Shown: piece after piece, positions 1 through 60,162 of the stretch | Layout: every line of letters begins with the position of its first letter | How positions within the stretch are numbered: position 1 is the stretch's first letter | Virus record (IMG/VR): IMGVR_UViG_3300042197_004886 | Location: 1 to 60,162 of that record | Reading direction: 5' to 3' (one strand) | DNA: 60,162 nt | From: a virus | Taxonomy: Duplodnaviria; Caudoviricetes | The notes under the pieces: model-generated | What the model saw: the letters and a program-made list of their open reading frames with translations, nothing else | What the model was told of the DNA's origin: nothing | The model's database searches: none | Made by a program: the position numbers and the translations under genes

Positions 1-2
1 AG

Positions 3-647
3 GTTACTGCCGACCTTAAACAGTTAGAAAGCGACCTTGAAAAGCTGTCTAAGGAAATGGACTCGGACGGCGAACAGGCAATTCAATCCATAATCGAATC
101 TATCCAGACTGAGATAAAAACCGAATCTTTGACGCTAGAGGAAAAGTCCACTACACTAAACCTATTTATCACCTTGGACGACCTCTTATCTGATTCCGGT
201 ATCAAGAAAACCCTGATCGATAAGATCATTCCAACTCTTAATTCTAGGATCCAGGAGATCTCGGAACGCTTAGAATTCAAGTTTCAGTTTGAATTCGATA
301 GCGATTTTAATCCGATTATCTCTTACCTTGGCATGGAGGTCTCACCAGAGAGCCTTTCCAGCGGTCAGCGTAAAAAGATGAACCTTATTGTGCTCTTGGC
401 CTTTATCGAGATTATTAAAATGAAGCACAGCCAGATGAACGTTCTCTTCTTGGACGAGATCTTTAGCTCACTCGACAAAAACAACGTTTATAAGGCCATT
501 GAGATCCTTAAAGAGTATGCCGAAAAATACCGGCTAACTATCTTTGTTGTCTCGCACGAGTCTCTACCAGAGGAATTTTTCAATCACCGAATCCTCGTGA
601 CCACTCAGGACCACTTCTCAGAGATGAAAATAACAAAAGTCGGCTAA
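3..647 (+). CDS. SbcC/Rad50-like recombination endonuclease ATPase subunit (T4 gp46-like), C-terminal part, 5'-truncated by window edge
   Basis: ABC signature LSSGQ, Walker B LFLDE, H-loop VVSH; frame open from position 3. Confidence 0.9.
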   Translation, partial: VTADLKQLESDLEKLSKEMDSDGEQAIQSIIESIQTEIKTESLTLEEKSTTLNLFITLDDLLSDSGIKKTLIDKIIPTLNSRIQEISERLEFKFQFEFDSDFNPIISYLGMEVSPESLSSGQRKKMNLIVLLAFIEIIKMKHSQMNVLFLDEIFSSLDKNNVYKAIEILKEYAEKYRLTIFVVSHESLPEEFFNHRILVTTQDHFSEMKITKVG

Positions 648-650
648 ACT

Positions 651-1898
651 ATGAAACTGAGCATTATCACCCCAACCCACACTCCCAAGTATCTCCTAGA
701 GCTCTACGAATCTATCTTAGAACAGACCTACACTGATTGGGAGTGGATCTTGTACCTCAATGGCGGACTTACCAGTAATCAGTTACCCAGCATCATATTA
801 GAAGACGCTCGAGTAAAGATCTATCTGGATTCGCCTTGCGCAGAGAGCCAAAACGTTGGCTATCTCAAGAATCGAGCCTTTCACCTAGGTTCTGGTGAAG
901 CTCTACTTGAAGTAGACCACGACGATCTTCTTACTCCAGACTGTTTAGCTGAGGTGGCTGCTGCTTTTGCGGAGGACGCAGGTATTGGTTTTGTCTATAG
1001 CGATAACGCCAAGTTGGCAGATAAGTTTGCTCCATACGGTTCCTACTATGGTTGGTCGCATCGATACTTTAAGTGGAAAGGCAGTAATTATGTTTCGATG
1101 AATTCTTTCGAAGCTGACGCTGGTGCTCTTTCCCTCATATTTTATGCGCCAGATCATATTCGAGCTTGGCGGCGAGATACTTATGTGCTGCTCGGCGGAC
1201 ACGATCGTTCGCTCTCTGTGCTAGACGATCAGGAATTAATGATTCGCACCTACATGGTCTCCAGGTTTAGGCAGATCAAGAAGACTCTATACTTATACCG
1301 TATCCACGGCGATAACACTTGGCTGCAGCGCAATGCTCTAATACAGGAGCAGACACAACAACTCTTCCTAAAATGGCAACAGCCCTTAGCTGAGCGTGAG
1401 GCAGACTTGCGTGGCCTTCGTAAAATTGACCTAGGTGGAGGGCTCTACGGCAAGCCCGGTTATGAAACGGTCGATATCCGCAATGGTTCTATCCAGGCAG
1501 ATCTTAATCAGCGCTGGCCCTTTGACGATAACTCAGTCGGGGTGATCAATGCCTCCCATGTGATCGAGCACCTACATAATAAGCACTTTACCATGTGTGA
1601 GCTACACCGAGTTTTGGCACACGGCGCTTGGGCATTTATTGAGGTGCCTTCTACCGACGGTCGAGGGGCCTTCCAGGATCCCACCCATGTGAGCTATTGG
1701 AACGAGAATAGCTTCTTTTATTATACTAGAAAGGAGCAAGCCCAATTCATCTATAACGATTCTATAAAGTTTCAGGCAAGGCTATTGGAAACCAAGTGTT
1801 ATACAAAATGGATGCAGGATAATAATGTACCCTGCACCAGAGCATGGTTGCGTGCAATAAAGGAGGACACCGTTCTCCCTGGCGAAAATCGTTTTTAA
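651..1898 (+). CDS. GT2 glycosyltransferase fused to a class I SAM methyltransferase domain
   Basis: N-terminal LSIITPT...DHDD (DxD) GT-A motifs; C-terminal IDLGGG, ADLN..WPF..NSV, SHVIEH, DPTH. Confidence 0.85.
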   Translation: MKLSIITPTHTPKYLLELYESILEQTYTDWEWILYLNGGLTSNQLPSIILEDARVKIYLDSPCAESQNVGYLKNRAFHLGSGEALLEVDHDDLLTPDCLAEVAAAFAEDAGIGFVYSDNAKLADKFAPYGSYYGWSHRYFKWKGSNYVSMNSFEADAGALSLIFYAPDHIRAWRRDTYVLLGGHDRSLSVLDDQELMIRTYMVSRFRQIKKTLYLYRIHGDNTWLQRNALIQEQTQQLFLKWQQPLAEREADLRGLRKIDLGGGLYGKPGYETVDIRNGSIQADLNQRWPFDDNSVGVINASHVIEHLHNKHFTMCELHRVLAHGAWAFIEVPSTDGRGAFQDPTHVSYWNENSFFYYTRKEQAQFIYNDSIKFQARLLETKCYTKWMQDNNVPCTRAWLRAIKEDTVLPGENRF

Positions 1899-1899
1899 A

Positions 1900-3816
1900 T
1901 TAAAAGAAATTGGGATCTGCTGGACTATCACCTATTCCAAAACACTGAGACCCTTGATAGACAATCGGATTATTGTGTGGTATTCCATAAGGCTGCATAC
2001 CTTCAAAGTAGGTAAATCCCAAATTTGCACTATTTCTATTTCCTTTTGAACTGAGAAGTTTGACCTGTCCTCTTCTAGAAACAGTCATGTTTGACGGAAG
2101 AACCCACCTTGCAAATTTTTCAAGATTATCAGTGAAGGTAATTGTGACATTAGTTGTTGTAGTTGATCGGACTAGACAATATTTGCCTGGTCTGCCTCCA
2201 AAAAACTCATTCATAGTTTGTGTGGTTCCCCCTGTGATAGTAACTGCATCAAATGCTATTCTATGCATATTTACCCATCCAGTACTAGTTGCAGTAATAA
2301 ATAAAGTTGTTCTTCTGGCTACTACTGTTCCTTTTATATAGTTTAAATTTCCGTTTTTATATAGATTTGGTAATGTAGGATTAGCAGCTCCTCCTAACCT
2401 ATAGATTCCACCAGTATTGATTACTAAGGGACTTGAAAAAACTGTAGATGATCCAGCATGTACCCAAAATCCACTACCAATCAAATTGATAGTGGTTGTT
2501 CCTGCGACTGTAGAAGAATTGGAATTTTCTAAACTTCCGTTCACATAAATATTGAAATTGTTTAAAGTTACAGGAACAGTTGCTGCGAATCTTAAGTAGT
2601 TACACCAAATATCACTAATTATATTCCATGTACCAAAAGGTACATTAGATCCTATATTTAGTATATTCCAGCTTGTGCCTAAGGTATCAATTGATCCTAT
2701 TGCATTTGTAATAGTTAATATTCTTGGTGGTATAAATGTTCCGCTTGTTAATTTAAAAGAAACATCTGTAAGAGAGCCTAAAATAAAAGTATCACTTGTA
2801 AATGTAACTAAAGGCATATCTATATCAATCAATTTCCAAGCGTTTATAGTAGTGACTGGTATTGAAATTACACCTGATGTTGCACCAGAAGTTCCTCCGT
2901 TAAAGTTTAAAGTAGGTTTTGTTCCACTACCAGCTGGACATTGAATGTTTCCAGTAGATCCAGTGTATGTGTTTAAGTAAATTTTAAAATCACCAGTTAG
3001 TGTTGTTGCTGCTGACATGTTTAGTGTGTTACACCAAAGATCATTAGCTAAAGTTGTAGCTCCGCTTGTTCCAATTATTGTGTTCCATTTTACATCAGAT
3101 CCTAGATTGAGAATTCCTTGAGACATAGTTAAAGTTGCTGAAGCAGCATTTGCTACTCCAGAAGTGTACGAGAATGTACCTGTTGTGCTGCTGGCGAAGA
3201 TGACAGCTGATATGGTTATAGTGTTTGCACCACTGTTTAAATTAAGATTTGTCAATGTTCCAAACCATCCATTTAACGTACCACCAGCAATTACAAATGT
3301 GGTTAAAGAAGTCACTCCTTGAAATGGTTGAGTAACTGTGTTATTGATACCTGCATTGCAAGTTATTGTTCTTCCACCAGCAAATATATTAGCTATGACA
3401 GCTCCTGAGCTGCCTGTATTTGTTACTACTCCCCCAAAGGTACAATCTGCAGCAATTGTGTATGTTTTTGATGTAGTGATGCTAATAAATCTAAATTCAT
3501 TAGGCCATATATAACCGTTTGGAGTGTAAGTAGCTGAAACATTGTTGAACGCTAAAAAGCCAGTGCCTCCTACACCCATTCCAGCCCCAAGCGTTATGTT
3601 ACCGCTCACGTTGATACTGAAAGTCATTGTGATGGTGTTAGTGTAATTGGTAAAGTTAATTGTAAGACAAACTCTGTTTGAAGCGTTTACTGTACATGCA
3701 GGAGAGGAAGCATCAAACACTACATCATCCGCTACAGTAGGCACAGCTCCTTCTAACCAGTTGGTGCTGGTTCCCCAATTGCTATCAGTGGTTCCTCTCC
3801 AAGTTCTTGTTGGCAT
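1900..3816 (-). CDS. Putative tail fibre/adhesin-like beta-rich virion protein
   Basis: T/G/S/N-rich; starts TWRG...NW.T..NW...VP...DDVVFD, typical of beta-helical adhesin-like proteins; lies in an operon with a collagen-like gene. Confidence 0.55.
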   Translation of the reverse strand: MPTRTWRGTTDSNWGTSTNWLEGAVPTVADDVVFDASSPACTVNASNRVCLTINFTNYTNTITMTFSINVSGNITLGAGMGVGGTGFLAFNNVSATYTPNGYIWPNEFRFISITTSKTYTIAADCTFGGVVTNTGSSGAVIANIFAGGRTITCNAGINNTVTQPFQGVTSLTTFVIAGGTLNGWFGTLTNLNLNSGANTITISAVIFASSTTGTFSYTSGVANAASATLTMSQGILNLGSDVKWNTIIGTSGATTLANDLWCNTLNMSAATTLTGDFKIYLNTYTGSTGNIQCPAGSGTKPTLNFNGGTSGATSGVISIPVTTINAWKLIDIDMPLVTFTSDTFILGSLTDVSFKLTSGTFIPPRILTITNAIGSIDTLGTSWNILNIGSNVPFGTWNIISDIWCNYLRFAATVPVTLNNFNIYVNGSLENSNSSTVAGTTTINLIGSGFWVHAGSSTVFSSPLVINTGGIYRLGGAANPTLPNLYKNGNLNYIKGTVVARRTTLFITATSTGWVNMHRIAFDAVTITGGTTQTMNEFFGGRPGKYCLVRSTTTTNVTITFTDNLEKFARWVLPSNMTVSRRGQVKLLSSKGNRNSANLGFTYFEGMQPYGIPHNNPIVYQGSQCFGIGDSPADPNFF

Positions 3817-4055
3817 TACAATTCAGTTTCTACATTTATCTCTATTTGAGGAATAAGACTTTGTATTTGTCTGGCAATTTCTAGCTTACGGATCTCGGTC
3901 AATCCTCTGTTAATTATATTTTGTTCAATAATCTCTAAACCGGTAGGAGCAAAATGACTCACCTCAATAGTAGTCAAAACTCCGTCTAAATTATACTCGA
4001 CTTCAGTGTAGAGAGTTTCTTCGTTTTGTCTAGTAGATAGAATTTTATAAGTCAT
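3816..4055 (-). CDS. Hypothetical protein
   Basis: ORF coupled to the downstream gene in the fibre operon. Confidence 0.7.
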   Translation of the reverse strand: MTYKILSTRQNEETLYTEVEYNLDGVLTTIEVSHFAPTGLEIIEQNIINRGLTEIRKLEIARQIQSLIPQIEINVETEL

Positions 4056-4067
4056 ATGGTTTAATTT

Positions 4068-4487
4068 TTAATAATTTGCTGCGTAAGCGATTGCATCAGT
4101 TTGATCTTGTGCTCCAGCGTAAACTGATTGAATGACTGACATTACTTGTCCAGATCGCATGATGATAGGTTGATCGAACGTGTAGATAGCAGTTTGACCA
4201 ATAGCCGTGGTACTACGAGTAGCAGCGAGTACTGATACTTCTCCTATTAGTCGATGGTTTGTACCTCCTGTGTCAGAGAGAAAGATACGAAAAACTTTAG
4301 CGCCAGCTAATGCCGCTGTAGCTTGAGAATTGATGAAGCGTACTCCATCTACCCGAGTTCCGTCTGCGCCTGCTGTGACTAGAGTCACTAATGCGCCGGA
4401 TCCATCAGACGCTGTGTTAGCTGCTGCAATTCTTGCTGGTGTAAAATTACCTTGTAGAGTAAAGATAGGTGTTGTGTTTGCTGGCAT
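4068..4487 (-). CDS. Hypothetical virion protein (fibre-associated)
   Basis: Small beta-rich ORF between the collagen-like and adhesin-like genes. Confidence 0.6.
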   Translation of the reverse strand: MPANTTPIFTLQGNFTPARIAAANTASDGSGALVTLVTAGADGTRVDGVRFINSQATAALAGAKVFRIFLSDTGGTNHRLIGEVSVLAATRSTTAIGQTAIYTFDQPIIMRSGQVMSVIQSVYAGAQDQTDAIAYAANY

Positions 4488-4501
4488 TGTTGCGTGTTAT
4501 T

Positions 4502-5671
4502 TTATGAAAAATTATAGTAATTGAAAAGTTTTGAAATAATTCCTTCTCCTCCTGGTGCTCCTGTTGCTCCCTGATCTCCTTGTGGTCCCTGGCCACCAGT
4601 TAATCCCTGCGGTCCCTGGTTTCCACTGGCTCCCTGATTGCCTTGATCTCCCTGTGGGCCGGCTATTCCCTGATCTCCCTGTGGCCCCTGTGCACCGGCT
4701 GCTCCCTGGTCTCCTTGTGCTCCCTGGTCTCCTTGTGCTCCCTGGTCTCCTTGTGCACCTTGTGGCCCCTGTGCACCGGCTGCTCCCTGATCTCCCTGGT
4801 CTCCCTTAAGTCCTTGTGCACCCTGGTCTCCTTGTGCTCCTTGAGATCCTTGTGATCCTTGAGCTCCAGTTGCACCTTGTGCACCCTGTGAGCCAGCTGC
4901 TCCTTGCGGACCCTGCGGCCCTTTTATCTGTAATGCCAAAACAAGGTCTTCGTCGTTTGAGAAACTATATCCGCCACTATCATAGGTTGCAGTTACTTCA
5001 ACATAATTATTTGAAATAACATTTATGCTGCTAACTATCCATTTTTGATAATTGTTCGAATCATCTTTGTCTTGAATGATAATAATATCATTTGCGCTTA
5101 GATTAGCTAGGTAGATATCAATATCTGATGCCTCCTGGGTCAAGTGATCAATATTGATTTGCGTTGCACTCGTCTGTGTTGCATTATTCCAAATAATATA
5201 GCCCGCTCCTGGATCTCCAGAATAAATTGTTGTCTTTGCTTTATAATTAAAAAAGCTGCTAGATTGACCTGGGGATCCTTGGTCCCCCTGTGAACCAGTT
5301 ACTCCCTGATCTCCTTGTGATCCAGCTGCTCCCTGTGGCCCCTGCGAACCGGCTGATCCTTGTGATCCTTGCAATCCCTGTGCACCAGTTGCTCCCTGTG
5401 GCCCTTGAGCTCCAGCTGTTCCTTGCGATCCTTGTGCACCTTGAGATCCAGCGGCGCCTTGCGCTCCTTGTGAACCCTGTGCTCCTTGTGGACCTTGCGG
5501 CCCTCCTCCACCGCCTCCTCCTTCGACCACTGTAATGTTACCTAAGTTATCAATCTTAGACAAGAGATCAGAATTATTTGTGTCAAATGCAATAAGATAT
5601 GCCCCATTGGGTATATTAGCATAGTCAACTGTCGAGAAATCTATTGTAGGATATAGGTATGAAATTGCCAC
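4502..5671 (-). CDS. Collagen-like (Gly-X-Y) fibre protein
   Basis: Two long GxQ triplet tracts (GPQGAQGSQ..., GDQGAQ...) flanking a globular domain; ATAAATA motifs upstream. Confidence 0.9.
4549..4921 (-). repeat. 9/18-nt coding tandem repeats of the C-terminal collagen tract
   Basis: Repeated CTCCCTGGTCTCCTTGTG-type units on the + strand encoding GDQ/GAQ triplets. Confidence 0.85.
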
Positions 5672-5713
5672 TCTTTAAAAAGTATGCTATTTATTCTTAT
5701 TTATCCTTAAATA

Positions 5714-5741
5714 AAACTTTCCTAAATCGCAGGTGTATAAA
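5714..5741 (+). promoter_or_regulatory. Putative phage early/middle promoter AAAC-N18-TATAAA
   Basis: Same motif and spacing recur upstream of several non-structural operons. Confidence 0.55.
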
Positions 5742-5756
5742 ATCAAAAAGAAACCG

Positions 5757-6614
5757 ATGAAATTATATAAAGAAAAGGATTTTTCTTCCTTATATAAAGC
5801 GAGTCTAAGCGACTTAATGCTCTTTCCGGAACACGAGACCAGACCTAGAGACCTTAAGATCAGAGAAAATATCAATACTGTACTCGTATTAGAGGATCCT
5901 CTCTCTTGTCTCTACTCAAATCCTGTGAGATCTTCCCAGAAAAAATATATTTCAGCCGAGCTCTTATGGTATTTTGCTGGCAGAAACGATGTCGGCTTTA
6001 TTAAAAAGTATGCTAAGTTCTGGGAGTCAATCCAGAACCCTGACGGGACTGTTAACTCCGCATACGGTAACCTATTGTTTTCTAAAGTAAGTCCTCATGG
6101 GTTCACCCAGTACGACTGGGCAATCTCCTGTCTCATAAAGGATAAGGACTCTAGGCAAGCTGTAATGCATTTTAACCTGCCAGAGCATCAATACAGTTCC
6201 AATCGAGATTTTGTGTGCACAATGTACGCAATATTTCAGATTCGTAACGACAAACTTAGCCTTACCGTTTCGATGCGAAGTAACGATGTCATACTTGGTC
6301 TGCCGACTGATATCGCCTTTTTCGCAACTCTACAAGGACAGGCGTTAGTGCACCTACGTCAAATCTATCCTGACCTTGAGTTAGGCACCTACACACATAT
6401 CGCTAATTCATTTCACATCTACGAACACCACTTTGACCTGGCCAGCCGCATGCTGGCTCAAGACTTTACGGCAGAATCGATTCCTCCAGTCACAGTAGAT
6501 CTAGTGACGAAAATGGGTAAGACGACTCCGATCTTCGATCGACTTTTTGCGCACCATGCTGTGGAAACATTCGAGGACCCACTATGTAATTGGATTGCAA
6601 CAAATATCAAATAA
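5757..6614 (+). CDS. Thymidylate-synthase-family enzyme, dCMP hydroxymethylase (T4 gp42)-like
   Basis: VNSAYG, DFVCT (catalytic Cys), MRSNDVILGLPTD with Asp at the position of the dUMP-specifying Asn of ThyA, SFHIYE. Confidence 0.75.
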   Translation: MKLYKEKDFSSLYKASLSDLMLFPEHETRPRDLKIRENINTVLVLEDPLSCLYSNPVRSSQKKYISAELLWYFAGRNDVGFIKKYAKFWESIQNPDGTVNSAYGNLLFSKVSPHGFTQYDWAISCLIKDKDSRQAVMHFNLPEHQYSSNRDFVCTMYAIFQIRNDKLSLTVSMRSNDVILGLPTDIAFFATLQGQALVHLRQIYPDLELGTYTHIANSFHIYEHHFDLASRMLAQDFTAESIPPVTVDLVTKMGKTTPIFDRLFAHHAVETFEDPLCNWIATNIK

Positions 6615-6619
6615 CTATC

Positions 6620-6835
6620 ATGAAAATAGACCTTAAAAAATTCATAATCGGCGTCATCACCGCCCTGCTTACTGCATTAATCTGTTGGTTCGCATTCACC
6701 GTTTTTTCTCTGGGTGAGCTCTTTGGCGTGGAGCCCAGCTATCCACAGTGGTTAGGAATCTCCATCATCTCTACCCTACTTTTTACTCAACCCTACGTCA
6801 ACCGTAATGACTCAAAAGGACCTAAAATATCATAG
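6620..6835 (+). CDS. Small membrane protein
   Basis: Two hydrophobic segments. Confidence 0.6.
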   Translation: MKIDLKKFIIGVITALLTALICWFAFTVFSLGELFGVEPSYPQWLGISIISTLLFTQPYVNRNDSKGPKIS

Positions 6836-7226
6836 TACCTACCTAAAGATGGCCACCGAGTGGTCTTCTCTCTCCTGCTGTCGTCGCAAAAAAGTCGGTG
6901 CACTTATCGTAAAAGAAGGAGCTATCATTTCCGATGGATTTAACGGCACACCAAAGGGCTTTACCAACGACTGTGAGGATCCAAATGGTGAGACCTACTG
7001 GTATGTGCTGCATGCAGAGGCAAACGCGATCCTTAAGGTGGCCAAGTCTTCACAGAGCACGGACGGCTCGACGTTATATGTCACCTATTCTCCTTGTAAG
7101 GAGTGTTCAAAATTGATTATCCAGGCCGGCATCCGCCGTGTCATCTACTTAGAGGAGTACCGAGACACCTCTGGTCTAAAAATGTTAAAGGAGGCTGGAA
7201 TAGATATATTACAGCTAGAAATATGA
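6807..7226 (+). CDS. cd: dCMP deaminase
   Basis: HAEANA and PCKEC zinc motifs; KVGA, GFNG. Confidence 0.93.
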   Translation: MTQKDLKYHSTYLKMATEWSSLSCCRRKKVGALIVKEGAIISDGFNGTPKGFTNDCEDPNGETYWYVLHAEANAILKVAKSSQSTDGSTLYVTYSPCKECSKLIIQAGIRRVIYLEEYRDTSGLKMLKEAGIDILQLEI

Positions 7227-7624
7227 TCGATAACCGAAACGTGACCGTGGTATTTGTAAAAGAATACCGAAATTTTATTGGAGCCTTTGAAAAAAAGGGC
7301 AAAGAAGACTACGTGCTTAACGTCAATAAGATTATCAAGGACAAATTTAGTACTAAGTTTATTGTGCCAAACAAGGTACAGTCTTTTTTACTCAACTATG
7401 AGATAAAAAAACTGTTAGACAAGGCAATAAATATCAAAAACAAAAAATATAAACGGGTAGTATACCTAAACTCCAATCTCTCCAGTTCAATCGTGCTCAA
7501 TACTATTGATTTTATCGAGGGCGAGTACGAAATGTTGAATTTTAATTTTCATCTTGTCGAGTCAGCTTCCCAACCTGATGACGAGATCGTCAATATAGAA
7601 AAACTAAATCGAATCTTAATATGA
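7223..7624 (+). CDS. Hypothetical protein
   Basis: ATGA overlaps with both neighbours; start taken at ATG 7223. Confidence 0.7.
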   Translation: MIDNRNVTVVFVKEYRNFIGAFEKKGKEDYVLNVNKIIKDKFSTKFIVPNKVQSFLLNYEIKKLLDKAINIKNKKYKRVVYLNSNLSSSIVLNTIDFIEGEYEMLNFNFHLVESASQPDDEIVNIEKLNRILI

Positions 7625-8181
7625 ATCTAATCGCTAATTTTTCCGCTTGGCTCAAGTCTCTTAACGAGTCTTCAAAGAGCACCTATGATTATGGCTGTGC
7701 CATGGTTTACTATGATTTTCCTCAAATGCAGGAACTCCACTCTCTTATCTCACCAGATGACATATACCACGAGACTGGAGATAACACATATGGCTTGGAG
7801 GACGAACCTCACACTACCCTACTTTTTGGTTTTCATAGCGATGTTGATCTGGACCACGTGTTAAATGTGTGCAATAAGTTTAGTTATCCGGTTTTAAAAT
7901 TGCACAATGCCTCTTGTTTCAATAACGACAAATACGATGTGCTAAAGTTCGACGTTGTTTCTCCTGAATTACATGCAGCAAACGATCAGTTAAAGTCCGA
8001 ATTTGCAGATCGTTATACCACAGAATATCCCAATTACCATCCTCACTCGACGATCGGCTATATCAAAAAAGGAAAAGGTCAACCTTATGCTGACCTTCTC
8101 AATGGTAATTCTTATCGTGTTACTCCAAAAAAGCTCGTTTATTCGATGCCTAGCGGAGACAAGAAAGAGTTGATCTTTTAG
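7621..8181 (+). CDS. 2H phosphoesterase, T4 gp57B/Acb1-like
   Basis: Two HxT motifs (EPHTTLLFG, YHPHSTIGY). Confidence 0.75.
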   Translation: MNLIANFSAWLKSLNESSKSTYDYGCAMVYYDFPQMQELHSLISPDDIYHETGDNTYGLEDEPHTTLLFGFHSDVDLDHVLNVCNKFSYPVLKLHNASCFNNDKYDVLKFDVVSPELHAANDQLKSEFADRYTTEYPNYHPHSTIGYIKKGKGQPYADLLNGNSYRVTPKKLVYSMPSGDKKELIF

Positions 8182-9026
8182 TCTTCGTCTTCGAATTCAT
8201 ATTCGTCTCCGACTTCGAAGCTCTTTAGGAAAGTTTCAGTGTCGCCGGCAAGTCTTCTTCCAGAAGATTTAGGCATCTCTAATGCAGAGGGTACCTCTTC
8301 TTCATAGCTTTCTTCTCTAGCAGTTTCATAAGAATCTTCGAAATCTTCCTCTTCTCTGCTGGTTTCTCCAGAACCATACATTCTTTCGTAATCTTCGTCT
8401 GACATGGTGGCTGCGTCGGGCATTACATATAGCTTTCTAGCCGTTATGTCTGCATAAGCAATAAGGTCTCCGTCACGGTCTATATAATCTATGCGTCGGC
8501 CGTCGTTACTCTTGAAAAAGTCGGCCCAGTCTAGGCGCATCTCTCCCATTTTATCCTCAGCGTCTCCTATTGCTTCTAGGTCAGATTTACCTCGCAACGA
8601 CACAACTTTTTCTTCTGCGCCTGGGTTCATTCCATACCATTCTGATTCTATTTGTTCCTGTTCGTTAACAAATTTTTGAAAAGAAGTATAGGAAAATCCC
8701 TCGTTTGCAGCTTTACCAACATTTACTACCGGCAGACCCATATTCAGGTATGGATCCGGATAGTTGTAGGGCTTTTTGCGCTCTTGCTTGTAGACAAGGT
8801 CATTGCTCATTGCTTTGTAAGTCGGATTGTATACTGGGTGACCAAAGGCTGGGTGACGATCTACCACTCTTTGATAACCGTCTAACTTTGGATTAGTATT
8901 TACTTTTTTACCGCTGCTGTCACGATACATTTTAGCAGACTTGGGTCCACCGAAGCCAGGCTTCTTTAGGTCCATATAGTCGTCCATTTTCATCATGTCG
9001 CGACGGTGTACGTTAAACATTTCCAT
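8178..9026 (-). CDS. Hypothetical protein, acidic C-terminus (possible head/internal protein)
   Basis: Long ORF downstream of the tail tube gene; start chosen at MEMFNV to avoid a 41-nt overlap. Confidence 0.65.
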   Translation of the reverse strand: MEMFNVHRRDMMKMDDYMDLKKPGFGGPKSAKMYRDSSGKKVNTNPKLDGYQRVVDRHPAFGHPVYNPTYKAMSNDLVYKQERKKPYNYPDPYLNMGLPVVNVGKAANEGFSYTSFQKFVNEQEQIESEWYGMNPGAEEKVVSLRGKSDLEAIGDAEDKMGEMRLDWADFFKSNDGRRIDYIDRDGDLIAYADITARKLYVMPDAATMSDEDYERMYGSGETSREEEDFEDSYETAREESYEEEVPSALEMPKSSGRRLAGDTETFLKSFEVGDEYEFEDED

Positions 9027-9045
9027 TTTGTAAAGATTCTTTTTA

Positions 9046-9615
9046 TTATACGCGGATTTCTCCGATTCGGGTTTCTTTGTAGGCATCTGCTCTAAATTTA
9101 GCAGTTATCTCATAAAGAGTTGCACTAGTATAATTTAATTCCATTGCACTGAGCGCACCATTTGGAATTACTGGCGTAAACCTAAACTCCCTAAAAATGT
9201 CTCCAGCCTTGTTAAAAATAGCTAAATACATTTGTCCGTAATAGTCCCGCTTCAGACCCTGACGTCCGTTTAATGGATCGTAGGTTAGGTCTCCCCAAGC
9301 CCTTAAGATATTATAGATATACATGTTATTTTCCTCATTCAAGTTGACTGTGAACTTGATCGTAAGATCGGCAACTGTCGTTGTCGGTACTGCAGCCGCA
9401 TATGAACGTCTTGCAAATTTATAGTTTTGCTCGACTACTGCAACTGGAGTCAATTCAGGTATTCCAGATACGCTTATTACGTGCTCAACTAAGAGATCAA
9501 CGTTGTCTGTGATTACAGCAGGTGGTGTAATGATTAATTCGAACTGATTTTGAAAAATCGGTTCGTAATAGTTGGTTGCTGCTACAGAATTATCCCAATG
9601 TGGTAAACCGGCCAT
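9046..9615 (-). CDS. Tail tube protein (T4 gp19-like)
   Basis: YEPIFQNQFE, W.DL.YDPL.G..GLKRDY, size 189 aa. Confidence 0.8.
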   Translation of the reverse strand: MAGLPHWDNSVAATNYYEPIFQNQFELIITPPAVITDNVDLLVEHVISVSGIPELTPVAVVEQNYKFARRSYAAAVPTTTVADLTIKFTVNLNEENNMYIYNILRAWGDLTYDPLNGRQGLKRDYYGQMYLAIFNKAGDIFREFRFTPVIPNGALSAMELNYTSATLYEITAKFRADAYKETRIGEIRV

Positions 9616-9643
9616 TTTATCGTGATTATTTTATTTTATTTAT

Positions 9644-10456
9644 TTATTCAGCGCTAGTCTCGTCCTTAGGAGGAGTAAACGATACTTTGTCTTCGACGTT
9701 GAATAGGTTTTTGTAATCTATTTTTGCTCCAAATGCGGCTTGCGCAGACCTATGTGAATAAGTATCAATTGATGTGGCGTCTCCCTTGAAATCAAGGAGT
9801 AATGAAGGCACAATCGTCCTAAATATCGCATCATCGATATTTTCAACATTGTCCCTTTCTCGAATTGTGGATAACGAGTCTTCTCCGCTACCTGCAATCT
9901 CAAGACGACCCGTCCCATCGACCTTTACCTTAAATTTTTCCCAAGTACCAGTCGGCTGACCATCTAGCGTGTCGACCATACCGGTCGAAAGTTTTAGTGT
10001 GATCTTTGGTGCCCCGCTGTCCAGCCCACTGGTTGAAACCTCCCTTAATACAATATGATCGGTAGTAAGAGAAACTTCATAGTAGGTATTTTTAAAATAC
10101 TTTTCGTTTAGGGCTTTCCTGTTTTGAGCCGAAATTTGCGCCTCTGCTGAGGACTCTGCCGCATAATCAGGGTTAATCTTCTTTTTGATCGCTTCACTGG
10201 CCAGCTCAAACTTGCGTTTAAGTATGTTTACTTCGCTTAGTGTGACATAGGTCAATAGCGCATTGCCTCCGGTAAACTTCATATCGGGAAAAACGTCGAC
10301 TTGGTGCAGCATTGCACTAATTTTCTTGGGGTCGATTAGCGTTTCCCCGTTTTGAATTTCCCAGTTTACAGTATGACTAATTATTGCCTGAAAAACGAAA
10401 CCTCCGTCTTTTGCACTAACGTCATCACGGTATCTGCTTTCTAAGAGGTTGACCAT
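9644..10456 (-). CDS. Hypothetical protein
   Basis: 270-aa ORF in a late operon. Confidence 0.75.
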   Translation of the reverse strand: MVNLLESRYRDDVSAKDGGFVFQAIISHTVNWEIQNGETLIDPKKISAMLHQVDVFPDMKFTGGNALLTYVTLSEVNILKRKFELASEAIKKKINPDYAAESSAEAQISAQNRKALNEKYFKNTYYEVSLTTDHIVLREVSTSGLDSGAPKITLKLSTGMVDTLDGQPTGTWEKFKVKVDGTGRLEIAGSGEDSLSTIRERDNVENIDDAIFRTIVPSLLLDFKGDATSIDTYSHRSAQAAFGAKIDYKNLFNVEDKVSFTPPKDETSAE

Positions 10457-10713
10457 TAATCTTTCTTACGATCTCTCGTTCTTTTGTAGTTTTTCCAGAT
10501 CTCGTTATAGATGTTGCATGATGCCCCCAAGAAATTGGTGATTCCAACAAATTTCTTCTTGTCTTCGCCTTCCATGTTGGCAATCTTTACCCCGATCTTC
10601 TTTGCGTCATTGACCGTAAGCTCCTCATCGTCGTCTTTACCGACTAGCTTCTTTAACTCGCCCTTCTTCTCGAGTAGGGCAAACCTATGAAAGCTTGCTA
10701 TAGCTTTTTCCAT
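10456..10713 (-). CDS. Hypothetical protein
   Basis: Coupled ORF; N-terminus ...SFHRFALLE. Confidence 0.7.
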   Translation of the reverse strand: MEKAIASFHRFALLEKKGELKKLVGKDDDEELTVNDAKKIGVKIANMEGEDKKKFVGITNFLGASCNIYNEIWKNYKRTRDRKKD

Positions 10714-10724
10714 TCGCCTTAAAA

Positions 10725-10955
10725 TTATTTAGTGCTAACTACGTTCTTCTTCTTCACTGTGCTCATGTACTGCTTAGTGTACTTGTCAATGTGAGGAGTA
10801 CCTTTACCTTTTACAGGTCCTTGTGCCAACTCTTGTTTTACTTTTGCAGTTCCGGCAGCGTCATTGTTCTTAACATTAGCTTTTCCGCTGTAACCAGAGG
10901 CAGCTTTTTTGAACGCTGACATGAATTGGTTGTAGTTCATTACAGGATTACTCAT
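10725..10955 (-). CDS. Small basic hypothetical protein
   Basis: Lys-rich ORF downstream of an ATAAATA motif. Confidence 0.7.
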   Translation of the reverse strand: MSNPVMNYNQFMSAFKKAASGYSGKANVKNNDAAGTAKVKQELAQGPVKGKGTPHIDKYTKQYMSTVKKKNVVSTK

Positions 10956-10976
10956 TTTATCCAGATTTTTTTTTAT

Positions 10977-10983
10977 TATTTAT
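10977..10983 (-). promoter_or_regulatory. T4-type late promoter-like ATAAATA
   Basis: GATAAATAATAAAA upstream of the operon containing the tail tube gene. Confidence 0.6.
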
Positions 10984-11042
10984 CTTTAACTGGGTAGGAT
11001 TTTTTAGTATTATTTGTTAGAGACCCGTTAATTTTACTAAAA

Positions 11043-11837
11043 ATGCCAGAACTAGCCGAGATCAAGATCATGTCAGAGTACATCAACTCTGTCTCTCAAG
11101 ACAGGGACTTTACGAGCATCATCGTCTCTCCTGAAGTGGAGAAGCGCCTGGGTCTTGTACAGCCCAGCGAGCTGCAGATGTTTAGTATCTCTGCCCAGTC
11201 TAGAGGCAAAGAACTGCTCCTTACTCTGACTTCAGGCCAGGACCAATACTTTCTTCGGGTTTCGATGGGCATGTCTGGTTATTGGACGATGAGCGATCGT
11301 GCTACTCCGCCTAAACACACTCATCTTAAATTTAATACGGTCTGCGGGCTCTCGCTATGTCTAGTCGACACTCGTCGCTTTGCAAAATGGCGCTGGTGCG
11401 ATGGCTGGTCCACTAATCGTGGTCCTTGCCCAGTCGACGAGCACGCTGCCTTCGTCGAAAATATCGCACAAAATATCAAAAAGGCAGCGTTCAATCAGCC
11501 GATTCATCTCGTGCTCATGGATCAACGCTACTTTAATGGTATTGGCAACTATTTGCGTGCCGAGATACTGCACCGGGCAGAGCAGGATCCTTTTCAAGAG
11601 GCCAGAGAGGCAATACTCTCTAACCTAAAGATCCTTGAACTCTGCCGTGCCCTACCCATCGAAGCTTACTATATCGGCGGCGGTCAGTTAAAGGACTGGC
11701 ACAACCCGTTTGAGGTACCAGCAGACGGCTTCTCCAGCTGGATCCAGTGCTATGGCAAGTCCGACACTGCCACTGTTGACAAAAACGGCCGTACTCTTTG
11801 GTACTGGCAATCACAAATCAAAACCCTAATCGCATGA
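11043..11837 (+). CDS. nei: Fpg/Nei-family DNA glycosylase/AP lyase, NEIL1-like
   Basis: N-terminal MPE, RGKEL, GMSG, H2TH motif DQRYFNGIGNYLRAEIL, zincless-finger-like DKNGRTLWY. Confidence 0.9.
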   Translation: MPELAEIKIMSEYINSVSQDRDFTSIIVSPEVEKRLGLVQPSELQMFSISAQSRGKELLLTLTSGQDQYFLRVSMGMSGYWTMSDRATPPKHTHLKFNTVCGLSLCLVDTRRFAKWRWCDGWSTNRGPCPVDEHAAFVENIAQNIKKAAFNQPIHLVLMDQRYFNGIGNYLRAEILHRAEQDPFQEAREAILSNLKILELCRALPIEAYYIGGGQLKDWHNPFEVPADGFSSWIQCYGKSDTATVDKNGRTLWYWQSQIKTLIA

Positions 11838-12094
11838 AGATCACAAGCAGAACCGATCGCGAAAACTTTACAATGTTCGCCATCTTAAAGCAGCTAGAAA
11901 TGGCTGGCGTAGACCCAAAGGTGCTTACTGAAGACAAATTCTGGTTTAGCAACAATACCATTAGCCCAGAAAAAGCAGAAGAGTGGAAACAGTGGTTTCT
12001 TACCGAGGCTCGCAAGAACTTTAAGCTCACTAAGAAAAAGGCGGAGCGCGAGTTTATTTGGTTCAACCTTACCTACGGTCTTCGTGAAATATAA
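11834..12094 (+). CDS. Hypothetical protein
   Basis: ATGA-coupled to the glycosylase gene. Confidence 0.7.
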   Translation: MKITSRTDRENFTMFAILKQLEMAGVDPKVLTEDKFWFSNNTISPEKAEEWKQWFLTEARKNFKLTKKKAEREFIWFNLTYGLREI

Positions 12095-12125
12095 AACCTA
12101 AAACATCAGTATTAGTAAAGATTAC

Positions 12126-12290
12126 ATGGCAGAAATCCAATTGGAGTTTACTCCTCGACCACAACAAGAAGAAATACTCCAGTTCACTAAAGACTCGATC
12201 GCTGCTGGGAAAAAATTTGTCATGATTGACGCTCCGACTGGCTGCTTAACAAAAAATCAAAAAATACGAATATATAAATTAAAAAAGTAA
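12126..12290 (+). CDS. DinG-like helicase N-terminal fragment (39 aa) fused to a 15-aa split-intein N part; not in the ORF track
   Basis: Manual translation MAEIQLEFTPRPQQEEILQFTKDSIAAGKKFVMIDAPTG|CLTKNQKIRIYKLKK*: Q-motif, first half of Walker A, then intein block A (CL). Confidence 0.85.
   Translation: MAEIQLEFTPRPQQEEILQFTKDSIAAGKKFVMIDAPTGCLTKNQKIRIYKLKK
12243..12290 (+). mobile_element. Split intein N-fragment (IntN, 15 aa)
   Basis: Cys1-Leu directly after APTG; abrupt switch to AT-rich DNA. Confidence 0.8.
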
Positions 12291-12295
12291 TTTAT

Positions 12296-13492
12296 ATGAA
12301 GCGTAGTAAATATAATGAAATTGTTAAGGCCGCTCGTAAATTAAAAAATAATATTTCATTTGAAACGCTGAATGATTTTTTACAAAAATATAAAATTGAT
12401 TTAGATATAAATCCATCAGCTATTCAATCTTTAATTAATGAGATATTAATTGAAATCAAACAAACTGATTCAATAACGCTATCTAAATTAAAATTGAAGT
12501 ACAAAAAAACATCAAAGGAGTATTGGATTATCCGAGGTTGGGATCTTGAATATTCAATTAGAAAAGCAAAAGAAGCAAATCAAATATATTCTCATCCAGG
12601 TCGATTGAAGAAAAAAGGATATTCTCATGATGAAATTAAAAAAATTGTTAGTGATTCATGTAAAAAAGGTCATGTAACTTTAAAAAATAGACCTAATTAC
12701 GATGAAATACTCAACCGTAGAAATCGAGGATTTTCTAAATATCGATATACTAAAATCATAAATCCATTAACTGGAGTATTTTACACTAAAGATGAATCTG
12801 AACAAAAATATAAAGAGGACCAACGTCGAGCAAGTATCTCTGCAAATAAAAATAGAAAGCCTGAGTCAATTAACACTAAAATTGAATATTATTTAGCTAA
12901 AGGTCTTTCTTTAGATGATACAAAAGCAGCCTTATTTGAACGCCAAATACGAAATGGACTAACTTATTATATAAATCAATATGGATTAGCTCAAGGAACC
13001 AATAAATATTTTTCTCGCATAGAAAAATATGGAAATAAAATTAAAAAGTTAAGAGAAGACTTTCCACAAAAATGGAAGACTTCTGGTAAAAAGTATAGTA
13101 ATATATCCAAAAAATTTTTTGATAGTTTAATTAATGAAATTGACAATTTAAAAAATTTAACTATTTTTTATGCTGAAAATGAGTATTTTATATATGACTC
13201 AACCAACAAAAAAATATATTTCTATGATTTTTATGTTAAAGAAATTAATTTAATTATTGAATATCATGGAGTCGTATGGCACCCAAGAAAAAGAGTTCAA
13301 GAAGGATGGATTCATCCATATACTAAAGAAACGTCTGAGAAATATTATGACTTAGATAAACATAAAGAAAAACTAGCAAACGATAAAGGAATTGATGTCA
13401 TAACTATATTTGAAACTGACATAACCGTTAATAAAACACATATACTTGATGAATTACATAGAAGAATTAGGTCGTACTATAATATTAAATGA
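12296..13492 (+). CDS. Free-standing homing endonuclease (Vsr/DUF559-like PD-(D/E)xK C-terminal domain)
   Basis: YDFYVKEINLIIEYHGVVWH...D..KEKLA...G..VITIFE; AT-rich; lies between the split-intein halves. Confidence 0.8.
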   Translation: MKRSKYNEIVKAARKLKNNISFETLNDFLQKYKIDLDINPSAIQSLINEILIEIKQTDSITLSKLKLKYKKTSKEYWIIRGWDLEYSIRKAKEANQIYSHPGRLKKKGYSHDEIKKIVSDSCKKGHVTLKNRPNYDEILNRRNRGFSKYRYTKIINPLTGVFYTKDESEQKYKEDQRRASISANKNRKPESINTKIEYYLAKGLSLDDTKAALFERQIRNGLTYYINQYGLAQGTNKYFSRIEKYGNKIKKLREDFPQKWKTSGKKYSNISKKFFDSLINEIDNLKNLTIFYAENEYFIYDSTNKKIYFYDFYVKEINLIIEYHGVVWHPRKRVQEGWIHPYTKETSEKYYDLDKHKEKLANDKGIDVITIFETDITVNKTHILDELHRRIRSYYNIK

Positions 13493-13928
13493 TCTAAAGC
13501 ATCATTATAATATTGAAAAATTAAGTCAATTATCTGATTTTAAATTAAATGATTTTTTCAATAACCATGTTATCTCCAATAGTGAAGAAATAACAATGAA
13601 AGATTTTTATGAGTTGGATGAAGAGCTATTAATTGAATCGTTGGATGGATACGTTAGAGTTGGAGAAAAAATAAAAAAGACCAATTTAGAATGTTATACA
13701 TTGACCTTAGTTGACAGTCGAAAATTGTCTGGAGCATTTAATCACCTGGTTGAAACGAGTAGAGGTTGGGTAAAATTAAAAGAATTAACAAATAATGATT
13801 ATGTATTAACGATTGATGGTCATATCAAAGTAAAAAACATCAGGCAAATTAAAACACAGGACGTATATGATTTAGAATGTTTGCATCCAAATCATAGATA
13901 TCTATCAAATGGCATATCTAATCATAAT
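13449..13928 (+). mobile_element. Split intein C-fragment (IntC, ~160 aa)
   Basis: Ends His-Asn before Thr(+1); AT-rich DNA up to the junction. Confidence 0.85.
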
Positions 13929-15404
13929 ACTGGAAAATCTTACGCCGCAATCATGATTGCCGATTGGTATCGTAAAGAGATCAACAAAAAGGCCAGGGTC
14001 GACGTTATCACCAATACCAAGCTCTTGCAGGACCAGTACATCAGAGACTTTAGTTTTGCAGCAAATCTTAAGGGTAAAAATAACTACTGGTGCAAGCGCC
14101 AGAACATGGGCTGTGGAGATGCTCAAATCTTAAACAAGGCCACCGAAAAAAAGTGTGAAGCCTGCGCTCACAAGATAGCTCAATCTCATTTTATCCGCAG
14201 CCCACTGAGCCTGACCAACTTTCACCTCATCACCTCCTACTCGATGTACTCTCCCGACCTTATGGCCGAGCGCAATTCTAAACTGCTAATCGTCGATGAA
14301 GCTCACGCTTTTGAGGAGGCATTTTGCGATTTTATTACCTCTGCATTTTCAGAACGCAGCCTAAAGCTGCTCGATATCTGGCAGCCCTGGATGGAGCGCG
14401 ACCTCGACAATATTAGTTCAGTTTACGAGCTTTCTGACTGGGTAAATGACGTTATTGTGCCGATCCTGGCCACCCGAGCTGAGGACTTACTCAGTGAGGC
14501 CAAGGAGATGCGTAATCGCGCAAAAAAGCTCGACCTCATCAAAAAAGCGGATCACGTCGACAAATCGATGTGCAAGTATAACCGTTTTGTGAAGGACCGT
14601 AAAAACTATGACTCTAATTGGACCTTTGAAAAGGATTTGGATCAGCACGGCAAAACGCGTATCCTAGTGGAGCCGATTTGGGGTAATCTCTACCTGCCTG
14701 AAATGTTTTGGGACAAGTACGACCACGTGATCTTTATGTCGGGTACGCTCCTAGATCGTGAGCTCTTCTCCTTTATCATGGGAGTAGAGGAGGAAGAGTC
14801 CACCTACTTGGCCATGCCCTGTCCTTTTCTTGCAGGAAAGCGACCTGTTATCTACCTAAAGTTCGGTAAAATGTCCTACTACAACAAGAAGGAAACTTTC
14901 AGCCGTGCAGTTCCAATTATTGAGCGTATTCTTGAAAAAAATAACAAGCATAAGGGTATCATCCACACAGCTAATTACGAATTTAGTAATTGGATAAAGA
15001 GCTCGATAAAAGATTCACGACTTATTTTCCACGATTCAGCAACTCGAGAAAAAAGTTTGACCGATCACCTAACTTCCACCCTAGAAACTGTCTTAGTATC
15101 TCCATCAATGATCAATGGAGTCGACTTAAAGGACGATTTTTCCCGCTTTCAGGTGATCTTAAAGGTACCCTTTCCTAATTTGGTGAGTACAAAGATCAAG
15201 AAGAGGTTGGAATCTAGGCCAGACTGGTATAATTGGAAGACACTAGTCGACCTATTACAATCGTACGGTCGCTCTATCAGAAATGACGAAGACTGGGCCG
15301 AGACCTATATCCTCGATGAGTGCTTCGACCAGATATTAAATAACAAAGGAGTGCCTCAATATTTTTTAGAGGCTCTTAAAATAAAAAAACTTTCTAAAAA
15401 ATGA
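13449..15404 (+). CDS. Split-intein C part fused to a DinG/YoaA-like Fe-S helicase
   Basis: Intein blocks (AFNHL, VYDL, SNGISNHN) followed by TGKS; Cys cluster; DEAH; MSGTL; QSYGRSIR. Confidence 0.88.
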   Translation: MNYIEELGRTIILNDLKHHYNIEKLSQLSDFKLNDFFNNHVISNSEEITMKDFYELDEELLIESLDGYVRVGEKIKKTNLECYTLTLVDSRKLSGAFNHLVETSRGWVKLKELTNNDYVLTIDGHIKVKNIRQIKTQDVYDLECLHPNHRYLSNGISNHNTGKSYAAIMIADWYRKEINKKARVDVITNTKLLQDQYIRDFSFAANLKGKNNYWCKRQNMGCGDAQILNKATEKKCEACAHKIAQSHFIRSPLSLTNFHLITSYSMYSPDLMAERNSKLLIVDEAHAFEEAFCDFITSAFSERSLKLLDIWQPWMERDLDNISSVYELSDWVNDVIVPILATRAEDLLSEAKEMRNRAKKLDLIKKADHVDKSMCKYNRFVKDRKNYDSNWTFEKDLDQHGKTRILVEPIWGNLYLPEMFWDKYDHVIFMSGTLLDRELFSFIMGVEEEESTYLAMPCPFLAGKRPVIYLKFGKMSYYNKKETFSRAVPIIERILEKNNKHKGIIHTANYEFSNWIKSSIKDSRLIFHDSATREKSLTDHLTSTLETVLVSPSMINGVDLKDDFSRFQVILKVPFPNLVSTKIKKRLESRPDWYNWKTLVDLLQSYGRSIRNDEDWAETYILDECFDQILNNKGVPQYFLEALKIKKLSKK

Positions 15405-15422
15405 AAAAAAGAATAAAAAATC

Positions 15423-17270
15423 ATGAAAATAGAACAAAAATATCAAAAGCTCACTGATATTGAACATTGTTTACTTCGTCCGGGGATGTGGATCGGTAAT
15501 ACTTCTCCCCAAGAAGAAAAATTTACAATTTTAAATGATCAAAACTCTTTTGAAACATCTACATTGACCGTTTCTCCAGCATTTATTAAAATTTTTGATG
15601 AGATTGTATCTAACTCTGCAGATGAACATAAGAGGAACCCAAAATTAAATAAGATAGATATATCAATTGATCAGACTTCTGGAAAAATTACTGTTTTTGA
15701 TAACGGTGGAATACCAGTAGTTCAACACTCTCAGCATAAAGAATGGATTCCTCAAATGATTTTTTCAAACCTTCGCGCAGGTTCAAATTTTAATGACTCT
15801 GAAAGCCGAACTAGTGCAGGTCTTCATGGAGTTGGAGCAACTCTTACTAATATTTTTTCTACTAAATTTATTGTTGAAACCTGTGATGGAAAAAATGGAT
15901 ATTATCAAGAGTACAAAGATAATATGAAAAATGTAGGCAAGCCTTCAATTTCTCCTGCAAAGCGCGGTTTTACTAGGATAACCTTTTTTCCAGAATTATT
16001 AAGATTTAATATGTCTAAAATAGATGATGATACGATAAGGGTGTTACAGAAGAGAGCAATAGATATTGCTGCAACAAATCCTAAACTTTCAGTTACCTTT
16101 AATAAAGTTACATATAGTTTTAAGACCTTTGATGAGTATATTCGTCTCTACACGCAAGATTTCTTCTATGAAGAGTCAAAAGACTGGAAAATAGGCTTTG
16201 CAAAGGCCGAAAATGGCTTTCAAAACGTAAGTTTTGTCAATTCAGTACACACGAAAGACGGTGGGACACACGTCGAATATATCCTGCATCAGCTTATCTC
16301 GCAATTGCGTGAAATGATCAAGAAAAAGCACCGAGTGGACGTCAAGCCGAGCGATATTCGTAATTATGTGTCTATTTTTATCGACTGTACGATTATTAAT
16401 TCCTCTTTTAGTTCACAGACAAAGGAAAAACTAATTACTGAACAAAAAGAATTTGGCACTCGTCACGAAGTCAGCGACAAGTTGGCAAAAGCTGTTTTTA
16501 AGTCGGAAATAATCGCCTCCGTGCTCGATTGGATCGAGAAAAAAGCCTTGGCCCAAGAACGAGCTGAGCTACGTAAGCTTAATTCTACCCTGGACAAGAC
16601 TAAAATTCCAAAACTAATCGATGCCCAGCGTAAAGGCGATCGTGGACCCTGTATCTTAGGCATCTATGAGGGACTTTCAGCTCTCTCGGCTGTACGTAAG
16701 TTTCGTGATACTCAAACTCAAGGAGCATTTCCTCTTAAGGGTAAGTTTCTTAACGTCAGCGAGATGAAGAGCGCTGAAATTATCAAAAACGATGAAGCCG
16801 TGCAGTTAATGGCCTCGCTTGGTCTAAAGCTTGGCGAAGAACCTAAGGGATTAAGGTATGGTAGAATCTATATTTACACTGATGCCGATCCAGACGGCAA
16901 CTCGATTGCCGCTCTGCTTATTAATTTTTTCAATCGATTTTGGCCAGAGTTATTTGATCAAGGCAGGGTCTATAAGGTAATAACTCCGCTAGTTGTTGCA
17001 AAAAAAGGCAAAGAATCAATTAATTTTTACACCAACGAAGAGTTTGAAAAGTGGTCCGCTAAGAATAGGGTCAGCCAATGGAATATCGAATACAAGAAAG
17101 GGCTGGCCGCCCTCGAGGACGCTGAATACGCTGAAATTATTCGGGATCCCAAGGTAGTGCAGATCAAAAACGACAAGGACTATCGTGACTCGCTCAATGC
17201 CTGGTTCGGGGCCGACTCTGCTCCCAGAAAAGAAAGAATCCTAAACAAACCAAATAACCATGACCTATAA
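15423..17270 (+). CDS. Type IIA topoisomerase large (ATPase-TOPRIM) subunit, T4 gp39+60-like
   Basis: RPGMWIG, FDEIVSNSADE, DNGGIP, GLHGVGA, EGLSA, PLKGK, TDADPDG, YKKGL. Confidence 0.95.
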   Translation: MKIEQKYQKLTDIEHCLLRPGMWIGNTSPQEEKFTILNDQNSFETSTLTVSPAFIKIFDEIVSNSADEHKRNPKLNKIDISIDQTSGKITVFDNGGIPVVQHSQHKEWIPQMIFSNLRAGSNFNDSESRTSAGLHGVGATLTNIFSTKFIVETCDGKNGYYQEYKDNMKNVGKPSISPAKRGFTRITFFPELLRFNMSKIDDDTIRVLQKRAIDIAATNPKLSVTFNKVTYSFKTFDEYIRLYTQDFFYEESKDWKIGFAKAENGFQNVSFVNSVHTKDGGTHVEYILHQLISQLREMIKKKHRVDVKPSDIRNYVSIFIDCTIINSSFSSQTKEKLITEQKEFGTRHEVSDKLAKAVFKSEIIASVLDWIEKKALAQERAELRKLNSTLDKTKIPKLIDAQRKGDRGPCILGIYEGLSALSAVRKFRDTQTQGAFPLKGKFLNVSEMKSAEIIKNDEAVQLMASLGLKLGEEPKGLRYGRIYIYTDADPDGNSIAALLINFFNRFWPELFDQGRVYKVITPLVVAKKGKESINFYTNEEFEKWSAKNRVSQWNIEYKKGLAALEDAEYAEIIRDPKVVQIKNDKDYRDSLNAWFGADSAPRKERILNKPNNHDL

Positions 17271-17601
17271 AGAATTTAAAGAACTGGCAGACCTAATGGT
17301 CAGATCTACCAAGAAAAAGGATCAGGCATATAAACTCGGCATCGACCTGTATGAAGCTTTTGAAGAAAACGAAAGGCTAATCGGTCAGCTTTGGGCAAAT
17401 CTCCTTACTGAACCTGGTCTCGACTGGTTTAACTGGTTCATGTACGAAAAAGATTACCTTCACGATGGTGTGGGTCGCCCTGATCTTACGGCCAGTGATG
17501 AGGGCACTCCTATTTGCGAAAATCTAAAGGGACTTTATGAGTATCTAATAACAAACAACTATTTTAAAATCGCACCAGGTAATGCAGAAACCGGAAATTA
17601 A
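17260..17601 (+). CDS. Hypothetical protein between the topoisomerase subunits
   Basis: ORF overlapping both neighbours. Confidence 0.7.
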   Translation: MTYKEFKELADLMVRSTKKKDQAYKLGIDLYEAFEENERLIGQLWANLLTEPGLDWFNWFMYEKDYLHDGVGRPDLTASDEGTPICENLKGLYEYLITNNYFKIAPGNAETGN

Positions 17602-18943
17602 ATCAGTCACCCAATACCTTGATCAGGACTATCGAGAATATGCAGTCTATGTGGTCGAGGAGCGCGCAATTCCATCGGTAATTGATGGTTTTAAACCCAC
17701 TCAGCGTAAGGTGATTTTTGTTGCCGACCGAGTATGGAGAAACGGCTCAGAAAAGCCGCTAAAGATATTTCAATTGGCCGGTAAGGTCGCTAGCGATGCT
17801 CACTACCACCATGGAGATGGCAGCTTGAGCGGAGCGATCGTCGGAATGGCTCAAAAGTTTAAGAATTCAATGCCTGTTCTTGAAGAGATCGGTCAGTTTG
17901 GTTCGCTAAGGTCGCCGGAAGCTGGAGCTCCTCGTTATATCTCTACTAAACTGCACAAAAACTTTAGACAGCTCTATATGGACTTTGAGCTGCTTACTCC
18001 TCGTTATGAAGAGGGCAGCGAGATCGAACCCAAATATTTTTTACCTATTATTCCAACAGTTCTGCTAAACGGCGGTAGCGGTATTGCAGTCGGCTTTGCG
18101 ACTAATATCCTAAACCGCAATCCGGTCGACCTAATCGATGCCTGTATAAAAGAGCTAGACGGTAAACCCTATAAGGAGCCCACTCCTTGGTATTATGGAT
18201 TTGGCGGCGAGTGCATAAAGGATCCGGAAAGCCCGCTTTCTTGGATCTTTAGGGGTCGTTTCGAGGTCAAAAATACCTCTACTGTAGAGGTGACTGAGCT
18301 GCCTCCTTCGCTTACCTATGAAAAATTCGATTCGCACCTTAGTACGCTAGAAGACACTCGTCGAATCGTGAGCCATGACAATAACTGTAAAGCCGATATC
18401 AATTATCTCTTAAAATTTAGGCGAGAGGACCTTAAGGCCCTGCAGGACTCAGGTCGCTTGGCCAAATCGCTAAAGATGGAGGAGAGGCAGTCTGAAAATT
18501 TTACAGTGTTGGACGAGAATGGAGACCTAAAGATCTTTGACAGCGCGACCTCAATCATCAAGTACTTTGTCAACTTTCGATTGGGCTATTACACAAAACG
18601 CAAGCTCTACCTTATTAACAAGCTAGAACAGGAACTTACCCTACTCTCGAACAAGGCTAATTTTATCAAGTACATCATTGAAGGCAAGATTAAGGTCAAT
18701 AATGTTCCTCGTGCAGAAATTATCCTGGCTCTAGAAACCGCAGACTTTGACCAGATCAACGGTTCCTATAACTATCTGCTCTCGCTTCCGATTCATACGC
18801 TTACGAAAGAAAATTACGAATCCTTGATAGCTGACGTTTTTGCAAAAGAGCAAGAGTTAAGTATTATTAAGCAGAAGGAGCCTATCCAGATGTACAAGGA
18901 TGATCTCCAGGATCTTCGTAAGGCCGTGATTAAATCATATTAG
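17582..18943 (+). CDS. Type IIA topoisomerase medium subunit (T4 gp52/GyrA-like)
   Basis: RAIPSVIDGFKPTQRK, YHHGDGS, APRY (catalytic Tyr), GIAVGFAT. Confidence 0.95.
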   Translation: MQKPEIKSVTQYLDQDYREYAVYVVEERAIPSVIDGFKPTQRKVIFVADRVWRNGSEKPLKIFQLAGKVASDAHYHHGDGSLSGAIVGMAQKFKNSMPVLEEIGQFGSLRSPEAGAPRYISTKLHKNFRQLYMDFELLTPRYEEGSEIEPKYFLPIIPTVLLNGGSGIAVGFATNILNRNPVDLIDACIKELDGKPYKEPTPWYYGFGGECIKDPESPLSWIFRGRFEVKNTSTVEVTELPPSLTYEKFDSHLSTLEDTRRIVSHDNNCKADINYLLKFRREDLKALQDSGRLAKSLKMEERQSENFTVLDENGDLKIFDSATSIIKYFVNFRLGYYTKRKLYLINKLEQELTLLSNKANFIKYIIEGKIKVNNVPRAEIILALETADFDQINGSYNYLLSLPIHTLTKENYESLIADVFAKEQELSIIKQKEPIQMYKDDLQDLRKAVIKSY

Positions 18944-18987
18944 TCCATAAATAAGAGTCCATCAGGGTTAATCTTAACTAGTTTGTG

Positions 18988-19014
18988 AAACTTTTTTCCT
19001 GAGAATTGTATAAT
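18988..19014 (+). promoter_or_regulatory. Putative early/middle promoter AAAC-N17-TATAAT
   Basis: Recurrent motif; perfect TATAAT. Confidence 0.6.
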
Positions 19015-19034
19015 TACATAAAATCCTAACAAAA

Positions 19035-19286
19035 ATGGCAGACTTTTCAAAACAGTGGTGCGAGTTGAACGATCCTGAGATGCGACCCGACTTTGATATC
19101 CACGAAATCGCTAGTAATTTAGAAAAAGAACACTATACCTCGATCATCTGTGAGGGATTTGGCTTTATTGCCGTCGGCAAGGACGACAACGACAATATCC
19201 TCCTAGCGATGCCTACTGGAGGAGACCCAGACCAGGACGGTAACTCTGAGGTAGAGTGGAAAGCTTACGACGAAATCATAAAATAA
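19035..19286 (+). CDS. Small acidic hypothetical protein
   Basis: ORF downstream of the promoter motif. Confidence 0.7.
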   Translation: MADFSKQWCELNDPEMRPDFDIHEIASNLEKEHYTSIICEGFGFIAVGKDDNDNILLAMPTGGDPDQDGNSEVEWKAYDEIIK

Positions 19287-19294
19287 TCCATACC

Positions 19295-19723
19295 ATGACT
19301 ATTGCACAGGCACTAAAAGAAAAAAACAAAAAGGTGGCTAAGATCAACAAGATCTGGACCAGGATCGCTAGTTATAACTCTGTTATCGAAGGCTCGGAAA
19401 AGCCGTACGACAGCGATAAACTGTGGGAAGAGTACAATCGGGAAATTGCCGACCTGATCGACCTCAAGACCCGTATCCACTTGGCCAGCGCGCCAGTACG
19501 TAAGGATATCTTTGCCCTGTCTGAACTAAAGAGCAAAATCCAAAACATGCGCTCTTTAAACACACAGGACGGTCTCTTGCGCGATCGCTATGCCAGCGAA
19601 TATACTGAAATGGTGGCGCATTTTTCTACTCTTTGGAAAGACGAGCAGATCGAGCTTACCGAAAGTATGATCGATTCCATCCAAGAAAAGCTGGATGCCT
19701 TCAACCACTCGACTAACATTTAA
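19295..19723 (+). CDS. DIP1984/DUF6847-like helical protein
   Basis: MTIAQALKE...NSVIEGSEKPYD..L...LIDLKTRI and C-terminal IDSIQEKLDAFNHSTNI match the recalled family pattern (MxLAEAL...VQEG..P.D...N..T.l). Confidence 0.6.
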   Translation: MTIAQALKEKNKKVAKINKIWTRIASYNSVIEGSEKPYDSDKLWEEYNREIADLIDLKTRIHLASAPVRKDIFALSELKSKIQNMRSLNTQDGLLRDRYASEYTEMVAHFSTLWKDEQIELTESMIDSIQEKLDAFNHSTNI

Positions 19724-20046
19724 TCCGGAGGTGGTGTTACACTATCCCTGGACGCGGGGAGAGATCGCAGATAATAAGCAATGACCGCCGCGTGGAATCA
19801 TTGACGAAGAGCGGTAGCGCAGGCGAAAATCCTGCCCGGATAACTTAAAAATGGGCACCGGCGGCTGAGAACGAGGAGACAAATGCTTCTATCTAGAACG
19901 AAAGTTCTATACTACTTGAACCTGATGGCGTGATGCGATATGACAATCTCAAAATTCAAGACACAAGAGATCAAAAGGCAAATCGTAAAAAGTCAAGACT
20001 CAATTTTGCAATTGTTAAATCAGGACCAGCCAAAGGCTGCCCACCA
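19723..20046 (+). ncRNA. Putative structured non-coding RNA (two domains, with a periodic YAA tract)
   Basis: No ORF in the track; helices ATCCGG/CCGGAT, GCAGG/CCTGC, CAATGA/TCATTG, TGGGCA/TGCCCA, CCTGAT/ATCAGG; GNRA hairpin TAGAAC-GAAA-GTTCTA; followed by a terminator. Confidence 0.65.
19944..20018 (+). repeat. 11 YAA triplets at 6-8 nt spacing
   Basis: YAA starts at 19944, 19950, 19957, 19964, 19972, 19979, 19986, 19994, 20001, 20009, 20016. Confidence 0.65.
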
Positions 20047-20047
20047 T

Positions 20048-20085
20048 AAAGAAAAAGAGGATCAAATGATCCTCTTTTTTCTTTT
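20048..20085. terminator. Bidirectional intrinsic terminator
   Basis: AAAAAGAGGATC-AAAT-GATCCTCTTTTT between convergent units. Confidence 0.85.
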
Positions 20086-20112
20086 ACTCTAGTCCAAAAC
20101 TCTTTGCCTAAA

Positions 20113-20478
20113 TTATTTTAGGGTAAGTAGATATTTAAGCTTGTTGATCTCGGCCAGCATTTCGTCCCGGACATTCAATAGGTCTGTGTCCTTGTGATCA
20201 TCTAATTTGTTATTAAAGGACAATAAGAACTGGGTCAAGGTGTCCAGGTATTCACCCATGTTTACCTCGCCGATATTCATTAGGTTGATAGTATCGTCTT
20301 CTTCTACTGCTACTCGACCGTACTTGCCCATGTAACTCTCCATAAAACTGTCGATTAGGCCATCAAATGCTTCGTAAATTCCATCGAATGCTTTGTGTTT
20401 TGCATAGGAGCCGGTCTGCCAGTGTAGGACTTTAAACTGGGCCTGGATTCCTAAAAATGTTGACATTGCTGTTGCCAT
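20113..20478 (-). CDS. Ferritin/Dps-like four-helix protein (DUF5856-like)
   Basis: LHWQT.SYA.HKA, D.F.E..MGKYGR, RDEML..INKLKYLLTL. Confidence 0.7.
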   Translation of the reverse strand: MATAMSTFLGIQAQFKVLHWQTGSYAKHKAFDGIYEAFDGLIDSFMESYMGKYGRVAVEEDDTINLMNIGEVNMGEYLDTLTQFLLSFNNKLDDHKDTDLLNVRDEMLAEINKLKYLLTLK

Positions 20479-20512
20479 ATTATTACTTTTATTTTATTTA
20501 TTCTCCTAAAAC

Positions 20513-20542
20513 AAAAAAAGAGGGCTTACGGGCCCTCTCTTT
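20513..20542 (-). terminator. Intrinsic terminator after the major capsid gene
   Basis: AGAGGGC/GCCCTCT stem followed by a T-run on the - strand. Confidence 0.75.
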
Positions 20543-20563
20543 AAAACTTAGAAACTAAGTTGA

Positions 20564-22210
20564 TTACGCGCTAAAGTTAGCTGGCGCAACACTTCCAGTA
20601 AGAACACCAATGTTACCTTGGATGTCCATGCTTAAGTATTGAGTTTCAGGATGCCATCCAGCTTCAGTGATAGCATAACGAGACTTCATTCCGATCTTTG
20701 GAGAGAAGGTTCCCTCTGCGATGGTTTGTAAAGACTCAGCCATGATATACGGCATGAATTTAACACCTGGCTCTTCGTCAGCACCTTTACGTCCAAGAAC
20801 GATACGAGTATCACCCCAAGCTAAGTTAGGATCTACGTATACTTGAACTCCGTATACTTTACCAGCTGGGTAAAGGTTACCTGCTGTTCCAGCCATGTCA
20901 GTTGGAACTTGAGCGATAGAGTAACCAGCAACGTCAGCAAGAGCAGAAGCAATACGTCCGTTAGTCACGATGAAGGTAGCTGCACCGAAACGACCTCTGT
21001 GATAGATCAAGTTAGCAAGTTCAAGGATCTTGGTAACCAATCTACGCTGTAAGGTAGAAACGTTTTCAAATCCACCAGAACCAGCAGAAAGATCTAAGGT
21101 AGTGATACCTGCACCTTCAACTAGGGCAACTTCAGCTGAGTGAACATCACCTAAGGTGAATACACGGTCAACCAAACGCTTGTTGATAGACTGGGCAATG
21201 TCATTAACTGCTACGTTTTCCAACATAGAGATAACGTCATAGTTCCATACACGGTTCAAGTCTTGGATTTGCTCTACAGTTGCAGAGATAGAAACTTGGT
21301 CGCCTTCTGCTTCTACGAACTTAGTGAACATTTTAAGACCCATTTGACGGAACTTAGAAAGTTCAGCTTTTTCTCTCTTCATTGATCCGGGTATTCCGCC
21401 AGTTGACGGTAAGTAAGGACCATTGAAATCAGTTGTAGAATAATCATCATCAGATACTGAAGTGAAACCAGAGATGTGGTTTTCAAGAGCAGAAACTAAT
21501 TGTACTGATCCTGTGGCAGTCGCACCAGAAGTATCACCAGCGATGGTTACAGTGTTTCCTTCGATTGACGTCGCAAGAACATTACTACCATTGTCGGCCG
21601 TTACCTTAAGGATTACGTGGCCATCGATACGAGAGAATCCTACGAAATCTAAACTAAAGTCACCAGCGCCAGAACCACTGATTGTTGCTGCGTCACCGTA
21701 TGCTGCACTAGGAAAATCGGTTGCAGTCAATCCTACGATCTTAATCAAGTATGGATCGAAATCCTTATCTGTACGACCGCCTGTGTACAAGTAGTCTAAG
21801 TAAGGTAAGAAACCTACTGGAGAATCCATCGGGATAACTGGTACCAAGTCAAATCCAATTGTCTTAGCTGCAACTTGAATAGCTACAGGAAGCAATGAAG
21901 GAAATTTGTCGCCAGATCCAGAATCTGAGTAAGAATTTTTAACACCACCCGCAGTAAAAGGTGTTTGTGTTGCAGTCGGAGCAACAGGAGCTCCCATGTA
22001 ACCGCCTAAAGAAGCAGGTTGTTGGAAGAATAAACCAGGAGCAGTTTGTTCGAAGATAGGGGCAGTATTATCGAAAATCGCGTGGTTGTGAGCGTACTCA
22101 GCTAACCAAGGAGTTTTCTCCATATTTGCACCGTAACCTTCTAAAACTGGCTTCCAGGTGTTTGCCAAGCGAGCATCGCTTGAACGTCTGAAAATTTTTG
22201 TACGTGCCAT
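20564..22210 (-). CDS. Major capsid protein (T4 gp23-like)
   Basis: W.PVLEG, IGFDLVPVIPMDSPVG, EQIQDL, RGRFGAATFIV, VYVDP, FMPYI, FSPKIGMKSRY. Confidence 0.92.
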   Translation of the reverse strand: MARTKIFRRSSDARLANTWKPVLEGYGANMEKTPWLAEYAHNHAIFDNTAPIFEQTAPGLFFQQPASLGGYMGAPVAPTATQTPFTAGGVKNSYSDSGSGDKFPSLLPVAIQVAAKTIGFDLVPVIPMDSPVGFLPYLDYLYTGGRTDKDFDPYLIKIVGLTATDFPSAAYGDAATISGSGAGDFSLDFVGFSRIDGHVILKVTADNGSNVLATSIEGNTVTIAGDTSGATATGSVQLVSALENHISGFTSVSDDDYSTTDFNGPYLPSTGGIPGSMKREKAELSKFRQMGLKMFTKFVEAEGDQVSISATVEQIQDLNRVWNYDVISMLENVAVNDIAQSINKRLVDRVFTLGDVHSAEVALVEGAGITTLDLSAGSGGFENVSTLQRRLVTKILELANLIYHRGRFGAATFIVTNGRIASALADVAGYSIAQVPTDMAGTAGNLYPAGKVYGVQVYVDPNLAWGDTRIVLGRKGADEEPGVKFMPYIMAESLQTIAEGTFSPKIGMKSRYAITEAGWHPETQYLSMDIQGNIGVLTGSVAPANFSA

Positions 22211-22245
22211 TGTTTAAGTTGATTTTTTTTTAGTTGGCGTTTTTG

Positions 22246-24222
22246 TTACTTGCGATAGCCTGCTCCACGAGAAAGCATTTCTAAGTAACCTTGAGAGTAA
22301 CCTCTCTGCATCTCAACCACCTGGTTTACAGGTACTAGGCCTTCTGTACTTTGGCTTTCGTTGAGTTTCTGCAATTTAGCATTATTTTTTTCTAATTCGA
22401 TTCTTTCGTTGATACCTCTTAGGTCAAGATCATCCCAGAAAGCTTTAGCTTGGTATGGGGTCTTGATTGAATACAACTGTGATTTTGCGTGAACTCTGCT
22501 CTGTTCGCTTTCGTTCATTCTGCTCCATGCTTGTTTGTATTCAGCAGGCATAAATTTAATGTGCGCTGGGATATTTTGATTTTTGTGAGCAATAACAGAT
22601 TCGATGATGCTTACCACATCTCCTTCGTTGAACCATACAGAGGCTCCAAGAGCTTCTACGATGGCTTGTTTCTCGTCAGCAGCTAGAGCATAAAAAGCTT
22701 TTTGTTTTGCTGGGCTCATCACCTTCAAGAAAGGATATCTGTTTTCAAGAACAGTCTGTGCTGAACTATCTGTTACCTCAGCAATAACTCTATCTACTTT
22801 AGCTAGTAACGCGTCTACTGAAGTGGATTCATCTAATTTAGAAACTCCACCTAAGACATTACGACGACCTCCAACTGATCCGCCTTCGTTGATTGATTCA
22901 GCTAAGTACTCGGTGTAACCAATAGACTGGCCCAATTTCTCAGAAAGATACTGTGCGTAGTCGCGATTCATGTTGATATTTTCAGCTAAGTGCTCAGCAT
23001 ACTCGATTCCGCGGTTAGCTCCTTCGGCTACGTACTCAGTGTACTGTAATCCTTTGTCTAACTCTTCGGCTAAGTAGTTCTGATACTTAATAGACTTGGT
23101 CAAGTTTTCTTTGATGTATTCAGAGTAGTTGATGCTCTGATTCAATTTCTCAGCAATGTAATCTTGGTGATTGATGCTTTGGTTTAATTTTTCACCAACG
23201 TAGTTTGTATACTCAATAGAGTTGTTGGTAGTTTCAGCTACGTGCTCGGTGTAGCGAATTGACTCGTTCAGCTTAGAAGAGAGATAATCAGCATAATTAA
23301 CTACTCCTTCTAATTGAGCTGCTAAATAATTTACAAATCCTACGAGTTTAGAATTGTCTACATCAGCACCACTAGATTGAGCAGATTCAAAAACTGCTTT
23401 TTGAGCTTTTAATTCATTTTTAATGCCAGCAAACTGATTGCTCAGTACTTTCGAGTACTGATCCATTTGTTCTCTTGTTACGAAATCGGCCATTGTTGTG
23501 CTATTTTTTTGTGTTTTTTGAGGCGTGCTGAAGTTACTTCCGAACGCTTTATCTGAATTATTTATCTTGTAGACTTTAAAATTGTCCGCAAAATCTAAAC
23601 TTTCTGAGATGTCTACCACATTTTTTGAATTAACAAAGGAAGATTCCTTTAGGTGGTTATAACTCTCAGTAATCATTTGAAAATCGTTTTTCAAAGACTC
23701 AGATACTGCATTTTTAAGGATTGCCTCGGTGAAACCAGGCTCTCCAACTAGGTCATAGGTAAAAATTCTCTGTAGGGTAACTTTACCGCTTTCGTTTACC
23801 GAACCGGCTGCTCTAGAGGAAATCGATAGCTGAACTCCTCCTTCAAGAAGAGCTTTTGCAATTTTACCGTTAGGCGTATTCTCTAGGATTCTCAACTTGA
23901 TATTAACCCTGTCCTGACCATCATAGTTTAAGTCTTGAATGATATGCGATGCACTCTTCAAGCTTACGTCAAAGGAAGGTGGGTGATCGAGGTCACCTAC
24001 TAATTGATTTTTAGAGATCTTTTCTTTAAGATAAGAAAGATGCGGAAGATACTCGTTCTTCTCGTAGATACGACGGTTGTTGTTCATCTGTCCAAAGACA
24101 GCGCAAACACCCTCTAACACGGTACCGCTTGGACTGGACGATTGAACATTTAATTTTTGTCCAATGTTCTCGATAATAAGAACTACATCCTCACCAGTTG
24201 ACTTATTGTTTAAGTTTGCCAA
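22246..24222 (-). CDS. Prohead core protease (gp21-like) fused to a long repetitive scaffold-like region
   Basis: NNNRRIY, GDLDHP, TPNGKIAKALL, ISSRAAGSV, YDLVGEPGF; followed by 14-aa coiled-coil repeats. Confidence 0.88.
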   Translation of the reverse strand: MANLNNKSTGEDVVLIIENIGQKLNVQSSSPSGTVLEGVCAVFGQMNNNRRIYEKNEYLPHLSYLKEKISKNQLVGDLDHPPSFDVSLKSASHIIQDLNYDGQDRVNIKLRILENTPNGKIAKALLEGGVQLSISSRAAGSVNESGKVTLQRIFTYDLVGEPGFTEAILKNAVSESLKNDFQMITESYNHLKESSFVNSKNVVDISESLDFADNFKVYKINNSDKAFGSNFSTPQKTQKNSTTMADFVTREQMDQYSKVLSNQFAGIKNELKAQKAVFESAQSSGADVDNSKLVGFVNYLAAQLEGVVNYADYLSSKLNESIRYTEHVAETTNNSIEYTNYVGEKLNQSINHQDYIAEKLNQSINYSEYIKENLTKSIKYQNYLAEELDKGLQYTEYVAEGANRGIEYAEHLAENINMNRDYAQYLSEKLGQSIGYTEYLAESINEGGSVGGRRNVLGGVSKLDESTSVDALLAKVDRVIAEVTDSSAQTVLENRYPFLKVMSPAKQKAFYALAADEKQAIVEALGASVWFNEGDVVSIIESVIAHKNQNIPAHIKFMPAEYKQAWSRMNESEQSRVHAKSQLYSIKTPYQAKAFWDDLDLRGINERIELEKNNAKLQKLNESQSTEGLVPVNQVVEMQRGYSQGYLEMLSRGAGYRK

Positions 24223-24241
24223 AAGCCTTTAATTTTTTTAT

Positions 24242-24249
24242 TATTTATA
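24242..24249 (-). promoter_or_regulatory. T4-type late promoter TATAAATA
   Basis: Exact T4 late consensus just upstream of the protease-capsid operon. Confidence 0.75.
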
Positions 24250-24282
24250 AAGGCTTTTGCTAAAAAATTTGCGAAAGGGCTC

Positions 24283-25263
24283 CTAAACCTTTTGCAGGAG
24301 CTCTTTAAAGCTATCTTTTTCCTCTTTGCTTAAATTTGAGAGGTCTGGAGTGATAATATCAAAGCAGATGATGTACTTTCCGACCTCCCTACGCTCGTTT
24401 AGGATGCCCTCAGACTCCAATACAAACCTTAAATCAGTCAGCGTTTTAGGCCCATTGATCTCGGCATCATACCTTTTATTGAGGATAGTTTCGATCCTTA
24501 CCTTTTCTCCCTTTAGTAACACTTTATAGAGCGGCACCTCGACCCTCTGCAAGACATCGTTGCCTAGGATCTCGACGTGTGGCGGCACTTCAAATTCAAT
24601 ATCGACATAGAGGTCGCCGAATATCGGTAGCTGTTCTGTATCTCCCCAGATATTAATATGACCCACTATTTCTTCGTTGCCGATTTTGCCTGCTCTTACT
24701 CTAGTAGAATAGATTCCTCCTTCTCTCTTGATAGGCAGGTGCATTGCTCTAAGATTTAGCTGGATAGCAATCTCTTTCTCCTCCTCTACCTGTTTATAGT
24801 TAAGTAACTTGTCTGTTTTGCCGACTACTTCTACCTTTTTTCTCTTGAACTCAAGTTCAATTTTTTTACCCAGTAGAGCGTCGGCCAGCGGTACCTTTGT
24901 CTTTAGCTTGATGTCTAGGTGTTCAGTGGTCGGCGGTGCCGCATGGGTCTTGCCTTGGCTTGCCCTGGCTCTAGCGTTCTCGTGTGCCCGTGAGCTCTTG
25001 AATTGCTCAGAACCAAAGTTATTTACAAAATCGTTGAATGAAAAACGACCGCTCTCAAATTTACGTGAGTCATCGTACTTTTTTCTCTTCTCTACATCTC
25101 CTAATATTGAATATGCCTCGGCAATCTTTTTAAACCGCTCCTCTGCAGCGACATTGCCAGGATTTTTGTCTGGATGGTACTGCTGTGCCAGCTTACGATA
25201 GCTCTTTTTGATCTCGGTCTCTGTTGCATTTTCCTGAATTTCTAAGATCCTGTAGTGGTCCAT
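24283..25263 (-). CDS. dnaJ: DnaJ-class co-chaperone (no zinc finger)
   Basis: J-domain with HPDKN; C-terminal GDLYV substrate-binding-type region. Confidence 0.88.
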
Positions 25264-25274
25264 CTTTTTTCTCT

Positions 25275-25301
25275 AAACTTTTTATTTCTATCTTGTATAA
25301 A
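25275..25301 (+). promoter_or_regulatory. Putative promoter AAAC-N17-TATAAA for the glycosylation cluster
   Basis: Recurrent motif. Confidence 0.55.
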
Positions 25302-25323
25302 ACAAGAAAAAAAAGTTTTGTCG

Positions 25324-25944
25324 ATGGCGGTTTTAGGCAAGAGACTAGAGGAATTTATTGGACTGCATAAAGACCAAAAGATTGTGGTCTGCGGCTGCGG
25401 TACCTCCCTGTCTGAATTTAAGTCAGTCCACTCTGATTACATTACCATTGGTGTCAACGATGTACCTCTGCTTTTTCAGCCGACTTATCTCCTAGTCACC
25501 GACTCTCCAGGTAGATTTAGAACAGAGACCCGAGTAAAAATGGTCAACGGCTCTACTGCAAATTATCTTTTTACCTGTGCTAAAGGTTGGAGACATAGAA
25601 ATATCGTTTACTTTGAACTTGGTTCACAGGCTGCAAAAAACCTGAACAGTCGAACCAAGATCGACCACTTTGTGCACTCTCCATACTGTGCAGTCGGCCT
25701 AGCCTATAAGATGGGTGCCAAGCATATTGGTCTTATCGGGGTCGATTTTACCAACGGGCATTTCTATAACCCTCGTGATGGAGCACACCCTGTGATACAG
25801 ATGAATTACCTAAAGCGGGTAAACTCGGTGTACAGCGCAATGCTTACTGCGCTTTCTGGAAACGGGGTTAGTTTATATAATCTTAGTAGGCAAAGCCTGC
25901 TGGAGGTACCTAAAATAACGATTGATGAGTTTTCCAAACTATGA
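25324..25944 (+). CDS. DUF115/MAF-like glycosylation-associated protein
   Basis: IVVCGCGTSL, ITIGVND, AYKMGAKHIGLIGVDF. Confidence 0.65.
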   Translation: MAVLGKRLEEFIGLHKDQKIVVCGCGTSLSEFKSVHSDYITIGVNDVPLLFQPTYLLVTDSPGRFRTETRVKMVNGSTANYLFTCAKGWRHRNIVYFELGSQAAKNLNSRTKIDHFVHSPYCAVGLAYKMGAKHIGLIGVDFTNGHFYNPRDGAHPVIQMNYLKRVNSVYSAMLTALSGNGVSLYNLSRQSLLEVPKITIDEFSKL

Positions 25945-26594
25945 AGATAATTATTCCAGCTAGGCTAGGTTCAAAGGGCTTGCCTTTTAAGAATCGTACC
26001 CTATTCGACCGCACGGCCAGTATCATTCCTCAGGCCAAGAGAAACTCTACTTGGGTCACTACGGATGATCCTGAAATAGAGGCACAGGCCGTCGATTGGG
26101 GTTTTAACGTGATACGACGCCCTGCTGAACTTTCACAGGACGAAAGCTCGATTCGAGACGTGATGTTGCATGCAGTCAGGCACCTTAATCTAGACAGTAG
26201 GGAGCTTGTGCTCATGCTCTATCTTACCTATCCAGAGCGCACTTGGGCAGATGTCGAAGCGGCTACTGAATTTTTTCTACAGTACTATCAATATGGAGCT
26301 ACCGATTCGCTGCTCTGCAAAAAAGCGGTGAAGAGTCACCCTTACCTCTGTCTAGAGGAGACAGGTATAGGTTCTGCATTTGGTAAGCAGATAACTCCAC
26401 ATGACCTATACCGCCGACAGGACTATCCCACCTGCTTTGAACTGAGCCACTATATCTCGATATTTGAAGCCGGTGCAATCTATCGACTTAATCGCAACCT
26501 TTACTCAAATAATACTGTCTTCTATGGGATCGGGGATCCGGTAGATATCGACACACAAAAAGACCTAGAGTCATTAAATGAGCGTAGCAATTAA
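25941..26594 (+). CDS. neuA: Acylneuraminate (nonulosonate) cytidylyltransferase
   Basis: IIPARLGSKGLPFKN, VTTDD, RPAELSQD, VDIDTQKDL. Confidence 0.85.
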   Translation: MKIIIPARLGSKGLPFKNRTLFDRTASIIPQAKRNSTWVTTDDPEIEAQAVDWGFNVIRRPAELSQDESSIRDVMLHAVRHLNLDSRELVLMLYLTYPERTWADVEAATEFFLQYYQYGATDSLLCKKAVKSHPYLCLEETGIGSAFGKQITPHDLYRRQDYPTCFELSHYISIFEAGAIYRLNRNLYSNNTVFYGIGDPVDIDTQKDLESLNERSN

Positions 26595-27996
26595 TGCCTG
26601 CACCTTTGCCTGTGATGCACAGTTTCCTTTTGTTAGGGTAAGCCTCTACAGTTTTATCCAGCATAATCGTTGGTTTAGTGGTACGGTAAAGCTCATTATT
26701 CACCCAGACTTTCCTCTTTCTGCAACCAACCTTAAGCTGCTAACAATGGTCTATCCCAACCTGGAACAGCACTATATCACGGAAGAGACCTCTTTTTTAA
26801 GAGAAGCTAGGCGCAGCCCCAAGACTTTTCTTTTACAGATAAAGGAGTATGCAAAGCTCTATGTCTTTTCGCTAGGGCAACAGAATCTGCTCTATTTTTC
26901 AAATACTGCCCTCTTCATGAAGGACGTTGCCGGGATGCTACAGCCGCAGAAGATAACCTTTACTAGCGAAAAGTCACTATTTTATCTAGGTAAGGAGTCC
27001 GACCTCTTTTCTCGCTTTGTGGAGGAGTCTCCCAAACATATTGACCTCTTTTTGACCTCTGCCCTAACTGGAGAAGACTTTGATAGAATCGACAACTTGA
27101 CCATATCCGCGACAGTCGTTCGGGACAATAAATTTGCACAGCTCTCCTCGGCCCTGCAGCATGCCAGCTGCATATGCTATAACGACTCTGTCCTGTCGTC
27201 TGGAGTTGGCTATCAGAAGATCAAGCAGGTATGGCTGCATAAGAACAAGGAAGTCGGGCAGGCTCTCTCTTCGCCTAGAGCAATCGCTTTTCCAACAGCA
27301 AATCGTCCTGCCGCTTTGCCGACCCGATCCGCTGCGCCTCCTGTACAAACAGAAGCCTCTTTTTCACAAGAAACAGTACATCTGCCGTCTTCCTCGGGTC
27401 TAGTTCAATCGCATGACCTATTTAGCTATCTAAATGGTAAAAAAATAGCGTTGGTTGCAAATTCTTCTCTTTTACTGGATCACAAATACGGTGCACTGAT
27501 CGACTCACATGATGTAGTTATTCGATTCAACGGTTATCCCATCTCGCCTGAGCATACTGGCACTAAAACCGGCATTCATTTTATTTTTCGACAGGCGCAA
27601 TTCAACCTGGAACAGGCCTGTGATTATCTGGTCGTTCTCTCTAATCCAATCGATCCTTGGAAAAATACAATACGCCATATTTTCAATACCTATCCCACTA
27701 AAAGAATAGTAAATTTTAATTTTCCTCCTAGAAATGCCGTCTCTGCAGCATTTGGCAAGGTAATCGCTCCTACGTCTGGGGTTTGCGCGATATTGTTTAT
27801 CGGTGGGCTGCGTCTTACCTCTGCCACCATTAGCCTATTTGGTTTCAATGGTTATCTTGGAGGAAAGGGCTCCATGTTTCGCTCAAATGAAGATCAGTCG
27901 ATCTCTTCCACCCATAATTATGTAGCTGAGAGAAAATATTTTCAGACAAATTTCAAAGAAATTAGTCCGGGCTTTTTACAAAGAAAAATCACATGA
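26578..27996 (+). CDS. Two-domain glycosyltransferase with a C-terminal GT29 sialyltransferase-like domain
   Basis: Sialylmotif L-like IALVANSSLLL...YGALIDSHDVVIRFN...TGTKT; motif S-like PTSG...FGF; VS-like HNYVAE. Confidence 0.7.
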   Translation: MSVAINACTFACDAQFPFVRVSLYSFIQHNRWFSGTVKLIIHPDFPLSATNLKLLTMVYPNLEQHYITEETSFLREARRSPKTFLLQIKEYAKLYVFSLGQQNLLYFSNTALFMKDVAGMLQPQKITFTSEKSLFYLGKESDLFSRFVEESPKHIDLFLTSALTGEDFDRIDNLTISATVVRDNKFAQLSSALQHASCICYNDSVLSSGVGYQKIKQVWLHKNKEVGQALSSPRAIAFPTANRPAALPTRSAAPPVQTEASFSQETVHLPSSSGLVQSHDLFSYLNGKKIALVANSSLLLDHKYGALIDSHDVVIRFNGYPISPEHTGTKTGIHFIFRQAQFNLEQACDYLVVLSNPIDPWKNTIRHIFNTYPTKRIVNFNFPPRNAVSAAFGKVIAPTSGVCAILFIGGLRLTSATISLFGFNGYLGGKGSMFRSNEDQSISSTHNYVAERKYFQTNFKEISPGFLQRKIT

Positions 27997-28856
27997 TAGA
28001 AGTATTCCATTACCGCGAAACCCCAATTGCCGATGCTCCAAAGGAACTTGCCAAGGCAATCAATAAATTTAATTCAAAGTATCGGTGCCACGTAATCGGT
28101 AAGGGTGCAACTACTTCTAGCCAACCCAAGAAATTTGATATTGTGCACGCACACAATAAAATACCTTTAAAGACCATTCGCGTACCAAAAACTATACTTC
28201 AATATCACAGCGAGCCCTGGCAAGTAGACTTAAAGAGCCCAGTACGTGCAAAACTCGTCATTGCTCAATACCATGCGACCCTGCCTCAATATTCGGGCTG
28301 CACCATCGTGCGTAACGTAATTGACTTTACCACGCCACAATACAACTTAAATGAGGTTAGAGACAAGATCAGGATAGGTTTTTCTCCTAGTAGAAAAGAA
28401 AAAATGGGCAGCTGGCACGATAAAGGTTATCAAAAAACCTCAGCCATCTTAAACAACATAAAAAAAATATACGGCGACCTTGTCGAAATCGACGTTATTA
28501 CCGGTGTCTCATTGGAGGAGTGCATTCGTAGAAAATCCAGGTGCAATATTCTGATCGACGAGTGTGTTACTGCAAGCTATCATCGATCTGGTCTAGAGGG
28601 TCTGGCCCTAGGCAAACTGACAATTTGTTCCCTTTCACCGGAGGTGGAACGGGTCTTTTTAAAGTCGTGCGCTGCAACCGCTTCCCCGTTTATCAATGTA
28701 TGGATCAATTCTCTTGAAATTGAGCTGTGCAAAATAATCGATTGTGGCATAGACTATATCATTGAAACTGGGGTTCAGAGCCGAGACTGGATGACTCGCC
28801 ACTGGCACCCACAAGCGATCGTTAATGAATACGTTAAAATATACGACACTCTATGA
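27993..28856 (+). CDS. GT-B fold glycosyltransferase-like protein
   Basis: IVHAHN, KG, ILIDE...Y..SGLEGLALGK. Confidence 0.7.
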   Translation: MIEVFHYRETPIADAPKELAKAINKFNSKYRCHVIGKGATTSSQPKKFDIVHAHNKIPLKTIRVPKTILQYHSEPWQVDLKSPVRAKLVIAQYHATLPQYSGCTIVRNVIDFTTPQYNLNEVRDKIRIGFSPSRKEKMGSWHDKGYQKTSAILNNIKKIYGDLVEIDVITGVSLEECIRRKSRCNILIDECVTASYHRSGLEGLALGKLTICSLSPEVERVFLKSCAATASPFINVWINSLEIELCKIIDCGIDYIIETGVQSRDWMTRHWHPQAIVNEYVKIYDTL

Positions 28857-29566
28857 AGCTTGGAATATTGATCATCAATCGTAATCATATCGCATATACA
28901 ATAGATCTAATTCATAAACTGGCCGCTCAGACCAGTAAGGATTTTGAGTTGACCATAATCGATAATGGTTCGAGCGAAAGAGACACTAGACCGCGATTAG
29001 CGGAACTTCGCATGCCATTTATCAAAGAAATTAGATATACTGGCAAAAATCTTTCTCTACATACTCTATGGAACGAATTTGTTCTTAAAAACAGTTATGA
29101 GTATTACAGTTTTTTAAACAATGACATGGTGATTCCTAAAAATTTTGTGAGTGATACTCTCGAAGTTTTTAATCGAGAACCTAGCGTAGGCTGTGTTGCC
29201 CATGCGACAAATCACCCCAATTATCAGGAGTGCAAGCCACTAGAGTATGAGATTTTTTCGGATAACTATCGGCAGGGTTGGGATTTTACTATGCGACGCG
29301 AAGCCTACTCACCGGTTCCCAGGTCTCTTCAATTTTTTTGCGGTGACGATTATCTATACGAAAAATTGTATCAAAAGGGCTGGAAATTTGCAATTGTGGC
29401 CAGCTCTCCAATAATACACTTTCAAGGGGCAACTCCACGCGTTCCTGGAATATCTTCTCGAGACATTACTGAATACAAAAAACTTGGATTTAAGCACGGG
29501 AGGCTAGATGTGTGCTTTAAATTGTCTAATTTTAAACCAACCTTTTCAAAAATAGTAGAAAACTAA
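28853..29566 (+). CDS. GT2 glycosyltransferase
   Basis: IIDNGSS, FLNND, GDD. Confidence 0.8.
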   Translation: MKLGILIINRNHIAYTIDLIHKLAAQTSKDFELTIIDNGSSERDTRPRLAELRMPFIKEIRYTGKNLSLHTLWNEFVLKNSYEYYSFLNNDMVIPKNFVSDTLEVFNREPSVGCVAHATNHPNYQECKPLEYEIFSDNYRQGWDFTMRREAYSPVPRSLQFFCGDDYLYEKLYQKGWKFAIVASSPIIHFQGATPRVPGISSRDITEYKKLGFKHGRLDVCFKLSNFKPTFSKIVEN

Positions 29567-29575
29567 GTAATCACT

Positions 29576-30184
29576 ATGAGAATTTCAGTTATAATGGCTT
29601 CGTACCTAGAACATTACAGCACAGGCAAATTTGATGCAGCGACTAACCGCGAATTCAAGTTTAGACGGGCGGTAAATTCTTTTTTGGAACAAACATTCAA
29701 GGATGCTGAACTCATAGTGGTAAGCGATGGCTGTAAAAAAACATCTCTCATCACTAGACGCGAATATTTAAGCAATCCCTCAGTTCGGCTAGTTCAAATA
29801 CCCAAGCAGACTCTATTTAGTGGAAAGGTTCGTCAGGCTGGTCTGAATGTAGCCAGAGGAGAAATTGTCTGTTATCTGGACAGCGATGATTATTTTGGAA
29901 AAGATCACCTTGCAGCAATTAATAGGTTCAACGATCGGGATTACATGTGGGCATATTACGATGATTATATCTTCAATGGCACCGACAAAAGGATCAGACA
30001 TGTCGAGCCCAAGGCAAATCGAATCGGCACTAGTTCCATCTGTCATCGTCGTAAGTGCCCATTCCATTGGGCCGACGGGTATGGCCATGACTGGACAAGT
30101 ATTAGTCGTATTCTAAAGGAAAGGCATTACAAATTACAAACACCGGACTATGTAGTCTGTCATGTTGGCAAAATTGATGTATGA
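29576..30184 (+). CDS. GT2 glycosyltransferase
   Basis: ISVIMASY, VVSDG, ARGEIVCYLDSDD. Confidence 0.85.
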   Translation: MRISVIMASYLEHYSTGKFDAATNREFKFRRAVNSFLEQTFKDAELIVVSDGCKKTSLITRREYLSNPSVRLVQIPKQTLFSGKVRQAGLNVARGEIVCYLDSDDYFGKDHLAAINRFNDRDYMWAYYDDYIFNGTDKRIRHVEPKANRIGTSSICHRRKCPFHWADGYGHDWTSISRILKERHYKLQTPDYVVCHVGKIDV

Positions 30185-30209
30185 CTGAATTAAATAAAAT
30201 AAAGAAACT

Positions 30210-30860
30210 ATGAAAATACTATACAAATTAACAAGTCGGTCCAGACCGGACAAACTTCTTAAAGTCATTGAAAATATTAAAGCATTTAGTCGACACCCGG
30301 AATACACAATATTGTGTTCTTTAGATCTTGATGATAATTCTCTCACTCCAATAAAAGAGGCTCTTCATAATATCGATAGAGTAATTTGTCATTATGGAAT
30401 TTCCAAATCAAAAATACATGCAATTAACCGGGATATGGATAAGGCCGGTGATTGGGATATTCTATTCAATGTTTCCGACGATCAGCTATTTTTAGTAGAA
30501 GGATTTGATCTTCTTGTAATAGATAAGGTGAAGGAAGTCGGTGGCGATTGTTTTTTACACTATCCTGACGCAAATGTAAAACAGAAGCTTGCAACCATGT
30601 CCATTATGGACAGAAAATATTATCAAAGATTTAATTATATTTACCATCCTAGTTATATTAGCTTGTGGTGCGATAATGAAGCGATGGAGGTTTCACAAAA
30701 ATTAGGCAGATATTTTTACACTGATTTGCAAATATTTGATCATTATCATCCAGCATACGGTAAAGCCATTAAGGATCCACAATATACAAAAACTGAAAGT
30801 TATTATCACATAGATAAAAAAACTTTCGATAGTCGCAAAAAAATAGGATTTCCAAGATGA
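30210..30860 (+). CDS. GT-A-like glycosyltransferase
   Basis: SRSRP, KIHAINRD, SDD, YISLWCDNE. Confidence 0.65.
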   Translation: MKILYKLTSRSRPDKLLKVIENIKAFSRHPEYTILCSLDLDDNSLTPIKEALHNIDRVICHYGISKSKIHAINRDMDKAGDWDILFNVSDDQLFLVEGFDLLVIDKVKEVGGDCFLHYPDANVKQKLATMSIMDRKYYQRFNYIYHPSYISLWCDNEAMEVSQKLGRYFYTDLQIFDHYHPAYGKAIKDPQYTKTESYYHIDKKTFDSRKKIGFPR

Positions 30861-31489
30861 ATACGAGTTATAGTCAAAATGGAGAAGATTTGATAATTGA
30901 AGAGTACTTTAAAACCCTCAATTTAAAAAGTCCCAGATTACTCGATCTTGGGGCAAATGATGGAATAACTCTTTCAAATAGTTATAAGTTATTAAAAAGT
31001 GGAAAGTGGCATGGAGTTTTGGTTGAACCGTCTGTTGAAGCGTACCGACGGTTACAAGAAAATTTGAAGGGACTCTCAGTAACTCTTTTAAATTTTGCAA
31101 TTGGAACAAATGACGGAGTCATTGATTTCATGGAATCTGGAGCTCATTTTTCAAATGGAGCAGATATTGCGTTAGTAAGTACGATAAGCGAAACTGATTA
31201 TAATAAATGGAAACACACAACTAGCTGGAAAAAGTATCAAGTTAATGTGTTTACAATAGATACTCTCTTTTCTAAGCTAGGTTATGATAAATTTGATTTT
31301 GTATCGATGGACATTGAAGGAATGGACTTACATGTACTTAAACAGATGGATCTTAGCCGCATGGAAGTAAAGTGTATGTGTGTGGAACACAATGGTAAAG
31401 ATATTGATCACTACGTCAACTATTGTCAAAAATACGGACTTATTGAAACTTCTAGAAATGCTGAAAATATTATTTTTATAAAAAAATGA
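30857..31489 (+). CDS. FkbM-family methyltransferase
   Basis: YSQNGED, LDLGANDG..SN, VEP, SMDIEGMD. Confidence 0.88.
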   Translation: MNTSYSQNGEDLIIEEYFKTLNLKSPRLLDLGANDGITLSNSYKLLKSGKWHGVLVEPSVEAYRRLQENLKGLSVTLLNFAIGTNDGVIDFMESGAHFSNGADIALVSTISETDYNKWKHTTSWKKYQVNVFTIDTLFSKLGYDKFDFVSMDIEGMDLHVLKQMDLSRMEVKCMCVEHNGKDIDHYVNYCQKYGLIETSRNAENIIFIKK

Positions 31490-32052
31490 AACCTGCCCCT
31501 CTTCTTTCAATATTGATATGTTCTCTACATAAGAGAATCGATAAATTATCAAATTTATTATCGACTTTGAATCCACAAGTAGACTCGTACCCTAACCTGG
31601 TTGAACTAATTGTAAATATGGACAATAAGATTTTGTCTACTGGTAAAAAAAGACAACTATTGTTAGAACAAGCTTCTGGTGAATATATTGTTTTCATAGA
31701 CGACGACGACCACATCGACCATGAATATGTGTCTCTAATACTTTCTGCTTTAAAGACTAAGCCAGATTGTGTTGCTACTACTGGATGGTATACCAGTGAT
31801 AATGGAGAAAAAACAGTATGGTTTCTTTCTAAGGATTTGGAAAATGAGAATAAAAACGGTTATTTCTATAGAACAACGAATCATATAAGTCCAGTTAAAA
31901 GAGAGCTTGCGTTAGCCGTAGGATTTAAACCTATTTCATTTGGCGAAGACGCAGACTATAGCGCTCGATTAAAACCGTTGTTAAAGTCTGAAACTAAAAT
32001 AAATAAGCTTATCTATCATTACGATTTTAAAAGTACAAATAAAGAATATTAA
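31486..32052 (+). CDS. GT2 glycosyltransferase
   Basis: LSILICS, ASGEYIVFIDDDD, GED. Confidence 0.82.
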   Translation: MKPAPLLSILICSLHKRIDKLSNLLSTLNPQVDSYPNLVELIVNMDNKILSTGKKRQLLLEQASGEYIVFIDDDDHIDHEYVSLILSALKTKPDCVATTGWYTSDNGEKTVWFLSKDLENENKNGYFYRTTNHISPVKRELALAVGFKPISFGEDADYSARLKPLLKSETKINKLIYHYDFKSTNKEY

Positions 32053-32055
32053 TTT

Positions 32056-32826
32056 ATGAATTCCAATACTAAATTACAATTACCTTCTGTGACTCTCATG
32101 TGCATAGATTGTGTTGATGTAAATAGAGCAATTGCCGTTGTAGAACATTGTAAAACACTTTGCGATTTCGGCAAAGTTAAAGTCTTAACTAGTTTGCCTA
32201 CTGATTATGAGCATATTAAAATAATGCCTCTTAATTCGCTTGTAGAATATTCCATTTTTATGTTGACTGAGTGTAGTAAATATATTGATACTGAACACGT
32301 ATTAATTATTCAAAGAGACGGGTGGATCCTAAATACTAAAACTTGGGACAATGAGTGGTTAAATTACGATTATCTTGCTCCAGTGTTCAATCAATATGAC
32401 ATCGTTGGAAGTGGAGGATTCTCGTTTAGGTCTAAAAAATTAATGGACACTCTTACTGAATGGATGCCAAAATGGGATGGTACCCCTGATGGAGCGAACG
32501 AAATTCAATCACAAGTTGGGTATTATGAAGATGGTGTTATTGCATTCAGTGAAGAACTAAGAAAAAAATTTAATTATGCGCCAATTGATGCTGCAAATAA
32601 ATTTGCGCAAGGAGGAAGTATGAATCTTGAAACATACTATGAATTTCCATTTGGATTTCATGGATCCGCTAGAGTTATAAATCATGAAACTGGAGAAGTT
32701 GGCCCTCCTTCCGATTGTGATCATGATGGACTATGTGGCTGCACTCATAAAAAAGGATTTGCTGCAAAGCAATTAGAACTTAAGCTTATTGAGCTTATGA
32801 AAAAATACACAAACTACAATGGATAA
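32056..32826 (+). CDS. DUF5672-like glycosyltransferase-associated protein
   Basis: LIIQRDG, W..EWLNYDYLAP, VGSGGFSFRSKK, ED, PFGFH. Confidence 0.7.
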   Translation: MNSNTKLQLPSVTLMCIDCVDVNRAIAVVEHCKTLCDFGKVKVLTSLPTDYEHIKIMPLNSLVEYSIFMLTECSKYIDTEHVLIIQRDGWILNTKTWDNEWLNYDYLAPVFNQYDIVGSGGFSFRSKKLMDTLTEWMPKWDGTPDGANEIQSQVGYYEDGVIAFSEELRKKFNYAPIDAANKFAQGGSMNLETYYEFPFGFHGSARVINHETGEVGPPSDCDHDGLCGCTHKKGFAAKQLELKLIELMKKYTNYNG

Positions 32827-33700
32827 AAAGATAACACATTTACGAAAAACTGATATACATAGCACGTTAACTACGTGGATATACTGCCATTTTGCGATGA
32901 TGTGGGCAGCCGAGCAGCAGGGATTATTATCCTACATTGATTGGCATGAGGGAGGCTTTTTAAAATCTTATGAAGACAAAGAAATGTTCGCAAAGAGCCC
33001 CAACGCGTATGACTGGTACTTTAAACAACCGATGGTTCCCTTTGCTGGGGGTGCCAAAGAGATACGTACATGGGAAACATGGCAAGATCCTTCGCCAATT
33101 CCGTTCATGGCACAACCGCTTTCAGTAATTAAGGACTACTATAAAAAACATCTTGTTTTCAATGACTATGTTAACGAAAGAGGAAAGCAAATAGTAGATA
33201 GGTATGGAATCGATTTTAGTAAGACCATTGGAATTACGTGGAGAGGAACAGACATTTATTTAGAAAGTTTAAACGGAAATTCAGGCAGAAAATATACACC
33301 TATTGAATATTATTTCCCTTGGATAGATAAGGCATTGGAGCAGATTCCTGATGCACGTATAGCGTGTACCAGCGAAGAAACTGGAATACTCGAACCTTTA
33401 TTTAAAAGATACCCACAGGCATTTATGATTGACGAATTTTATCAGGCCCCAAAGGGAAGCAAAGATAATCCTGAAAGATTTAGCCCAGTAAGCGGATTTG
33501 AAAGAGGATTGCAACCAGCATTAATGGTATGGTTATTCAGCAAGTGTGCATGGTTAATAAAAAATAGAGCAAGTACAAGTGCAGTTGCTTCTTGGTTAAG
33601 CGATGGGGAGATAGTGAATATCTGTCACACCGAAATATTAGGATTTCCTCCACACCTTGATGGGATTGAATATAAAGGTCAAGTATATCCAATAATATAA
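32819..33700 (+). CDS. Fucosyltransferase-like (NodZ/O-FucT) glycosyltransferase
   Basis: TIGITWRGTD (GxHxRxTD-like), LFSKC..LI...S..S. Confidence 0.6.
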   Translation: MDKKITHLRKTDIHSTLTTWIYCHFAMMWAAEQQGLLSYIDWHEGGFLKSYEDKEMFAKSPNAYDWYFKQPMVPFAGGAKEIRTWETWQDPSPIPFMAQPLSVIKDYYKKHLVFNDYVNERGKQIVDRYGIDFSKTIGITWRGTDIYLESLNGNSGRKYTPIEYYFPWIDKALEQIPDARIACTSEETGILEPLFKRYPQAFMIDEFYQAPKGSKDNPERFSPVSGFERGLQPALMVWLFSKCAWLIKNRASTSAVASWLSDGEIVNICHTEILGFPPHLDGIEYKGQVYPII

Positions 33701-33720
33701 TAACAATACTCTCGAGAAAT

Positions 33721-34689
33721 ATGAATTACTGCGTACTAACAACTATTAATAAGCCGACCAAGGCAATCGAAGAACTTTATAAGAAGTTCGGAAATAATCT
33801 CATTATTGTAGGAGACAAAAAAACACCCAATGATTGGGACTACAACGGCATTAAGCCAATTTTAGGCACTACGAGTTTCGCTCCCGACAACCACTATGCA
33901 AAAAAGAATTTAGGTTACTTGGAAGCAATGAAAAAAGGTGCAAAATTAATCTATGATACAGACGATGATAACATTCCCAATGATACATGGAGTATCAGGA
34001 AATTAGAAACAGAGACAGACTTTTCTAAAACTGAGAAAGGATGGTACAATGTATATTCTTATTTTAAAACTAATATTTGGCCTAGAGGATTTCCTTTAAA
34101 TATGATAGGGCAGACTACGGCAAGCTCAGCAGGACATGGTGTGGTTCTAAGTTCTATTCAACAGGGTCTATCTGATGGAGAGCCCGACGTAGATTCAATT
34201 GCACGATTGGTACTAAAGGATAGAGATACTATATTTGCTGACAATCGAAGTATTAATTTGCAACCTTATACATGGAGTCCATTTAATTCTCAGACTACAT
34301 GGTGGTTCCCAAAAGCCTTTCCATTAATGTATCTGCCAGTTAACTGTTCATTTCGAATGACTGACATTTGGAGAAGTTTCATTGCACAAAGATGTTTGTG
34401 GGAAATTGGCGAATGTGTTACTTTTCATTCGCCCTCCGAAGTAATTCAAGAACGTAACGATCATAACCTAATGAAGGATTTTGAGGATGAAGTGCCGGGA
34501 TATCTTTTAAACGAAAAGATTATTGAAGTATTGAATGATTTATTTTTGAAAAGTGGAGAAGAATTCATGTGCGAAAACTTATTAACTTGCTATGAGGCCC
34601 TGGTAACAAACAAAATTTTACCATTAAAGGAAATTGATTCAGTAAAAAAATGGATAAGCGATTATGAAACTACAAGAAATTTGGAATAA
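33721..34689 (+). CDS. STELLO/DUF288-like glycosyltransferase
   Basis: TTIN.PT, VGDKKTP, KNLGYL.A, IYDTDDDN, WPRGFPL, PFNSQ.T, FRMTDIWRS. Confidence 0.8.
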   Translation: MNYCVLTTINKPTKAIEELYKKFGNNLIIVGDKKTPNDWDYNGIKPILGTTSFAPDNHYAKKNLGYLEAMKKGAKLIYDTDDDNIPNDTWSIRKLETETDFSKTEKGWYNVYSYFKTNIWPRGFPLNMIGQTTASSAGHGVVLSSIQQGLSDGEPDVDSIARLVLKDRDTIFADNRSINLQPYTWSPFNSQTTWWFPKAFPLMYLPVNCSFRMTDIWRSFIAQRCLWEIGECVTFHSPSEVIQERNDHNLMKDFEDEVPGYLLNEKIIEVLNDLFLKSGEEFMCENLLTCYEALVTNKILPLKEIDSVKKWISDYETTRNLE

Positions 34690-35230
34690 GTTAAGTTTAC
34701 AAGGCTATGCTTCCGATAAAGGGGATATACATAGCTATTTGCCAGTATATGAAGAAATATTGGCACCATACCGTGAAACTGCTAAGAATGTTCTTGAAAT
34801 AGGATTATTTCATGGTCATTCTTTAAGGATGTGGGAACAATATTTTACCAATGCCGATGTTTACGGCATTGATTGTAGTGAAACACCTCACGATGGAATG
34901 GCAGATCTCAGGCCTATGATTGCAGAGGGCACTCATAACATTAATATCATGGACGCCTGTAACAAATCAGAAGTAAAAAAAGTATTTGAAGGTAAAATGT
35001 TTGATTGCATTATAGAGGATGCAGGTCATGCCATTTCTCAGCAGTTTGAGCTTTATTCTATTTGGAAAAAATATCTTTCTCCAAATGGTATTTATATAAT
35101 TGAGGATGTTCAAGATATAGATAATGACATATCGAGATTAAAATGCATCGACCCCGACAAAGAAATAAAAATCATCGATCGTCGATACTTGAAAAACAGA
35201 TATGATGACGTATTAATCATCATACATTAA
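34664..35230 (+). CDS. Class I SAM-dependent (sugar) O-methyltransferase
   Basis: DK..HSY...YE, VLEIG...G.SL.MW, IIED..H, GIYIIED. Confidence 0.82.
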   Translation: MKLQEIWNKLSLQGYASDKGDIHSYLPVYEEILAPYRETAKNVLEIGLFHGHSLRMWEQYFTNADVYGIDCSETPHDGMADLRPMIAEGTHNINIMDACNKSEVKKVFEGKMFDCIIEDAGHAISQQFELYSIWKKYLSPNGIYIIEDVQDIDNDISRLKCIDPDKEIKIIDRRYLKNRYDDVLIIIH

Positions 35231-35254
35231 TTTTTTCTTTAAAAATATTTTTTG

Positions 35255-35437
35255 ATGAAAGAAATAACCCCATCTCAGCTTGCTAATCAGTTCGTAAACG
35301 ACGAAGACCTCGGTAGAGAAATTCGCAAGCATGTACTAGATTCTCACGAAAAAAACACTATTTTGGCAAATCTCGCGTTGGGCTTTCCAAACGACTTTGA
35401 TCTTGGTCAAAAGATCAGAGCACTCTTTGTCGACTAA
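35255..35437 (+). CDS. Small hypothetical protein with a duplicated NDxDLGxxIR motif
   Basis: NDEDLGREIR and NDFDLGQKIR. Confidence 0.6.
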   Translation: MKEITPSQLANQFVNDEDLGREIRKHVLDSHEKNTILANLALGFPNDFDLGQKIRALFVD

Positions 35438-35481
35438 AACTCTTTATCCGTTTTTTAGTTCTTAATAAATAAAAGCGACAC

Positions 35482-36372
35482 ATGGAAAAAACAATAATAG
35501 TCGCCGAAATCGGCATTAACTATGCGTATGGCGAGGATCCTGCTCGATTTGTCGATAATGTCAAGCGACTGATTGATATTGCCTCTATTGCTGGCGCAGA
35601 CTACGTTAAATTTCAAAAGAGGGATCCTCACGTCTGTGTGCCTATGGCTGAACGTGAAGCCCCAAAGTCCGTTCCTTGGAGAAGAGAGCCGACTACTTAT
35701 TTTCAGTATAAGCTCGATATTGAGCTCTCGTTAGAGCAGTACAAGGAGATCGATGCCTACTGCGATCAGAAGGGCATGCTCTGGTTTGCCTCTGCTTGGG
35801 ACAAGAACTCAGTTGATTTTTTGCGTAAGTTTCAGACTAAACTGCCCAATGGAAAATGGGGCACAGTAATAAAGATTCCATCGGCTTTAATCCATGATCT
35901 TGAGTTAGTAGAGTATGCTAGAGACTGTTCGGACTTTCTCCTTATCTCTACTGGCATGAGTACCCAAGAGGAAATAGACCTTGCTATCGAGGAAGGCCGA
36001 CCGAACGTCGTATTTCACACCAACTCCAGTTATCCTGCTCCAATAAACGAATTAAATATGGAGTATATTCGTTATCTTTCTCATTTGAATGCATCACGAG
36101 AATTTAACAATGCATTTGAAGTAGGATATTCATCTCATGAAAGATCGATTGTTACTTGTGCTTCATCTATTTTATATGGAGCAACTTGGATAGAGAGACA
36201 TATCACAATAGATAGAAATTTCTGGGGAAGTGATCAGTTGAGTTCATCAGATCTTCCTGAATTTGCATCGTTAATTAAAAACATTCGCGAAATAGAGTCA
36301 TCTAGAGGCATATATGGATTGCGTAAAGTATTTAAGTCAGAATTACATAAAAAGAAGACTTTAAGAGGATAA
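35482..36372 (+). CDS. neuB: N-acetylneuraminate/nonulosonate synthase (no C-terminal SAF domain)
   Basis: IVAEIGIN, GADYVKFQKR, KIPSA, ISTGMST, HTNSSYP, GYSSHE, IERHIT. Confidence 0.9.
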   Translation: MEKTIIVAEIGINYAYGEDPARFVDNVKRLIDIASIAGADYVKFQKRDPHVCVPMAEREAPKSVPWRREPTTYFQYKLDIELSLEQYKEIDAYCDQKGMLWFASAWDKNSVDFLRKFQTKLPNGKWGTVIKIPSALIHDLELVEYARDCSDFLLISTGMSTQEEIDLAIEEGRPNVVFHTNSSYPAPINELNMEYIRYLSHLNASREFNNAFEVGYSSHERSIVTCASSILYGATWIERHITIDRNFWGSDQLSSSDLPEFASLIKNIREIESSRGIYGLRKVFKSELHKKKTLRG

Positions 36373-36397
36373 ATAACTAAAATAGGTTATTCAGGAT

Positions 36398-37363
36398 ATG
36401 AATCAAATTAGTTGTAAAATATGTAATGAAACAGACTTAGCTAAAATGAAAAGTGCAGTCTTTAAAAAAACGAATAGCAGAAAATACTATAATATTTGTA
36501 TATCATGCTATTCAAAAAAGATGAAAGACTCTCTATTGGCTACTTGTAAAAACTATTCTACTGAAAAAATAGAAAAAGCTAAACAAAAAAGAAAAGAAAC
36601 TAATTTGAAAAAATATGGAACTGCCTTCCCTCAAAAATTAGATTCAGTAAAATTAAAAACGAAGCAAAATAATTTATTAAAACATGGAGTTGAAAATCCT
36701 TGGCAATCCAAACAAATTAAAGACAAAATAAAAAAGACTAATTTAGAAAGATATGGAGTTGAATATGTTTCTCAATCTAATCTTATTAAAAATAAAAAAT
36801 TAAATTCATGGTTTTCTAAAAAACCAGAAGAACGTCAAAAAATAATAAATAAAGCAAATTCAACAAAGAGATCGAAGACTGATTCTCAAAAATTAAAAAC
36901 TAAGGAGCTGAGAGAAAACACAAATTTACATAAATATGGAGTCAAAAATATTGGTCAATTAAATTATTCATATTCTAAAATATCTCAAGAATTATTTAAT
37001 TCGATATATTTAAAATTACCCATATTTCTTCAGCAAAAAACGTATTACGCATCATTAAATTTTGAATTTATACGAAAATTTAATGAATCAACGTACTTAT
37101 ATGATTTTACCATAACATCAATAAAGAAAATTATAGAGTTTAATGGAGATCTATGGCATGCGAATCCACTAAAATATCCTGATCCTAACTTAAAAATGAA
37201 AAGATTAAATGGAATTACGTGTAAAGAAATATGGGATAGAGATTTTAAAAAAATACAACACGTCGAGTCAATTGGATATTCTGTTAAGGTCATTTGGGAA
37301 AACGACTATGTAAAAAATAAAGAAGAAACCGTCGCTTCTTGTATATCATGGCTGTTAAATTAG
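36398..37363 (+). CDS. Free-standing homing endonuclease (Vsr/DUF559-like C-terminus, repeated TNLxKYGV motifs)
   Basis: KETNLKKYG, KTNLERYGVE repeats; YDF...IIEFNGDLWH...WDRD..K...GYSVKVIWE; AT-rich. Confidence 0.8.
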   Translation: MNQISCKICNETDLAKMKSAVFKKTNSRKYYNICISCYSKKMKDSLLATCKNYSTEKIEKAKQKRKETNLKKYGTAFPQKLDSVKLKTKQNNLLKHGVENPWQSKQIKDKIKKTNLERYGVEYVSQSNLIKNKKLNSWFSKKPEERQKIINKANSTKRSKTDSQKLKTKELRENTNLHKYGVKNIGQLNYSYSKISQELFNSIYLKLPIFLQQKTYYASLNFEFIRKFNESTYLYDFTITSIKKIIEFNGDLWHANPLKYPDPNLKMKRLNGITCKEIWDRDFKKIQHVESIGYSVKVIWENDYVKNKEETVASCISWLLN

Positions 37364-37403
37364 TACAATTACTTTTAAACATTTTAAAATCTTTACGTGG
37401 AAA

Positions 37404-37706
37404 ATGAAAATCACACCAAAAAAAGTATTTCAATTCATCGAGGGCAACTTGAAACTGCTCGGCGACCGTATGCACCTCCTTCCAGTGCACGAACGTGAGC
37501 AGGTGCTCTACCGATCACAGATCTGTAAAGACGACTGCATGGTCTATGAATACTGTACTTACTGTGGCTGCTCTATTCCAGGTAAGCTATACGTGAAGGA
37601 GTCCTGCAACGGCGGTGAGCGATTTCCCGACCTGATGGGGGCCAAAGAGTGGGAAGAGTACAAGTTAAAAAACAATATTGAGATCAAAGGTGACCTACTT
37701 CATTGA
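37404..37706 (+). CDS. Cys-rich hypothetical protein
   Basis: CKDDC...CTYCGC...SC motif. Confidence 0.7.
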   Translation: MKITPKKVFQFIEGNLKLLGDRMHLLPVHEREQVLYRSQICKDDCMVYEYCTYCGCSIPGKLYVKESCNGGERFPDLMGAKEWEEYKLKNNIEIKGDLLH

Positions 37707-37995
37707 TATCGACGACACTATCTGTACCCTGTCGGGCACAATGCAGTACGAGACCGCTCAACCCATCGCAAAGGCTATTGAAAAAGTTAATCGTCTCTTT
37801 GAGGAAGGACACAGAGTTATTTTCTGGACTGCTAGAGGAACCAAATCCGGTCTGGATTGGAGACAATTAACAGAGGCTCAGCTCCTCTCTTGGGGCGTCC
37901 AGTATCACGAGTTAAGGTTCGGTAAGCCAGTATACGATGTCTTTATCGACGACAAAAATATCAACTCGGAGGACTGGTTAAATGCAAAAGACTAG
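37690..37995 (+). CDS. Small HAD-superfamily phosphatase
   Basis: DIDDT, WTARG, GKP.YD.FIDDK. Confidence 0.85.
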   Translation: MTYFIDIDDTICTLSGTMQYETAQPIAKAIEKVNRLFEEGHRVIFWTARGTKSGLDWRQLTEAQLLSWGVQYHELRFGKPVYDVFIDDKNINSEDWLNAKD

Positions 37996-38590
37996 AGTAC
38001 TTCTGCTGGGAAACAGCCCCCAAATAAATGAGATTCAATTTGATCTTCTACAGGAGGGAATCATCACGCTTGGCTTGAATCGAATCTGGTTAAAACACAT
38101 TCCTGATTACTTTTTCTTTCACGATCTAATTATCTCAAACGAGCTCAGTCGACAGCCTGAAATCCTTGCACAGCTTATCCAAAATTCTACTATTTTTTCA
38201 AGCGAATGGATTCGAAAGAACAAGAACAACGTTATTCCTAAATGGACTACCTCCTATCCTATGCCGCCATCTCAAGGTTTTCCAGATTCGGCTTCGCTCT
38301 CGATACAGATATTTTCAAAGCATATCATGAAGAGCAAACGGGTTTCGTTTTATGTTGCTGGGGTACCTCTGCTTTGGCAGGAGCCTAGCCATTTTTGGAA
38401 ACAACTTGAATACTCTCCCAGCGCGGCTGGCGACAAGGCCTGGTATGACCACCGCTTTCCTAAAATGTTACAAAACTTTAGAACTTTAAAGAATTTGGGC
38501 TATGATATCACGTCGGTCACTCCAGGATCTGCTTTAAACAAGCTCTTTCGTTACGAGAGCATTGAGAATCTCTATAAGAAGAGACTATAG
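37982..38590 (+). CDS. DUF115/MAF-like glycosylation-associated protein
   Basis: LLLGNSPQI, TLGLNRIW, PDYFFFHD, YVAGV. Confidence 0.55.
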   Translation: MQKTRVLLLGNSPQINEIQFDLLQEGIITLGLNRIWLKHIPDYFFFHDLIISNELSRQPEILAQLIQNSTIFSSEWIRKNKNNVIPKWTTSYPMPPSQGFPDSASLSIQIFSKHIMKSKRVSFYVAGVPLLWQEPSHFWKQLEYSPSAAGDKAWYDHRFPKMLQNFRTLKNLGYDITSVTPGSALNKLFRYESIENLYKKRL

Positions 38591-39379
38591 GGAGACCTTT
38601 ACTGTCTTAGACAACACCGTCTCTTTAAAGGTGTTAACGATTGCGCTTGCTGCACCGGGAGTAGGCGGAAATTTTGCGTCTACTACTGATGCCATTGCAG
38701 TCAGCAACAAAAATAGAGTATCGCCTAATACTGCTGGGCCCATTACTGGACTGTGGCCGACTTTGACAAAGTTACCGTTCACCCATATCTCGTTAGAGGC
38801 TGCCTCGATCTCGCTACCGGAGGTCACCTCGATCCTTGAATTTGCATGGATAGAGATATTGCCTCCTCGCAATTCAATAATCGACTGGGACTCCGAGTGC
38901 TCAATGGTAATACTCTTGTCTCGACCAATATTTACCCTAGAACCCTTCAGCTGCATGGTGATGCCCTTTGAAATAGTAAACCAGACCTTAAGCTCTTCGT
39001 CGCCGTCGAACAGCACCACATGGGAGCCTAAATACTCTCCGTCTTTGCCCAATTCCTCACGCACGTCCTCTGCAATCTCGTGCAAAGAATAATACTCGGG
39101 CGAGTATGGGTTTCCGTTATCGAATCGCACTGCAACTACTGCTCCTTTCTTTGGTACTGATAGCGAGCCACCAAGCCCGTCCTTGCCAAAGTAGGCGCTC
39201 TTTTGTTTGGGATAGGCCCAAGGCAGATCCTCTACGGGAATATCGTCATAGAGACTAATTACCCGAATCCTGGCTCTGCCCTCTTTGCGCGGATCGTTTG
39301 GGTCTTCGACTATTCCCAAGAACTGCTTGTCTACTAAGTCTAGCCCTCTGCGTTCGATATCGTGATTTTGGTCCATCAT
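38585..39379 (-). CDS. Baseplate hub/spike protein (gp5 OB-fold-like, no lysozyme domain)
   Basis: GIVEDPNDPRKEGRARIRV...LPWAYP...SVPKKG..VAVRF, then a beta-helix-like region. Confidence 0.85.
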   Translation of the reverse strand: MMDQNHDIERRGLDLVDKQFLGIVEDPNDPRKEGRARIRVISLYDDIPVEDLPWAYPKQKSAYFGKDGLGGSLSVPKKGAVVAVRFDNGNPYSPEYYSLHEIAEDVREELGKDGEYLGSHVVLFDGDEELKVWFTISKGITMQLKGSRVNIGRDKSITIEHSESQSIIELRGGNISIHANSRIEVTSGSEIEAASNEIWVNGNFVKVGHSPVMGPAVLGDTLFLLLTAMASVVDAKFPPTPGAASAIVNTFKETVLSKTVKVSL

Positions 39380-39384
39380 ATTAG

Positions 39385-39412
39385 ATTATATCCTGATCTG
39401 GTTATTTAGTTT
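39385..39412 (-). promoter_or_regulatory. Putative promoter AAAC-N18-TATAAT
   Basis: Recurrent motif. Confidence 0.5.
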
Positions 39413-40472
39413 AGTTTCCGTAAATATTTCCCAAGTCTTCTACTGGAGGTTCAAGAAAATTGCTGGCCGCGCCCAGTGCTGGATTAATCAGGCCGCCGAC
39501 TGATGCTAGTGCATTTTGTACGGACTGACCCGCGTTTTGAATATTGTCCCCAATTACTGGTAGACCAGAGAGAAAAGAGCCAACGTTTGTTGCCAAGGCA
39601 CCGAGTGTGCGTCCGCTCCAAGGATTATTGATGTCGGTTTTTGTACGATCATCAAAGAGTCGGCTGCCGTCTGGATAACGACTCTCCTCTTCAAAGAAAC
39701 CTACTTTGATCTTGAAACTATTGGTGGCTGGCGTCCTAGTGGTGGCGACCTCTAGTCTGGCGCCGCCAGCAAAAGTATCGCTAAAATCAAACTCGCACTG
39801 TCTACACCTGAATTTTACGTAGCCGTACTGTTCTAACACATTAGAGAAGACGTTTCCTCCACCGACGATGTTACCGATCGCTCCGGTATTTACGCCAAGT
39901 GCCGCCGCAACATTTTGTCCTACGCCAGGAATTCGATACCTAATGTTTCTGGCCTCAGCCACATAGACGTCCATTGCAAACCATCGCAGGTTATCGGGCA
40001 CCCTTTCTCGCATGAATACCTTGTCATAGATCGCATTACGATAAATATCGGCAAGCTCATTAATTCTAAGATCTATCGCCTCTAGTGTATTGACTGTGAT
40101 GACTGCGTCCTTGGCCTTTTGTGGCTTTTCTGCATCAGTCGCGGCTTTCCACATCGTGTTTAGACCGCTGATGCTTTGAAAATACCAGGGTGCATCAAAT
40201 GTAAGGTATCTTAGTATATTCTTAAATACCACCAGTCCATTTGCCTCCGCTGTATAGCCTCGGTTCTTTAAAAAATCGACTGCAGTGTCCGCATTTGTTC
40301 TGAAAAGTGGAGAGTCCCACAGCTGCAGATCGGTAAATGCGGCTGACTCTACCGGTTCAAAGATAAAATCAATAGCAAAGGTCAAGAAAGTAGGCTCGTC
40401 GTAAGGATCAGTAAAAAATCCCTTCCTAAAGTTGTCAGTCTTATTCTGTATTCCGTAAAAATTATGTGGCAT
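39411..40472 (-). CDS. Putative baseplate/tail-tube-like structural protein
   Basis: Position in the baseplate operon; PWYFQSISGL...LEAIDLRI. Confidence 0.5.
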   Translation of the reverse strand: MPHNFYGIQNKTDNFRKGFFTDPYDEPTFLTFAIDFIFEPVESAAFTDLQLWDSPLFRTNADTAVDFLKNRGYTAEANGLVVFKNILRYLTFDAPWYFQSISGLNTMWKAATDAEKPQKAKDAVITVNTLEAIDLRINELADIYRNAIYDKVFMRERVPDNLRWFAMDVYVAEARNIRYRIPGVGQNVAAALGVNTGAIGNIVGGGNVFSNVLEQYGYVKFRCRQCEFDFSDTFAGGARLEVATTRTPATNSFKIKVGFFEEESRYPDGSRLFDDRTKTDINNPWSGRTLGALATNVGSFLSGLPVIGDNIQNAGQSVQNALASVGGLINPALGAASNFLEPPVEDLGNIYGN

Positions 40473-40478
40473 CTTGTA

Positions 40479-41987
40479 TTATGGAGTTTTTTTCGATGGT
40501 TTCCACTCCCGTCTGGCTAAAAATAGCTCAGTATAGAGGCCGTTTGGGTGTAACCGGTCGTAGTGATACTTCGCACTGCTGACGTAATAGTAACCGCTCA
40601 GCTGTTGGTCTGGAATCTGCTTACGAAGATCGGGCTGTTCTGCCTGTTCTTTTGCCTTCTGGTCGTCTACGCTGGGCGTGGCTTTACGTATTCGCTCTGC
40701 CTCCTGTATTGAAATATAGATAGGTACTGTGAATCCTCGCACTACTTGAAAATTGATATTGTTTAGCGTGACCCTTAGTTTGATCTTGTCTAATTCACGC
40801 AGGTTATGATCGTTTAGTAGGCGAGCGGCATTCCACTCTGGATGATTGTTACCATAATCAATATTCATCCATTTCTTTATCTTGTTCTCAGCCAGGCTCT
40901 CTTCAGTCGGCACTAAATAATTTGTTTGATTACGATCAATGCTCTTTAACGGAGCCATAAAAAAGTCTTTGAACTTTTCCTTTGGCGCCTGTGTTGCCTT
41001 AAGGTGATCGTAATAGAAGATATTTTTTTTGTAGCCTTGTCTTTTTATTATTTGGCCCTGCTCAGAAACCAAGTTTAGCGTCGTGATGTAATTGGGACTT
41101 CTGCTCTGCTCGAGTTCAGTCGTCAGATAGTTAATCATCGTCTGCTCTTCAAGTTGCTTTTTTACAGCGTCACCCTTTACCTTTTGGCTGATTCCGCTGG
41201 CTAATGCATTTGCCGCAGTCAAAAAAGTAAGCTGAGGATCCTCTATTTTTAGCTGACGATTTACCTCTACATAATTTAAAAAATAGTACTTATCGATAAA
41301 CACGCTGAAGAAAGAATCGTCATCCTGGTATGCGTGTTTTGCAATCGTCTGGATAAAGTGATAGGCTCCAGAGTTAATATTGATCCAGGTCATCTTGTCG
41401 TTGGGTGAGCTTTCGTTTTCTGCAAATCCCAGTTTTAAATCTTCACATATCCTCTTTAAAGCCTCCTTTGAATTTAGGTTAGCATAGCTCTTCGACACGT
41501 TGTTGTAGATTCCCGGCACATATAACTCCCCTTTGATAAGATAGGAGGTGCCGATCCCGACTCCAGTCCTTGCTCCTGTGTACTTTGCTGGGGTAGATTT
41601 TACCTCGGTTATCAGAAAATCGCAGCGCACAGGTTTTAGCTTTTCAGTACCTACCTTTAGATAGAGACTCATGATTAGATCCACTTTTGGAAAGTAATCC
41701 CCTGCAAATTCTCCCGCGCCATCCGTAAAGGTCAACATTACGGTTGGGATAAAATGTGTCTCGTCCAAGACCATCGTGTCGATATTTCTTACGATCTGGC
41801 CGGCAATTTTTACAAATGGTGAATTGGCTCCAGTCTTTTGTGAAGAGTCCGGTAAGTTTGCTGGTGCTTTGTAGGCTGCCTTGACCTTGCCGTTGTTTGG
41901 GGTATCGTTGGAGGTGTCCTCCTCGTACAGCTCCTTTAGGGGAACTTTTGGCAATAGCGTGCCTTTTATGATTTGACCAAATGACAT
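40479..41987 (-). CDS. Putative baseplate hub protein (gp27/GpD-like)
   Basis: Between gp53-like and gp5-like genes; C-terminal LSGYYYV...TELFLARREW. Confidence 0.55.
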   Translation of the reverse strand: MSFGQIIKGTLLPKVPLKELYEEDTSNDTPNNGKVKAAYKAPANLPDSSQKTGANSPFVKIAGQIVRNIDTMVLDETHFIPTVMLTFTDGAGEFAGDYFPKVDLIMSLYLKVGTEKLKPVRCDFLITEVKSTPAKYTGARTGVGIGTSYLIKGELYVPGIYNNVSKSYANLNSKEALKRICEDLKLGFAENESSPNDKMTWININSGAYHFIQTIAKHAYQDDDSFFSVFIDKYYFLNYVEVNRQLKIEDPQLTFLTAANALASGISQKVKGDAVKKQLEEQTMINYLTTELEQSRSPNYITTLNLVSEQGQIIKRQGYKKNIFYYDHLKATQAPKEKFKDFFMAPLKSIDRNQTNYLVPTEESLAENKIKKWMNIDYGNNHPEWNAARLLNDHNLRELDKIKLRVTLNNINFQVVRGFTVPIYISIQEAERIRKATPSVDDQKAKEQAEQPDLRKQIPDQQLSGYYYVSSAKYHYDRLHPNGLYTELFLARREWKPSKKTP

Positions 41988-42574
41988 TAGAATAGGTTTG
42001 CTTTAGTTAACTGTTGTATTAATCTGGCTCTCGAGATCGGCACAGGACAATTTTCCTTGTTTACCTGGGTAACGTCTTCTCCGAATATTACCTTGCCGTC
42101 TTTTACCTTCACGTTTTGGTTACCTTTGGTATTGACGTTCGGCGGCACGATTTCCTTTACCTTGTCCTTGAGAGCCTCGAGCCGCTTTTTGTCTTTAACT
42201 GTTTTTGGGTTAAGAAGTTTATCTTCGTTGCTCTCTTTTTGCTGGCTACCAATATCGATTATCTCCTTTGGAGAAACCAACATCTGTTCTAAGTTTTTGT
42301 AGGGAGGCACCAACAGGATATCGTATCTCTCGATGGCAAAAGGATTGGAGATGCCGTTATATTTTAACAGGGCTTCGTAAAACCTCTGTTCGCCGTACAT
42401 CCTTACTGAGAGTAGATCGGGCCGCATCTGTTCCTCTTCTGATACCCGAATATAGGACTCAGATATTCCAGGGTCCTTTTCAAAGCTAAAGGTTGCACTG
42501 GTCAAGTCGACGATAACGTCGCCGTTTTCTTTTGTAAATGTGTTTTTTAATCTAAGCAGCCTAGTTATTAACAT
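41987..42574 (-). CDS. Baseplate wedge protein (gp53/LysM-like)
   Basis: RPDLLSVRMYG...LLKYNGISNPF...ILLVP. Confidence 0.8.
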   Translation of the reverse strand: MLITRLLRLKNTFTKENGDVIVDLTSATFSFEKDPGISESYIRVSEEEQMRPDLLSVRMYGEQRFYEALLKYNGISNPFAIERYDILLVPPYKNLEQMLVSPKEIIDIGSQQKESNEDKLLNPKTVKDKKRLEALKDKVKEIVPPNVNTKGNQNVKVKDGKVIFGEDVTQVNKENCPVPISRARLIQQLTKANLF

Positions 42575-42575
42575 G

Positions 42576-44546
42576 TTAGTCCTTTGTTTTTAAGTCTCTA
42601 AAATAATCAGTCAGCGAGTTTGATTTTGCAAACCGCTCGCCGTATGCTCTAGCAACGTTTACTCTAAAATAATTAGCCAGTTTTGTGGCAGAGCTTGCAC
42701 TTATTCCTGTTCTGTTTCCTACAGTATCGTCACCTGCGATGTTATCAAAATTAACCTGAGTTACCCCGACCTGTGAGCTCTTTTCTTTGAAGTTAGCATC
42801 GCTTTTTGTCTCCGCACTAGCTGTAGAGCTTCCGTTCTTTGCAGTATTTATGGCAATGCTGTTCTTCTCTCCATAGGAATTGTAGGCACTCGACGGTTGG
42901 GGCAGTGCTGTAAAGAACATGGATCCTCCTCCTAAGTTGAACATGGATTCAATATCCTGTTTTGCTCTAGGCCTTCCGTGACTTAGCGTCACCTTAAAGG
43001 TTATCTCGGTCGGAAAGTCGTCCAGTCCCAGTGCCTCACCGAATTTGATCTTAGTATTATTTAGACATAGGTTGCCTATGACTGCCACTGGATGCATGGG
43101 GTTTCCGACTGTCAGGTGCCATTCACCGACTGCCCTACCGTCTAGGTATGACCTCATTTTTAGAGGAGTCTGCATAAGGTCGCTGACCCAAGAACCGGCT
43201 AGGTTCTGTGCGCCTTGCGAACTGGCTAGAGTGTCGGCCGCCTTTGAAATATCGCCCGACTTTACATTTTTTGACAGGTCGTCTATCAACTTTGCCAATT
43301 CTCCGCCCTTTGATTGAATCTGCCCTATCGCATAGGAGATGACGTCCCTGATTCCTCCGATAAAATCTCCCTCTTCGAACTTTTGAGAGGGCAGTCCAGG
43401 TAAAATAAATCCAGTCTTTTGAAAATATCGAATTCCTCCTCCCCAAAATTCTGCCTTGTTGTGGGTAAGCGATAGGAAATTACTGATAAGATCCAGCATT
43501 GCTATCTTGGGATTTACGTTATTGAACGTTCTAAGCTTATAGGTAAAGTCCAGACTAATCGGGTGTTCGTAGGTAAATCCTCTGCGCCTGATCTGTGTGC
43601 TGTTTATTACGTTGATTGGTCCCTGTATTCTATTCCAATACTGACCCTCGGAACCATACGAATCTTTTATCCACTGTTGAATTTTTGCATCATATCCAGT
43701 CGCGGCATAGGGGTTTGCCGGATTATCGAATAGCGTAGCTAATAATACTTTACGCAAGTTTGGGGCTAGCTCTTTGGTGAGGCCGGCTGCATCTAGGAGA
43801 GATTCGGCCTGTACTTCATTACCTGTGACGTCTTTAATATCTGCGGATAATTCTTTCCAATTAAATCCATACTTTATTCCCAATACGTTGTCTAGCTGAT
43901 TGCCGCTTTCTCCGCCCCACCAGGTAACTGCTTGCGCAATCGGAATCAGTGGCGATTTTGAATCAGCCACCTGTAAATTATCCTCTACTGGAATTGGGTA
44001 TCTGCGCAAAGTCAGCAGTCGATTGTTTGGAATCTTACCATACCACTTGCACCACAAAAAATCATTTAACTGGTATGGCGTTGCTGCCAGTGCAGTGTCC
44101 GCATTATTGTCTCCAGCCCGATTACGAGCCCAATCTATTATTCGGGAAGCCGTCGGGTTTGCAGTAGATCCCTTGTCTGCCTGTATCAGGGACAGTGCTC
44201 CCTTCAGTAGAGAATCGGCATTACTGCCCAATATGTAATTCTCAAAGTTCATGTTAATATCTCGATGATATTCTGGACTATATATCTTTCCATCGATTGC
44301 GCCGTACTTTGAATATCTAAATACGTAAAAAGGATTAAATAACGAGTCAGTTCCTTTGATTGCCGTGGCGCTTCCCGATCCGCCAGGTTTGTCAACTCCA
44401 CCGTATGATTCTGCTCGATAGCTACTGGCGATTTGAGGGTTAGTTTCCGTGATGCTTAGTATCTGATTTACGACAGAGCCTAAATTCACCTCCTGATTTG
44501 GTGCGCTGTTTGCTCCCAATATGTTGTCTGAACCGGGTATTGCCAT
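42576..44546 (-). CDS. Putative baseplate tail-tube cap (gp48-like) structural protein
   Basis: First gene of the baseplate operon after an ATAAATA motif; IGNLCL...F...LGLDDFPTEI.F.VTL. Confidence 0.5.
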   Translation of the reverse strand: MAIPGSDNILGANSAPNQEVNLGSVVNQILSITETNPQIASSYRAESYGGVDKPGGSGSATAIKGTDSLFNPFYVFRYSKYGAIDGKIYSPEYHRDINMNFENYILGSNADSLLKGALSLIQADKGSTANPTASRIIDWARNRAGDNNADTALAATPYQLNDFLWCKWYGKIPNNRLLTLRRYPIPVEDNLQVADSKSPLIPIAQAVTWWGGESGNQLDNVLGIKYGFNWKELSADIKDVTGNEVQAESLLDAAGLTKELAPNLRKVLLATLFDNPANPYAATGYDAKIQQWIKDSYGSEGQYWNRIQGPINVINSTQIRRRGFTYEHPISLDFTYKLRTFNNVNPKIAMLDLISNFLSLTHNKAEFWGGGIRYFQKTGFILPGLPSQKFEEGDFIGGIRDVISYAIGQIQSKGGELAKLIDDLSKNVKSGDISKAADTLASSQGAQNLAGSWVSDLMQTPLKMRSYLDGRAVGEWHLTVGNPMHPVAVIGNLCLNNTKIKFGEALGLDDFPTEITFKVTLSHGRPRAKQDIESMFNLGGGSMFFTALPQPSSAYNSYGEKNSIAINTAKNGSSTASAETKSDANFKEKSSQVGVTQVNFDNIAGDDTVGNRTGISASSATKLANYFRVNVARAYGERFAKSNSLTDYFRDLKTKD

Positions 44547-44562
44547 GTTGTGGGTTTTTTAT

Positions 44563-44569
44563 TATTTAT
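44563..44569 (-). promoter_or_regulatory. Late promoter-like ATAAATA
   Basis: GATAAATAATAAAA upstream of the baseplate operon. Confidence 0.6.
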
Positions 44570-44598
44570 CGAAAATCAAAAAATAGCAACGCTTGCCC

Positions 44599-46323
44599 CT
44601 ATTTACGTTGTATAAAATCGGCAAAACTAGGCACGCTATTTGTGGGCTTGGTCTTTTTTGCTTTGCTCTTTTTCTTCTTAGCTCCAGTTTTCTTTCCAGG
44701 CCCTAACAGAGAAAAGGTGTCCATTCCTCCAGCCAAGCTTCCAGGAGTCTGCATGATCTGGCCTGGAGATTCTGGATTGACTGCAACAAAACCAGGCGAA
44801 TCGGCAACTGACAACATGTCCTCCCTTAATTTGCCCTCTTTCTTGCTAGAAAATGTCTTATTGATTGCTGCCGCGTAGTCTCTGCCAGCCTGTTTGCCTC
44901 CGACTACTGTGACGGTTCCTTGCACTATTGCATTAAGCCCTCTAAAGATCGCAACATTACGTTGGTACGCAGCTTTTGCTACCTGTTCATTACCCCTGTC
45001 TGGAATGGCAGAGAAGAGTCCTCCAAGCATCATTCCAAGTCCCTTAAGTATGTTACGTAACGGGCTCTCCTTCTTGCGATCTTCCTCAGAAACTGCCAGT
45101 TTGACCTTTGTGTAAAGCGGTAGGCGAATCTCAGGTTTTAGCTGGATTCCGCCAAAATTTCCCAAGTTAAATTCTCTGGAGAGATAATAATTCTTGATAT
45201 CTTTTTCTCTCTCAGTGACTGCGGTATTAAGCGAAGACTTTAGGTTTTGGGTGTCCCTCTCCGAGAGGTCTCCGTCTACTCTAGAATCGATATATTTTGC
45301 GATCCACTCGCTAGATGCCTTTAAGTAGGTCAGCTGGTTCTCCTCTTTTGCGCTCTCTTGAGCAATCGACTCCACCTCAAATTCTTTTATCCTTGCTGGG
45401 TCATCGTTGAAGACCTGCGATTCAAGCACGCTCTTCATCCATGCCGGATCTTTTTCCATCAGAGCTCTAAATAACTGATAATGGTCGCCGGCTTTTTCTA
45501 TCTGATCGTTTGACATTACTGGCAGCGATGCTAGGTTAATTGCCTTAATCAGCGTATCGATAATCCTCTTCTTGTTCTTGATGGAGCCTGTTTTTGGATC
45601 CTTGGGTTCCTTCTTTTCGATCTTTTCCTCTTTTTCTTTGATTGCATTTTTTAGAAACTGTGCCAGGCCCAGAAATTCAATCAAGTCCTTATACTTAAAG
45701 AGTATGTTTGCTCCGTCTGGAGTTTCAGGAATGGAATCAATGTTCTTCTTTTCCTGATCGAGGATCTTCTTGAACCCCAGGCCGGCTCCAGCTTTGCTTG
45801 CCGTCATGATCTTATCCACCTTTGCTCTTTTTTCTGGACTTAGGTCGACTGCCTCGGTCAAGGCACCAGTCTGACCAGCAAAGAGTCTATAGATCTTTAA
45901 CAATCTCTCTGAGATATTAGTATAGTCCTTTAGATACTGTACAAATTTTGTCTGTTCCCTGTCCCGATCCAGGGTATCGATAAAATCGATGAGCGCATCG
46001 CAGTCCTTTTTCTTCTTTTCAGTAAATTTCTCGATGAATTCCAACGGCTCGTCTTTGGTAAGCAGCTCGAAGATGTCCCCTAAATGCGGAGCCTCTGGAT
46101 TCTCCAAGTAGTCCAATGGAATCGAGTCCAACGTCTTTTCAATAGCTTCAAAAGAGGTATCTAGAGAATTTTTTTCGTTGGGGTCCCCGCCTATCTTTGA
46201 TTCGATCTGGTTTTTGATAGCATTGTAGTCTATCACAGGCGGCTGCTTGAGCTGATTTTGGTCTGCCTCGACAATAAGTTGGCCCCTTTCGATAAAATTA
46301 CGTAGATATGCTGCAAATCCCAT
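44599..46323 (-). CDS. Hypothetical late protein (possible head/internal protein)
   Basis: 574-aa helical ORF with ATAAATA upstream (46343-46349). Confidence 0.7.
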   Translation of the reverse strand: MGFAAYLRNFIERGQLIVEADQNQLKQPPVIDYNAIKNQIESKIGGDPNEKNSLDTSFEAIEKTLDSIPLDYLENPEAPHLGDIFELLTKDEPLEFIEKFTEKKKKDCDALIDFIDTLDRDREQTKFVQYLKDYTNISERLLKIYRLFAGQTGALTEAVDLSPEKRAKVDKIMTASKAGAGLGFKKILDQEKKNIDSIPETPDGANILFKYKDLIEFLGLAQFLKNAIKEKEEKIEKKEPKDPKTGSIKNKKRIIDTLIKAINLASLPVMSNDQIEKAGDHYQLFRALMEKDPAWMKSVLESQVFNDDPARIKEFEVESIAQESAKEENQLTYLKASSEWIAKYIDSRVDGDLSERDTQNLKSSLNTAVTEREKDIKNYYLSREFNLGNFGGIQLKPEIRLPLYTKVKLAVSEEDRKKESPLRNILKGLGMMLGGLFSAIPDRGNEQVAKAAYQRNVAIFRGLNAIVQGTVTVVGGKQAGRDYAAAINKTFSSKKEGKLREDMLSVADSPGFVAVNPESPGQIMQTPGSLAGGMDTFSLLGPGKKTGAKKKKSKAKKTKPTNSVPSFADFIQRK

Positions 46324-46367
46324 TACTCTAGAGTATTTTAGTTATTTATCAAGCTGGGATAAGCTGA

Positions 46368-46565
46368 TTACTTACCGCCCTTCCTCTTGAATTGAGAATA
46401 GGGAATCACCCACAGCTTGCGATTGACGTTTTTCTTTACATAATCAAAGATCGAGGTCTTGGGATCCTCTTCTGGATGCTGCAATACCGCATTCTGCAGT
46501 TGAGCCTTGCCTTTACGATAGTCGTCTAGGTTTTTCCAGCTTTCTTCTTGATGTTTTTTGGCCAT
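46368..46565 (-). CDS. Small basic hypothetical protein
   Basis: ORF in track, co-oriented with neighbours. Confidence 0.6.
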   Translation of the reverse strand: MAKKHQEESWKNLDDYRKGKAQLQNAVLQHPEEDPKTSIFDYVKKNVNRKLWVIPYSQFKRKGGK

Positions 46566-46576
46566 TTTTGGTTGAT

Positions 46577-48142
46577 TTATTTTAGGGTAGTGTACTCTCC
46601 CTTGATGAAATTGATGTGTTGTGCTTTGCCGTCCTGGTGAATGATAACGTGCGACTGTAACCAGCCACTGGCTCCCTGATTGTAGCCAATCCTTAGATGG
46701 GTCGAGGTACCGACTGCTAGAGCTCCGTCTTTTCTGCCAGGCGAGTGATAGTGACCTACCACGATCTTAGTATTAAGCTTTCTAAACTGTAATAAGGAAC
46801 CTCGACTGCCACCAGAACCTATGTCTCCATGCTGTCCCAGCTCCCAGCCCTTGACGATAAAACTATCGCTGCGACCCAGCGTCTTGAACAGGGGATATCG
46901 CTGCCTGATCACGTATGGAATAATACCATGCGGAGCGGCATCACTTAGTAAAGCGGCAGCAAACTGCATGTACTCTAAAGAGTTCTTTAGGGTCACTGTT
47001 TTTCTCCAATCGGTGTCTTTCAACCACCGATCAACAAAATCGTCGTGGTTGCTACGCACTATCGTTACATCATAGTCTTCAAAGGCCTTAAGCCCTTCCA
47101 ACATCGTATCGATTTCTCTCTTTAGATAGTTGGCACCGCTCATCTCCTTCTTGTACTGTACAAAAGGATCCTTTAATTCGTGGTGGTTTATCGAGTCGCC
47201 GTCGAACACGTCATGTAAAATTACATGCTCCGGTCTGATCTTTTTCATCAGCCCAAAGGTCGCCTCCAATACCGCTGGGTCGTGTTTGCCCCAATGTAGG
47301 TCGCCCAATACGATGGCCCCGACAGAATCTACTCTAGTTACCAGACTCTCGTCGTTCAGGGATTCCACCCGATAGAAGAGATCGGTAAAGCTGCCTTCGT
47401 CGTTTGCAGTCACCTGCCTTACGAAAAAGATATCGTCGTTCTTGATCTCGACCACGACGAAACCCAGGGTATGGTGAAACTCGCCCTTCTTGCCAGCTTT
47501 GGAATCTGTGTAATTTCTGAGCGTACAGGCTCCAGTAGTAAGCATCATTTTTGGTAGGCTTGTCTCCAGCACTGGAATCATCTCTAACTGCACCTTTGAC
47601 GAGCCAAAAATACAGGAATTGACTCCACTCATGCCCTGTAAACCCGTCATTGGGTCTACTGCAGTCGGCTGGATCTTTACATCGGACATGATCGAGAGAT
47701 ACTTATGTATGTCGTGACGATTTGCATCCAAATAGTCCTCGATCCTCTCAGACCAGGTGTCGTATTTCTTATCAGTAAAGACTGAAGTCGGATTCTTGTA
47801 ACGGCCTGCAATCACGTGGATGTCGGCCTCAATAAATTCAGCGTACTTTTCAATATTGCTGATCAGCTTTTCGTGGACTGGGGTGTCGTTTTGTGCCCAG
47901 GTAATAATGAATCTCTTCTTGTCCCGATTGATCTGCTTGGCCTTTGCGATAAGCAGCTGTGGTGATTCTTCTACCGCCTTTTTGCTATAACCTAGTTTGG
48001 AGATCCAGCTGTTAATTGTCCTCTCTGATCTGCCGAACCGCTGTGCCAAGGTGGCCATTCTTTGGTCCCAAGAGAGGGCTTTGTTAAAATAAGTGGTTGC
48101 TATAAACTCAATATCCTCGTCTTCAAGTTCAGTAAATTTCAT
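46577..48142 (-). CDS. Calcineurin-like metallophosphoesterase with an N-terminal HTH
   Basis: GDLH, HDVFD, SNHD, HGD, GHYH; N-terminal LAQRFGRSERTINSW. Confidence 0.8.
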   Translation of the reverse strand: MKFTELEDEDIEFIATTYFNKALSWDQRMATLAQRFGRSERTINSWISKLGYSKKAVEESPQLLIAKAKQINRDKKRFIITWAQNDTPVHEKLISNIEKYAEFIEADIHVIAGRYKNPTSVFTDKKYDTWSERIEDYLDANRHDIHKYLSIMSDVKIQPTAVDPMTGLQGMSGVNSCIFGSSKVQLEMIPVLETSLPKMMLTTGACTLRNYTDSKAGKKGEFHHTLGFVVVEIKNDDIFFVRQVTANDEGSFTDLFYRVESLNDESLVTRVDSVGAIVLGDLHWGKHDPAVLEATFGLMKKIRPEHVILHDVFDGDSINHHELKDPFVQYKKEMSGANYLKREIDTMLEGLKAFEDYDVTIVRSNHDDFVDRWLKDTDWRKTVTLKNSLEYMQFAAALLSDAAPHGIIPYVIRQRYPLFKTLGRSDSFIVKGWELGQHGDIGSGGSRGSLLQFRKLNTKIVVGHYHSPGRKDGALAVGTSTHLRIGYNQGASGWLQSHVIIHQDGKAQHINFIKGEYTTLK

Positions 48143-48163
48143 AGTGTACTAAAAAATTTATAT

Positions 48164-48191
48164 CTTATATCTCTATTGGAGAAATAAGTTT
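48164..48191 (-). promoter_or_regulatory. Putative promoter AAAC-N18-TATAAG
   Basis: Recurrent motif. Confidence 0.45.
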
Positions 48192-50116
48192 TATATGTCC
48201 TCTTTGTTCAGGTCTTTCTCCTGTAATTTTGGATCTACTATCTCTGCCGAAAAGTCCGAATTTTCAAGTATCGAGCTAAATTTCGACTTTTTCTGCTCGC
48301 TCTCGTCCACCTTCTTCTCTAACTCTTTTTGCAGGTTATAGAATTCAGGCACTATCGAGTTCGGCACCTGCTTCTTGAACTCAGCAAAGTCAGAGCGGTC
48401 AATCGTTTTTAATACCTCTTCTGATTTTATAAAGCTTGGCAGTTCGACGAGTTTAAACTCTTTTGCCAAGCGCAGCGGAATCTTTTTCTTCTTTATGTAC
48501 TCTAGCTGTAGAGCATAATCTTTTACCCTACGTTCTGAGGTTCCCCATAGCAGAGGTTTGTAAGCCGGGTGCAGTTCCTCTAAGATCTCTTCGATCTGTC
48601 CCGAATCGATCATCTTGATGTCTAGTATGAGGTCGTGATATTCTTGTTTTACCTTTTCAAGCATCGTTTTTGTGAGTCGAGTAGAAAAAGGAAACTTTGC
48701 AGTCTTCTTTTCGGGCTTGACTGCAACCAGCACCACTGGGTGTCCGTTCTTTTCTTTTAGCTTTTTTGCAGCCTTGATGTGGCCCATGGTGACGGGCTGA
48801 AAGTTACCGATAAGCAGGTTAACCTCGGTCGAGTCGGGCTTTTTGCCCTTGCCCTCAGCAACCTCCTTTTCGCTCAGTATTCCATCATCCGTTGCCGATC
48901 CAACAAACTCGCTAAAGCTTGGAAAAAGACCCTCGTACACCTTGTTGCCCATGATCACGTTTCGGATCTTATCAACGATAATGTTGAGCTGGGTCAGTAA
49001 TTCTTGCGTAAAAAAACCCGAGCTGGACTTTTTGCGATTACGTCTCAGGAAGTTAAGCAGGATTTTGTAGATCTCAGTATAGGTCTCGTTGCCCTTGATT
49101 AGGCGCAATACCGCTGGGTCCTTGACAAGATTTGTATCTAGCTCAAATTCCGGTCTCTTTAGATACTCAGGAATCTCGAGTTCAAGGCCTTCGTACTTAC
49201 CCGCATACTCTTTTATAAAGTCCTTAAAGATGCTATTGATCAGGGCTAGGTACTTTTCATCGTAATTTGAGCCCTTTTCCGCCATCTTTTCGAGATCCGC
49301 AACATCATACATTTCAAAGTGGTTCATCAAGTCGATGATGATGAGCCAGATATAATCCTGCGAACGGTTTTCTCTGGGTTTAGCCACTCCTTCCTCGCGT
49401 TGTTGAAACATGGGATCCACTAGCTTTGCCAAAAAGACCTGCTCTTCTGGGTTTTGGTTGGACTCGTCGTAAAACCTAAAGATCAGGGTGTCCGTGTCCA
49501 GCTCTTCCTCGAGCTGGCTCTCCTCGCCCTTTAGGATCGAGATGATATATTTAGTAAAAGAGTGGGTCTTGAACTTTTTTGTAAGCTCTTCACCTGGTGA
49601 GTAGACAAACTCAAGTATTGCAGTTTTCTGTTCATCGTTTAGCTTGCCCTCAAAGAGGATCGGAGGTCTCTCGACCACCAAATATTCTGCCCAGCGGTCT
49701 AGCTGTTCTTTATTCTGTACCGTGGCGACTGGAGTGCCCGAGTCGTCCAACTTATGGATATAGGAGAGCACAAGTCCGTTCTTCGGCATCGCCTTACGAC
49801 GCTTGCCGTCAAAGTCTCCTCTAGTAAAGTATTCAAAACCAAAGTAGAAATTAGCTGGAATCCTCTGTCTCTTCTCTTCAGGCAGCGACTCAAAGTGGGA
49901 GATTGCTCCATTGTAATATTTCATCAGCACACGGTCAACATAGCTAATCTCGCCGGCTTTTTTAAAGTACTTGAACTGGTCGTTCTTGTTCTTCTTTACC
50001 CCAAAAAGGGTGCCGTCTAACTTTTCGTTGATGATGACGTAACTGTTAAGCAGGCTGCTCAAAAAGGCTTCGCCCTTCTTTTCGTATACTTCTCTTAGGT
50101 TGTTTATTCCTGCCAT
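48191..50116 (-). CDS. Fusion of a ligase-like (EKLDG) N-terminal domain and a cytidylyltransferase-like (TxGH) C-terminal domain
   Basis: INEKLDG, FGFEY; GNFQPVTMGH...PFS. Confidence 0.6.
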   Translation of the reverse strand: MAGINNLREVYEKKGEAFLSSLLNSYVIINEKLDGTLFGVKKNKNDQFKYFKKAGEISYVDRVLMKYYNGAISHFESLPEEKRQRIPANFYFGFEYFTRGDFDGKRRKAMPKNGLVLSYIHKLDDSGTPVATVQNKEQLDRWAEYLVVERPPILFEGKLNDEQKTAILEFVYSPGEELTKKFKTHSFTKYIISILKGEESQLEEELDTDTLIFRFYDESNQNPEEQVFLAKLVDPMFQQREEGVAKPRENRSQDYIWLIIIDLMNHFEMYDVADLEKMAEKGSNYDEKYLALINSIFKDFIKEYAGKYEGLELEIPEYLKRPEFELDTNLVKDPAVLRLIKGNETYTEIYKILLNFLRRNRKKSSSGFFTQELLTQLNIIVDKIRNVIMGNKVYEGLFPSFSEFVGSATDDGILSEKEVAEGKGKKPDSTEVNLLIGNFQPVTMGHIKAAKKLKEKNGHPVVLVAVKPEKKTAKFPFSTRLTKTMLEKVKQEYHDLILDIKMIDSGQIEEILEELHPAYKPLLWGTSERRVKDYALQLEYIKKKKIPLRLAKEFKLVELPSFIKSEEVLKTIDRSDFAEFKKQVPNSIVPEFYNLQKELEKKVDESEQKKSKFSSILENSDFSAEIVDPKLQEKDLNKEDI

Positions 50117-50121
50117 ATTGA

Positions 50122-50685
50122 CTAGTCTGCGGAGGTTTCGCTTTGTGATTTTTCAGTCGACTCGTCCCGAGCCTCTGTTTCTTTTTTAACAGGTTCTGCT
50201 TCTTTACTCATTGCCTTGCGAATGCTTACTGCATCCATGCTAATGGAGATGCTGGCAACGTTATCTGAGTCCTCTGGGTTTTGCGTGAAGTACTCAATAA
50301 TCTTTTTAAGATTCATATTTAGGTCGTTTTCACCGAACCCTCCAGCCTCCTCTATTTTCTTCTTCAGATTTTTAGTAGCATTCCAGCTTCCTCTATAGCT
50401 AATAGACCAGCAATAGAAACGAACCTCTTCGTTCTTGCTGTCGTAGTAGTGCTGCATGTCCTTGATCTTTTGGATCGCACCGTTTGCATCACGATAGGTG
50501 GTCGCCCGGCCAAGAGTATCGGAAGGCACGCCAAATCTTACGCCATCTGCTAGTATCTCCATAAGATCACCAATACGTCCTATTATCTGCTTGGCCTTGT
50601 AGCCTTTGAGCGGACGGTCAATGTCACCCGATATTTCTGACTGTTCTTTTAAGTATTGATTAAAAAGCTTAAGGTCTTTCGCCAT
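50122..50685 (-). CDS. Hypothetical late protein
   Basis: ATAAATA upstream (50704-50710); N-terminus LKLFNQYLKE. Confidence 0.7.
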   Translation of the reverse strand: MAKDLKLFNQYLKEQSEISGDIDRPLKGYKAKQIIGRIGDLMEILADGVRFGVPSDTLGRATTYRDANGAIQKIKDMQHYYDSKNEEVRFYCWSISYRGSWNATKNLKKKIEEAGGFGENDLNMNLKKIIEYFTQNPEDSDNVASISISMDAVSIRKAMSKEAEPVKKETEARDESTEKSQSETSAD

Positions 50686-50715
50686 TTTACGCGATTTTTT
50701 TATTATTTATTAAAG

Positions 50716-51315
50716 CTAAGCCGTCGCGACAGCTAGACCGTCTATTAATTCGCAAAATAGGTCGACACTCTCCTCATCGAAGTGATTAGTGAAGACGATT
50801 CGGCGGTTTTTACGGCTCGCGTCTGAGTCGTGTTTAGCCGACATGGTCAGCACCTCCTCAAAGACTTTTTTCTCAGCTTCGTAATTTTCAAAATTACCAA
50901 AGTAATCCTTGTTCCTCTTTTTAGGTGAGGGCATGTCCATACGCGTCAAGTACATGAGCACGCAGTCCTGGTAAAGATCGCTCTTTAGGATCTGTTCGAA
51001 CTCAGTCAATAGCCTTTGCTTGTCCATGCGTTCTCGATAGATCGACCATACATAGGCTGAAAAAATCGAACGATCAAATACGAGCACCTTGTCCTTCAAG
51101 ATCGTCCTGTTTAGCTCAAGTATCGTCATCACGTTTGCGATACTAAAATAGTGCACGCCCGGTCCAGTCTCCTGATCCCTCATGCCCAGCTCTTCGATAT
51201 ACTTTGCAAACGCAAACTTGTAGTAGATGACGTTTGGATTCTGGTTTCTCTCGAAAAAGGATTCTAATAGGTGTGTTTTTCCAACATGGCGAGCGCCCTC
51301 GATAAATACGATCAT
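50716..51315 (-). CDS. dNMP/thymidylate kinase-like P-loop protein
   Basis: IVFIEGARHVGKT, VFDRS..SAYV. Confidence 0.75.
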   Translation of the reverse strand: MIVFIEGARHVGKTHLLESFFERNQNPNVIYYKFAFAKYIEELGMRDQETGPGVHYFSIANVMTILELNRTILKDKVLVFDRSIFSAYVWSIYRERMDKQRLLTEFEQILKSDLYQDCVLMYLTRMDMPSPKKRNKDYFGNFENYEAEKKVFEEVLTMSAKHDSDASRKNRRIVFTNHFDEESVDLFCELIDGLAVATA

Positions 51316-51887
51316 ATTAATTCTATTCTGGTTTCTTCTGAAAGTTTTACTCCTTTGATTCGATATACCTTTGCCTTATCGACGATGTAGGTTTTATAAC
51401 GATACTTTGGCAGTTCGGCCTGATCCCTCTTACGATTCAGCTGTGCAAAGAAATCCTGGTAAATACCGATCTGTTGTATCGAGTCCTCGTATATCTTTAC
51501 CTTGAGGATTTCTGGATTTTCTCTTAATAACTCGTCCAGTGTCTGGGCTTTTGAGCTCATTCGGCCTAGAAAAAACACCCGATCGAACCGGATGCCCCTC
51601 TTGTCCAGGATCTCCATCACCCCTTGCTGTAGAGACTCCACACGATGGGTGATAAGCACTGAAATCGTACCTGGCTTGGCTGCTCCAGCCGCCCAAGCAT
51701 CGTATACTGGTTTGATTAACTGTATGTTGTATAAGGTCTCTGAGAGCGAGACTGGGTGATCGTAAAAATCGTAAGGGTGACTGAAGTGTAGGTCCATCGT
51801 CTCGACCTGCGTCTTGCCGACGTAACCTGGCATCCTAAAAAGAGTTTCGTCAAAATCAAATACCTGTAAGAGGCGTCCTTTGTTCAT
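51312..51887 (-). CDS. HAD-superfamily phosphatase
   Basis: VFDFDETLF, LITHR, K, IYEDS. Confidence 0.8.
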   Translation of the reverse strand: MNKGRLLQVFDFDETLFRMPGYVGKTQVETMDLHFSHPYDFYDHPVSLSETLYNIQLIKPVYDAWAAGAAKPGTISVLITHRVESLQQGVMEILDKRGIRFDRVFFLGRMSSKAQTLDELLRENPEILKVKIYEDSIQQIGIYQDFFAQLNRKRDQAELPKYRYKTYIVDKAKVYRIKGVKLSEETRIELI

Positions 51888-51905
51888 GTTGGCTTGTTTT
51901 TTGTT

Positions 51906-51933
51906 ATTCTATATGATAAATAATAAAAAGTTT
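51906..51933 (-). promoter_or_regulatory. Putative promoter AAAC-N18-TAGAAT, overlapping a divergent ATAAATA late motif (51916-51922, +)
   Basis: Both motifs read directly in a short divergent intergenic region. Confidence 0.5.
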
Positions 51934-52436
51934 TGACTTTGGCGCACTTAAAATTTATCAAGTTATTCGAAGAGCACAGCAAAGACCTAGCGATCAATAA
52001 TTCCGAGGTCAGCCACACTTGGACTGAGGTCAGGGACGCCATCCAGATGAAGAGACCCTTCGTTATCGTTATCTTTAAGAACTCAGAGAACTACTTGGAC
52101 GCATTAGAGTCCTATTTTACCGAGGTCGACTATATCAAGCAGACAGCGATCCTCAATTTTGACGGAAAACAGCTAAAATATCCCTCCATCTTCTTTGTTC
52201 GCGACAAAGACGACGATTACTCGACCGAAGTGCGTAAGCTCTGTGAAAAATACAAGATCAAGTACGTCGTGGTCGGAGACGCCGGCTCCGAATACGCAAA
52301 ACTCTACTCACAAGACGGCACGGCAGTCGACTTGGGCAACGAAATCATCTCGACGTTAGAGCCCAAGGACTTTGGTACCGAAGACTGTTTTAAGCTGGGT
52401 TCCACCTACTATAGATTTATTGGTTTTGATAACTAA
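51933..52436 (+). CDS. Hypothetical late protein
   Basis: ATAAATA upstream; N-terminus HLKFIKLFEE. Confidence 0.7.
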   Translation: MTLAHLKFIKLFEEHSKDLAINNSEVSHTWTEVRDAIQMKRPFVIVIFKNSENYLDALESYFTEVDYIKQTAILNFDGKQLKYPSIFFVRDKDDDYSTEVRKLCEKYKIKYVVVGDAGSEYAKLYSQDGTAVDLGNEIISTLEPKDFGTEDCFKLGSTYYRFIGFDN

Positions 52437-52462
52437 ACCCAATTTTTGTCCTTTAGTATAAT
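52435..52462 (+). promoter_or_regulatory. Putative promoter AAAC-N18-TATAAT
   Basis: Recurrent motif upstream of the uvsY-uvsW-like pair. Confidence 0.6.
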
Positions 52463-52482
52463 AGGATAAATCATAAAACAAA

Positions 52483-52929
52483 ATGGGCGACGAGCAAAAG
52501 AAGGACACGAAGGACAAAATCTCCACCAAGTTTCAGGCCAGACGTGCCGAGGTCTCCAAAGAGATCTATGAAAATATCGAAAAGCTTTCCAACCTAAAGA
52601 CCCTAAAGGACGCTCAGGTAAACATGCTCTCGCTAAGACAACGCCTACTTGAGGACAATCATACACTATTAGAACACATCACCTCTTTACGTAAAAAGTT
52701 TAGGGACGAGAAGGCCGACACGATGGAGACCCTATCGAAAAACCTGCAGCTACGCTACCAGGCCAACGAGAAAAACGTCGTGATCGAGGGCAGAACATCA
52801 GTCACAAAGGAGTACTTGGAGATATTCGAAAACCAGGTCTCCTTCTTTAATGAGTCGATCAAGACCATCGATAATATCATCTTTGGCATCAAGACTAGAC
52901 TCGATATCGAAAAGACCTTGGGCTTGTAA
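52483..52929 (+). CDS. uvsY: Recombination mediator, UvsY-like
   Basis: Helical 148-aa protein ending IKTIDNIIFGIKTRLDIEK, adjacent to the UvsW-like gene. Confidence 0.55.
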   Translation: MGDEQKKDTKDKISTKFQARRAEVSKEIYENIEKLSNLKTLKDAQVNMLSLRQRLLEDNHTLLEHITSLRKKFRDEKADTMETLSKNLQLRYQANEKNVVIEGRTSVTKEYLEIFENQVSFFNESIKTIDNIIFGIKTRLDIEKTLGL

Positions 52930-52930
52930 G

Positions 52931-54508
52931 ATGCTGCGATTTGAGCTTACACCGGACAAGAAATTTATCAAGCTAATCGATTTTAGCCTTAACTCTGAGC
53001 GGGCTGACCTCTTCTCCTTCTTCAAGAAAAAATCAAAAAAGGCCGACTTTAATGTGCTGGTCGACCGTGGCATATGGGATGGCTTTGACCGATTTATCAC
53101 AAAGGACGGGCTCATCTCAGTCTCCCTGTGGAAAGAAGTCTATAACTTTGCTGCACGCTACGGTTACGACTGCGAGATCGAGGGGATCGACGCTCTGCTC
53201 TCGCTGGGTCTTGATCGAGAAAAGTACGAAAAGTACGTTGCAAAACTGCTGGACGGAGTGGTTGACGAGTTCGGCAAGCCGATCGTGCCCAGGGACTATC
53301 AGGTAGAGGGCGCCTTTCGGGCAATACAGTACCGCTTCTGCACTCAAGAGCTAGCGACTTCAGCCGGCAAGACCCTGATCTTCTATATCTTTAACTCTTT
53401 CCTACGCGATGCAAAAAAGGTCTCGGCCGACAACAAGGCCCTGCTTATCGTGCCCAATATCTCGTTGGTCGGCCAGACTGCCGAGAAATTTGAGCTCTAC
53501 TCCTCACACAAGGATTCCTGGAAAGTCTGTACGATAGGCGGCGACGATCGCTTTAAGGAGAAGGAATTTGAGGCGGCTGAGCTGGTGATCTCCACCTATC
53601 AAAGCCTACAGAACCTGCCAAAGGAGGTCTTTAAGAAATTTACCTGCGTCTGTGTGGACGAAACCCACAAGTCGCGCGGCAACGTTATCCGCGATATATT
53701 AAAAGCCTGCTCCAATTGGAAATACAGGCTGGGCCTTTCTGGAACCGTAAAGATCGACGAAAAGTATTCTGACTTTTTCAGGGTACAGGAAAATGTCGGG
53801 CCGCTGGTGATGGTGCTCTCAGCAAAACACCTCATCGATAACGAGTACTCGCCCAACATCAAGATAAAGATGGTAAACCTTAAATACGATAAGGCCGACC
53901 CCTACCTACAGAAATACTGGGCCCTGAAACGCGATGGCAAGGCCATGTACAAGAGCGCAAAGGACTACGGCAAGGACATGCTGGCCATCGAGCGCTCCTT
54001 TATTTTTGAGAGCAAGGAACGACTTGATTTTATTAACTCGTTGGTGCAGAAATTCGGTAAAAACGCACTCATCCTCTTCTCTGATGTGAAAAACGGCTAT
54101 GGCAAAAAGATCCAGCAGAAACTGCTAGAGTGGAACACTAATACTTTTTATATTGACGGAGAGGTGGAATCCGCCGACCGAGATGATTTTAAGCAGACGA
54201 TGGAATCCCAAGACAACGTGGTGATAGTTGCAAGCTATGGTACATTTGCGACCGGAATTGACCTAAAAAAAGTGCACCATATTGTTTTTGCAGAATCGAC
54301 CAAGGCCGAGGTAACTCTTCGCCAGTCAATAGGTCGAGGCATGCGTAAACTGGCAGAAAAGACCCAGGTGATTATTTGGGACCTGGTAGACCAGCTAGAC
54401 GGTTACATGGTAAAACACGCTGAAAAACGCGAAGAGATCTATCGGGACCAGGAGTTTGAGATCGTAAAAAACACGATTGACCTTACAAAGAAAACAAGAG
54501 AAAGTTAG
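52931..54508 (+). CDS. uvsW: UvsW-like SF2 DNA helicase
   Basis: WDG, PRDYQ, ATSAGKT, DETH, GLSGT, ASYGTFATGI, QSIGRGMR, IWDLVD. Confidence 0.9.
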   Translation: MLRFELTPDKKFIKLIDFSLNSERADLFSFFKKKSKKADFNVLVDRGIWDGFDRFITKDGLISVSLWKEVYNFAARYGYDCEIEGIDALLSLGLDREKYEKYVAKLLDGVVDEFGKPIVPRDYQVEGAFRAIQYRFCTQELATSAGKTLIFYIFNSFLRDAKKVSADNKALLIVPNISLVGQTAEKFELYSSHKDSWKVCTIGGDDRFKEKEFEAAELVISTYQSLQNLPKEVFKKFTCVCVDETHKSRGNVIRDILKACSNWKYRLGLSGTVKIDEKYSDFFRVQENVGPLVMVLSAKHLIDNEYSPNIKIKMVNLKYDKADPYLQKYWALKRDGKAMYKSAKDYGKDMLAIERSFIFESKERLDFINSLVQKFGKNALILFSDVKNGYGKKIQQKLLEWNTNTFYIDGEVESADRDDFKQTMESQDNVVIVASYGTFATGIDLKKVHHIVFAESTKAEVTLRQSIGRGMRKLAEKTQVIIWDLVDQLDGYMVKHAEKREEIYRDQEFEIVKNTIDLTKKTRES

Positions 54509-54807
54509 TCCCTATCCGCGATCACTTTTTCTAACTCTGCGTCGATTTGACGAGAGCCGTACCCGTCTTCCATCATAGCAATATAACACCCCTGCCAGTA
54601 GTCTATTGCGCTAAGCAGCTTTGCTCCGCTCTTTGCAGCAGGGAAAGTTTGCTCTCCAGAGTAATAGTACAATAATAGCTTTATCGCAATCTTTGAAAGA
54701 TAACGAGGTATGCCGAGCTCCTCTTCCGCTCGTCGCATGGCCCTCTGGATGCTTACTGGGATTGGGTCTGCGTCTGGATAGTGTTCATATAGTCTGATGT
54801 ACTTCAT
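54505..54807 (-). CDS. Hypothetical protein with an MKYIRLYE N-terminus
   Basis: ATGA-coupled to the repeat-gene array; shares its N-terminal motif. Confidence 0.65.
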   Translation of the reverse strand: MKYIRLYEHYPDADPIPVSIQRAMRRAEEELGIPRYLSKIAIKLLLYYYSGEQTFPAAKSGAKLLSAIDYWQGCYIAMMEDGYGSRQIDAELEKVIADRD

Positions 54808-55229
54808 ACTAGCCCAATCGATTTTAAATACTTCCATGCCTCCCATTCCTCTTGAGTAGTGACCTCTTTGGCGTGTTCGCCGTGCCAGTACCACCATTCC
54901 CACTCGACGGAGCCGTCTGGGCGATACACGATCTGGGCAGGCCCGTCTAGGCGATGCAGCTTACCGTTTTGGTACCACCATTCCCACGCGACGGAGCCGT
55001 CTCGGCGATACCCGATCATGGCAGGCCCGTCTAGACGATGCAGCTTATCGTTTTGGTACCACTCTTCCTCCTTAACAGAGCCGTCTCGGCGATACCCGAT
55101 CATGGCAGGCCCGTCTAGACGATGCAGCTTATCGTTTTGGTACCACTCTTCCTCCTTAACAGAGCCGTCTGGGTGATACCAGATCTGGGCTTCAGGTTCA
55201 GCTTGTTCGTATAGCTTGATGTGCTTCAT
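54804..55229 (-). CDS. HRxDGPA (MORN/YwqK-like) beta-hairpin repeat protein, copy 3
   Basis: MKHIKLYEQ start; 28-aa repeats; 141 aa. Confidence 0.8.
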   Translation of the reverse strand: MKHIKLYEQAEPEAQIWYHPDGSVKEEEWYQNDKLHRLDGPAMIGYRRDGSVKEEEWYQNDKLHRLDGPAMIGYRRDGSVAWEWWYQNGKLHRLDGPAQIVYRPDGSVEWEWWYWHGEHAKEVTTQEEWEAWKYLKSIGLV

Positions 55230-55567
55230 ATTAGCCCAATCGATTTTAAATACTTCCATGCCTCCCATTCCTCTTGAGTAGTGACCTCTTTGGCGTGTTC
55301 GCCGTGCCAGTACCACCATTCCCACTCGACGGAGCCGTCTGGGCGATACCCGATCCAGGCAGGCCCGTCTAGGCGATGCAGCTTACCGTTTTGGTACCAC
55401 TCTTCCTCCTCAACAGAGCCGTCTAGGCGATACCAGATCCAGGCAGGCCCGTCTGGGCGATGCAGCTTACCGTTTTGGTGCCACCGTTCCCGCTTGACGG
55501 AGCCGTCTGGGTGATACTTGATCCGCTTTTCAGGCTCAGCTTGTTCGTATAGCTTGATGTGCTTCAT
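55226..55567 (-). CDS. HRxDGPA repeat protein, copy 2
   Basis: Same N- and C-caps, one repeat fewer; 113 aa. Confidence 0.8.
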   Translation of the reverse strand: MKHIKLYEQAEPEKRIKYHPDGSVKRERWHQNGKLHRPDGPAWIWYRLDGSVEEEEWYQNGKLHRLDGPAWIGYRPDGSVEWEWWYWHGEHAKEVTTQEEWEAWKYLKSIGLI

Positions 55568-55989
55568 ATTAGCCCAATCGATTTTAAATACTTCCATGCC
55601 TCCCATTCCTCTTGAGTAGTGACCTCTTTGGCGTGTTCGCCGTGCCAGTACCACCATTCCCACTCGACGGAGCCGTCTGGGCGATACCCGATCCAGGCAG
55701 GCCCGTCTAGGCGATGCAGCTTACCGTTTTGGTACCACTCTTCCTCCTTAACAGAGCCGTCTGGGCGATACCAGATCAGGGCAGGCCCGTCTGGGCGATG
55801 TCGCTTGTCGTTTTGGTACCACCATTCCCACTTGACGGAGCCGTCTGGGTGATACCAGATCTGGGCAGGCCCGTCTAGGCGATGCAGCTTACCGTTTTGG
55901 TACCATATTTCCCACTCAACAGAGCCGTCTGGGAGATACCCGATCCGCTTTTTAGGTTTAGCTTGTTCGTATAGCTTGATGTGCTTCAT
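55564..55989 (-). CDS. HRxDGPA repeat protein, copy 1
   Basis: 141 aa; ATAAATA motif upstream (55997-56003). Confidence 0.8.
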   Translation of the reverse strand: MKHIKLYEQAKPKKRIGYLPDGSVEWEIWYQNGKLHRLDGPAQIWYHPDGSVKWEWWYQNDKRHRPDGPALIWYRPDGSVKEEEWYQNGKLHRLDGPAWIGYRPDGSVEWEWWYWHGEHAKEVTTQEEWEAWKYLKSIGLI

Positions 55990-55999
55990 CCAGTGTTAT

Positions 56000-56770
56000 T
56001 TATTTGCCGTTCAGTTTCTCTGATGACTCGATACGATCAAAGATCTCCTCCAGCTTTTTGATGATTGGGTGCCGCACGATATCCTCCTTGCCAAGCTGCA
56101 CGCAACCGATCTCTGGAATCTCGCCAAAGTATTCGATCAGGATCTCGAGTGCGCTCTTTTCCTTCTTATTGACGGACTTTTGTTTGACGTCGCCCAAGAA
56201 GATCATTTTCGAGTTCATGCCGATACGGGTGATGAGAGTACGTAAGTTATCTTTAGAGATCTGTTGAGCCTCGTCAACAATGATTATTGCGTTATCTAGC
56301 GTGACTCCAAGCGCAAACTTGATGGGCAGGATCTCGATCACGCCCAGGCTCTTTAGGCTCTCAGTCGTGGCCTTACCGATCACCTTATGAAAGTTAGAGA
56401 TGAAAGGGTACATGTACATCTCCATCTTTTCCTCCAAGGTGCCCTTCAGGTAACCGATCTCCTCGTCCTTTGGTACGTTTACCGACTTGATCAAGATGAT
56501 ACGGTGATAGGTTTCTCCCTCCTCTTTGATAAATTTAAGGGCCTTTGCACAGGAGAGATAGGTCTTGCCCGTGCCTGGAGGACCGATCACGACAGAGATC
56601 ACCTTCTGATCGATTGCCTCGATCACCCGCTTTTGCGCTTCAGACTTGCAGCGGATATCGATCTTTTCGGTAATTGCCTTGCCAGTACCGCGTTTGGTCC
56701 TTTCCCTTTCCCAATTCGAGATGTCCTCCATCTCCTCTTGAGTAAACCGATTTTTTCTTGTTCTTGCCAT
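56000..56770 (-). CDS. phoH: PhoH-like ATPase
   Basis: GPPGTGKT, IGYLKG.LEEK, IIVDEAQ, TRIG, GDVKQ, DIVRHP. Confidence 0.92.
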   Translation of the reverse strand: MARTRKNRFTQEEMEDISNWERERTKRGTGKAITEKIDIRCKSEAQKRVIEAIDQKVISVVIGPPGTGKTYLSCAKALKFIKEEGETYHRIILIKSVNVPKDEEIGYLKGTLEEKMEMYMYPFISNFHKVIGKATTESLKSLGVIEILPIKFALGVTLDNAIIIVDEAQQISKDNLRTLITRIGMNSKMIFLGDVKQKSVNKKEKSALEILIEYFGEIPEIGCVQLGKEDIVRHPIIKKLEEIFDRIESSEKLNGK

Positions 56771-56773
56771 AGT

Positions 56774-57394
56774 TTAGTGTATTTTTGCTGCAATGACGAT
56801 ACCTAACAGTATCTTTGCATAGTTTAATTGAAAGTTTAGGAAGGACTCCACCGCTTTGCGCTGCGAATACTCTAGCGAGAGGTTCTCCAGCTTCTGTACG
56901 TTGAGCTTTTGCACTGCCAGGACAACATCATTGGTCAGCGCAGTACCGTGTAGGTTAAGTATGTCCTCTAGCACATCGCTCATCGGCACAAATAGCAGGT
57001 TTGGAATCTTTAACGACTTGATAAATTTTTTGCTCTGCTTTAGCTGTTCTAGCTTTTTGCCCAGCTCGCGCTCCTTTAGCCCGACTTGCAGCTCTTGTGC
57101 GATCGAGTCGAGCTTTTTAATACGACCGGCCGTCTCGGCCACCTCTGCAATATCCTCCTGATAAAAAGAGATAGAAAAGGCATTTTCTATTTCAACATAG
57201 GTAAAATTAAAGTGGTTTTCGGTGCCGAAGGAGCCAAGGGTCTTTAATAGAATGGGCGAGATTCCCAATTCGCTAGGATCCACTCCCTCCTTCTCCAGCG
57301 TTATTTCGTATTCCTCAAATGGAAAGGACTCCATAAAAGGAAAGGTCGAATATATTTCTGAAGTTTTACCCCTTGATCGTTTTTCACTCACCAC
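56774..57394 (-). CDS. Hypothetical late protein
   Basis: ATAAATA upstream (57410-57416). Confidence 0.7.
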   Translation of the reverse strand: MVSEKRSRGKTSEIYSTFPFMESFPFEEYEITLEKEGVDPSELGISPILLKTLGSFGTENHFNFTYVEIENAFSISFYQEDIAEVAETAGRIKKLDSIAQELQVGLKERELGKKLEQLKQSKKFIKSLKIPNLLFVPMSDVLEDILNLHGTALTNDVVLAVQKLNVQKLENLSLEYSQRKAVESFLNFQLNYAKILLGIVIAAKIH

Positions 57395-57478
57395 AAACTT
57401 CTTTTTTATTATTTATTCTTTCCGGACTTCTTAGTCTAGTTGCTTAGAGAAATGATTTTTATTTTTATTCAATAGACG

Positions 57479-58080
57479 ATGTCCGGCTTTTTAACTGAAA
57501 GAAAATTAGGTGAAAGTTTACCTTTAATTTTCAAAAAAGAATTTATTAATAATTTTCCTATAGGAAAATATAGAGCAGACTGGTTTAGTCCAGATCTATT
57601 GCTTTCAGTGGAATTCGATGGATATCGACACTATAACGACTCTCTAACTCAGCATAGAGATAAACTAAAGGATTCCTTTTTGAATTCAATTGGAGTTAAA
57701 TGTATCAGGATTCCATATTTTATTCAACTTCGCAAGATACGATAAATTCAGTGTTGCTCTTCGAAGGCTCGTTTACTGATGCCTGGTCACAAGAATATCC
57801 TCACGGTTTTATAGAAAAAACAGCTCTGCTCCCGGCTGATTTTAATGAGCTTGGAGTATACAGATTCATATCTGATATGAATCGCGTATCGATACGTATT
57901 CGTAAAGAAATTATTAATTCATTACTAGATAGAGCAAATCAAGTAAAATTAAAGATTTCTCCATTTGACAAATTAACAACAGTTTTCCCATTAAGCATAA
58001 TCAATGGACTTGATAATTGTACTTCACTAGAAGAAAAATCCTTAATTATTGAAAAAATATCATCAAACCTTTTGATATAA
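57479..58080 (+). pseudogene. Frameshifted Vsr/DUF559-like endonuclease
   Basis: YRADWF...VEFDGYRHY...RDKLKD..L...G...IRIPYFIQL in one frame continues as SQDTINS...PHGFI...LPADF in another; break near 57730. Confidence 0.65.
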
Positions 58081-58099
58081 ACAAAAGTATAAAATTTAC

Positions 58100-60019
58100 A
58101 TGGAAGACAAATCAAAACAGATAAAAAAGCTAGATCTAAAGCAAAATGCAATCAAGATCTTAATTAATAGTATATACGGCGCATTCGGCAATAAGTGGTT
58201 CTACTTTTACAATCCCGACATTGCTCAGTCTATCACTCTACAGGGCCAAGACCTCATCAAGTTCTCAATCAAGGCAGTAAACCACTACTTTCAAGAGCGA
58301 TGGCACCTCGATACCGAACTACACCAGATGCTGGGCCTAAGCGAGTACACTATTCGCAAGATCGACGAAGAAGCGGCTATCTATACTGACACCGATTCTG
58401 TGGCAGCAGATACAATAATCTGTTCAAAGAAATTCGGAAATTTAACAATAGCCGATTATTATGAGCTATCTATTAAAAACGGTTCGGCTGGAGAAACTCT
58501 CGCTGGCCACGAATCAGTTGCTTCAGATGAAGATAAAGTTTTGAATTGGACCAATGAAGAAGGTCTCTATTATGCCCCAGTAAAGAGAATAATTAGACAC
58601 AAGGTTTCAAAAGAAAGATGGAAATTAACCACTGAGTCTGGAAAAGAAGTTATTGTGACTGGCGACCATTCTCTAATTGTTTTTAGAGAAGGTCATCAAA
58701 TTGAAATTAAAGCTAGAGATATAAATATTGAAACTGATCTTGTATTAACAGTAATTTCTCCGCTATCTGAAAAATTCGAAAGAATAGCAAAGATTGAAAA
58801 ATTGACCGATTTTGATGATGAATATGTCTATGATATTGAAATCGCCGATTCCTCTCATACTTTTATAGCAAACGATATATTAGTGCACAACTCAATCTAT
58901 GTGCAGTTTGACTCGGCTATCTCCTCGATCGAGGGCGCAAGCTTCACCAGAGAAGAAGCCCTAAAGATCTGCGTTGCTATTGATAATAATCGACTCTCAA
59001 CCTACTTCGATAACTGTTTTGACAGGTACGGCCGACTCTTCAACACAAAGAATCGACTAAAGTTTAAGCTCGAAAACCTCTCCGAATACGGTATCTGGCT
59101 AAAGAAAAAGAATTATGCTATCAAGGTAGCCTACGATCCCAATCCAGCAATGGAGCTCACTCCCAAAGAAAAACGTTACCTTATCATCAAGGGTCTTGAA
59201 CCGGTAAAAGGTTCCTATCCAGACTGGGCTCGTAAAAAACTGGTAGAGCTCACCGAGTGGGTAATGGAAATAGGTAAGTCGCTCGATATTGAGCGTGATA
59301 TTATCCCCAAGTTCAAAGAAATTCGTCAAGAATTTGACCAGCTCAGCGTCGATGAAATTGCCTTCAACTTCAAGATCAGAATCTATAACAAATACGTTGA
59401 AAGCGTCGACGAGTTAAAGCTAAGGAAGGGCATCTCGATCTATCCTAGAGCGGCCGCCTACTACAATCACCTCTTGACCAAGACCGGTCTCAACCGCAAG
59501 TACACTCCCCTGCGCGAAGGCGACAAGATCAAGTTTTACTACTGTGCCGCCAATGATTATGAGTTCGATGTTTTTGCCTATGCTCCAGAAAACTATCCGA
59601 CTGAAATTGCTCCAGCGCTAGATCGCGATCTCCAGTTCTTTACGCTTATCGTCGAGCCAGTCAATCGCCTGCTCAAGGCAATGCGGATGAGCTCAGTCGA
59701 TATTACTCTTAAGCGCGCAGTCGAGGTGATTTCGCCCAAGACAAAAAAGCCGCTGACTGATGACCAAATCTATCCTCTCTATGTGGTCGATAGCGATTCT
59801 CTAGGCTATATCGAAGTTGCTGAAAAGTTCTGGAAGGTGATCGGTAATCCTGATGCAGAGATCAGCGATGCTGACTTTCCAGAGTACTTAGCCACCATTA
59901 CTAAATGGGGTCTCAATTCGGTGATTGTGCCCAAGTTTGAGCTCGATAAGTATCTTAAGCGCCTTGCAAAGAAGAAAGCTGAGCCTGTAGTCGAGACTGA
60001 AGAGGAAGAGACTGAATAA
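58100..60019 (+). CDS. Family B DNA polymerase, C-terminal subunit only (split gp43-like), intein-containing
   Basis: Begins just before motif B (KILINSIYG), ITLQGQ, YTDTD|S, KKKNY, IKGLE; no exonuclease or motif A. Confidence 0.9.
   Translation: MEDKSKQIKKLDLKQNAIKILINSIYGAFGNKWFYFYNPDIAQSITLQGQDLIKFSIKAVNHYFQERWHLDTELHQMLGLSEYTIRKIDEEAAIYTDTDSVAADTIICSKKFGNLTIADYYELSIKNGSAGETLAGHESVASDEDKVLNWTNEEGLYYAPVKRIIRHKVSKERWKLTTESGKEVIVTGDHSLIVFREGHQIEIKARDINIETDLVLTVISPLSEKFERIAKIEKLTDFDDEYVYDIEIADSSHTFIANDILVHNSIYVQFDSAISSIEGASFTREEALKICVAIDNNRLSTYFDNCFDRYGRLFNTKNRLKFKLENLSEYGIWLKKKNYAIKVAYDPNPAMELTPKEKRYLIIKGLEPVKGSYPDWARKKLVELTEWVMEIGKSLDIERDIIPKFKEIRQEFDQLSVDEIAFNFKIRIYNKYVESVDELKLRKGISIYPRAAAYYNHLLTKTGLNRKYTPLREGDKIKFYYCAANDYEFDVFAYAPENYPTEIAPALDRDLQFFTLIVEPVNRLLKAMRMSSVDITLKRAVEVISPKTKKPLTDDQIYPLYVVDSDSLGYIEVAEKFWKVIGNPDAEISDADFPEYLATITKWGLNSVIVPKFELDKYLKRLAKKKAEPVVETEEEETE
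58397..58891 (+). mobile_element. Cis mini-intein (165 aa) in PolB motif C
   Basis: YTDTD|SVAADT...VTGDHSL...VYDIEI...FIANDILVHN|SIY; no endonuclease motifs. Confidence 0.93.
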
Positions 60020-60162
60020 AAAATATGAGTGAATATAACGTCCGATGATAAACAATCGTTTTAATGTTGTTTATCATTTGTTATAGTCAGTTTTCAAATC
60101 AAAATATTTATAAAATGAGAAAATTAAAGAGAAGTCATAAAAACTTGATGATAATAGAAGCG

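Follow-up and report, generated by a model that had tools for sequence, protein, structure and literature searches.

A single locus in the 60,162-nt stretch of Caudoviricetes DNA analysed here (IMG/VR virus record IMGVR_UViG_3300042197_004886, hereafter the window) raises the question of whether a small protein gene and the RNA-like sequence that follows it form one functional unit. A preliminary description, made from the letters alone, had proposed a helical DIP1984/DUF6847-like protein that oligomerises and binds, one subunit per triplet, an adjacent structured RNA carrying 11 phased YAA triplets. The DIP1984/DUF6847 family is large and without a described function, and a partner RNA would be its first concrete handle. 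The features of the locus are collected in Table 1.

Table 1. Features of the locus, in window coordinates
Feature	Position	Strand	Basis
Promoter-like site GTGAAA-18-TATAAT before the unit of 83-aa ORF, DUF6847-like gene and RNA	18985-19014	+	Consensus scan, 10/12, weak
83-aa ORF, upstream neighbour	19035-19286	+	tblastn, 52 loci at 41-77% identity; conserved in T4-like clade only
Gene for 142-aa DIP1984/DUF6847-like protein; four helices and a beta hairpin predicted	19295-19723	+	HMM, AF2 model, Foldseek
Accessory 5' RNA domain, a junction of several helices with ATCCGG/CCGGAT as closing pair	19723-19841	+	Window sub-lineage only
Core structured RNA	19851-20047	+	Covariance model R1; alignments A1, A3, A6
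5' arm of closing rod, TGGGCA ... GGCTG	19852-19867	+	MFE pairing with 20027-20043; covariation of rod pairs
Hairpin TAGAAC-GAAA-GTTCTA	19894-19909	+	Sequence and fold
Inner-helix strand CCTGAT and the three GAU units that overlap it (19924, 19932, 19937)	19921-19939	+	Sequence
11 YAA units, spacing 6-8 nt, consensus U-CAA-R-A-Y-U	19944-20018	+	Chain count, unit logo
ATCAGG, then 3' arm of rod (CAGCC ... TGCCCA), then ACCA	20019-20046	+	Sequence, fold
Bidirectional intrinsic terminator, common to the convergent DUF5856 gene	20051-20080	.	Terminator search; alignment

The 142-aa gene product aligns with almost the whole of both curated family profiles, from position 6 to 140 of 141 in DUF6847 (PF20935; E 8e-5) and from 2 to 148 of 149 in DIP1984_fam (NF038048; E 3e-7), at scores of 23.1 and 30.8 bits that fall short of the respective cut-offs of 27 and 70. 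The best Foldseek matches of its AF2 model (pLDDT 90) are 3kdq_A/C (TM 0.72-0.76, E 6e-4), and a profile-against-PDB search also leads to 3kdq (E 0.007), the sole solved relative, whose four-chain entry is titled 'functionally unknown conserved protein from Corynebacterium diphtheriae'. The original family call stands on a full-length profile match and on the fold of this solved member, shared over the full length, although both curated score cut-offs are missed, and we file the protein as what is probably a divergent, mainly viral subfamily of DIP1984/DUF6847. This subfamily has motifs of its own, an N-terminal IAQALKEKN(K/R) and a C-terminal QEKLDxFN, and the polar residues K10, N11, N28, K58, K79, Q130, D134 and N137 are invariant in the protein alignment. 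Among the homologues listed, 54 of 120 carry a precomputed PF20935 match. A profile search at E<=1e-3 recovers 1931 family cluster representatives (50% identity), mostly viral, and a PF20935 match occurs in 3 of 401 Bacteroidota genomes, so that few of the cellular genomes sampled there carry the family. Among GenBank phages, tblastn matched two uncultured huge phages and no cultured model phage; blastn with the region returned zero matches. In PADLOC only LmuB came up, through weak coiled-coil similarity (E 0.003-0.005), and was dismissed. Plasmid-borne bacterial relatives are annotated 'septicolysin', a label only.

Past the stop codon, the plus strand of 19724-20090 has a more stable fold than shuffled versions of itself (z -4.3, 0/100 shuffles as good; minus strand z -2.3), in agreement with the richness in helices first described. 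The individual elements proposed for this region were likewise recovered: two outer closing helices (TGGGCA, 19852-19857, with TGCCCA, 20038-20043; GGCTG, 19863-19867, with CAGCC, 20027-20031), a hairpin with a GAAA loop, an inner helix of CCTGAT (19921-19926) with ATCAGG (20019-20024), and a terminator after the RNA. In relatives a hairpin occupies the same place, as judged by eye, with other stem letters (GAC/GTC, AGC/GCT, ACGC/GCGT) and GCAA-type loops. The terminator hairpin aligns in 17/17 close-clade sequences, and N-CCA stands immediately 3' of the rod in 13 of the 17 distinct ones (alignment A3). A covariance model, R1, which was built without the window, scores the core RNA at 40.6 bits (E 2.5e-7) and matches nothing else in the window. 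The statement that the region holds no ORF needs qualification, in that two mechanical ORFs on the plus strand (39 and 50 aa) and one on the minus strand (46 aa) are present; nevertheless, among the 17 distinct close relatives the longest ORF keeps no constant frame, length (4-50 aa) or sequence, and the region is therefore non-coding.

The YAA triplets start at 19944, 19950, 19957, 19964, 19972, 19979, 19986, 19994, 20001, 20009 and 20016, which gives the spacings first counted (6, 7, 7, 8, 7, 7, 8, 7, 8 and 7 nt) and the longest such chain of the entire window on both strands. When the window was shuffled 200 times with its dinucleotides preserved, the chain reached at most 8 and mostly 4-6, and a chain of 8 never arose in 5000 shuffles confined to the tract. 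With the window excluded, YAA pairs at lag 7 are enriched over 34 loci (z 13.6) and clade by clade in four clades (z 6.3, 9.0, 9.0 and 10.8; control regions flat), all four showing 7/14/21-nt periodicity, although z-scores of this kind overstate independence because the sequences are mutually related. The same reservation applies to GAT pairs, which are enriched at lags 6-7 in the 34 other loci (z 25.8 and 13.1); the corresponding GAU repeats lie 5' of the YAA units, a feature beyond those first described, and in the GC-rich clade they form the 5' strand of a hairpin. Chain length per locus is a poor detector in AT-rich DNA, and lag statistics and a periodicity index were used in its place. 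By a tolerant chain measure the region just 3' of the gene is strictly longest in 18 of 54 distinct loci, with 9 ties; by the periodicity index it is the best of its ~5-kb locus in 27 of the 54 and within the top 1% of the locus in 39, and some of the 'misses' (L037, L038 and L040) are one and the same array read on its reverse strand. Relatives differ greatly in how many phased units they have, from ~3 to 10, and the window is an extreme case. Every one of the seven unit positions is biased in the unit logo, as would be expected of repeated identical binding sites. The unit of the GC-rich clade, CAA-R-C-Y-N, leaves about one position free, and the first four units are conserved among RNAs of proteins only 50-65% identical.

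If gene and RNA belong together, homologues should carry the RNA as well, and the phased triplets were indeed kept downstream of them at identities down to 24-30%. The heptad RNA turns out to be a feature across the family and not of the window alone. The homologues that carry it belong to T4-like and huge phages, to Bacteroidota bins and to GC-rich elements of Verrucomicrobia type. The core element lies directly 3' of the stop codon in 11/11 first relatives, and in the close clade it begins 2-8 nt past that codon. At 24-36% identity, the closing helix and phased units were recognised by eye in viral contigs (L038-L040, L042), Bacteroidales (L056/L057), Fimbriimonadaceae (L060), GC-rich loci (L061-L069) and huge phages (L102/L103), and the GC content of loci with phased units runs from 23 to 67%. 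The coupling also holds in reverse. A DNA pattern drawn from the RNA only has 23 matches in viral_contigs, 19 of them true, each lying 91-106 nt past the end of the gene and on its strand, and the remaining four are chance matches inside coding sequence. In four phage records R1 finds exactly one copy each, invariably on the 3' side of the gene. The array is placed after the next gene in L037 and after a 28-aa mini-ORF in L103; L041 is ambiguous. Two canonical bacterial DUF6847 genes that were examined (L093 and L094) have no such RNA, a difference from the viral members with which they share the DIP1984 fold, and the first 50 kb of phage T5 (AY543070), T5.081 and 'RNAX' included, contain no heptad array.

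Covariation in the downstream RNA of homologues was found in the arms of the rod. In alignment A6 (27 sequences), 86.1% of cells pair, as against 43-56% with partners slid by 1-3 columns, and 25 of 26 pairs have changes on both sides, counts that are inflated because A6 was fitted to the structure of the covariance model; the covariation score is 0.431 versus 0.179 in shuffles, with 0/500 shuffles as high. When arms were swapped among 30 loci, the cognate 5' and 3' arms ranked first in 16 rows and 17 columns, and cognate arms reached z <= -1.9 against shuffles in 28 of the 30. RNAalifold on a plain MAFFT alignment of 17 sequences recovered the outer stem and the terminator only, and a sub-clade alignment with a covariance model was required to go beyond this. 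The GC-rich clade alignment gives a clear fold with almost no covariation because its sequences are too similar. A repeat acting at the DNA level, for example a protein-binding array on double-stranded DNA, or mere chance, is scarcely credible against this background: heptamer tandem repeats do occur in phage DNA, such as (TAAGRAT)x11 in L050, but the compensatory changes in the long-range helices, the fixed strand and position relative to the gene, and the shuffle controls all speak against it. We regard as demonstrated that a real, structured and non-coding RNA is present, that its genetic coupling to the gene holds over deep divergence, and that its 7-nt phasing is conserved.

The same position relative to the gene would suit a cis-acting 3' UTR, in which the element stabilises the DUF6847-like mRNA or controls expression of that gene and has no independent role as RNA. 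Consistent with this are the start a few nucleotides past the stop codon in the close clade, the terminator at the end of the element, and the lack of an evident separate promoter other than one weak consensus match (19801-19830). A simple stabiliser, however, needs no 7-nt-phased CAA units kept over four clades and 23-67% GC; another ORF stands between gene and array in L037 and L103; and several loci have plus-strand genes or tRNAs downstream of the element with no terminator between. We consider a mere 3' UTR quite unlikely.

The RNA matches no family in the Rfam scans performed. Release 15 has 0 matches to the window at gathering score, the region 19650-20150 at E<=10 yields terminator-driven matches only, far under gathering scores, and a gathering-score scan of 18 diverse loci returns tRNAs only. 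ARAGORN reports 0 tRNA/tmRNA genes in the window. A tmRNA-like reading was considered and dropped (no T arm, no G3:U70 pair, no conserved ORF). A full-text literature search on the family names returned no functional paper, in line with the earlier view of the pairing as undescribed; it is possibly listed, unnamed, among the 20,149 RNA clusters for which bioRxiv 10.64898/2026.10.21.760802 gives a candidate protein partner. The RNA spans very different phages as well as bacterial mobile elements.

What the RNA does can be argued from its form, the predicted structure of the protein and the neighbouring genes. We favour, tentatively and at somewhat less than an even chance, a reading in which the protein has this RNA as its own partner and copies of the protein, as dimers at least, dock on the 7-nt units to give a ribonucleoprotein with a role in RNA repair or tRNA conflict. 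We infer co-transcription, protein-RNA binding, stoichiometry and cellular role as follows. The module would have two parts, a small helical protein of the DIP1984/DUF6847 fold and a ~200-nt structured RNA directly 3' of its gene, transcribed together with it and predicted to run from G19853 to just past the ACCA at 20046. A long helix pairing the two RNA ends would present an open region consisting of a few GAU units and then 4-11 near-identical CAA(R) units, one every 7 nt, and protein copies, at least dimers, would settle side by side on these evenly spaced units. The resulting particle may act in RNA damage and repair or in a tRNA-centred conflict, loosely like Ro60 with Y RNA, in preference to gene-specific regulation.

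Self-association modelling of the 142-aa protein predicts a symmetric dimer interface (ipSAE 0.67; best of three controls 0.00; runs concurring in at least 97% of contacts; partner pLDDT at least 86), a pass that may reflect memorisation of the related four-chain crystal entry 3kdq. In calibration, the mark was reached by 20 of 30 proteins solved as same-chain pairs and by 1 of 23 solved as single chains. The proposed oligomerisation thus extends, by model, to a dimer interface, and the model gives no evidence for an 11-mer ring. That the model is a dimer and not a long oligomer is one point against the partnership; others are the very variable number of units and a protein that is not basic overall. 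The net charge of +5 to +7 over residues 1-30 in 15/15 aligned members speaks for the partnership; the whole-protein pI is neutral to slightly acidic (5.2-6.8 in 13 of the 15), which is unusual for RNA-coating proteins.

The proposed role draws on the neighbourhood. RtcB lies inside the locus in 7 of the 12 examined loci of L056-L069 (a count that omits L058, which is partial, and L059), and these belong to two unrelated clades. HTH-WYL-WCX regulators stand immediately upstream in L056 and L057, a tRNA-Phe(GAA) follows the element immediately in L063, L065, L067, L068 and L069, and a tRNA, by Rfam call, follows it in L062. It is because of RtcB, WYL regulators and tRNA genes beside bacterial-type members that a part in RNA repair or tRNA conflict is proposed (on the Rtc operon see PMC7790460). 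RtcB occurs in 0/5 phage records and is absent from the window too, and the repair link is therefore confined to bacterial-type loci. These recurrent neighbours point to RNA repair and tRNA-targeted virus-host conflict, a poorly understood area.

Much of the same evidence would fit an RNA that serves as decoy, sponge or substrate of another factor, such as an RNA-binding protein from the host, a ribotoxin or ribonuclease, or enzymes that process tRNA or carry out repair, with the neighbouring protein merely assisting or co-expressed. Near-identical single-stranded units are repeated, RtcB and tRNA genes adjoin bacterial-type members, the N-CCA after the rod (13/17) and the tRNA 3' of the element in GC-rich loci suggest processing by tRNA enzymes, and the protein is not basic overall. 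A host factor, however, is hard to fit to the strict one-to-one linkage with one protein family in phages and bacteria that differ in host and GC content, and no candidate factor was found. We judge this alternative unlikely, while giving it real weight.

The partnership with the protein can be set beside several known systems. Ro60 (Rsr) and Y RNA occur in an RNA-repair operon of rsr-yrlA-rtcBA layout, and the ends of the Y RNA pair around an open interior. The RNA described here resembles this in that a long stem of its 5' and 3' ends encloses an open internal region, in that it is encoded next to its presumed protein partner, also in phages, and in that RtcB and tRNA or tRNA-like sequences adjoin it, here in bacterial-type loci. 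The differences are that there is no TROVE protein, the neighbours being RtcB, WYL-WCX, integrase and AAA; that the RNA has no match to an Rfam Y RNA or tRNA-like family; and that RtcB is absent from the searched phage records. We also know of no heptad repeats in Y RNAs.

The preliminary description had drawn its analogies from TRAP and from type III toxin-antitoxin systems, and neither holds as a statement of membership, given the differences in protein fold, repeat length and RNA position. TRAP (MtrB) acts on the Bacillus trp leader, where an 11-subunit ring reads 11 GAG/UAG triplets separated by 2-3-nt spacers. Common to both cases are many evenly spaced single-stranded triplets, 11 in the window as well. 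TRAP, however, is a beta-sheet ring, whereas the protein here is helical and modelled as a dimer; its triplets recur every 5 nt in a 5' leader, whereas YAA units recur every 7 nt (3-5-nt spacers) 3' of the gene and number from ~3 to 11.

In type III systems such as ToxIN, an endoribonuclease toxin is paired with an RNA of ~36-nt repeats (roughly 34-45 nt) encoded upstream of the toxin gene. A toxic protein neutralised by the repeat RNA would accord with the pairing, in phages and mobile elements, of a protein gene and a neighbouring repeat RNA, and with the 'septicolysin' label, which is annotation only. Relative to ToxIN, CptIN and TenpIN, however, the units here are of 7 nt and lie downstream of the gene, the fold is helical and without a known nuclease site, no type III toxin family is matched in Pfam, and PADLOC has no meaningful match. 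A type III-like system is accordingly improbable.

A further comparison is with VIPR. According to the preprints, RAMP (Cas7-like) Vipr protomers polymerise along vrRNA (bioRxiv 10.64898/2026.04.26.720920, 10.64898/2026.04.26.720927 and 10.64898/2026.10.15.759431), which consists of 5-nt units with a fixed GGY and a variable NN (the first two). VIPR shares with the present locus a small phage-encoded protein beside an RNA of short, evenly phased units. The protein here is of the helical DIP1984 fold, with no Pfam RAMP family and structure matches to 3kdq only; the period is 7 in place of 5, with a fixed CAA(R) and no clearly variable part where VIPR has NN; and a long terminal helix closes the RNA, whose place is 3' of the gene. 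A VIPR-like non-contiguous guide, with CAA anchors bound by protein and the intervening bases reading a target, borrows its plausibility from phage proteins that, according to the same preprints (bioRxiv 10.64898/2026.04.26.720920 and.720927), can polymerise on phased-repeat RNAs. We hold it to be very improbable, given a protein that is not a RAMP, biases that leave about one free position in the GC-rich unit, and first units conserved between diverged members.

The protein-RNA partnership can also be cast in a stricter form, as a second phage and mobile-element RNP, of a non-CRISPR/RAMP kind, whose protein would sit in strict 7-nt register on a cis-encoded RNA and serve in RNA-damage conflict. 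It would offer about six units in GC-rich members and up to eleven in the window, and might work, for instance, as bait or scaffold in the manner of a Y RNA, linked to the RtcB ligase and tRNA pools. This form we find doubtful; were it true, the large orphan superfamily of DIP1984/DUF6847 would gain a function. If binding were confirmed, the locus would be the second case after VIPR of proteins reading phased short RNA repeats, with an unrelated fold and logic. Because CAA every 7 nt is a simple and mutable feature, binding, stoichiometry and structure are directly testable.

Some minor features remain to be described. In GC-rich members the tract has much C and little G, and a reading as a Rho rut site was entertained and dropped because the ~11-13-nt spacing of Rho sites misfits 7 nt. 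The 83-aa ORF upstream has no Pfam, NCBIfam, PHROG or PADLOC family and no tblastn match in the distant clades (L037-L069). The ACCA end of the core and the junction shape of the accessory 5' domain are tRNA resemblances only. That domain has no Rfam match, and a 22-nt pattern scan of viral_contigs gave 0 matches to it; it is missing from the 11 other aligned relatives and present in one alone, L096, where it is kept at ~90% identity with compensatory changes in one hairpin.

Sequence comparison indicates that the RNA behind the DUF6847-like gene is conserved, and far more deeply than expected. Directly after the stop codon, the 11 relatives found first (49-58% identical in the protein) carry the 3' RNA domain of the window, running from TGGGC to GCCCACCA and then to a terminator. 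A wider search extended the set to further contigs of the T4-like type and to distant homologues in viruses (26-34% identity); among species-representative genomes, homologues occur in Flavobacteriales/Crocinitomicaceae bins (44-49%), Bacteroidales (33-36%), one Fimbriimonadaceae bin and GC-rich Verrucomicrobia-type contigs (24-29%), and GenBank supplies two uncultured huge phages as well. As the preliminary description had anticipated, a structured RNA follows the homologues, with the same layout, on reading the downstream DNA by eye, in relatives to 24% protein identity. At all loci of this layout the two ends of the element pair, by eye, into a long, interrupted helix, which encloses small hairpins (one to three), a few GAU units and, after these, successive YAA triplets spaced at about 7 nt, the last unit being YAARNYUC and lying immediately before the 3' arm. 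GC-rich members have units such as CAAGCCG and CAAACCU, in which the CAA phasing is retained and the remaining positions track base composition. Exceptions are L037, a locus with the array behind the next gene; L103 (LR756511.1, a 595-kb uncultured phage), where a 28-aa lysine-rich mini-ORF (MAKGKTPKKEPKK...) precedes the heptad element; and the ambiguous locus L041. Nothing similar to the RNA was seen at two canonical bacterial DUF6847 genes (L093 and L094), so that, on present evidence, the pairing is a trait of the subfamily and not of the whole superfamily. The canonical gene of L093 (positions 1187-2050, 163 bits, in a Bacteroidota-phylum genome at 65% GC) is preceded by tRNA-Gly and tRNA-Val and followed by a T-arm-like fragment (GGGTTCGATCCCCAC) uncalled by ARAGORN; no heptads are visible around it.

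The window represents 60 kb of an uncultured virus, whose record puts its completeness at about 24%, and the genes are T4-like as judged by profile matches. The public sequencing runs that contain this stretch are freshwater metagenomes, and the two with the stretch in full may be the sample it came from. Throughout the T4-like clade the order topoisomerase, ORF83, DUF6847-like gene, RNA and then convergent DUF5856 and capsid genes is conserved, the DUF6847-like protein evolving faster (approximately 50-65% identity) than the capsid and topoisomerase proteins (72-87%). The DUF5856 gene adjoins the capsid gene throughout this clade and uses one common bidirectional terminator with the RNA.

Positions of features in the window and in relatives (L062, L063 and L068 are GC-rich loci)
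Feature	Position	Strand	Remark
Topoisomerase II subunit	17582-18943		
Promoter-like site	18985-19014		upstream of operon
Accessory RNA domain	19723-19841		between stop codon and core RNA; four-arm junction closed by ATCCGG/CCGGAT
Terminator	20051-20080		end of RNA
DUF5856 protein gene	20113-20478	minus	convergent neighbour; PHROG 858, 'starvation-inducible transcriptional regulator', Dps-like label
Gp23-type major capsid protein	20564-22210	minus	
L103 mini-ORF	~30-115 nt past stop of DUF6847-like gene		between gene and heptad element
Phage-type integrase	L062:1447-2334; L063:769-1599; L068:321-725		just upstream of tRNA/DUF6847-like/RNA/tRNA-Phe/RtcB block

All of the sequence features first noticed in the window were found there, including the 11 YAA triplets, whose start positions run from 19944 to 20016 at intervals of 6, 7, 7, 8, 7, 7, 8, 7, 8 and 7 nt. 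This chain is the longest of its kind on either strand; the maximum in 200 window-wide dinucleotide-preserving shuffles was 8, and none of 5000 shuffles of the tract alone reached 8. The absence of a gene from the region also held, since mechanical ORFs vary in frame, length and sequence across 17 distinct relatives. With 11 units the window is an extreme member, many relatives having 4-6. The fold of 19724-20090 has z = -4.3 on the plus strand, versus -2.3 on the minus strand. A repeat acting at the DNA level is the least probable reading we consider.

The phasing of about 7 nt, predicted to recur in homologues, does so in each of four clades taken separately (lag-7 z = 6.3, 9.0, 9.0 and 10.8). 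Across 34 loci, window excluded, YAA pair lags peak at 7, 14-15, 21-22 and 28, with a lag-7 z of 13.6 for YAA and 25.4 for CAA alone; upstream control stretches gave no lag-7 signal. The GAU units have a period of 6-7 nt. Locus by locus, the phasing is uneven: of 54 distinct loci, the stretch just 3' of the gene outscores the rest of its locus in 7-nt periodicity in 27 and ranks within the top 1% in 39, and by a tolerant chain measure it is strictly longest in just 18. The unit logo reads U-CAA-R-A-Y-U in AT-rich members versus CAA-R-C-Y-N in GC-rich ones, and the bias at every position makes the units look like repeated identical sites, not a fixed anchor with a variable guide. A guide RNA like that of VIPR is accordingly very improbable; in that system, as described in 2026 preprints (bioRxiv 10.64898/2026.04.26.720920, 10.64898/2026.04.26.720927), a phage protein polymerises on a 5-nt phased RNA, and protein fold, period and fixed/variable logic all differ from those of the present pair. 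One locus (L050:4821-4910) has a perfect tandem array, (TAAGRAT) x 11, immediately 3' of a tRNA-Val (4737-4812), with the DUF6847-like gene lying about 1.9 kb upstream; its unit agrees with the YAAR-type heptad seen in the RNA, and the array could be either another docking site or a simple repeat.

Linkage is also evident when the search starts from the RNA. When 2.9 million viral contigs were scanned with a degenerate 25-nt pattern built from the conserved units, 23 matches were returned. At 19 of them the protein gene lies upstream in the same orientation, ending 91-106 nt before the match; the remaining four fall by chance within coding sequence, e.g. tail-fibre genes. Plain alignment recovered the outer stem alone, and a covariance model was therefore built from nine sequences, leaving the window out. 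It places the window element at 19851-20047 (40.6 bits, E 2.5e-7), recovers every close-clade element and, in four phage records, detects a single copy per record, in every case 3' of the gene. That the RNA is simply a cis-acting 3' UTR is a rather improbable reading of this arrangement.

In a 27-sequence alignment, which favours the structure in being fitted to the covariance model, 86.1% of cells pair, versus 43-56% with partners slid by 1-3 columns. The covariation expected of a structured RNA was present, with both-side changes in 25 of 26 pairs and a score (0.431) reached by none of 500 shuffles. An alignment-free test on 30 loci paired the first 55 nt past the stop codon with the 55 nt past the last YAARNYUC unit. 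In the 30 x 30 table of arm pairings, the cognate duplex ranked first in 16 rows and 17 columns, and it had z <= -1.9 against shuffles in 28 of 30 loci, the two failures (L025 and L054) tracing to a misplaced landmark.

The accessory domain is about 90% identical in L096, the closest relative (80% protein identity), where one hairpin is compensatorily changed from CAATGA/TCATTG to CAGCA/TGCTG; it was found in no other aligned relative and has no Rfam match. Its last arm, a 5-bp stem with a 7-nt loop beside the closing stem, gives a loosely tRNA-like layout. An N-CCA follows the closing helix in 13 of 17 sequences of the T4-like clade which, together with the tRNA lying 3' of the RNA in GC-rich loci, suggests that tRNA-processing enzymes may free the RNA from its transcript.

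Assignment of the 142-aa product to the DIP1984/DUF6847 family stood as regards end-to-end alignment (DUF6847 E 8e-5; DIP1984_fam E 3e-7), with scores short of the curated cut-offs. A profile from 15 family members matches (E 0.007) a C. diphtheriae protein, PDB 3kdq, whose entry describes it as functionally unknown, and the AlphaFold model (pLDDT 90; four helices and a beta hairpin) has 3kdq chains as its top structural matches (TM 0.72-0.76). There are 127 close homologues, 54 of 120 listed having a precomputed PF20935 hit; profile search returns 1931 representatives (50% identity) at E<=1e-3 and 1458 at E<=1e-10, and protein atlas clusters are viral for the most part. We assign the protein to a divergent subfamily of the DIP1984 fold that is viral in the main and has motifs of its own (N-terminal IAQALKEKN(K/R), C-terminal QEKLDxFN). 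Modelling alone suggests self-association, through a symmetric dimer interface scoring ipSAE 0.67 versus 0.00 in the best of three controls, a score that may reflect memorisation by the model because a related four-chain crystal entry exists; the mark was reached by 20 of 30 true homomers and 1 of 23 single chains in calibration. The N-terminal helix is conserved and basic (net +5 to +7), consistent with nucleic-acid binding; the charge of the whole protein, which is near neutral, is not, and the RNA might instead be a decoy for another factor, which we consider unlikely.

The reading we favour, at a little below even chance, is that gene and RNA form a protein-RNA partnership. The RNA would be made as the 3' portion of the operon transcript, between the promoter-like site and the terminator, and would fold to a rod whose open region displays the GAU and CAA units, and copies of the protein would dock on these units. 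In layout, the closest analogue is Ro60 with Y RNA.

Protein gene and RNA make up a real and widespread pair that is unusual for its 7-nt register, and its existence, structure and genetic linkage are well supported. No known Rfam family matches the RNA in the window or in 18 diverse loci (only tRNAs in the latter), in keeping with the suggestion of an undescribed system, and no earlier description of the pair was found under its family names in full-text literature or in Rfam. Literature naming DUF6847 or DIP1984 held none, being confined to unrelated work on plasmid epidemiology, and the matches listed for septicolysin were gene annotation or RNA-unrelated toxins. In the relevant passages of a 2026 preprint on mining intergenic periodicity, periods of 5, 18 and 60-79 nt are reported, with one period-7 cluster that we rejected as this element, being a palindromic array with no protein partner there; its supplementary lists could contain the pair unnamed.

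In the Bacteroidales loci L056 and L057 a divergent RtcB gene is followed by an HTH-WYL-WCX regulator, after which come the DUF6847-like gene and then the RNA. In GC-rich loci the pair lies amid tRNA genes, one immediately 3' of the RNA: tRNA-Phe(GAA) by ARAGORN in L063, L065, L067, L068 and L069, and a tRNA by Rfam call in L062, with RtcB next after the tRNA in all of these except L065. RtcB is within 2.5 kb in 7 of 12 bacterial-type loci examined (L056-L069 without L058, which is partial, and L059), in two unrelated clades and far more than chance would give for one or two copies per multi-megabase genome; it was not found in the window or in five phage records searched. Integrase genes upstream suggest that the GC-rich block is carried by an integrative element or a prophage. 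This RtcB/WYL/tRNA neighbourhood makes RNA damage and repair, or a tRNA-centred conflict, the most plausible arena for the partnership. A type III-like toxin-antitoxin pair appears quite improbable.

Among 14 named control genomes, a DUF6847 match above cut-off occurs only in Deinococcus radiodurans, the classic bacterial Ro60/Y RNA model. No heptad array was found in the first 50 kb of the phage T5 record (AY543070.1). In its tRNA region (28000-41600), eight RNAs are annotated as 'stable RNAs with unknown functions'. One of them, RNAX (719 nt), has no heptad array and is flanked by T5.081, a 145-aa hypothetical protein gene, and tRNA-Arg, an order that resembles the gene-RNA-tRNA order of the GC-rich loci.
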